DNA of 24,000 nt from Chromatiales bacterium (GTDB lineage Bacteria > Pseudomonadota > Gammaproteobacteria > JACCXJ01), in assembly GCA_043673815.1 (NCBI GenBank), contig JBIMKD010000272.1:1-24000 (forward strand). The letters are read 5' to 3'. The notes under the pieces are model-generated. The model searched no databases, was not told the origin of the DNA, and was given only the letters and a program-made list of their open reading frames with translations. Made by a program: the position numbers and the translations under genes. How positions within the stretch are numbered: position 1 is the stretch's first letter; each line of letters opens with the position of its first letter. Of the stretch, positions 1-24,000 are shown one piece after another.

Positions 1-34
1 GAAAAACTGTATGACTGCCATATCTGTAGTCCAT
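1..34 (-). CDS. 5' end of an IS200/IS605-family (Y1/HUH) TnpA-like transposase gene; only 11 codons are in the window and the gene runs off the left edge
   Basis: The reverse strand reads GGAGG-N6-ATG GAC TAC AGA TAT GGC AGT CAT ACA GTT TTT, giving MDYRYGSHTVF. The [YF]R.GSH.V start resembles the usual N-terminus of IS200/IS605 TnpA proteins. A strong SD lies 6 nt upstream. Only 11 residues are visible, so the call is tentative. Confidence 0.35.
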   Translation of the reverse strand, partial: MDYRYGSHTVF

Positions 35-73
35 GATGCACCTCCTTGCGCAGCATTTTCGCAGCTAAAGCTA

Positions 74-90
74 ACCGGCTAAAAGCCGGT
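74..90. repeat. Perfect hairpin ACCGGCT-AAA-AGCCGGT, possibly the subterminal hairpin of the IS200/IS605-like element
   Basis: A 7-bp perfect stem with a 3-nt loop read directly from the sequence. It lies about 40 nt upstream of the putative tnpA start, in an AT-rich non-coding stretch. IS200/IS605 ends are known to carry TnpA-recognised hairpins. The functional assignment is inference. Confidence 0.35.
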
Positions 91-153
91 GGTTTTAACC
101 CTATGATGGACAATAAACCCTAGCGTTGCATAAATCTCGGTTGACTGGCGAAC

Positions 154-1002
154 TCACGCAGCTTTCAGAGCGGCCAGGTAATGCAACAGTTCCTCCTGGA
201 CCGCTTGATTGGCTGACATACTGAGGGTGAGCTGTCCTTGCGGCCGGATCAAGCGGCCTGCGCGCTGGATAAGGCGACGCCGCAGGGTGTCGAGGCGCGC
301 GAAATTCCACAGGGCAGGGCGTTTCTCCAGGGTTGTGCGCGAAGGCGGATGGACGATCATCTGGAGCTCGCGGCCGAGGTTGTGGGCGAGGAGCACCGAG
401 AGCAGGTAGACCCAGGTACGGGTGGGCACGTAGTCGAGCTGATTGTCGGATTTGAGCTCGGCGAAGAGGCCTTCCTGACTCCCGCGGCCGTTATGGAAGG
501 CAAGCACCTTGCGGGCACCGAGGCGTTTATTGCTGAGGATAACCTTAAACTCATAGCCGAATTGGTGCGGAGTGAAGAGATCGAGTTGCACGGGATCCTT
601 GAATTGCTGTTTTACCCGCGTGCGAATAAAGAGGAAACGATGGCGAACGTTCCAGGCCTTAGGTTTCCACTGCGCTTCGAAGTAGGCACACCCCGCCCCG
701 ATCCGCCACCACCAGCGGCGCGCTTCAATGCGCGCTTTGAGCTCGGCGAAGCGCTCGAAGGGGACGCTCACCGTATACTCCACCCCTTGGGCGTCGAGGC
801 TCCCGATGATTTCATCGCTGAAAAACGCACTGTCCATGCGCACCTCAATGCAGACCCCAGGGAGGGCGGCCCGTACCGTGGCGATACAGGCGAGGATGAA
901 CTCCCGGGCACCGTGGGAGTCATGGACGTTGCCGGATCGGTGCAGCACATCGAACACCTGCCCGGTTTGAGCCACGGTGAGATCCAGCGAAAAGCACGAA
1001 AC
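154..1002 (-). pseudogene. IS1380-family (DDE group 1) transposase, N-terminally truncated remnant
   Basis: The 273-aa ORF contains LHRSGNVHDSHGAREF...RMDSAFF...FHNGRGSQEGLFAELK, which matches the central and C-terminal parts of IS1380-type DDE transposases. The N-terminal region carrying the first catalytic Asp is absent. The ORF's start is an internal GTG, and an in-frame TGA lies at 1003-1005 just upstream. Confidence 0.75.
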
Positions 1003-1086
1003 TCACTGAAAACCCTGTGTCCGACGCCATTTCCCACCGCTTAACCCCAGAATTTATGCAACTGAAAGGTAAAAACAGACCCACAC

Positions 1087-1148
1087 TATCATGCCGTTAT
1101 TGCCAGATCGTCTCTTCACTTACCCATAAATTCTGCGGAAGAGCCCAA
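1087..1148 (+). repeat. Repeat family copy A (solo arm), related to 12481-12534 (inverted) and 12965-12992
   Basis: By hand alignment, 1087-1144 versus the reverse complement of 12481-12534 gives 45 of 51 aligned positions identical, plus one unalignable 7-nt versus 3-nt block. 1121-1148 versus 12965-12992 is 25/28 identical. The sharp end ...AAATTCTGCGGAAGAGC lies 6 nt from the TAA stop of the LytTR gene. Confidence 0.6.
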
Positions 1149-1150
1149 TT

Positions 1151-2008
1151 TTATGACCCTGGAAATACGACGCCCTGCTGCTCGCACGTTGACAAAGCCG
1201 ACTGCAATCCTTCCCGTAACGACGCCAGATAGGATCTACCGACCGGCAGTGATTTCGTGCTTCCCCGGAGATCAACTTCGAATTCATCGGTATCGCCGTA
1301 CCGGGTCCGCAACGAGAGCACGTGGCGCAAGTTGACCATATAGCTCTTGTGAATGCGGAAAAAGCCATGGGGCTTCAGAGTCCCTTGAAAATCTTCCATC
1401 GATCCGCGTACGTCAGCCAGAGCGCCTCCCTGAACCAAATGCACCTCCAGCTTGTTGGGCTTCTCTCTACTCGTGCAGATGTACTGAATTTCCTCAGGTA
1501 GCAGGTAAGCCGTGCCGTGTGATCTATCGGTCAGACGCGCGGCGGGGTCCTGCTTATTTTGGTAGAGCAGCTTCTCGGTGTTGTGGGAGATGGCAATACG
1601 CTGCGGCGTAGGCTCCGGCCTTGTGCGTGAGCGCGTGAAATCCTTGCGCACCCAGTCCAGCGCTTCGGCGAGGTTCGCGTCTTCGAGCGGTTTCAACAAG
1701 AAATGAATCGGGTGATAGCTATGCGACACCAGGGAATGTTCGGGATAGGCGGTGACGAAGATCAAGCGAGGCGGTACCTTCATGCGATTGATCTTTCGCG
1801 CCAAATCTAGACCACTCGTCTCAGCCTCCATGCGAATGTCTAGAAAGACCAGATCCGGCGCCTGCGCCTCCACCTGCTCCCAACCCTCGGCCGCGTCACT
1901 CGCCTCCCCGACTACCTCAATATCGGGGTAATGTGACAAGAGATCGCCTAGCTCCGCACGGTTCAGCGGCTCATCGTCAATGATCACGATGCGGAGCTTC
2001 TCTACCAT
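1151..2008 (-). CDS. LytR/AlgR-family response regulator (REC + LytTR DNA-binding domain)
   Basis: N-terminal receiver (IVIIDDEP...DLVFLDIRM...FVTAY...LLKP) and C-terminal LytTR motif (FFRIHKSYMVNLRHV). The start overlaps the upstream kinase stop by 7 nt (gcATGGTAGag). Confidence 0.9.
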   Translation of the reverse strand: MVEKLRIVIIDDEPLNRAELGDLLSHYPDIEVVGEASDAAEGWEQVEAQAPDLVFLDIRMEAETSGLDLARKINRMKVPPRLIFVTAYPEHSLVSHSYHPIHFLLKPLEDANLAEALDWVRKDFTRSRTRPEPTPQRIAISHNTEKLLYQNKQDPAARLTDRSHGTAYLLPEEIQYICTSREKPNKLEVHLVQGGALADVRGSMEDFQGTLKPHGFFRIHKSYMVNLRHVLSLRTRYGDTDEFEVDLRGSTKSLPVGRSYLASLREGLQSALSTCEQQGVVFPGS

Positions 2009-3315
2009 GCCGCCTCTCGCCGCGGCAAGATGAGGGTGGCTTTAGTCCCCACCCCGATCCGGCTTTCAAAGAGAAGCTGCCCCTTCTGTCCAAACGCCAG
2101 TTGCAGGCTTTGTCGGAGTTGATAGAGCGCCGTGCCCGAGCCTCGGTTCGACGCAACAGGCTGAAGGCCGAGCAACGCCAATTGCTCGGGCGAAATGCCA
2201 CGACCGTTGTCGGTCACCCCTAGCACGAGCTTGTCGCGTTGCGCCTCTGCGGAGATGACGATCTCCAGTGACCCTTGGTCGTTGCGCAAACCGTGGGTGA
2301 ACGCATTCTCGACCAGGGTGTGTAGCGAATAAGGTGGTAATCGGCAGTTTCGCAGCTTGGGATCAATCTCGTGCCGACAGTGCAACACGGCATCGCCAAA
2401 GCGCAGCCTTTGGAAATCGCAGTAGAGCTCCTGATGTTTCAATTCTTGCTCGAGGGTCACGGAAGTCGCCGCCGAATGCTCCCGAGTGGCTCGAAAGAAA
2501 TGGCCTAGCTTGACCACATATGCGCGCGCTTGCTCGGGATCGGTGTGGATGAGCTGTTTAAGAGCGTTCAAGGTATTCATCAAGAAATGCGGCTCGACCT
2601 GCGCCTGCAAGCCGCGGATCTCCGCCTGGCGCGCCCGGAGCTCCTTATCCAGAAATTGCATCATCCAGATGAATAAACCGGCGCCCACGCTGTTCGTTAG
2701 AAGCATCGGCAAGGCCGTCATGTTGATCAGCTTCAGGGCATTCTCATGGGGAAGCGCAAACTGCCAAATTAACCCCATTTGTACTATCACGGAGACGGTT
2801 CCCACCAGCGTAGCAATTGTCGGCCTGTTAACGAACTGTGGCCGTAAGTGAGCCAGGACACCTGCCCCAACGCCTGTCAAAACGGTGGACATCGCACAAG
2901 GCAGCGCACTCAGTCCTCCCAGGCTATAGCGCTCGAGGCCCGCCAATACGCCGACGATGGAGCCGCATAGAGGGCCGCCGATGAGCCCCGCCACGATTAC
3001 GAACAAGTCGCGAAAATTGATTCGGGCTTCATTATCGGCGAATCGGGTCGGCAATGCCGCGGGCCATTCGCCGACGACGCCGTGGTTGACGTTGACCACG
3101 ATGCCGCTGTGCGTGCCGATCACCGCCAGAACGGTGAACAAGCAAACCGTGATCAGTGCATGCCTGGCGCTGCGCCTAGCGCCATACACAGCGGCTCGGA
3201 GCCAACCCATGCGCAGGGCGATGAGAACGGCCACAACCACCATGCAGACTTGTTGCAGGAGCTGCAAGGTCCAGGTGAGGCCAAGCACAAGCCCCTCGTT
3301 CCACTCGTTTGCCAT
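2002..3315 (-). CDS. LytS-type sensor histidine kinase (5TMR-LYT membrane domain + His_kinase + HATPase_c); no GAF domain visible
   Basis: Hydrophobic N-terminal half with multiple TM segments. This is followed by QAQVEPHFLMNTLNALKQLI (LytS/YehU-type H-box) and the ATPase motifs LVENAFTHG and DNGRGI...GSGTAL. It is translationally coupled to the LytTR regulator. Confidence 0.88.
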   Translation of the reverse strand: MANEWNEGLVLGLTWTLQLLQQVCMVVVAVLIALRMGWLRAAVYGARRSARHALITVCLFTVLAVIGTHSGIVVNVNHGVVGEWPAALPTRFADNEARINFRDLFVIVAGLIGGPLCGSIVGVLAGLERYSLGGLSALPCAMSTVLTGVGAGVLAHLRPQFVNRPTIATLVGTVSVIVQMGLIWQFALPHENALKLINMTALPMLLTNSVGAGLFIWMMQFLDKELRARQAEIRGLQAQVEPHFLMNTLNALKQLIHTDPEQARAYVVKLGHFFRATREHSAATSVTLEQELKHQELYCDFQRLRFGDAVLHCRHEIDPKLRNCRLPPYSLHTLVENAFTHGLRNDQGSLEIVISAEAQRDKLVLGVTDNGRGISPEQLALLGLQPVASNRGSGTALYQLRQSLQLAFGQKGQLLFESRIGVGTKATLILPRREAAW

Positions 3316-3521
3316 AGGCTTAAGGATGAGGCCTCATAAAAATACTTAACCATTCTACTGAAACCATCGCTGAGTTTCAGCGCATCTCACACCCCAACGG
3401 CTGCGGCTTGCCAGCGATCGCGGGCGGGTTGGCAGAGCACCCCCACAACCCTCGCTCGCGTGTGTATCCTTGTTCCAGTGGTCAGTTCCCGCCGCCATGA
3501 GCGAATACGACGGAGTAAGCG

Positions 3522-4184
3522 ATGATCCACACAGATTCTGATCACCACAATACAGTCACCGGCGAACACTCTGCATTGTCGCAGCGCATTTTCGCCTTTA
3601 CTTTGGACCAGGCGGGCAGTGAGCTGCCTTTCAGCCGGCGCGTAGCACGCGAGAACGGCTGGTCAACGGACTACACCTCGCGCGTCATCGAGGAGTATAA
3701 GCGCTTCGCGTTCTTGGCGACGGTCACCAGTCACCCGGTCACCCCCTCCGATCCGGTGGATCAGGTCTGGCACTTACATTTGACATACAGCCGATTCTAC
3801 TGGGAGGACTTCTGCCCGAATGTTCTAGGCAAGGCCCTCCATCATGAGCCCGCGCGGGGAGGATGGGCCGAGCAACAGAAGTTCTCTGAGTGGTATCAGC
3901 AAACCCTCGCAAGCTACGAGCGGTTGTTGGGGCACCTACCGCCTTCGGACATTTGGCCTGCGCCGGCGATCCGGTTCGGCGGGAAAGAGCATTTCGTGCG
4001 GATCAATAAGACCTGCTATTGGCTCATCCCCAAACCCGTCGAGGGGATCGGAACCCGCGTGGGCGTTCGCGAAAATAGCGCACGGGAATCAGGAAGGAAT
4101 GTGCCGGTCGACTCGGGTGCTTCCGGTACCGCGGCCTGCGGATGCGGTGGCTGTGGAGGGGGTTGTGGAGGCTGCGGCGGCTGA
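3522..4184 (+). CDS. DUF1399 / glycine-rich-domain-containing-protein-like (GRDP-like) protein with a C-terminal Cys-Gly repeat tail
   Basis: Motif block EEYKRFAFLA...PSDPVDQVWHLHLTYSRFYWEDFC...LHHEP resembles the conserved core of the DUF1399 family. The C-terminus is GTAACGCGGCGGGCGGCGG. GGAG lies about 10 nt upstream of the ATG. Confidence 0.6.
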   Translation: MIHTDSDHHNTVTGEHSALSQRIFAFTLDQAGSELPFSRRVARENGWSTDYTSRVIEEYKRFAFLATVTSHPVTPSDPVDQVWHLHLTYSRFYWEDFCPNVLGKALHHEPARGGWAEQQKFSEWYQQTLASYERLLGHLPPSDIWPAPAIRFGGKEHFVRINKTCYWLIPKPVEGIGTRVGVRENSARESGRNVPVDSGASGTAACGCGGCGGGCGGCGG

Positions 4185-4314
4185 AGCTATTCAACCGCGT
4201 TCCACGTTATCTCACTTGGTTCAGCGTCTAAACGACGTTCCACTACGTCAATAACGGGTAACACTTAGGCTGATTTCTCGCTAAACCAGGCAACCGCCGA
4301 AAGAGAGGTTTCGT

Positions 4315-6433
4315 ATGCAATCAGGTCGTCAATCTGTTTTGGAATACGCAAGGCTCTGCGCCGGCTGGGGATCTCCGCTAGCCGCGGCATGCGCGCTGCT
4401 AATCATCGTCATGCTCTCAATGCCCGTAGTGGCCCAGTCGACGACGCCACCCCCAATCATCGACCGCGAGCTGTTCTTCGGCGATCCAGAGATCGTCGGC
4501 GCTCAGATTTCGCCCGACGGTGTGTTCATCGCCTTTATCAAGCCCTTCAAAGGTACGCGTAACATTTGGGTAAAACGCACGGCTGATCCTTTCGCTAGCG
4601 CTAAGCCGCTGACGGCCGACACAAAGCGGCCCGTTGACTGGTACTTCTGGAGCCGCGACGGCAAATACATTTTGTTTGCGCAGGACAAGCTCGGTGATGA
4701 AAACTATAACGTCTATGCGGTCAATCCGGCGGATAGTCCGGCCGTGGGTCAGGATGTTCCAGCCGCACGCAACCTAACCGATGTGAAAGGCGTGGCGGCT
4801 TGGATTTCTGCCGTGCCGCGCAGCGAGCCCGACACACTCTACGTAGGCCTGAACGACCGCGACCCTGCCTGGCATGACCTCTACCGAGTGAAGGATTTCC
4901 ACGGGTGAGCGTACCTTGATGCGGAAGAATACCGAGCGCATCACATCCTGGGTCTTCGATCTCAAAGATCGGTTGCGCCTGGCGACTCGTTCGGCGGAGA
5001 ACGGGGATACTGAGGTGCTGCGCGTCGACCCTGACGGCTTTGCAAACGTTTATTCCTGCAACGTATTTGAAACCTGCGGGCCCGTCCAGTATCACAAAGA
5101 CGGAGAACGCACTTATTTCATTACCAATAAGGGCCCCAACATCAATCTCATTCGCCTGGAGTTGTTTAACCCCGCCACCGGAAAAGAAGAACCGGTCGAT
5201 GCGGATCCTCTTAACCGCGTGGATAATAGCAACGCGTGGTTCTCTGAAGTCACCGATGACTTGATAGCCACCATCTACGAGGATGAGCGCTTACGGATCT
5301 ACTGGAAAGACAAAGCGTTCGAAGCCGATTACAAACTCCTGCAAGAGCGTTTGCCGGATAAGGAGATCGATCTAGACTCTTGGACCAAGGACGAACGACT
5401 GTGGCTGGTAAGCGCACGCAGCGATACCGAACCCGGTGAAACTTATCTCTTCGATCGCAATACAAAAAAGCTGACGCTCCAATATCAGGTGCGAGACAAA
5501 TTGACCCGCAGTCACCTCGCGCCGATGAAGGCAGTCCGCTACAACTCATCGGATGGGCTCGAGATCCCCGCCTACCTGACACTCCCGAAAGGGGTCGAGC
5601 CCAAGAGCCTGCCTGCCATCATCCTGCCGCATGGCGGCCCATGGGGTCGCGATAGCTGGGGTTACAACGGCTTTGCGCAGTTCCTGGCAAATCGGGGTTA
5701 TGCTGTGCTGCAGCCAAACTTTCGCGCGTCAACCGGCTATGGCAAGAAGTTTCTCGACGCCGGCAACCAGCAATGGGGCGATAAGATGCAGGACGACGTG
5801 ACCTGGGGCGCGAACTATCTGATCGCCCAGGGCATTGCCGATCCCAAACGCATCGGCATCATGGGGGTGTCTTACGGCGGTTACGCCACGCTCGCCGGCG
5901 TGGCGTTTACACCCGATGTCTATGCCGCCGCCGTTTCCATCGTGGGGCCGTCAAGCTTGATTACGTGGCTTGAATCGATACCCCCCTACTGGGAATCGGG
6001 TCGCATGTTTGTCCATCAGCGCATGGGCGATCCCACCACTCCGGCAGGCAAGGCCCAACTCGAGCGCCAGTCGCCGTTGAATTCCGCCACCAGGATCAAG
6101 ACCCCGCTCTTGATCGTGCATGGTGCAAACGATGTGCGTGTTAACCAACGTGAGTCGGATCAGATCGTGATCGCGCTGCGCGAGCGTGGTTATCCCGTCG
6201 AGTACCTGGTCGCGCCAGACGAAGGTCATGGTTTCGCGCGGCCAGAAAACAATATGGCCATGTTTGCGGCGGCTGAGAAGTTCCTGGCCAAGTACCTCGG
6301 TGGACGTTATCAAGAAGCGATGACATCGGAAGTGGCACAGCGACTGAAGGAGATCACCGTCGATGTGAACACGGTCGCGTTGCCGAACAAGACGGATGCC
6401 ACGGCGGGTAAGCCCAAGCCCAGTACCGACTAA
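4315..6433 (+). pseudogene. S9 (prolyl oligopeptidase / dipeptidyl aminopeptidase-acylaminoacyl peptidase) family serine peptidase, split by a +1 frameshift near 4892-4894
   Basis: The N-terminal ORF (4315-4908) has a signal-like hydrophobic segment and beta-propeller-type sequence. The second ORF (4916-6433) carries the catalytic domain with GVSYGGY (GxSxGG nucleophile), HGANDVRV and PDEGHGF. Frame 2 is already open from 4892 and reads RISTGERTLMRKN, which continues the frame-1 sequence ...LYRVK if one G of AAGG (4893/4894) is removed. Confidence 0.85.
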
Positions 6434-6535
6434 TTTAATGGGTGACTCCGAACTCGCCGCTTCGCTGCAGCGCTTGACCCCAGCCAAGCGCGTTAGCCAC
6501 CATACAAGGTCGGAACCTGAATGTCCCCAAAAGGG

Positions 6536-7600
6536 TCACGTCTCCCATCTCTCACGGCGCTTTCCCGGAACGGCTCTTACCCCGCCCGGCAGGTAGCGGC
6601 CGCGAGCGCCGCGCACGGCCATCTCAAAGCCGGCATCAAGGGCCGCTAGTAGGCTGCTCGGGTCGGCCTGGCCGGTCCCGGCTAGCATGAGCGCCGTGCC
6701 GTGATCGACCGATGTTCGAATGATCGGCAAGCCGAGCGTTACGTTCACGGCGCGGCCGAAGCCTTGGTGCTTCAGGACCGGGAGCCCTTGATCATGGTAC
6801 ATCGCAAGCACCGCGTCGGCGCGATTCACCGGTTCGGCGACGAAGGCGGTATCCGCGGGCAAGGGGCCCTCGACGCGGAGGCCCTCCGCACGCACGGTCT
6901 CGATCGCCGGAATAATATGATCGATCTCCTCCGTGCCGAGGTGTCCGCCCTCCCCCGCATGAGGGTTTAGGCCGCAAACGGCGATCCGGGGCTGGCTCAG
7001 GCCGAAACGGGCGCGGAGATCCCGAGCCAGGATCCGCAATACGCGTACGATGCGATCCTCGGTGATGAGATCGCTGACAGCGCGAAGGGGCACATGGGTG
7101 GTGGCGAGGGCGACGCGCAACTCGGGCGTACACAACATCATTACCGGAAAATGGCCGCCGGTCGCCGCGGCCAAATACTCCGTGTGACCGGTGAAGGGGA
7201 TCCCGGCATCGTTGAGGATCCCCTTGTGCACGGGCGCCGTCACCATGGCGTCGAAGGTCCCGTCCATGCACCCGCGGCAAGCCTGCGCGAGGGTCTCGAC
7301 CACAGAGGGAGCGTTGCGCTTATCCAATCGCCCGCTGACCGCCGGGCGGGCGAGCCGTACCGGTATGAGCTTGATCGCGCCGCGCCGTGCGACCGTGCGA
7401 TCTTCGGGCGAGAACGGCTCGATATGCAACGGGAGCTTGAGCTGCGCGGCGCGTGCAGTCAGCAATTTCGGATCGGCGATGACGGTGATCGCCCCCGGAT
7501 GCTCGCGTTGCGCGATGCGGACGATTAAGTCCGGTCCGATCCCAGCGGGCTCGCCGGCAGTGATGACGATCCGGGGACGCTGCGCAGCGGATTTTTTCAC
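6536..7600 (-). CDS. pdxA: 4-hydroxythreonine-4-phosphate dehydrogenase PdxA
   Basis: Motifs [31 protein letters not shown] and SVDHGTA, plus its position directly downstream of surA (6-nt gap). Confidence 0.92.
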
Positions 7601-7606
7601 AAGCCC

Positions 7607-8959
7607 TCACTCGCGGAAACGATACTCGACATACGCCTCGTCACGCAGGCGGCGTAACCAGGCTTGGCCGGTTTCTTCGATCTTCCGCCGCCGGATCGCA
7701 TCGCGGGCCTTACCTCGCAGCGCCTCGCGCGTATTATCATGGTCGCGGCGTTTCAAGACCTGAACGATGTGCCACCCGAGCTCGGTCTCGAAGGGATCGC
7801 TGATCCCGTTGGGGGTTAACAGGCCCATGACGTCGTCGAACTTAGGCGCCAGATCGCCCGGACTGACCCAACCCAAGTCGCCGCCCTTGGCCGCGGTGGC
7901 TTTGTCTTCCGAATGCGATCGGGCCAGATCATCGAAATCGTCCCCACCTTCGATACGTTTCTTAAGTTTATGGAGGCGTTCCCGCACATCATCGCTCGAC
8001 ATCAGCTCGCTAGGTTTGATCAGTATGTGCCGGGCGCGCGTTTGTTTGACGGTCAGCTCTTCCCCGGCGCTCCGGACCCCCAGCAGCTTAATGATATGGT
8101 AGCCGCTGGGGCTACCGATCACGTCGCTGATCTCGCCCTCGCGCAACGAGGTGACTACCTCCGAAAACACCGTAGGCACTTCCCCGGCCTTGCGCCAACC
8201 GGGATCGCCGCTATCGAAGGCCTGCGGGTCGCCGGAATTCTCCGCTGCTACGCGCAGGAAATCTTCGCCTGCGCGCACGCGCCGCAGGAGCTTCTCCGCC
8301 TGTTTGCGTGCCTTCTCCGCGTCCTCCGCGGACGCAGAGCGCGGTGTGGCAACCAAGATATGCGCGAGACGATATTCCATCTCGATCGTATCTTGTTGCA
8401 CTTGTGTGGCGAGATAGTTGTCTATTTCCCGGTCCGAGACATGCACCAGGTTCGACACCTCGCGCTGGCGCAAGCGGCTGATAATGATCTCATCTCGGAC
8501 ATCCTCCCGAAATTGCGCAAAGTCATAACCGCCGCGCTCCACCGCTTCGCGAAAGCGCGCCAGCGGCATGCCGTTTTCCGAAGCGATATTGCTCACGGCA
8601 CGGTTCAGGGTATCGTCGTCCACCTTTAAGCCGGTCTGCGCGGCAAGCTGCAACTGAATCTTCATGACGATGAGACGCTCCAGCACCTGACGGCGCAGGG
8701 CGGCGTCGGGCGGCGGATCGCCGCGTTGTTGTTGCGATTCCGCTTTCACGCGTTCGAACATACGGTTGATCTCGCTCGCCATGACAACGTCGTCATTGAC
8801 CACGGCGATGATCGCATCGAGCGGTTCGGCGGTGGCTGCCGCGCAAGTGCTGTAAGCCAGGAGAAGGGCGGCGAAGCAGCCCTGTCTTAAGCGTTGCAGG
8901 AGCGGGTTTAAGTTTTCACTCGTGGTCTTGTACATGCGTCTATAAATACTATTCAACAA
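7607..8959 (-). CDS. surA: Periplasmic chaperone / peptidyl-prolyl isomerase SurA
   Basis: N-terminal signal-like segment, SurA N-domain and two parvulin-type PPIase domains (ARHILIK...GGDLGW and AHILV...). It lies between lptD and pdxA. The start could alternatively be the ATG at 8935. Confidence 0.9.
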   Translation of the reverse strand: MLNSIYRRMYKTTSENLNPLLQRLRQGCFAALLLAYSTCAAATAEPLDAIIAVVNDDVVMASEINRMFERVKAESQQQRGDPPPDAALRRQVLERLIVMKIQLQLAAQTGLKVDDDTLNRAVSNIASENGMPLARFREAVERGGYDFAQFREDVRDEIIISRLRQREVSNLVHVSDREIDNYLATQVQQDTIEMEYRLAHILVATPRSASAEDAEKARKQAEKLLRRVRAGEDFLRVAAENSGDPQAFDSGDPGWRKAGEVPTVFSEVVTSLREGEISDVIGSPSGYHIIKLLGVRSAGEELTVKQTRARHILIKPSELMSSDDVRERLHKLKKRIEGGDDFDDLARSHSEDKATAAKGGDLGWVSPGDLAPKFDDVMGLLTPNGISDPFETELGWHIVQVLKRRDHDNTREALRGKARDAIRRRKIEETGQAWLRRLRDEAYVEYRFRE

Positions 8960-8974
8960 CCCCGGCGCGCGGCG

Positions 8975-11254
8975 CTAAAATTCGTTCTCGTACCCGGGAA
9001 TGCTCCGTTTTAGATAACTGGTGGTGCTGCGCCCAAAGCCGGCCAGCCCCTTGAGCTCGATCTGAACGAAAAACGCGTTGTCGAACTCCCCCGTGTCGCT
9101 GCTCACGAACCGCCGCGCCACCGTGCGGACACCCCAGCAGCAACTGTTGTACTCAAATCCTCCGGCGACCTCGACAGTGTCCTCGACATCCAAGGAATAG
9201 GTCCACTTACCGATGACGCTCCAATTCGGATCTAGCGGCCAACGAAACGCCAGATCGGTCTGCTCGATGAGAGTATCACCGAGACCGCGGATATTGCGGT
9301 TGATGCGATAATCGGCGTTCACGATGGTGTCGGGATCGGGACCATAACGCAACCCGATGAGGCCTTTTTCGACAGTCCCGTCGTTGGGGTCCAAGAACAG
9401 ATCCCCCCGCGCACTGAGACCATTGGGTAACCGGGTCGTGAGCTCCGCGAGGAAATTCGACACCGAAACGGTATCCGCCCCGTCGGTGGGCAAGTTGACA
9501 CGGCGATCCTCGAAATAAAAGATCTGGCCCACGCTCGCGCGCAGATGTTCCCAGCCCGTATAGCGATTTATGATCCTGGAAGTGACCGCGACCGCAGTCT
9601 GGTTTGCGTCGCCGAGACGGTCGGGGCCGCTGAACCGGTTTTCGCGAAATAGTTGCGCAAAGGAAATGTCGTATTGTCCGGTATCAAAAACAGGCAGATC
9701 ATCCTGATCCTGCTCGGGGACGTAAAGATAGAAGATCCGCGGTTCAAAGGTTTGCACGGCCGGCAGCGCCGCGAAATCAAGGTCGCGTTCAAATACGAGC
9801 CCGCTATCCAGGCTCACGATCGGCAGGGTCCGGCTAGGGCGATTATCCGCCCCAGCGGTGTTTTCGAGGTAATACTGAGTATGCTCGAGGCTCACCCGAG
9901 GCACGAGAAACCCCCCCGCGCCGTGCACCGGGTAGCTGATGACCGGTTTGAGGTCGATACGGCCGCCGATGACCCCCTCGTCGCGGTCAAAATAGGTGGC
10001 TTGCCCGAAAAATTCGAGGTTGATTTCCCGGTCGCGCGCGGGCAGGCGGGTGGAAAAAAAGATCTGCGGTAGCCGGTCGTAAGGCCGGTTCTCGACCGGA
10101 ATGGTGGAATCAACGGTTTGAAACCCCTGTAAACGGCCGAATATATTGAAGTAATCGCCGCGGTAGCTGATGTCGGCGCGCTGTGGAAGATAGCGCGTGC
10201 TCCTGACGGCAAGATTGCTTCCGAAGTCTTCGAAGTATTCCGAATCGGACACCCGGTTGTAGGTCAGAAAAGCGTGACCGCGCCGGCGCGCAAAATCTTG
10301 CTCATGGGTAAATGCAACCAGCGACCGGCTCTCGTCCTCGAAGCCGGCGTCCGAGGGCAGATACTCAAAATCAAGCTCTCCCCCGCCGCTTTGCAGGAGG
10401 TAACGGTATTGGCCCCCGAGCATCACGCCGCGGTTGGAAAGTATCCGAGGCTGGAAGGTTGCATCGTGTTGGGGCGCGATGTTCCAATAGTAGGGGGTGC
10501 TCAGGTCGAACCCGCTTTCCGAAGTGCTTCCCACCGTCGGCGGTAAGAAACCCGTTTTGCGCTTGTCGCTGATCGGGAAGGTGATATACGGCAGATAGAA
10601 TACCGGTGTCTCCCGCACCCGCAGCACCACGTGCTCAGCCTCGCCCCATTCCTCGTTATGATCCAGTTTCATGCGCTTAGCCGCGAGCTGCCAGTCCGGT
10701 GTCTTGCCGCCACACGTGGTGTAATCGACGTCCTTAAGCTGTGTGACATTCTCCCGCGTGTCGAGCTTGATGATGCGCGCGCCTCCGCGCCCGCGCCGTT
10801 GCAGCAATCGATACTCGCCATATTCAAGATGGGCGCGGTCGTTGGCGAGATCGAGGCGGCCGTATTTCCCCGACCAAAACAAAGCCGGATCCCACAGGAG
10901 CAGATGACCTTCGGCCTCAATGACGGCCTGACCGCGCTCGTAAGTGAGGAGATCCGCAACCACCGCTTGTTGCTCGCGGACCAAAGAGACACCACCCACG
11001 AATGTCGACACATTCTCCTCCAGGACCTCCACCCGGTCGGCCGTCACCTCAATCGACCCCAATTTATACGCCGCCGGATTTTGGGGAGGACGGTCCGGAA
11101 TCTTCGGATCGGCCTTGCAAAGGGCATAGCGCGGATCTTCAAGCTCCGGCGGGCCGGCCGCGGCTAGCGATGGAGCAGCGCACACTACGATCAAGACAGC
11201 CAGTAGCGCAGACCTTTTGAGCGCGGGTATTCGAGCGAGCGCGTGCAAACTCAT
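8975..11254 (-). CDS. lptD: LPS-assembly outer-membrane protein LptD (OstA/Imp)
   Basis: 759 aa with a signal peptide (LLAVLIVVCAAPSLAAA), an OstA-like N-domain and a long beta-barrel-type C-terminal region ending in an aromatic residue (...GYENEF). It shows the classical lptD-surA-pdxA synteny. Confidence 0.93.
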   Translation of the reverse strand: MSLHALARIPALKRSALLAVLIVVCAAPSLAAAGPPELEDPRYALCKADPKIPDRPPQNPAAYKLGSIEVTADRVEVLEENVSTFVGGVSLVREQQAVVADLLTYERGQAVIEAEGHLLLWDPALFWSGKYGRLDLANDRAHLEYGEYRLLQRRGRGGARIIKLDTRENVTQLKDVDYTTCGGKTPDWQLAAKRMKLDHNEEWGEAEHVVLRVRETPVFYLPYITFPISDKRKTGFLPPTVGSTSESGFDLSTPYYWNIAPQHDATFQPRILSNRGVMLGGQYRYLLQSGGGELDFEYLPSDAGFEDESRSLVAFTHEQDFARRRGHAFLTYNRVSDSEYFEDFGSNLAVRSTRYLPQRADISYRGDYFNIFGRLQGFQTVDSTIPVENRPYDRLPQIFFSTRLPARDREINLEFFGQATYFDRDEGVIGGRIDLKPVISYPVHGAGGFLVPRVSLEHTQYYLENTAGADNRPSRTLPIVSLDSGLVFERDLDFAALPAVQTFEPRIFYLYVPEQDQDDLPVFDTGQYDISFAQLFRENRFSGPDRLGDANQTAVAVTSRIINRYTGWEHLRASVGQIFYFEDRRVNLPTDGADTVSVSNFLAELTTRLPNGLSARGDLFLDPNDGTVEKGLIGLRYGPDPDTIVNADYRINRNIRGLGDTLIEQTDLAFRWPLDPNWSVIGKWTYSLDVEDTVEVAGGFEYNSCCWGVRTVARRFVSSDTGEFDNAFFVQIELKGLAGFGRSTTSYLKRSIPGYENEF

Positions 11255-11542
11255 CTTAGGACAACCGGCGGCAGTGTGCTGGTATGATAACTACAAAACC
11301 GGGGCGGATCGCGGCGCCAGCCCGCGAAGTCAATATAGATTTCGCCACCACGGGGTATGCAACCCCGTGGGGCGACCAATGGGGAGAGCTGCGCCTCTCC
11401 CCTTTGGAAACCCCATCGCTAAGGTCCCCGCGGCAAGACCGCGGCGAATAGATTTCAGCGTAATACGGGCGGGCGCGGAAGGCCAAGCAGGGGTCGCAGG
11501 CGGTAGACATCGGGAGTTCATGGTAAAGAGCGAGGAGGTGTT

Positions 11543-11611
11543 ATGGCAAGCGATCCCACGGCGAAGTGGATCCTCGATCGCGCGCTGGAGGCGCTTTTGG
11601 TGCGCCCATGA
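11543..11611 (+). CDS. Candidate 22-codon upstream ORF translationally coupled to the FAH-family gene
   Basis: GAGGAGG at 11532-11538, then ATG at 11543, encoding MASDPTAKWILDRALEALLVRP. Its TGA overlaps the FAH ATG (ccATGAag). The FAH ATG itself has no obvious SD. There is no homology evidence. Confidence 0.25.
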   Translation: MASDPTAKWILDRALEALLVRP

Positions 11612-12474
11612 AGTTGGTCACCTTTACCCACATGGGGGAGACGCGCATCGGCGTCGCCTCCGGCACCTACGTCTATGCGATCGGGTCGATCCCCGGTTAT
11701 CCGCGCGAGATGACGGAGCTGCTCGCGGCCGGGCAAGCGTTATTGGGCGATCTCGCCGGCCGCATCGAGCGTCAGTGCGAACGCATCGCGCTCGCGGACA
11801 TCCATCTCGAAGCGCCGCTGCTCCGGCCCCCCAAGTTTCTGGCGATCGGCTTGAATTATGCCGACCACATCACAGAGAAGGGCGGGTCGCGGCCAGCCTT
11901 TCCGACCATTTTCAACAAACAGTCGACCTGCGCGAACGGCCCCTACGACCCAATCCATAAACCCGGCGTCTCGGAGCAAGTGGACTACGAAGGCGAGCTA
12001 GGATTCGTGATCAGGCGCCGCTGCCGGCACGTGCCCGCGGCCCGGGCGCCGGAAGTGATTGCGGGTTATCTGATCGTGAACGATGTGTCGGTGCGCGATT
12101 GGCAAGCGCGCTCGCCGACGCTGACGCTAGGGAAGTCGTTCGACACGCATGGGCCCATCGGTCCGTGGATCGTGACCCCCGATGAGATCGGCGATCCTCA
12201 CGCGCTTGATGTCCGCACTTATGTCAACGGGGAACCGCGGCAAGCGTTCAACACGCGCGACATGATCTGGAACTGCTACCGCTTGGTCGAGCTGCTGTCG
12301 ACGGTTTTCACCTTGGAGCCCGGCGATGTCATATCCACGGGCACCGGGCGGGGTGTGGGGATGCGTCGCGACCCGCCCTCGTTCCTGCAGCCGGGCGATG
12401 TCGTGCGCATCGAGATCGAAGCGATTGGCGCTATCGAGAACCGCGTGATCGAAGAACCCGAGATTTTGTTTTAA
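11608..12474 (+). CDS. Fumarylacetoacetate hydrolase (FAH) family protein (HpcE/2-keto-4-pentenoate hydratase-like)
   Basis: MKLVTFTHMGETRIGV... N-terminus typical of the family. FAH-domain motifs KFLAIGLNYADH, DYEGELGFVI, NDVSVRDWQ, GKSFDT and GDVISTGTGRGVG. The start is chosen at the internal ATG 11608 rather than the track's GTG at 11566. Confidence 0.88.
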   Translation: MKLVTFTHMGETRIGVASGTYVYAIGSIPGYPREMTELLAAGQALLGDLAGRIERQCERIALADIHLEAPLLRPPKFLAIGLNYADHITEKGGSRPAFPTIFNKQSTCANGPYDPIHKPGVSEQVDYEGELGFVIRRRCRHVPAARAPEVIAGYLIVNDVSVRDWQARSPTLTLGKSFDTHGPIGPWIVTPDEIGDPHALDVRTYVNGEPRQAFNTRDMIWNCYRLVELLSTVFTLEPGDVISTGTGRGVGMRRDPPSFLQPGDVVRIEIEAIGAIENRVIEEPEILF

Positions 12475-12480
12475 AAAGAA

Positions 12481-12534
12481 GCTCTTCCGCAGAATTTGTC
12501 AGTGGAGAGACTGTCTGGCAATGATCGCATGATA
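12481..12534 (-). repeat. Repeat family copy B; forms the left outer inverted repeat of the DUF559 cassette
   Basis: See copy A. It begins GCTCTTCCGCAGAATTT exactly 6 nt after the TAA stop of the FAH gene. Confidence 0.6.
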
Positions 12535-12608
12535 ATCTAGGTGTGTTTATTTGGGCCTGGCCACGAGTTTTCGGGTTCGAGATTTCGAGGCAAGGTAAGT
12601 GCGCCACG

Positions 12609-12651
12609 GTTAACTCCCTCTCCCACCGGGAGAGGGCAGGGGTGAGGGGAT
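12609..12651. repeat. Inner inverted repeat, left arm (43 nt), itself containing the hairpin CCCTCTCCC-ACC-GGGAGAGGG
   Basis: The reverse complement matches 12918-12960 at 41/43 positions by hand alignment. An internal perfect 9-bp stem spans 12616-12636. Confidence 0.85.
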
Positions 12652-12661
12652 AGAGAGACCG

Positions 12662-12916
12662 ATGAACAGTCTGGCCCGGGCGCTGCGGAAGAATTCGACC
12701 GAGGCGGAGCGGTGCTTGTGGAGTCGATTGCGCGCTCGACGGCTCGACGGCGTCAAGTTTCGACGTCAACGGTCCTTGGCCCCTACGTCGTGGATTTCCT
12801 CTGCTTGGAGCCCAAAGATGTCATCGAGGTCGATGGTGGCCAGCATGTCGAGCAGGTCTCGAACGACTTGCGACGGACTGAATATCTCAAGGTATTGGGT
12901 TATCACGTGTGGTTGA
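12662..12916 (+). pseudogene. DUF559 (Vsr-like endonuclease fold) domain protein, frameshifted and 3'-truncated
   Basis: Frame 2 reads MNSLARALRKNSTEAERCLWSRLRARRLDGVKFRRQR. Frame 1 then continues LGPYVVDFLCLEPKDVIEVDGGQHVEQVSNDLRRTEYLKVLGYHV. Together these reproduce the DUF559 pattern (LR..T.AE..LW..LR...FRRQ..IGPY.VDF.C.....IE.DG.QH) if 1 nt is restored near 12769-12771. The usual C-terminal roughly 30 aa are replaced by translation of the right inner repeat. Confidence 0.75.
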
Positions 12917-12917
12917 G

Positions 12918-12960
12918 ATCCCCTCACCCCCGCCCTCTCCCGGCGGGAGAGGGAGTTAAC
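12918..12960. repeat. Inner inverted repeat, right arm (43 nt) with the hairpin CCCTCTCCC-GGC-GGGAGAGGG
   Basis: 41/43 match to the reverse complement of 12609-12651. Confidence 0.85.
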
Positions 12961-12964
12961 GGAA

Positions 12965-12992
12965 TACCCATAGATTCTGCCGAGGAGCCCAA
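12965..12992 (+). repeat. Repeat family copy C (short); forms the right outer inverted repeat of the DUF559 cassette
   Basis: TACCCATAGATTCTGCCGAGGAGCCCAA versus copy A TACCCATAAATTCTGCGGAAGAGCCCAA is 25/28 identical. Its outer 17 nt match the copy B end in inverted orientation at 14/17. Confidence 0.55.
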
Positions 12993-13141
12993 AAAAGCAT
13001 CGACCGGATTTTTTTCCTAAAGAAGCTCTGCAAAGGTGTCGCGAGCAAGCCCAGATGCGCGAAGCCGCGGAGCGAGTCGCGAGACATATCGCTCGCCTTC
13101 AGCGGCGCGGCGCTTTTTGCCGCGTCTGCTGCAAGGCGTTG

Positions 13142-13717
13142 TTAGGCACATTCACAGGACGATTGACATTTACCCTTGGTGCGCGGGTGATGGTCGGCGA
13201 TTTCACCCGACGGCGACAGTTCAACATGGCAGCAGGCAAGCACTCCGTCTTTGAGCATTTTGCGTCCGCGGCTTGCTCTGCTCTTTACAGCAGGTACGGA
13301 TAAGCTCAGCTCGGAGGCTACTGCTCGCATGCTTTTGCCTTGAAACTCCGTGCCCAACAGAACATCTCGATAGATGCCGGGCAGTTGCCGGGCCAGTGGC
13401 AATAGACAAGTTGACAGTGCTTGCAGCGACGAACTCTCTTCGGCCGTCTCCGCCGCCAAGTCCTCCAGTTCGCTCATCAAACGCTTGGCCCGGTAGTGAT
13501 CGATCAGTACATTGCGGGCAATCGTGTGGAGCCATGCCGCCATTTTTTCCGACGACCTGGCAGTTTGGCCGGAAGCCAGCGCCCTGAGAAAGACGGTGTG
13601 CAACAAGTCTTCCGCGATTGCAGCGTCTTCAACGCGCCTCCGCAAATAACTGAGCAGACCGTTTCGCAGTGTCCTGTATGAGGCTGCGATTTCATCACGG
13701 GACGCTGGCTCCGACAT
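13142..13717 (-). CDS. ECF-type sigma-70 family sigma factor with a Cys/His-rich C-terminal extension (CorE/SigZ-like)
   Basis: Region 2 (EDLLHTVFLRAL...WLHTIARNVLIDHYR) and region 4 (LPGIYRDVLLGTEFQGKSMRAVASELSLSVPAVKSRASRGRKML) are recognisable. The tail is ACCHVELSPSGEIADHHPRTKGKCQSSCECA. The start is placed at ATG 13717, 10 nt after the upstream gene's stop, with GAGGGG as SD. The track's longer ORF (to 13948) overlaps the upstream gene and is rejected. Confidence 0.8.
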   Translation of the reverse strand: MSEPASRDEIAASYRTLRNGLLSYLRRRVEDAAIAEDLLHTVFLRALASGQTARSSEKMAAWLHTIARNVLIDHYRAKRLMSELEDLAAETAEESSSLQALSTCLLPLARQLPGIYRDVLLGTEFQGKSMRAVASELSLSVPAVKSRASRGRKMLKDGVLACCHVELSPSGEIADHHPRTKGKCQSSCECA

Positions 13718-13727
13718 GTTCTGCCCC

Positions 13728-14234
13728 TCAACCACAACAGGCACCAGCCGCAGGCCCTTCACTGTTGGGAATGCAACACGCAGTCTTTGCCTGTGCGCCG
13801 TCCTGTGTCGAAGCGTTGACCGGAATGCAACAGGCTCCAGTTTGATTGGCAGTGTCTTGGCCGAACTCCTTTGCTTCGAACATGGTGTGAAAGTGTTCCC
13901 AAGCCAAGCCTTGAGGGTCAACCGTCCAGTGCTTTTCGCTGTTCGCATAGCAGCAGGCGGTCTCGCCCTGATCCAGGACTTGCCCGTCGGACGCGGCCTC
14001 CGCCAACGCCTTCAAAGACTTCAATTCCTCTGGTGAATCGGCCTGGAATCCGAAGTGATTCAGACCGACCGCGTGGCACCGTGAGGAAATGGCGAAGTTT
14101 ACGCGCGGATCCTCCAGCATCCACTTTGCGTAATCGTTCCGCTCCACGGATGGGGACTGCCCAAAGAGTTTGCTGTAAAACACGATGCTCTGACTGAGGT
14201 CCCTTACGGCGACGTGTGCATGAAAGCGTTTCAT
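13728..14234 (-). CDS. ArsI/CadI-family VOC (glyoxalase/bleomycin-resistance/dioxygenase fold) metal(loid)-resistance enzyme with vicinal-cysteine motifs
   Basis: MKRFHAHVAVRDLSQSIVFYSKLFG...DYAKWMLEDPRVNFAIS...GLNHFGFQ...ETACCYANSEKHWTVDPQGLAWEHFHT matches the ArsI/CadI pattern, including the core CC pair. The tail carries three more CC pairs (GACCIP, TACCIP, GACCG). GGAGG SD lies upstream. Confidence 0.85.
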   Translation of the reverse strand: MKRFHAHVAVRDLSQSIVFYSKLFGQSPSVERNDYAKWMLEDPRVNFAISSRCHAVGLNHFGFQADSPEELKSLKALAEAASDGQVLDQGETACCYANSEKHWTVDPQGLAWEHFHTMFEAKEFGQDTANQTGACCIPVNASTQDGAQAKTACCIPNSEGPAAGACCG

Positions 14235-14420
14235 TGCTTACCTCCGGCGAGTGATGAGCGTCCACACGGACGCACAGGTATAGACGGAGCACCTCGCGAA
14301 AGGTCGCAAAGAATCATCGTGAGCGGTTGTGCCTAACAGGTAGATAGGCAAGCGACGAGCGAGCACGCGACAAAGCAGATGGGCTGCGCAGTAACTCTTG
14401 CCGAGTTTCCGAAAGCGATA

Positions 14421-15791
14421 TTATCGGTCGCTGCCGCTCGCCAAGGCTTGCAAAAGCTTTTGGTGGAGCCCGCCGAAGCCGCCATTGCTCATTATAAGCA
14501 CCTGATCGGCCGGTTGGGCGAGCGCAAGGATCCTGGCCACGATGGCGTCGAGATCCTGGAGCAGAATCCGTTTACTCCCGAGGCTACGCGTCTGCCCGGC
14601 TAGATCCCAGCCGAGGTTGGGTGGACAATAAAAAAGCGCGAAATCCGCCTTGCTGAACGCATCTGCGAGGGACGCGGCATGGGCACCCAGGCGCCTGGAA
14701 TTGGAACGCGGTTCAAACACCGCAATGATCCGCGACGATCCGACTCTCTGGCGCAAGGCCGAAACGGTGGCGCGGATCTCCGTGGGATGATGCGCGAAAT
14801 CGTCATACACCGACACACCGCGGAGGACCGCAAGCTGTTCCAGTCGGCGTTTGACACCGGCAAAGCTCGACAAGGCGCGGATAGCCACATCGGGCGCCAC
14901 ACCCGCATGCCGCGCGGCGGCCAAAGCGGCGAGCGCGTTGAGCGCATTATGCTGTCCGAGCAGCCCCCAGATGACCCGCCCGAACGGATGGCCTTCGATC
15001 ATGACATCGAATGCGCTGAAATCCGCGGCCACGTCTCGAAAACCCCATTGCGGTACCCGATCCCCTCCGAAGGTCTCTACGGGCGTCCAGCACCCCATCG
15101 TCAGCACCTCGTCGACCACCGTGTCCGGGGCCGGCCGGATGAGCAACCCTCGACCGGGTATGATGCGGATCAGGTGGTGAAACTGGCGCTTGATTGCGTC
15201 CAGATCGGGGAAGATATCTGCATGGTCAAATTCGATATTGGTGATCACCAAGGTGCGCGGACGGTAGTGGATGAACTTGGACCGCTTATCAAAAAACGCC
15301 GTGTCGTATTCATCCGCCTCCACCACGAAGCAGCGGCCGCTGCCGAGCCGGGCGGTCACATTGAAATTCAAGGGCACCCCACCGATGAGAAACCCCGGCG
15401 CATGACCCGCATCCTCCAAGATCCAGGCCAGCATGCTGGCGGTTGTCGTTTTGCCGTGGGTGCCGGACACGGCAAGCACCCAGCGATCCTGCAGCACCTG
15501 CTCGGCTAGCCATTGCGGCCCCGACCGATAGGCCAAGCCTTCATTAAGGAGGTATTCGATGCAAGCATTACCGCGGGAGAGTGCGTTGCCGACGACCACC
15601 AGATCGGGCGCGGGATCGAGGCTAGAGGCGCGATATCCGTCCGTTAGCTTGACACCGCTTTGCTCAAGCTGAGTGCTCATCGGCGGGTAAACGCCCTGAT
15701 CCGAGCCGGCGACTTCGTGCCCGAGCTCGCGCGCAATGCGGGCGATCCCGCCCATGAAGGTGCCGCATACGCCGAGAATATGGATTTTCAC
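14421..15791 (-). CDS. mpl: UDP-N-acetylmuramate:L-alanyl-gamma-D-glutamyl-meso-diaminopimelate ligase (murein peptide ligase Mpl)
   Basis: KIHILGVCGTFMGGIARIARELGHEVAGSDQGVYPPMSTQLE matches the Mpl N-terminus closely, and GTHGKTTT is the Mur-ligase P-loop. The start is placed at GTG 15791 (VKIHILG), which gives a length comparable to E. coli Mpl. The track ORF extends to 15848. Confidence 0.9.
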   Translation of the reverse strand: MKIHILGVCGTFMGGIARIARELGHEVAGSDQGVYPPMSTQLEQSGVKLTDGYRASSLDPAPDLVVVGNALSRGNACIEYLLNEGLAYRSGPQWLAEQVLQDRWVLAVSGTHGKTTTASMLAWILEDAGHAPGFLIGGVPLNFNVTARLGSGRCFVVEADEYDTAFFDKRSKFIHYRPRTLVITNIEFDHADIFPDLDAIKRQFHHLIRIIPGRGLLIRPAPDTVVDEVLTMGCWTPVETFGGDRVPQWGFRDVAADFSAFDVMIEGHPFGRVIWGLLGQHNALNALAALAAARHAGVAPDVAIRALSSFAGVKRRLEQLAVLRGVSVYDDFAHHPTEIRATVSALRQRVGSSRIIAVFEPRSNSRRLGAHAASLADAFSKADFALFYCPPNLGWDLAGQTRSLGSKRILLQDLDAIVARILALAQPADQVLIMSNGGFGGLHQKLLQALASGSDR

Positions 15792-16077
15792 GCCGTGGAC
15801 GCCGGAAAGTATCGCCGGCCGCTCCGGGATGAGCACCAGGACATCCAAAAAAGTGGGGTAACGACGCGAGACATCGGCACGTGAATGGGCCTGAGGGGTA
15901 TTTTAGTTGCGGTGTCTATCATAAACTGCGCAGTGCGCGCAGGCTATGTCAGCACCGGGCTATGACAGAGGGTGGATAAGCCGCGTCTAAGAGAACTATA
16001 ACTTCGCGGTTTTCGCGGGCGCTTTCAGGTGGCCTCGCGATTTACGCTACGATACGACGACTCGAGGAGGACAACAC

Positions 16078-16590
16078 ATGTATAACACAACTCCGGTAAG
16101 AATTGCCGTCTTTACCTGCGCGTTGACACTCGCAATTTCCGGCTGCGAGTCGGAGAAACCTGCCGTCGCGGAAGCGCCGAAGCCTGCCGTCGCGCCCCCC
16201 GCGCCCGTGCCAGCCGCATCCCGGCCGCTGTTCGAGCGCTTGGGCGGGCAAGAGGGGCTCACGGCCATCGTCGACGGACTCATGTCTAATATAGGCGCGG
16301 ACCCGCGGACCAGGCCTTACTTCACGAACGTCGATCTTCGCCGCTTCAAGACCAAGATGGTGGAATACCTGTGCGAGCAGACCGGGGGCCCCTGCAAGTA
16401 TACCGGCGGGGAGATGAAGGCCCGGCATGAACCGCACCAGATCGGCGATGCCGAATTCGACGCCTTCATGGAAGACCTGACAAAGAGCCTCGATAATAAA
16501 CAGGTCGCGCAGTCCGATAAGGATGAGCTCTTGGGGATCCTCGGCAAGCTGAGACCGGATGTGGTGGCCACCTATGGCGCCGGGCCCTGA
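16078..16590 (+). CDS. Group I truncated haemoglobin (trHbN-like) with a lipoprotein signal peptide
   Basis: N-terminus MYNTTPVRIAVFTCALTLAISGC ends in a lipobox-like ISGC. The globin core LFERLGG...FY...FTNVDL...KMVEYLCEQTGGPCKYTGGEMKARH matches bacterial 2-on-2 globins. Strong SD GAGGAGG upstream. Confidence 0.85.
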   Translation: MYNTTPVRIAVFTCALTLAISGCESEKPAVAEAPKPAVAPPAPVPAASRPLFERLGGQEGLTAIVDGLMSNIGADPRTRPYFTNVDLRRFKTKMVEYLCEQTGGPCKYTGGEMKARHEPHQIGDAEFDAFMEDLTKSLDNKQVAQSDKDELLGILGKLRPDVVATYGAGP

Positions 16591-16613
16591 CGCATCCCCC
16601 GCAACGCAAGGCG

Positions 16614-16630
16614 CCGCCGCGCTGCGGCGG
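16614..16630. terminator. GC-rich hairpin between convergent genes (candidate bidirectional terminator)
   Basis: CCGCCGC-GCT-GCGGCGG, a perfect 7-bp stem, lies between the trHb stop (16590) and the stop of the convergent hydrolase gene (16641). No U-tract follows on either strand, so confidence is low. Confidence 0.3.
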
Positions 16631-16640
16631 GCTATAAGAA

Positions 16641-17690
16641 TCACAACGCTTGGCGCTCATCCTCGGTAAAGAGCCGTAGGCGGTAAAGGCGCCAGGGGCC
16701 GGCATCCGCCCGCCGGCACATCCCGAAACGGAATGGAGGGAGCATCCCTGGCAGCGTGTAACGCAGATCGGTGAACCATACGCAGCCCTCTGCCCCGGCG
16801 CGGTCGACACGGTACAATGCGGGAAAACGCGCGAACTCGCGAAAACCTGCGAAGCCGTCCTGCGACCAGACCTCGCGCGCGAGCGGCGCCGTGCGGGGAT
16901 CGGCGCCGAAGCGCGGGTAGCGCGTCCAGCGCGCGGCGTCAGGCGCTACATAGGCGGCTGCCGTGGATGGAAATAGCCACGCGCCGGGGGACGCGAGCCC
17001 GTCCGGCCCGGCGAGCCGAAGATGGGTTTCGTAAACATCGAGCTCTCGTGAGACGATGATTTTCCAGTTGAACGGCGAGAACGGCTGCGCGATGGCGTGA
17101 ATCCCGGCCTCGCCGAGCGCCCGGCCGCGGACATAGGCGTGTCCGATGGCGAGCGCTTGTGTGTAGAGGAAATACTGCAAGCCGAGATAACTCCCGAGCA
17201 CGCCTAACGCCACGATCGCCGCGCGCCGGGCGTTCCATTTGAAAGAGACCACTAGCCCGATCAGGAGCATCCCGGAGAAAATGGGATCGATGACATAGGT
17301 GATCGGCAGGGTAACCCGGTGTTCCGAAAACGGCGCCCAGATCTGCGTGCCGTAGGCCGTAATCAAATCGCCCCCGATATGCGCGCTGATCCCGAGCACG
17401 CATAGCGGATAAAAAGCTTGCCATCCGTGCTCGCCGCGTAGCAGATACGGGCACGCCACAGCCACCAGACCCGCCCACAGCGGCATCAGCACCAGAGAAT
17501 GCGTCAGCCCTTGGTGTAGATTGAGATAGATCAGCGGAGCGGCCCAAAAAACCAGATAATCGATGTCGGGAAACGCCGCCGCGATAAAACCCGCCGACAC
17601 TCGTTGGCGCACGGGCACGCTGACAAATCGTGCCGCGCCGATGGCCTGGACCAGCAAAGCGCCGCTCAGGCCATGGGTGAAGGTATCCAA
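16641..17690 (-). CDS. YdjM/DUF457-type membrane-bound metal-dependent hydrolase with a C-terminal extension
   Basis: MDTFTHGLSGALL N-terminus, repeated His-containing TM segments (LHQGLTHSL, ISAHIGGDLITAYG) typical of the family, and multiple hydrophobic helices. It sits 9 nt downstream of the tetR gene. Confidence 0.75.
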   Translation of the reverse strand: MDTFTHGLSGALLVQAIGAARFVSVPVRQRVSAGFIAAAFPDIDYLVFWAAPLIYLNLHQGLTHSLVLMPLWAGLVAVACPYLLRGEHGWQAFYPLCVLGISAHIGGDLITAYGTQIWAPFSEHRVTLPITYVIDPIFSGMLLIGLVVSFKWNARRAAIVALGVLGSYLGLQYFLYTQALAIGHAYVRGRALGEAGIHAIAQPFSPFNWKIIVSRELDVYETHLRLAGPDGLASPGAWLFPSTAAAYVAPDAARWTRYPRFGADPRTAPLAREVWSQDGFAGFREFARFPALYRVDRAGAEGCVWFTDLRYTLPGMLPPFRFGMCRRADAGPWRLYRLRLFTEDERQAL

Positions 17691-17699
17691 CCAAGAGAT

Positions 17700-18323
17700 C
17701 TAAGCGGGCGGTTCGAGGCCACTACCGGGCACTGCCGCGCTTGGCCCCACCGTCGCGTGGGCGAAGCGTTCCGCGATGCCGAGCAGGCGCTCGAGCAACG
17801 CCTCCGTCGCGCCCGATCCCCGTGAATCGTCCCACATCCAGTAGCAGAACGTCGTGAGGTAAATGCCGGTCGTCGCCACCTCCTCAAATGCTCGTTGCAC
17901 ATAGGCGGCGTCGCGATGCGCCGCCTCGCGGAACCACTGCACGGTGCGGCTCACGCGCATGATCCCCGGAATCTGGATATGCAAGTGGCCCGGTTCGAGC
18001 TTGCCGGAGATCATCTGCCGGGTGACGCGCCGGTGCGGCGCTAAGGCGTTGAGCCAGGCCATGATGACGCGCTGCAAGCGTCGCCGGGTCGTCAGGCTAA
18101 GAAAGCCGGGCGCCGTGGCGGCGTGCAGCATCGCGGCGTCCGCACGGTCGAACCAGGCCTCGACGATATCCTCCTTTTCGCGGAAATAAACGCGCAGCTC
18201 ATCGAGCGTGATCCCCGCGGCCTCGGCCACCTCATGCAGGCGCACCACTTCCCACGAGCGCGGCTCGGCTAAAGCGAGGGCGGTATCAACGATCCTCTGT
18301 TTGAGATCCTGTTCGGGGTCCAA
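17700..18323 (-). CDS. TetR/AcrR-family transcriptional regulator
   Basis: N-terminal HTH RIVDTALALAEPRSWEVVRLHEVAEAAGITLDELRVYFREKEDIV, followed by a helical C-terminal ligand-domain-like region. Confidence 0.85.
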   Translation of the reverse strand: MDPEQDLKQRIVDTALALAEPRSWEVVRLHEVAEAAGITLDELRVYFREKEDIVEAWFDRADAAMLHAATAPGFLSLTTRRRLQRVIMAWLNALAPHRRVTRQMISGKLEPGHLHIQIPGIMRVSRTVQWFREAAHRDAAYVQRAFEEVATTGIYLTTFCYWMWDDSRGSGATEALLERLLGIAERFAHATVGPSAAVPGSGLEPPA

Positions 18324-18569
18324 CTGCGTGCGCTAAGGGTGACGATGGTACCTATGCTCAAGTATAGCGTTTAATTCTGAATACCCACCGTTTACGGCGG
18401 GCACTTTAGCATTGGGGTTTCCAAACGGGGAGTCGTGCAACTCTCCCAGCGCTTGCCGGCACTACCGCGAAGGCGGAAACTATGAAAAACCGGCGTAGTT
18501 CCAACGTCGTTCTGCGCTTCAAATGCTTAGTTCGGCCCTAACACGCGCCTGAGGGCGGAGGAGAAAAAA

Positions 18570-19334
18570 ATGGGCGAACGGAAAATCGTCACCATCCACT
18601 CCTATCGCGGCGGGACGGGGAAATCCAACATAACCGCCAACATCGCCGTTTGTGCTGAGGCAGCCGGCAAACGGGTGGCGGTGCTCGATACGGATCTGCA
18701 ATCGCCCGGGATCCACATCCTCTTCAACTTCGATCAAGAGCGGATCAAACTGACCTTATACGACTTCTTGCGGGGCAAGTGCACCATTGCCCAAGTCGCT
18801 TACGACGTCTCCGAGCATGGCAGTCCCGAAACCCCAGGGAAATGCTGGTTGGTACCGGCATCGTTGAACGCTCAGGCCATTACACAGCTCCTCGATGAAG
18901 GCTACGATATCAACCGGCTGAGCGACAACTTTGATGAATTGCTGGACGCCTTCGACCTCGATTACTTGTTCATCGACACCCACCCGGGGCTGAATAAGGA
19001 AACCATGCTCGCCGCCACGCTCTCGGACGTCCTGATCATCCTGATCCGGCCCGATCAGCAGGACTACTACGGCACGGCCGTATTGACCGAAATCGCGGCC
19101 AAGCTCGAGGTCCCAAAGGTTTACCTCATTGCCAATAAGGTGTACGCACGGCTCGATCCGGCCGAGCTACGGGCGCGCCTGCAAGAGGTCTTTGGCTGTG
19201 AGGTCCTGGGGTTGATCCCTTTGAGCGAAGACTTTGCTGAGCTCGCGAGCGAAGGCCTGTTCGTCCATCGCTATCCCGAGCACCCAATCAGCCTCAGCAT
19301 CCGGGACATTACCCAGCGTATACTGAGCACATGA
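18570..19334 (+). CDS. MinD/ParA/CbiA-superfamily P-loop ATPase with an atypical Walker A (SYRGGTGKS)
   Basis: KIVTIHSYRGGTGKSNITANIAVCAEAAGKRVAVLDTDLQSPG, followed by a Walker B-like YLFIDTHPG. SD GGAGGA upstream. Confidence 0.85.
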   Translation: MGERKIVTIHSYRGGTGKSNITANIAVCAEAAGKRVAVLDTDLQSPGIHILFNFDQERIKLTLYDFLRGKCTIAQVAYDVSEHGSPETPGKCWLVPASLNAQAITQLLDEGYDINRLSDNFDELLDAFDLDYLFIDTHPGLNKETMLAATLSDVLIILIRPDQQDYYGTAVLTEIAAKLEVPKVYLIANKVYARLDPAELRARLQEVFGCEVLGLIPLSEDFAELASEGLFVHRYPEHPISLSIRDITQRILST

Positions 19335-19383
19335 ATCCCGGCCGCCCGATGTCGATCGAGGCGTCATTCCCCGGTCGCTGATA

Positions 19384-20379
19384 ATGGCCACCGATCAAGA
19401 CCATGTCGCGCAGCTCATAGCGCAGCGCGAAGAGATCGAGGCGTCCTGCAATCCCTCACACTACCGTGTTCTAAAGCGCATTGCATCCAACCCGGACAAC
19501 CATCTGGCGATCGGCTTTGGTGCCGGAAGTGCGCCTGGCCTGGCCGGCAACCTCGCCCTTGCGGGTCTACTGAATGAGCTCGGGCTGCGACCGTTTATCA
19601 AGGAGATCTGGGGCGTCTCGGTGGGTGCCATCGTTGGTGGAGGCTGGAGTACCGGGCTATCCGTCGACCATATGCTGTCGCTCGCCGACGAGCTCGATCG
19701 CAAGGGCGCTGTGGATTTTGCTCGTTGGGAAGTCCTGGGGGCGGGACTGGCGCGTCTGCTTCTTTTCAAGCAATTACCCGACGGTCTGGTGCGCGGCCGC
19801 CGCTTTCGTCAGGCGATAGAACGCGGGCTTCCGGTCCAGCGCTTGGAAGACTGTGAAATACCCTTTCGTGCGATCGCCTGCACCGATGATGGGTATGCCC
19901 AAAAAGTCATCTTCCGCCAGGGGCCGTTAGTAAATGCCATCACGGCATCGATGTGCATCCCCGGCGTGCTGTTTCCGATCGCCGACTGGAACGGTCGAGA
20001 GCACGGTTATTTCGATGGCGCCGTGGTCGAAAAGACGCCCCTGCCTTCCATCATCGAAGAGCACCATCGGGAGGGGCGCAAGAGCCAACTGGTGGTGATC
20101 TGCACCCATTTCAGCGACTCGGGGCGCATCACGAAACCGGTGGGGTTTATTCAGCGCATGTTAAACGCCATGCACCACTTACAAGATGAGGTCTGGGAAT
20201 ACCAGGCGCTGAAGGCGCGCGAGGCGTCCAATTGCAAGTTTCTGGTCCTGAATCCGCACATGAAAGAGGGTACGGCCTTCGATTTTTCTGTGGTACGCTT
20301 CAACTATCTCTGGGCGAGAAAGATGTTCAAAGAACAACTCTCCAACGCCAAGCTCGCCACCCGTTTCGAGGCGAGGTGA
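19384..20379 (+). CDS. Patatin-like phospholipase family protein
   Basis: Glycine-rich loop GFGAGSAPG, nucleophile elbow GVSVG (Ser79) and catalytic YFDGAV (Asp211) occur in the order expected for the patatin Ser-Asp dyad. Confidence 0.85.
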   Translation: MATDQDHVAQLIAQREEIEASCNPSHYRVLKRIASNPDNHLAIGFGAGSAPGLAGNLALAGLLNELGLRPFIKEIWGVSVGAIVGGGWSTGLSVDHMLSLADELDRKGAVDFARWEVLGAGLARLLLFKQLPDGLVRGRRFRQAIERGLPVQRLEDCEIPFRAIACTDDGYAQKVIFRQGPLVNAITASMCIPGVLFPIADWNGREHGYFDGAVVEKTPLPSIIEEHHREGRKSQLVVICTHFSDSGRITKPVGFIQRMLNAMHHLQDEVWEYQALKAREASNCKFLVLNPHMKEGTAFDFSVVRFNYLWARKMFKEQLSNAKLATRFEAR

Positions 20380-20389
20380 AAGAGGTGAC

Positions 20390-22525
20390 ATGCCCGACCC
20401 AACTGAGCAGAAGGTAGCGACAGGGGTTGAGCAGGATGCTCAGGCGCAAGAGTCTGGCGCAGCTTCCTCTGCCACCCTTCGCCATGATTTGAGCCAACCG
20501 TTAAACCACATCCTCGGTTATAGCGAACTGTTATTGGAGGAGGCCAAGGGCGGGCAGCTAGAAACCTTCAGTGTTGATCTCCAGAAGATCCACACGGCCG
20601 CCACCACGCTCTTAGCCCTCATCGATTCGGTAGTTGTTTCGCCCAAACCCGGATCTGGCCCTCTGTCACCTGTCCCGCGTGTAGCCGGCGATCAATTCCA
20701 GCAACGAACTAAAGAACCCGACAGAGTGCCCGCGAGCGCTGGGCGTGAGATAGCCGCTCGCTCATTCGGGCACCTTATGGTCGTGGACGACGATGCGGTT
20801 AACCGCGACCTGCTGTCCAGGCGTTTGCGGCAGCAAGGCTATCAGGTCAGCATCGCAGAGCATGGCCGTCGGGCCTTGGAGTTGATCAAGGCCCAGCCGG
20901 TCGATCTCGTGTTACTCGATGTGCTCATGCCGGAGATGGATGGGTTCACCACCTGTGAGCGCCTCAAGGCAGATCCCGGAACCCAGAATATTCCAGTCAT
21001 CTTCATGACCGCACTGACCGACATCGTCGACAAGGTGAAGGGGTTTGAGCTCGGGGCCGTCGATTACATCACCAAGCCCTTCCAGCAGGAGGAGGTGCTC
21101 GCGCGCATTACCACCCATCTCGCACTCCAGCGGTTAAAGAGGAGCGTTCAGGAAAGCGAGGAACGGCTGTCGCGGATCATCGAGAGCGCAATGGACGCGA
21201 TCATTACGCTCGATGAAGCAGGTCGTATCGTCCTCTTCAATCGAGCGGCCGAGCGGGTGTTCCGCTGCCAGGCAACAGATACCATCGGCGGACCTGGTAA
21301 ACGGTTTTTCTCTGAAGGGTTGTACCGGGTGCTCGGCGAGTACGCGGGCGCGGACGAGACCCGCCCGAAGGTCCCCATCTGGGTGCCCGAGGGACACAGC
21401 GCGCTGCGCGCCGATGGCGAGGCCTTCCCCGTCGAGGCCACCATCTCCCATGCCGAGGCCAACGGCCAGCCGCTCTACACGCTTATCCTCCGCGATGTGC
21501 AGGAGCGCCACAAAGCGGAGGCCGAGCGCCGGCAGTTGCAGGGTCTTAATCGTTACCTCCAAGAGGAGCTGCGGGTGTCCCAGGCGGAGGAGGACCTCAT
21601 CGGCGCCTCCCAGGACTTGCGCGAGGTACTGGAGAGGGTCGAGCAAGTCGCCCCCACCGCCGCCACCGTGCTCATCCAGGGCGAGACCGGCACCGGCAAG
21701 GAGCTGATCGCGTGGACCATCCATACCCTCAGCCAGCGTAAAGACAAGGTCCTGGTCAAGCTCAACTGCGCCGCCATTCCCAACGGCCTGGTCGAAAGCG
21801 AGCTCTTCGGCCACGAGAAAGGGGCCTTTACCGGGGCGCTTTCCCGCAGGCTCGGCCGCTTCGAGCTTGCTGACCAGGGGACGCTATTTCTCGATGAAGT
21901 CGGCGAGCTGCCGCTCGCGGCGCAGGCCAAGCTCCTGCGCGTATTACAGGAAGGCGAGTTCGAGCGCGTCGGTGGAAGCGAGACCCGCAAAGTCGATGTC
22001 CGCGTCATTGCCGCCACCAACCGTGACCTCGTGACCCACGTGAAGGAGGGCAGCTTCCGCCCCGATCTCTTTTACCGCCTCAACGTCTTTCCCATCACGC
22101 TACCGCCCTTGCGCCAACGCAAGAAGGACCTGCCGCTGCTCATCAAGCACTTCGTGCGTACCTATGCCGAGAAGTACGGCAAGCGCATCGAGACCGTGCC
22201 CGCCCGGGCCATGACTGCCTTGCAGGCCCATGAGTGGCCGGGTAACGTTCGGGAGCTACAGCATGTGATCGAGCGGGCACTAATCCTCACCCGCGGGGCC
22301 GAGGTCGCCTTCGATGAGGAGTTTTTAGCCTCAGGGCCAGCGGGCCAGGGGAGTCCGCCTCCCATCGAGAGATTGGAGGAAGCCGAGCGGGCACATATCC
22401 TCAAGGCCCTGGAGCTAACCGGCTGGCGGGTGAGCGGCATGGGCGGCGCGGCCGAGCGTCTCGGCCTCAAACCCTCCACCCTGGAATTCCGCATGAAGAA
22501 ACTCGGCATCACCCGCCCCGCCTGA
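20390..22525 (+). CDS. Sigma-54-dependent Fis-family transcriptional activator with N-terminal H-box (HisKA-like) segment, REC, PAS, AAA+ and HTH domains
   Basis: LRHDLSQPLNHILGYSELLLEEAK (H-box, His32). REC with LVLLDVLMPEMDG (Asp177) and ITKP. PAS (RIIESAMDAIITLDEAGRIVLFNRAAERVF). AAA+ with GETGTGKE, ESELFGHEKGAFTGA (intact GAFTGA) and LFLDEVGE. C-terminal HTH AAERLGLKPSTLEFRMKKLGI. Confidence 0.92.
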   Translation: MPDPTEQKVATGVEQDAQAQESGAASSATLRHDLSQPLNHILGYSELLLEEAKGGQLETFSVDLQKIHTAATTLLALIDSVVVSPKPGSGPLSPVPRVAGDQFQQRTKEPDRVPASAGREIAARSFGHLMVVDDDAVNRDLLSRRLRQQGYQVSIAEHGRRALELIKAQPVDLVLLDVLMPEMDGFTTCERLKADPGTQNIPVIFMTALTDIVDKVKGFELGAVDYITKPFQQEEVLARITTHLALQRLKRSVQESEERLSRIIESAMDAIITLDEAGRIVLFNRAAERVFRCQATDTIGGPGKRFFSEGLYRVLGEYAGADETRPKVPIWVPEGHSALRADGEAFPVEATISHAEANGQPLYTLILRDVQERHKAEAERRQLQGLNRYLQEELRVSQAEEDLIGASQDLREVLERVEQVAPTAATVLIQGETGTGKELIAWTIHTLSQRKDKVLVKLNCAAIPNGLVESELFGHEKGAFTGALSRRLGRFELADQGTLFLDEVGELPLAAQAKLLRVLQEGEFERVGGSETRKVDVRVIAATNRDLVTHVKEGSFRPDLFYRLNVFPITLPPLRQRKKDLPLLIKHFVRTYAEKYGKRIETVPARAMTALQAHEWPGNVRELQHVIERALILTRGAEVAFDEEFLASGPAGQGSPPPIERLEEAERAHILKALELTGWRVSGMGGAAERLGLKPSTLEFRMKKLGITRPA

Positions 22526-22532
22526 TCGCTCA

Positions 22533-22561
22533 CAATATATTGGGACGCTCCCAAAATATTG
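22533..22561. promoter_or_regulatory. Imperfect palindrome CAATATATTGGGA-CGC-TCCCAAAATATTG, candidate enhancer (UAS) for a sigma-54 activator
   Basis: 13-nt arms with 1 mismatch and a 3-nt spacer, starting 8 nt after the activator stop and about 130 nt upstream of the -24 element at 22676. It is AT-rich and not followed by a U-tract, so it is a poor terminator. Confidence 0.4.
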
Positions 22562-22675
22562 CGACCAGAGGTCCCTGAAGCGGGTACCGTTTCTTCCTTC
22601 GCCTTCCTTATTAGATTGCAGCAATTCTTGTTAAGACAATAGGTTAAGCATAGCTTGCCAGGGCCTTCACGCGCC

Positions 22676-22690
22676 TGGTACAGGCCTTGC
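22676..22690 (+). promoter_or_regulatory. Sigma-54 (-24/-12) promoter candidate
   Basis: TGGTAC-AGGCC-TTGC matches TGGCAC-N5-TTGC at 9 of 10 defined positions with correct GG/GC spacing. It faces the small ORF and the nirA-family gene, and it lies downstream of a sigma-54 activator gene. Confidence 0.6.
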
Positions 22691-22769
22691 GCTAGAGAAT
22701 ACTGTGCGTGTCGAGACCAAGTAAAGCTCGATCACCGAATATCTGCAGAAACAATGGAGGAGCATCTCT

Positions 22770-22892
22770 ATGAACACCCAACGTTTCACGCCCAACATGC
22801 TCTCAAAGTTTAAAAATGGCTTGAATTCGTGGATTTCGCTTTGGCATTTCCTCCTACACCTAGAAAATCCGGATTTCTACGAAGGCCGATGA
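22770..22892 (+). CDS. Candidate 40-codon small ORF translationally coupled to the NirA-family gene
   Basis: GGAGGA lies 8 nt upstream of the ATG. It encodes [40 protein letters not shown], and its stop overlaps the next start (cgATGAct). It is below the 60-aa cutoff of the ORF track. There is no homology evidence. Confidence 0.35.
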
Positions 22893-24000
22893 CTGACCAA
22901 GGGTTTTCTGACGCACAAAAACGCTACCTGGAGGGATTCACCAGCGGCATCCAGATTGCTCAGCGGATGCGTGGCCTGCCAGGGGCTGCGGGTGAGAGCG
23001 CCCCTGCCCAGAGGCTGAACGGGGACGCTGCACCCGCCGCCCCCGAGGCGATCCACTTCGAGGCGCAGAACCGCTTTATTGCCGAGGGCAAGAAGCTCGT
23101 CGCCGAGGAGAAGGCCAAGCGCGAGCGCCATCCCCTCGACCGCTGGGACGAGCTCATCAAGCGCGCCGAAGCGGGTGAGTTCCCTAAGGGCACGGACGTC
23201 TTTTGCACCAAGTTCCTTGGGCTCTTCTACGTGGCGCCCGCTCAGGACGCCTATATGTGTCGCCTGCGCCTGCCCAACGGCATCCTAAGCTCTCACCAGT
23301 TTTGCGGCGTCGCGGACCTCGCCGAGCGCTATGGGGGCGGCTACAGTCACGTGACCACGCGGGCGAACCTTCAACTCCGGGAGATCAAGGCGCAGGACGG
23401 GCCGAAGGTGCTCATGGGCCTCCACGAGCTCGGCATCATCAATCGCGGCGCGGGGGCTGACAACATCCGCAACGTCACCGGATCACCGACCGCGGGGATT
23501 GATCCCCAGGAGCTCATCGACACCCGCCCGCTCGCGCGCGAGCTCCATTACTACATCCTCAATCACCGGGAACTCTACGGCCTACCGCGCAAGTTCAATA
23601 TCGCCTTCGATGGCGGCGCCGCCATCAGTGTGCTTGAGGACACCAACGACATCGGCTTTGCGGCGGTGCGTGTGGCCGAGGGTAAAGCGGTGGAGCCCGG
23701 CATCTATTTCCGGCTCCAGCTTGGGGGGATCACCGGGCACGGGGACTTCGCCCGTGACACCGGCATCCTGGTCAAACCCGAGCAGTGCCTTGCGGTGGCA
23801 GCGGCGGTGGTGCGGGTGTTCATCGCACAGGGCGACCGCACGGACCGCACAAAAGCACGGCTCAAGTACGTGCTCGACCGGTGGGGCCTGGAGAAATATC
23901 TCGAGGAGACCGAGAAACACCTCTCCTTCAAGCTCATCCGCTTTCCCCTAGAGGATTGTGAACCGCGCCCGCCAGTCGACCGACTATCCCACATTGGTTT
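22889..24000 (+). CDS. NirA-family ferredoxin-type sulfite/nitrite reductase hemoprotein (5' part; continues beyond the window)
   Basis: Hand translation of frame 2 is open to the window end: [20 protein letters not shown]...[58 protein letters not shown]...[17 protein letters not shown]...[13 protein letters not shown]. These are classical nitrite/sulfite reductase ferredoxin-like half-domain motifs. It is absent from the ORF track because no stop codon falls in the window. Confidence 0.85.

Follow-up and report, generated by a model that had tools for sequence, protein, structure and literature searches.

Bacterial arsenic sensing is credited almost wholly to repressors of the ArsR family and, for arsenite oxidation, to AioXSR. 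In the ArsR proteins of A. ferrooxidans and C. glutamicum, a vicinal cysteine pair and a third cysteine form the As(III) site (PMC12607644). For the enzyme ArsI, an Fe(II) triad has been described, which consists of His5/His62/Glu115 in the Bacillus protein and of Gln8/His65/Glu117 in that of Thermomonospora curvata (TcArsI). The substrate is bound by a vicinal cysteine pair (Cys96/97 or Cys98/99), and Tyr38, Gln103 and Lys105 are second-shell catalytic residues of TcArsI, of which Gln103 is essential for catalysis (PMC12607644).

Among the ECF sigma factors, CorE2 represents the precedent for activation via a C-terminal Cys-rich domain and linker cysteines (PMC4937300). A CxC motif between sigma2 and sigma4.2 defines the group ECF44 and is essential in CorE and CorE2 (PMC4937300, PMC8999054). 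A Cys-rich C-terminal extension and a linker cysteine have also been described for the group ECF238 (PMC7826278; bioRxiv 10.1101/2019.12.11.873521 supplement). In the published classification, this group has no autoregulation, almost no conserved gene context and, according to the supplement (bioRxiv 10.1101/2019.12.11.873521), no conserved promoter. The group is large, and to our knowledge no member has a known signal beyond the Cu- and Cd/Zn-responsive myxobacterial ones. In the literature searched, ars, arsI or arsM genes are not tied to any ECF or SigZ-like sigma factor; the "ArsI" of Streptomyces papers is, judged from their titles, what we take to be an anti-sigma factor that shares only the name.

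Here, a stretch of 24 kb (in the following called the window) was analysed, in which a sigma factor of this kind lies directly behind an ArsI-like gene. A first-pass annotation, made from the sequence alone, had interpreted the two genes as a self-contained metal(loid)-sensing module of sigma factor and enzyme. It named as grounds for refutation a sigma tail that is not conserved, a pair that does not co-occur elsewhere and an anti-sigma partner. Each of these was tested computationally and none was met, so that the interpretation of a self-contained module is supported overall; the arrangement was not found in the literature searched. The sensing of a metal(loid) is only inferred from context, since expression or binding data do not exist.

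An ArsI/CadI-family gene in tandem with a SigZ-like sigma factor gene

Both genes are located on the minus strand. The first encodes a VOC enzyme of the ArsI/CadI family with 168 amino acids (13728..14234) and is preceded by the Shine-Dalgarno sequence GGAGG (14241..14245, minus strand), which is visible in the sequence itself and whose AGGAG column is kept in alignment A3. Ten nucleotides, GGGGCAGAAC, separate its stop codon TGA (13730-13728) from the ATG of the second gene at 13717, which encodes an ECF sigma factor of 191 amino acids (13142..13717). The Shine-Dalgarno sequence of the latter, GAGGGG, overlaps the stop codon of the enzyme gene (13724..13730, minus strand), which is likewise seen directly in the sequence. 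The statements of the first-pass annotation on strand, spacing and this overlap held in the sequence check, as did all its other statements on genes, motifs, tail and hairpin.

The enzyme matches the NCBIfam family ArsI_CadI_VOC (NF041414) over the complete model span of 1-147 with 112.7 bits. This is 3 bits under the cutoff of 116, and the score criterion for ArsI is therefore unmet. Homologs at about 70% identity carry the NCBI name ArsI/CadI, and the structure of T. curvata ArsI in the PDB (5c4p) is matched with E=4e-14. H5, H60 and E112 align with the Fe(II) triad. The vicinal pair is present as C93 and C94 within ETACCYA (codons at 13953..13958, minus strand) and corresponds to Cys98/Cys99 of TcArsI in the alignment to 5c4p (roles from PMC12607644). 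Y35 and K100 of the second shell are kept as well, but Ser98 is found at the position of Gln103, so that this criterion is not fulfilled. Among 87 ArsI-family homologs, Ser, Gly or Thr occupies this position in 82 and Gln in only 5 (L015, L018, L021, L023 and L025), all of which are of the canonical type. Since one catalytic residue of ArsI is missing, the designation C-As lyase is not established. The protein is a member of the ArsI/CadI family, and C-As cleavage or arsenical binding can only be inferred as its chemistry. The ArsI subfamily with Ser or Gly instead of the catalytic Gln is uncharacterised and common in soil ars operons. A biochemical characterisation of the subfamily of the window enzyme was not located by us.

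The C-terminal tail region (13731..13880, minus strand) adds three further CC pairs, GACCIP, TACCIP and the terminal GACCG. The claim of one core vicinal pair and three tail pairs is thus correct. The tail is kept across the sigma-linked clade described below, and CC tails are found in ArsR-linked relatives, too. Weak matches to Pfam Glyoxalase and NCBIfam Fos were also seen.

For the sigma factor, the SigZ models of NCBIfam are the best matches, with 138.5 bits (cutoff 168.65) and 139.9 bits (cutoff 212), below the equivalog cutoffs; the next family reaches 69 bits. The match extends through the tail. Pfam detects Sigma70_r2 (residues 14-79) and Sigma70_r4_2 (residues 108-155), and this domain content of sigma2 and sigma4 only is that of ECF238. 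The protein ends with ACCHVELSPSGEIADHHPRTKGKCQSSCECA, and the Cys/His-rich extension (residues 162-191, 13145..13234, minus strand), supported by conservation and AlphaFold2, contains five cysteines. A further one, C104 (codon 13406..13408, minus strand), is placed in the linker between sigma2 and sigma4.

Among 150 representatives of the sigma family, taken at 50% clustering or less, C162 and C163 are present in 146, G171 in 131, C184 in 129, C188 in 128 and C104 in 121; the latter is also a cysteine in 55 of 63 locus-encoded homologs. Five cysteines (C104, C162, C163, C184 and C188) are therefore family-wide, and both the short Cys-rich extension and the linker Cys fit ECF238. This also answers the first of the refuting grounds, an unconserved tail. 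The predicted Cys/His-rich character of the tail was confirmed, while its histidines are poorly kept, with His at position 164 in 35 of 150 representatives and mostly Tyr or Phe at position 176. AlphaFold2 predicts a beta-hairpin in the tail (163-167 / 173-178), with mean pLDDT values of 85 and 82 for the 10-residue blocks of 161-180. That these cysteines bind the signal is an inference. The linker, ALSTCLLP, contains a single Cys and no CxC, and because of this the protein is SigZ-like and not strictly CorE-like as defined by ECF44. The initial classification as CorE/SigZ-like needs this caveat.

No ars or cad genes were detected by Pfam in all large ORFs of the 24-kb window, and tblastn of the window with ArsR, ArsC, Acr3, ArsM and permease queries gave at best E=0.07. 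An ArsR-like gene is absent from the 24 kb by both approaches. The claimed lack of arsR, arsC, arsB/acr3 and cad genes nearby thus applies to the whole window. Since a gene for arsenite efflux or arsenate reduction is not present here, As(III) freed by a C-As lyase would need genes elsewhere. Within the window, no anti-sigma gene follows the sigma factor gene, again as claimed; a frameshifted DUF559 remnant is found there instead. A scan for an intrinsic terminator 3' of the sigma factor gene found none.

The remnant, identified by repeat search and Pfam, is mobile debris outside of the module (12609..12960) and lies between 43-nt inverted repeats (12609-12651 / 12918-12960, 95% complementary). 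Its DUF559 matches are split over two frames; the gene is intact in L083, the closest relative. An acquisition of the module had been suggested on the basis of its lower GC content and such debris. The overall GC of the pair (0.565) is low, yet lptD and other genes of the window are just as low, and it was dropped as evidence. In the GC scan, only GC3 separates the pair, which has the lowest values of the window with 0.609 for the sigma factor and 0.645 for the enzyme compared to 0.727 +/- 0.039 for 18 other ORFs. The claim of lower GC therefore held in part, and the hint of acquisition held by low GC3, non-syntenic flanks and the adjoining debris.

Conservation of the pair, its predicted promoter and its leader

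By tblastn, 23 pair loci were found, some of them near-duplicates, in which the sigma factor starts 16-68 nt past the enzyme match, mostly 16-54 nt. The choice of peptide patterns for the scan introduced a bias into the sampling of loci. Carriers include the cultured Hydrogenophaga crassostreae and Acidithiobacillus thiooxidans, and the flanking genes are unrelated. An identity cutoff could not divide sigma-linked from ArsR-linked enzymes, as both kinds occur at about 57-58%, and an NJ tree was used instead. In this tree all 17 distinct H-type sigma-linked enzymes, including that of L088, which keeps a truncated sigma remnant, form one clade without any unlinked member. The pair is thus a conserved unit, and a lack of co-occurrence, which would have refuted the module, is ruled out by 23 loci and one clade. 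No third gene, for example for an anti-sigma factor, is conserved beside the pair across the 23 loci. Hence the ECF238 feature of no associated anti-sigma is met in the pair loci and in the window, and with it the third refuting ground fails as far as neighbouring genes are concerned; a partner encoded in trans is not excluded.

Upstream of the enzyme gene, TGCGAC-16 nt-CGTCTA is present (window 14308..14281). It comprises a predicted -35 element TGCGAC(CTTT) of an ECF-type promoter (14299..14308, minus strand), supported by the stringent motif and the leader alignment, and a predicted -10 element CGTCTA (14281..14286, minus strand), 16 nt past TGCGAC, supported by the leader alignment and the motif instances. 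By chance alone, about one match to a loose promoter pattern is to be expected in each window, so that the copy in the window would be meaningless without comparative data or a stringent pattern. The stringent motif has one copy in the window against 0.02 expected. Over 16 aligned leaders, TGCG.C and CGTC are both invariant. From 38 distinct instances the consensus TGCGWCCTTTT was obtained, and in 36 of them a T follows CGTC, although the search did not demand it. About 17 pair loci carry the motif 5' of the enzyme gene. Of two A. thiooxidans loci, L162 has an IS element between promoter and operon and L163 lacks it. Matches amount to 22 in 36 SigZ-like loci and to 4 in 42 loci sorted as "other ECF"; the latter four are all in the mis-sorted SigZ-like loci L005, L028 and L074, which leaves none for true non-SigZ loci. 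While the conservation of the motif is shown, its assignment as the promoter of the sigma factor itself is inferred, and recognition by another ECF sigma factor is possible in principle. A positive autoregulation of the pair is implied by the conserved promoter, again as an inference, since the transcription start is unmapped.

The first-pass annotation had also placed a 6-bp hairpin, GCGTCC-ACAC-GGACGC, at 14258-14273 in the probable 5' UTR, with exact coordinates. On the coding (minus) strand it reads GCGTCC-GTGT-GGACGC (14258..14273), and its start, 7 nt past the -10 element, is where the transcript is predicted to begin. In 14 of 17 distinct leaders, a stem of 5 bp or more starts 2-12 nt past the -10 element, compared to 4.3 +/- 1.7 in shuffles. 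The stem sequences differ among the leaders and the position is kept. Folding energies of single hairpins (z about -4.9 to +1.6, mostly near 0) were discarded as evidence; significance was reached only by their recurrent position among the leaders. Rfam contains no known RNA family in the leader or nearby.

Arsenic genes around the relatives and competing readings

Enzyme homologs that are not linked to a sigma factor reside in arsR-X-arsC-acr3 operons: ArsR is encoded directly upstream in 57 of 67, and ArsC was found for 38 and Acr3 for 25. The earlier statement that the ArsI/CadI family is normally controlled by ArsR is supported by these numbers. Furthermore, the same promoter type is present elsewhere before arsM in 7 loci and before ArsI-type genes in 7; in L021 it is followed by arsI and then by acr3 and arsC. 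All eight of the sigma-adjacent methyltransferases that were tested scored over the NCBIfam ArsM cutoff. The commonest identifiable targets of this promoter type are arsM and arsI. Since the promoter type precedes arsM, arsI and acr3 elsewhere, a trivalent arsenical is inferred as the signal, on the basis of context and without experimental support.

Genes for a P-type ATPase, for Cys-rich peptides and for a permease similar to Cu/Zn exporters are targets as well, so that the range of thiophilic metals sensed by the family may be wider. The permease, which lies beside one sigma subgroup, had been a candidate for ArsP. This was rejected, as its nearest NCBIfam families are SaoE and the SO_0444 Cu/Zn efflux proteins, and it is consequently not counted as arsenic evidence.

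Such targets would fit a different reading, in which the architecture is the same, the signal is Cd, Zn or Cu and the enzyme is a CadI-like buffer whose CC-rich tail sequesters the metal. In its favor, CorE2 is switched on by Cd and Zn via its Cys-rich domain (PMC4937300, PMC7826278), the NCBIfam model spans CadI as well as ArsI, the tail histidines H164, H177 and H178 would suit Zn or Cd, and some promoters of the family lie before the P-type ATPase or the SO_0444-like permease. On the contrary, the enzyme relatives reside in ars operons, arsM and arsI dominate the identifiable targets, the tail histidines are only weakly kept, and czc, cad and cop genes were absent from all pair loci in the neighbour clustering. 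This reading is considered unlikely.

Cysteine switches are common as redox sensors. The cysteines could accordingly form a redox or electrophile switch (disulfide, S-alkylation), and the VOC enzyme would then detoxify a reactive electrophile, not an arsenical, through thiol-dependent chemistry of the glyoxalase or FosA kind. The VOC superfamily holds glyoxalases and thiol transferases, which is in line with the weak Glyoxalase and Fos matches, and thioredoxin-like proteins are encoded beside one ECF238 subgroup (bioRxiv 10.1101/2019.12.11.873521 supplement). However, this subgroup has another tail and lacks the promoter motif, the ArsI-specific vicinal pair and the Fe(II) triad are kept in the enzyme, and the ars gene context is strong. 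There is very little room for this explanation.

The partner that is co-transcribed with an ECF sigma factor is, in most systems, the regulator. The enzyme-like protein could thus be a sensor or an anti-sigma-like partner, whose CC tail contacts the sigma tail, perhaps bridged by a metalloid, and the two proteins together would then make up the switch instead of being a regulator and its effector. The strict linkage and the tight spacing, suggestive of translational coupling, would support this, as would the faster divergence of the sigma factor (37-44% identity where the enzyme shows 58-70%). Nevertheless, the enzyme subfamily including the CC tail occurs without the sigma factor in ArsR-controlled operons, and, conversely, SigZ-like sigma factors that share the cysteines and the promoter are encoded beside arsM and other genes, with the enzyme absent. 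Neither protein therefore needs the other, and a two-protein sensor appears very improbable.

Proposed switch and comparison with known systems

The reading that we favor, with moderate confidence and without expression or binding data, is a positively autoregulated, arsenical-responsive one-component switch of two genes. Here, the SigZ-like sigma factor from the second gene of the operon would recognise TGCGAC-16 nt-CGTCTA and would act as its own sensor without an anti-sigma factor, using the linker C104 together with C162, C163, C184 and C188 in the C-terminal beta-hairpin extension. A thiophilic ligand, for which As(III), methylarsenite or another trivalent arsenical is the likeliest candidate, would render it competent for transcription upon binding, as metals do for CorE2. 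The output would be more sigma factor and more of the ArsI-like thiol-rich enzyme, by which the arsenical may be cleaved at its C-As bond or bound, and the stem-loop at the 5' end probably stabilises the mRNA. Within this clade the sigma factor would have supplanted the ArsR repressor that controls the relatives of the enzyme, and the pair is proposed to travel between genomes as a unit. Against this reading stands that the characterised sigma relatives respond to Cu (CorE) or Cd/Zn (CorE2) and not to arsenic, and further that the enzyme carries Ser98 for the essential Gln103 and scores below the NCBIfam cutoff.

A bolder version, which could equally turn out right or wrong, extends this to all CC-type SigZ/ECF238 sigma factors. 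They would form an arsenical-sensing one-component family over several phyla, sharing TGCGWCCTTTT-N-CGTCT and switching on arsM, arsI, acr3/arsC and CC-rich binding proteins. If true, this would be the first arsenic ECF sigma class. It would offer bacteria another route than ArsR and would hint at the function of the orphan SigZ of B. subtilis, and the operon of the window would represent the minimal, mobile and autoregulated form of the family.

Already the operon and its relatives supply ECF238 with a predicted promoter, predicted targets and a likely ligand class, and suggest a type of gene switch that has not been described and probably responds to arsenic. The proposed exchange of a repressor for a self-sensing activator before the same enzyme would be a clean evolutionary case. 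Since the unit comprises only about 1.2 kb, needs no partner protein and has a well-defined predicted promoter, it might be used as a compact orthogonal biosensor for arsenicals.

The closest described systems are CorE and CorE2 of Myxococcus xanthus (ECF44, CorE2 in ECF238s15), which, like the sigma factor of the window, have no anti-sigma factor and combine a C-terminal Cys-rich domain with linker cysteine; switch-on by ligand binding has been proposed for them as it is here (PMC4937300). In contrast, the window protein has a single linker Cys, C104, without the CxC that defines ECF44, and its cysteines are arranged differently (CC-x20-C-x3-C). Its context consists of arsenic-type genes and not of Cu or Cd/Zn genes, and a conserved promoter appears to place the operon under its own control, while expression of corE2 itself is not induced by metals.

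By far the best family for the sigma factor is SigZ of Bacillus subtilis (ECF238s9; TIGR02959, NF007215), with a match through the tail, and both share the lack of an anti-sigma factor and the C-terminal cysteines (PMC7826278). The window protein remains below the equivalog cutoffs. For SigZ, no signal, targets or conserved neighbours are known and it is reportedly not autoregulated (ECF classification supplement), while for the window protein promoter, target and autoregulation can be predicted.

OrbS of Burkholderia cenocepacia is an ECF-type sigma factor as well, for which direct sensing via its own Cys-rich C-terminal extension has been proposed (PMC9023288). It belongs to another ECF group, its signal is iron, and the metal represses OrbS rather than activating it.

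On the side of the enzyme, CadI (Rv2641) of Mycobacterium tuberculosis belongs to the same NCBIfam family, ArsI_CadI_VOC. CadI is of the Gln type (QDK) and has an ArsR-family gene as its neighbour, whereas the window enzyme is of the His type with SEK. Without an ArsR gene in the 24 kb, the adjacent regulator that characterises CadI is missing. The ArsR-controlled arsI of Bacillus sp. MD1 and of Thermomonospora curvata (5c4p) encodes the same fold, Fe(II) ligands, vicinal Cys, Tyr and Lys. From these characterised ArsI proteins the window enzyme differs by Ser98 in place of the catalytic Gln103, and the regulator of its operon is not an upstream ArsR repressor but a downstream sigma factor, that is, an activator.

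The enzyme-sigma factor pair as a two-gene unit

The ArsI/CadI-family enzyme (14234..13728, minus strand, 168 aa) is followed by the SigZ-like ECF sigma factor (13717..13142, minus strand, 191 aa). Here, 10 nt lie between the enzyme stop codon TGA (13730-13728) and the sigma ATG (13717), and the Shine-Dalgarno sequence GAGGGG of the sigma gene overlaps this stop codon. The top match of the enzyme is the NCBIfam model ArsI_CadI_VOC, which is covered completely at 112.7 bits, below the cutoff of 116. The sigma ORF contains the Pfam sigma-70 regions 2 and 4_2 and scores 138-140 bits against two SigZ models, which is under the equivalog cutoffs, yet twice the score of any other family. The first-pass annotation had named the enzyme motifs ETACCYA, GACCIP, TACCIP and GACCG, the sigma tail ACCHVELSPSGEIADHHPRTKGKCQSSCECA and a hairpin GCGTCC-ACAC-GGACGC at 14258-14273; all of these were found, the hairpin at exactly these coordinates. 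The observation is confirmed, and the interpretation as a self-contained metal(loid)-sensing module is supported as far as sequence analysis reaches. Every functional statement on the pair is, however, inferred from sequence and lacks experimental support.

The other genes of the window are housekeeping genes (pdxA, surA, lptD, a fumarylacetoacetate hydrolase-family gene, mpl, a globin gene and ydjM), along with a LytS/LytTR pair and a sigma-54 activator. Tblastn queries with ArsR, ArsC, Acr3, ArsM and a permease gave no match within the 24 kb. A 150-aa ORF at 23499-23951 (+) without Pfam match has an implausible codon-position composition (GC1 0.38, GC2 0.81) and is probably not a real gene in that frame.

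Conservation of the pair was followed in both directions, using locus samples which are biased by the search patterns and include near-duplicates. A forward scan with an alignment of sigma homologs, one genome per species, yielded 80 loci; an ArsI/CadI homolog adjoins the sigma gene in 10 of them, directly upstream in seven, and the carriers include Gamma- and Betaproteobacteria, Nitrospira and one myxobacterium. In the reverse scan, with the enzyme as query against metagenome contigs, a SigZ-like gene begins 16-54 nt past the enzyme match in 12 of the 13 nearest relatives (loci L081-L093). The 13th, L088, retains the enzyme gene and the promoter together with a truncated N-terminal sigma remnant of about 25 aa. 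Among the remaining 67 loci, a sigma gene is present in L108 only. Hydrogenophaga crassostreae and Acidithiobacillus thiooxidans are among the cultured carriers. L088 (5371-5637) is related to a freshwater lineage in which about 170 nt are inserted between promoter and enzyme gene (L087, 4762-5001; L089, 3628-3867).

Identity alone does not separate sigma-linked from unlinked enzymes; therefore, a simple neighbor-joining tree of the 125-aa enzyme core was built. The 17 distinct sigma-linked enzymes of the window subtype form a single clade without any unlinked member, and its sister is an ArsR-linked clade. The genes flanking the pair differ in every carrier, and clustering of all neighbouring ORFs of 23 pair loci revealed no third conserved gene. 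Therefore, the module consists of exactly two genes and lacks an adjacent anti-sigma factor, while one acting in trans is not excluded.

The 67 unlinked homologs (44-57% identity) have the N-terminus MKRFH[AV]HV and CC-rich tails in common. In 57 of them, the enzyme gene is immediately preceded by an ArsR-family gene of the same strand; 38 adjoin an ArsC-type reductase gene, and Acr3 follows downstream in 25. For this subfamily, the first-pass annotation was thus right to name ArsR as the usual regulator, and the sigma-linked clade likely represents a regulator swap relative to its ArsR-linked relatives, as inferred from sequence.

The enzyme aligns to ArsI of T. curvata (PDB 5c4p, E=4e-14), for which residue roles have been described (PMC12607644). 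The Fe(II) ligands Gln8 (His5 in Bacillus ArsI), His65 and Glu117 correspond to H5, H60 and E112, the substrate-binding Cys98/Cys99 to C93/C94, and the second-shell catalytic Tyr38 and Lys105 to Y35 and K100. The second-shell Gln103, called essential in that study, is not conserved and is replaced by S98 (13941-13943). Ser, Gly or Thr occupies this position in 82 of 87 homologs examined; the five with Gln are all canonical-type sequences, three sigma-linked (Nitrospira, Enhygromyxa) and two sigma-adjacent (Chloroherpeton, Symploca). Therefore, the window enzyme is a member of an uncharacterised ArsI/CadI branch. From the sequence, the Ser/Gly replacement may point to an uncharacterised functional variant of ArsI, and C-As lyase activity is plausible, though not demonstrated. 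Ser/Gly in place of the catalytic Gln103 of characterised ArsI enzymes is found throughout the MKRFH[AV]HV subfamily, a common component of ars operons in soil.

The two genes may have been transferred horizontally together. No other gene in the window has a GC3 as low as theirs (0.609 and 0.645 versus 0.727 +/- 0.039 for the rest), and the flanks show no synteny among carriers. Immediately downstream lies a frameshifted and truncated DUF559 gene (12662-13020, two frames) within inverted repeats of 43 nt (12609-12651 and 12918-12960, 95% complementary), and a direct repeat of 21 nt (12465-12485 and 13009-13029) flanks the entire insert; DUF559 is intact at the same place in the nearest relative, L083. 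Furthermore, one copy of the pair is interrupted by an IS element (L162). All of this fits transfer, none of it proves it. At the window edge, a DDE transposase fragment (154-975, minus) covers only profile positions 179-431 of Pfam DDE_Tnp_1_4.

A predicted promoter and a leader hairpin

Upstream of the enzyme gene, about 17 pair loci share the motif TGCGAC(C)-16 nt-CGTCTA(TAC), of which TGCG.C and CGTC are invariant in an alignment of 16 leaders. The stringent pattern occurs once in the window, at 14308..14281 (minus), against 0.02 occurrences expected by chance; a loose pattern was uninformative if used alone. With its 16-nt spacing and a CGTC -10 element, the motif has the typical form of an ECF promoter, and we predict a promoter here.

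For the 36 SigZ-like loci, 22 matches were found, and 16 of these loci have a match between -700 and +150 nt relative to the sigma gene. Automatic sorting had placed 42 loci under 'other ECF'; these gave four matches, all in L005, L028 and L074, which had been mis-sorted and are SigZ-like, so the true non-SigZ loci among them had none. The motif is thus specific to the SigZ-like family. In the consensus from 38 distinct instances, TGCGWCCTTTT...CGTCT, positions left free by the search pattern are also conserved. Since this promoter lies before the enzyme-sigma operon, the sigma factor is expected to drive further production of itself; such positive autoregulation is likely, with promoter and transcription start both being predictions.

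In one A. thiooxidans assembly (L162, 3495-5001), an IS element (Transposase_mut) separates the promoter from the operon, while the arrangement is intact in another strain (L163, 4919-5001). Judged by sequence, L162 would be a natural promoter-disconnection mutant and L163 its control.

The window hairpin begins 7 nt past the -10 hexamer, about where transcription is expected to start. Stems of 5 bp or more beginning 2-12 nt past the -10 element are present in 14 of 17 distinct leaders, compared to 4.3 +/- 1.7 in shuffled leaders (0 of 2000 shuffles reached 14). The stems vary in sequence (GCGTCC/GGACGC, GCATC/GATGC, ATGAC/GTCAT, CTGTA/TACAG, GGCGAAGG/CCTTCGCC), and the folding energies of single hairpins are unremarkable. 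Neither a T-run after the stem nor an Rfam match was found. A protein-binding palindrome cannot be excluded, because a GCATC-N6-GATGC stem recurs in several distant loci. The best reading, held with modest confidence, is a 5'-terminal stem-loop which may protect the mRNA.

Sigma factor cysteines and the arsenic context

Among 150 sigma-family representatives, one per 50%-identity cluster from an exhaustive HMMER search, C162 and C163 are each conserved in 146, G171 in 131, C184 in 129, C188 in 128 and the linker residue C104 in 121. The 63 locus-encoded homologs have a matching cysteine pattern; no conservation of the tail histidines was seen. An AlphaFold2 model (mean pLDDT 83) predicts a tail beta-hairpin (163-167, 173-178) straight after the last sigma4 helix. 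Metal-dependent activity of CorE and CorE2 requires both the Cys-rich domain at the C-terminus and all of the linker cysteines (PMC4937300). By analogy, and without binding data, the five cysteines might form a ligand site.

The identity of the signal was inferred from context, via the gene that comes first after each SigZ-type promoter found elsewhere. This gene is arsM in seven loci, ArsI-type in seven (in L021 followed by acr3 and arsC) and the sigma gene itself in three; a P-type ATPase and a permease occur once each. Further targets are small CC-rich peptides and a flavoprotein with a CC tail adjoining an ArsK-like transporter. All eight sigma-adjacent methyltransferases tested score 284-373 bits against the NCBIfam arsenite methyltransferase model (cutoff 263), and Acr3, ArsR and ArsC genes are also frequent neighbours. 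The As(III) sites of several ArsR proteins consist of a vicinal cysteine pair and a third cysteine (PMC12607644). Because of the gene context and this resemblance, a trivalent arsenical is the ligand we favour; given the arsM/arsI bias, methylarsenite is a possible specific ligand. The main rival is that Cd, Zn or Cu is sensed, as by CorE2 and CorE.

The arsM-linked sigma genes (L005, L006, L007, L011, L014, L016 and L074, near position 6000 each) occur in Ktedonobacter, Acidaminobacter, Verrucomicrobia, Gammaproteobacteria and Chloroflexia, with a TGCGTC-N16-CGTCT promoter before arsM; in L074, the sigma ORF continues into arsM without a change of frame. The CC-tailed flavin/NAD-binding oxidoreductase (about 450 aa, weak ArsO-like match) lies behind a SigZ-type promoter in genomes of Rhodoferax and Chryseolinea (L001, 4418-5770, minus; L029, 3512-4852, plus). 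In L001, the ArsK-like MFS transporter comes next, after which the motif occurs once more, together with an OlsE-like hydroxylase. In L017 (1052-1264) and L029 (6709-6915), SigZ-type promoters are followed by small ORFs (68-70 aa) that contain four CC pairs each, e.g., CCAPKGNATQCCTPSQ...GGACCAQPDDGSACCNK. They resemble the enzyme tail in free-standing form and could be arsenical-binding proteins.

Relation to known systems

CorE-like factors have a defining CxC in the linker, which is reduced to a single Cys in the window sigma factor. Therefore, it is SigZ-like and not CorE-like in the strict sense, and likely belongs with the ECF24-derived majority of ECF238. A second sigma subgroup (L030-L046, Betaproteobacteria and relatives) has a different tail, x-C-[QK]-V-x-F-D...G-x-V-C-C, lacks the TGCGWC-N16-CGTC motif and has a PF03773-like permease and a small thioredoxin-like ORF as linked genes. 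A permease plus a thioredoxin-like protein in subgroup s2 is the one conserved gene context published for ECF238 (bioRxiv 10.1101/2019.12.11.873521), and this arrangement matches it. In L042 and L046, sigma factors of this second subgroup lie within arsR-arsI-arsC-acr3 clusters.

The predicted promoter and autoregulation are at odds with the published description of ECF238, which lists no conserved promoter. The motif was probably missed there, since it usually precedes the neighbouring gene and not the sigma gene directly. No paper linking an ECF sigma factor to ars genes was found in the accessible literature searched; arsM of C. metallidurans is transcribed from a non-RpoD promoter (PMC9045368). 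The families of the sigma factor and of the enzyme, as well as self-sensing Cys-tailed ECF sigma factors, are already known. Four things are new as far as this literature reaches: the conservation of the enzyme-sigma operon, a sigma factor taking the place of ArsR, the predicted family-wide promoter and hence autoregulation, and the arsenic context of SigZ-like sigma factors.

Follow-up and report, generated by a model that had tools for sequence, protein, structure and literature searches.

We found that a predicted MinD/ParA-type ATPase and a patatin-like protein are encoded as a conserved two-gene unit across at least five phyla, and that this unit probably controls the breakdown or remodelling of membrane lipids. 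No earlier description of the pair was found in the searchable literature, and the module is previously undescribed. The window analysed here, a stretch of 24,000 nucleotides from a Chromatiales bacterium, carries only the two-gene core (ATPase and patatin) of a wider module. We establish the co-inheritance and order of the two genes, the folds and catalytic residues of their products, and the independence of the sigma-54 activator encoded beside them. We infer that the ATPase physically controls the lipase, that a kinase and an FHA protein provide the input, and that the output serves remodelling.

Layout of the locus

A sequence-only reading of the window had described three co-directional genes behind a divergent intergenic region. 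Its coordinates were exact and the gaps of 246, 49 and 10 nt were confirmed. It had also given each gene its own Shine-Dalgarno sequence, which is true of ORF1 (GGAGGAG) and ORF3 (AGAGGTG), but none is obvious upstream of ORF2. The features are as follows.

17700–18323, minus strand: divergent TetR-like gene (TetR_N and COQ9-family matches, both below cutoff)
18324–18569, no strand: divergent intergenic region, 246 nt (read directly; consensus scan)
18570–19334, plus strand: ATPase gene (ORF1), 254 aa
19384–20379, plus strand: patatin gene (ORF2), 331 aa
20390–22525, plus strand: sigma-54 activator gene (ORF3), 711 aa
22537–22560 (approximate), no strand: palindrome directly 3' of the activator stop codon (read directly; hairpin from a scan)
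22676–22690, plus strand: sigma-54-type -24/-12 promoter, TGGTACAGGCCTTGC, the sole match in the window
22770–22892, plus strand: 40-aa ORF that follows the sigma-54 promoter (from gene calls with Pfam annotation)
From 22889, past the window end: NirA/sulfite-reductase-like gene (Pfam annotation and gene calls)

The ATPase and patatin genes are inherited together

The same ATPase subfamily was encoded upstream of the patatin gene, on the same strand, in 32 of the 36 evaluable loci of the patatin subfamily; it was missing at four patatin loci (L013, L017, L029 and L037). The paired loci span five phyla (Gammaproteobacteria, Planctomycetota, Sumerlaeota, Auribacterota and Binatia), and across these 32 loci the pairwise distances of the ATPases and of the patatins were strongly correlated (r = 0.90). 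In a neighbour-joining tree without bootstrap support, all 33 patatin-linked and all four enzyme-linked ATPases fell into one clade, to which no member of a set of 44 ATPases from other evaluable contexts was found to belong. This clade, which includes the window ATPase, lies inside a larger family that carries the motif SYRGGTGKS.

Two layouts were seen. The two genes are either adjacent, often with a stop/start overlap, or split by an inserted enzyme block, and precomputed Pfam annotation confirmed the architectures in three further contigs. Stop and start codons overlap in 10 of the minimal loci, which suggests that expression of the pair is coupled. ORF1 and ORF2 of the window represent the module in its minimal form. 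The gammaproteobacterial carriers include the cultured Nitrococcus mobilis.

The ATPase

The arginine that the sequence-only reading had noticed at the position of the signature Walker A lysine is a family trait. The motif reads HSYRGGTGKSN, R13 aligns with the signature lysine of MinD and FleN, and R13 and 40 other positions are invariant among 117 family members. SYRGGTGKS is invariant throughout a large MinD-like family, and G17-K18-S19, the Walker A' aspartates D40/D42 and the Walker B aspartate D136 are likewise invariant. The protein matches AAA_31, ParA and CbiA in Pfam. Its AF2 model (pLDDT 88) predicts a MinD/ParA (SIMIBI) fold, with archaeal MinD (1hyq, TM 0.82/0.89) as top match, followed by MinD, FleN, FlhG and Soj. 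With MinD, archaeal MinD-1, FlhG and FleN it thus shares the fold (TM 0.75–0.89), the GK[ST] motif, the Walker A' and B aspartates and a length of about 250 aa. It differs from them in its invariant arginine, in scoring far below the MinD equivalog cutoffs (TIGR01968, 48.2 versus 212.9 bits; TIGR01969, 84.8 versus 201.75 bits) and in having a lipase as conserved neighbour, not MinC/E, FlhF or FleQ. It also differs in its C-terminus, where we found no amphipathic membrane-targeting helix; the C-termini of the family are variable and unconserved.

Only two ATPase positions, L39 and A223, distinguish the patatin-linked clade from its sister clade, so a specialised interface is not evident. Sister-clade ATPases are paired with small winged-helix proteins, with a conserved C-terminal tail, in an arrangement that resembles ParA-adaptor pairs. 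Some sister-clade ATPases adjoin cyclase-AAA_16-TPR proteins.

We wondered whether the ATPase might work in the manner of ParA, giving the lipase, or an assembly of lipid metabolism, its place on the nucleoid or membrane without switching its activity. The MinD/ParA/Soj fold and the adaptor-like partners of the sister clade would fit such a role. Yet the winged-helix adaptor is absent from every patatin-type locus, the membrane-targeting helix is not conserved and nothing points to a cargo, and we regard positioning of this kind as rather unlikely.

The patatin-like lipase

ORF2 scored 61.9 bits against the Pfam Patatin model (PF01734, cutoff 27.7). The catalytic dyad and degenerate loop that had been read from the sequence were confirmed: the dyad consists of G77-V-S79-V-G81 and D211-G212 (GVSVG and DGA), and S79, D211 and G48 are kept in every one of 27 homologues. 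The loop, GFGAGSAPG, departs from the oxyanion consensus GGGx[RK]G. The window protein has G-A-G-S-A-P-G where the family consensus is GGGSxPG, and a near-invariant proline, Pro51, stands in place of the basic residue. The AF2 model (pLDDT 87) gave PlpD, CapV, CapE, plant patatin and iPLA2-beta as best fold matches (Foldseek E down to 4e-16), with VipD and ExoU also among the matches. The subfamily is rare, with 31 clusters (50% identity) at E<=1e-30 among 1.84 billion representatives. From sequence and model, ORF2 is predicted to encode an acyl hydrolase of the patatin-like type that is cytosolic and belongs to this rare subfamily. The invariant active-site residues and the confident models of the expected folds suggest that both proteins are catalytically competent.

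PlpD was the best match in both sequence and fold, and ORF2 shares with PlpD/RssA-type patatins the patatin fold, the GxSxG serine and the DG[AG] aspartate. Unlike them, it is a predicted cytosolic, single-domain protein with no Omp85/POTRA; its Gly-rich loop has no Arg/Lys (GGGSxPG in the family, GAGSAPG in the window), it carries a helical extension at the N-terminus, specific to the family, and a C-terminal region, and it is tied to the ATPase gene.

The closeness of CapV and CapE in fold raises the question of whether the patatin is a membrane-destroying effector in conflict or abortive infection, restrained by a sensor NTPase and by Ser/Thr-kinase/FHA signalling. The cyclase-AAA_16-TPR neighbours of some sister-clade ATPases point the same way, as do the variable flanks among close relatives and the tRNA-Gly that precedes the pair in one of them. 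However, PADLOC found no match for the lipase and only weak generic ones for the ATPase, no cyclase gene neighbours the lipase gene in the window, and no member of the patatin subfamily was found on viral contigs or plasmids. The window neighbours are housekeeping genes (by gene calls, e.g. lptD, a Mur-ligase-family gene and a globin), ATPase and patatin diverge congruently, and an enzyme block of biosynthetic appearance regularly accompanies the pair. A defence role, which the sequence-only reading had entertained, is thus unsupported, and we consider it improbable.

Partner genes and the proposed gating of the lipase

Two signalling genes recur around the pair and are absent from the sister clade. 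A small FHA protein gene occurs at 30 of the 46 patatin-type loci, usually 0–100 nt 3' of the patatin gene. A dCache Ser/Thr kinase gene occurs at 15 of the 46, immediately 5' of the ATPase gene in at least 8 loci. Neither gene was present at any of 75 sister-clade ATPase loci. The FHA protein weakly matches the TagH and OdhI models. The enzyme block consists of Hydrolase_4, MR/MLE and GH3 family genes in the order α/β-hydrolase, enolase-superfamily, GH3, α/β-hydrolase. The only NCBIfam match of the GH3 gene was OlsH, at 92.6 bits against a cutoff of 620, and the enzyme is thus not OlsH itself.

Our preferred explanation, held with moderate confidence, is that the module couples an Arg-variant MinD-type ATPase to a dedicated cytosolic patatin-like acyl hydrolase, and that an ATP switch gates the lipase for lipid remodelling. 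By dimerising in an ATP-dependent manner, the ATPase would serve as a switch that permits the lipase to act or directs it to its site, such that membrane lipid would be deacylated only upon a signal, which in most lineages would arrive through the dCache Ser/Thr kinase and the small FHA protein. In many genomes the freed fatty acid would then pass to the co-encoded GH3 acyl-amido synthetase, α/β-hydrolases and enolase-superfamily enzyme, which together resemble the OlsH/OlsI amino-lipid pathway. On this view the task of the module would be the remodelling of lipids, not killing. No FHA protein, kinase, GH3 or α/β-hydrolase gene lies nearby in the window lineage, and for this lineage the remodelling role is thus extrapolated from relatives. 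Positioning or control of the lipase by the ATPase had been one of two earlier suggestions; this part fits the cross-phylum co-inheritance, but the inclusion of the activator in the unit does not.

Known systems offer partial parallels. VipD is active only when Rab5 is bound to it, and ExoU only when ubiquitin is; both cofactors are proteins, and that of VipD is a P-loop NTPase. With VipD-Rab5, ExoU-ubiquitin and CapV/CapE-cyclic nucleotide, ORF2 shares the patatin catalytic fold, and the common principle would be a lipase that stays inactive until its partner binds. Host proteins or nucleotides activate those lipases, which serve as secreted toxins or as defence effectors, whereas the presumed activator of ORF2 would, by analogy, be the co-encoded MinD-type ATPase. 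The Hanks-type kinase and small FHA genes that in relatives lie beside the machinery they presumably control recall PpkA-Fha1 control of type VI secretion, although the output is different and T6SS genes are absent; we draw the parallel as an analogy. OlsH consumes free fatty acids together with ATP and has an α/β-hydrolase, OlsI, as its partner (PMC12493201). The GH3 and α/β-hydrolase genes of relatives are like those of this planctomycete ornithine-lipid pathway, and the patatin could supply the free fatty acids for an OlsH-type enzyme. Unlike the pathway, the cluster of relatives has no OlsG and adds an enolase-superfamily enzyme; the window carries no gene of this cluster.

A broader conjecture, which we think doubtful, is that the SYRGGTGKS ATPases may be an unrecognised class of signal-transduction switches that connect sensors in the membrane, such as dCache Ser/Thr kinases and Cache/HAMP proteins, to outputs that are interchangeable. 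Within this class, one clade would have co-evolved with the patatin and FHA protein into an ATP- and phosphothreonine-gated lipid-deacylating device, whose fatty acid would feed a new GH3-dependent N-acyl-amino-acid lipid in many phyla.

The sigma-54 activator

ORF3 is a multi-domain sigma-54 activator, as had been read, with HisKA-like, REC, PAS, sigma-54 AAA+, lid and HTH_8 domains (PF00158, Sigma54_activat, 242 bits; HTH_8, 31.3 bits; GAFTGA present). Nevertheless, the trio does not hold together as one unit, since the three genes are unlinked in related genomes. The activator lies 3' of the pair only in the window contig (L001) and in L003; it is missing in L002, whose patatin is 93% identical, and in all more distant relatives.

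The activator has a context of its own. Directly 3' of its stop codon, a scan found a minus-strand hairpin at a palindrome (22537–22560), a candidate activator-binding site that lies some 136 nt before the -24/-12 element in a region conserved in L003. That element, TGGTACAGGCCTTGC at 22676–22690, is the sole sigma-54 consensus match in the window; 19 of 100 shuffles gave at least one match, so the call is weak by count alone. Its position and the equivalent site in L003 support it as a promoter. The 40-aa ORF that follows is 82% identical to the ORF directly 3' of the activator in L003. Activator, palindrome, promoter, 40-aa ORF and NirA/CysJ-like genes form a separate, lineage-specific cassette in which the activator serves the downstream promoter and is not a conserved partner of the pair. 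The cassette has been placed 3' of the pair in the window lineage, where it is perhaps read through from the pair.

The sequence-only reading had suggested, as one alternative, that the ATPase is a FleN-like partner switch for the adjacent activator. In such an anti-activator role it would dock on the AAA+ domain of the activator and hold it back, much as FleN restrains FleQ. FleN structures are indeed among the ATPase matches (sequence E about 6e-11, fold TM about 0.75) and the two genes are neighbours in the window. However, they neighbour each other at only 2 of the 46 patatin-type loci, the ATPase clade tracks the patatin gene, and the ATPase is at least as close to MinD as to FleN, with better matches to MinD. 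The activator has its own palindrome, promoter and ORF, no sigma-54 promoter precedes the ATPase, and flagellar genes are absent nearby in the window gene calls. The neighbourhood data largely refute an anti-activator role, which we regard as very improbable.

Could the three genes still be a lineage-specific operon, in which two-component/sigma-54 signalling replaces the kinase/FHA input and the ATPase-lipase output and activator act in one pathway, e.g. by co-transcription and a shared phosphorelay input? The 10-nt patatin-activator gap is terminator-free, the same junction occurs in L003, and FHA and kinase genes are missing from the window. Two-component genes lie co-directionally 3' of the pair in each of the three close relatives; in L002 they come immediately after it and encode a hybrid kinase, a REC protein and a HisKA-REC-HAMP protein. 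Such an operon is nonetheless somewhat unlikely: L002 lacks the activator despite a patatin of 93% identity, the activator has a conserved target of its own further downstream, the ATPase gene has no sigma-54 promoter in front of it and the upstream flanks differ among close relatives. A lineage-specific functional tie of the pair to neighbouring two-component signalling may exist.

The upstream region

The promoter of the pair presumably lies within the 246-nt intergenic region. Direct reading and the window consensus scan found no sigma-54 element there, and a consensus scan of the region gave nothing significant. The region is conserved in L002, and the pair has a tRNA-Gly context instead in L003. 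The divergent gene that had been called tetR is present, but its identity is weak (TetR_N, 21.2 bits against a cutoff of 24). It occurs in L001 and L002 only and is lineage-specific and outside the conserved module. Among NCBIfam models, that of the COQ9 family matches it best (E 5e-6, below cutoff), and its product is possibly a TetR-fold, COQ9-like, lipid-sensing regulator.

The ATPase and Patatin Genes Are Inherited Together

A sequence-only reading of the window had proposed a cluster of three co-directional ORFs, encoding an ATPase, a patatin and a sigma-54 activator, with a tetR gene divergent from them. On checking, the coordinates of the three ORFs were exact, and the motifs quoted for their products (SYRGGTGKS, GVSVG, DGA and GFGAGSAPG) were all found. 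The genes are as follows:

16641-17690, minus strand, YdjM-family membrane hydrolase gene, in an apparent operon with the TetR-like gene (9-nt gap)
17700-18323, minus strand, TetR-like/COQ9-like gene, matching TetR_N (below cutoff) and COQ9
18570-19334, plus strand, ATPase ORF1, 254 aa, in the Pfam MinD/ParA/CbiA P-loop group
19384-20379, plus strand, patatin ORF2, 331 aa, Pfam Patatin at 61.9 bits (cutoff 27.7)
20390-22525, plus strand, activator ORF3, 711 aa, Pfam domains in the order HisKA-like, REC, PAS, sigma-54 AAA+, lid and HTH_8

ORF1 and ORF2 are separated by 49 nt, ORF2 and ORF3 by 10 nt, and 246 nt lie between ORF1 and the divergent minus-strand gene. Each ORF had been credited with its own Shine-Dalgarno sequence; this is evident for ORF1 and ORF3, and none is evident for ORF2. 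The assignment of the divergent gene to tetR is weak, as the TetR_N match lies below cutoff and the COQ9 family, which is lipid-binding, fits about equally well. The TetR-like and YdjM genes appear to be co-operonic and diverge from the lipase pair. A search for a TetR operator returned one weak 11-nt inverted repeat and nothing else, and scans for sigma-70 and terminator consensus sequences gave no signal exceeding shuffled expectation. The surroundings, on a gammaproteobacterial MAG contig (GCA_973472565.1), are of a housekeeping kind (lptD, a Mur-ligase-family gene and a globin gene).

We aligned 27 patatin homologues (40-93% identity) and used the alignment to fetch 46 loci, here called patatin-type loci, from a collection with one genome per species; the window proteins were then mapped onto the loci by tblastn. 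True members of the window's patatin subfamily were present in 38 of the 46. Of the 36 patatin-subfamily loci whose upstream sequence was long enough, 32 had an ATPase homologue (44-97% identity) ahead of the patatin gene and in the same orientation, so that a two-gene neighbourhood is strongly conserved; the ATPase was not found at four patatin loci (L013, L017, L029 and L037). The pairwise distances of the two proteins were correlated across the 32 loci (r = 0.90). Hosts of the pair belong to the Gammaproteobacteria (including the cultured Nitrococcus mobilis Nb-231 and Ectothiorhodospiraceae), Planctomycetota, Sumerlaeota/BRC1, Auribacterota and Binatia. Some genes in high-GC loci were called wrongly by the greedy ORF caller used, and our conclusions therefore rest on mapping by tblastn and HMMs and on three contigs with independent annotation.

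The activator behaved differently from the pair. Among the fetched loci it followed the patatin gene only in the window's own contig and in one close relative (L003); by tblastn it was missing in a second close relative (L002), whose patatin is 93% identical, and in every more distant relative. The three-gene linkage that had been suggested therefore does not extend to related genomes, an outcome that the sequence-only reading had itself named as refuting it, and we rejected a conserved three-gene unit. The upstream flank varies as well: the TetR-like, YdjM and globin genes precede the pair in the window and in L002, whereas in L003, where the TetR-like gene is not conserved, their place is taken by a tRNA-Gly(CCC) gene (752-822), 125 nt upstream of the ATPase gene. 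Thus, both flanks of the pair differ among genomes with 90-93% identical patatins. The ATPase and lipase genes are inherited together and in the same orientation, their translation is often coupled, and the pair is very probably a functional unit to which the activator does not belong.

The Activator Cassette

The 245 nt that follow ORF3 match the corresponding stretch behind the L003 activator at 90% identity. Comparison of window positions 22526-22892 with L003 4913-5270 showed conservation of a palindrome just past the activator stop (~22537-22560), of a -24/-12 element (22676-22690 in the window; TGGCGT-N5-TTTGC in L003) and of the ribosome-binding site of a 40-aa ORF (22770-22892), which is itself 82% identical between the two. 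Further downstream the genes differ, being NirA-/CysJ-like in the window versus an ETR1_N hybrid kinase in L003. No sigma-54 promoter element was found upstream of the ATPase gene. On this sequence evidence, the activator is a cassette of its own, separate from the pair. A lineage-specific regulatory tie of the pair to two-component genes is nonetheless conceivable, as such genes lie co-directionally downstream of the pair in all three close relatives.

Residues 28-81 of ORF3 form a HisKA-like DHp domain with an intact H-box (LRHDLSQPL), placed ahead of REC and with no HATPase_c; it may be a phosphotransfer or phosphatase module. Paralogous HisKA-REC-HAMP proteins, ~52% identical over this part, sit in neighbouring phosphorelay clusters of the close relatives (L002 12133-13203; L003 8021-9082). 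Hybrid histidine kinases lie directly downstream in the same genomes (L002 9002-11743; L003 5514-7628), one with an MHYT and the other with an ETR1_N (ethylene-receptor-like) sensor, and a stand-alone REC gene follows each.

Layouts and Recurrent Partners of the Pair

The ATPase and patatin genes are adjacent in about half of the loci, and in ten of those the ATPase stop overlaps the patatin start. In the remaining loci a block of ~4.6 kb is inserted between them, encoding an α/β-hydrolase (Hydrolase_4), an enolase-superfamily MR/MLE enzyme, a GH3 acyl-acid amido synthetase and a second α/β-hydrolase, sometimes followed by a DUF445 gene. The same layouts were seen on three further contigs with independent gene calls and precomputed Pfam annotation.

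Two signaling genes recur around the pair. A small FHA-domain protein of ~170 aa is encoded 0-100 nt past the patatin gene, mostly convergently, and the ATPase gene often comes immediately after that of a Hanks-type Ser/Thr kinase whose N-terminus carries a dCache sensor. HMMs built from these neighbors detected FHA in 30 of the 46 patatin-type loci and the kinase in 15 of them; in the 75 loci of the sister clade (ATPases of the same motif family outside the patatin-linked clade) they detected neither. A Ser/Thr kinase and an FHA protein are associated with the module, as are lipid-type enzymes. The window itself contains neither the FHA gene nor the kinase gene, and none of the enzyme-block genes. 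In Nitrococcus mobilis Nb-231 (L025) the module reads:

7147-7926, ATPase
7983-8966, patatin
8963-9487, minus strand, FHA protein

In this strain (657-6039, minus strand) and in related Ectothiorhodospiraceae (also L018, L029 and L035), a divergent block before the module encodes a TolC-like OEP, an 803-aa protein with two FHA domains, which is a further FHA link, and an HlyD-family protein. In the planctomycete loci with the inserted block (L010-L015; L128 974-2518), a conserved protein of ~510-550 aa is encoded directly upstream of the ATPase; Pfam and NCBIfam gave no convincing match for it.

An Arg-Variant Family of MinD-Like ATPases

Arg13 of the window ATPase occupies the alignment column of the signature Lys in MinD and FleN, and the motif HS[YF]RGGTGKSN does not vary among the 32 patatin-linked homologues. 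When metagenome contigs were searched in reverse with SYRGGTGKS and DTHPGLN as motifs, at least 594 relatives emerged. Most of the 80 best had no patatin neighbor; their neighbors were Cache/HAMP membrane, winged-helix (~106 aa), cNMP-binding, DUF7005 and cyclase-AAA_16-TPR proteins. In a neighbour-joining tree of 117 ATPases, a single clade held all 33 patatin-linked and 4 enzyme-linked sequences plus two from short contigs, and none of the 44 from other contexts. Both clades share Arg13 and about 40 further invariant positions, so the Arg-for-Lys exchange is a family trait rather than a local mutation; the patatin-linked clade has just two positions of its own, L39 and A223.

An AF2 model of the ATPase (pLDDT 88.2) was closest in fold to the archaeal MinD-1 (1hyq, TM 0.82/0.89), followed by MinD, FlhG, FleN and Soj. 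The protein lacks a conserved C-terminal amphipathic helix. Its invariant RPDQQDY segment aligns with the helix of MinD to which MinC and MinE bind.

The Patatin and a Possible Link to Amino Lipids

The AF2 model of the patatin (pLDDT 87.1) was closest to PlpD, CapV, CapE, plant patatin and iPLA2-beta, with VipD and ExoU as lower-ranked matches. Ser79 and Asp211 are invariant among the 27 homologues; the ATPase and the lipase both keep their catalytic residues. The canonical loop GGGx[RK]G (GGAARG in PlpD) carries an Arg or Lys, whereas the loop of this subfamily (GGGSxPG family-wide, GAGSAPG in the window) lacks a basic residue. In cPLA2, the basic residue of the loop helps to bind the phosphate head group; its loss here may point to a substrate other than a phospholipid. 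The subfamily is rare: among 1.84 billion representatives we found only 31 clusters (50% identity) at E<=1e-30, compared with 4,066 for generic patatins (E<=1e-10). PADLOC had no defence model for the lipase and does not recognize the module as a defence system. Viral contigs held only generic patatins (23-29% identity) and plasmids gave no match; the module is absent from the phage and plasmid sequences searched.

The GH3 protein of the relatives had a single NCBIfam match, OlsH (lyso-ornithine-lipid synthetase), at 92.6 bits and far under the cutoff of 620. OlsH joins free fatty acids to ornithine using ATP, and OlsI, an α/β-hydrolase, attaches the second acyl chain (PMC12493201). In E. coli cells OlsH is inactive, which its authors ascribe to scarce free fatty acid (PMC12493201). 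Because OlsH uses free fatty acid, a patatin beside GH3 and α/β-hydrolase genes fits a scheme in which, in the relatives, the patatin would deacylate a membrane lipid and the fatty acid would be rebuilt into an N-acyl-amino-acid lipid. Racemisation of the amino acid, or of its N-acyl derivative, might fall to the MR/MLE enzyme; among its NCBIfam matches, none of which reaches its cutoff, are N-acetyl-D-Glu racemase and Ala-Glu epimerase. Lipid remodelling is, on balance, a possible but not quite probable role of the module. The inserted GH3, α/β-hydrolase and enolase-superfamily genes link it to a recently found GH3 route to amino lipids and suggest a source of free fatty acids for such pathways.

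A Possible ATPase Switch

VipD and ExoU are active only once a protein cofactor is bound, Rab5 and ubiquitin respectively, and patatins are thus commonly held inactive until such a cofactor binds; this dependence is a feature of VipD and ExoU, which resemble the window lipase in fold. By analogy with MinD, the ATPase would form an ATP-dependent dimer whose dimeric face binds partners, and the dimer would license or localise the lipase. The upstream signal in most lineages would come from the kinase and the FHA protein. We put this switch forward tentatively, as somewhat short of an even chance.

The component families are known already. Full-text searches turned up no work that pairs a MinD-like ATPase with a patatin or that mentions the RGGTGKS motif, and nothing relevant on KGGVGR or on GH3/patatin/enolase clusters. 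The conserved module, the Arg-variant ATPase family and the links to kinase/FHA signaling and to GH3-type lipid enzymes appear to be undescribed. Patatin-like lipases that work in the cytoplasm of their own bacterium are dangerous, and little is known of how they are kept in check. For such lipases, a dedicated MinD-type ATPase that is inherited with them, often alongside a Ser/Thr kinase and an FHA reader, would amount to a new logic of control. It would also be a new job for MinD/ParA ATPases, whose known tasks are otherwise positioning and division. The invariant Arg-for-Lys Walker A offers a clean mutagenesis target, and the presence of the module in the cultured Nitrococcus mobilis Nb-231 makes it approachable by experiment.

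Neighbors of the Sister-Clade ATPases

The window contig encodes, beyond the window end, a 419-aa HAMP protein, which we tested as kin of the HAMP/Cache neighbors of the sister clade and found to be unrelated. Sister-clade ATPases (L048-L127) typically precede a winged-helix protein of ~106 aa with a conserved C-terminal 'RRxx-PxNIWxxL' tail (for example, L054 2514-2834 and L069 858-1184). The domain was absent from patatin-type loci when tested, and it also occurs twice within ~970-aa proteins that have no Pfam match (for example, L066 2371-5268). The sister-clade ATPase and its winged-helix partner look like an undescribed ParA-adaptor-like pairing in signaling neighborhoods.
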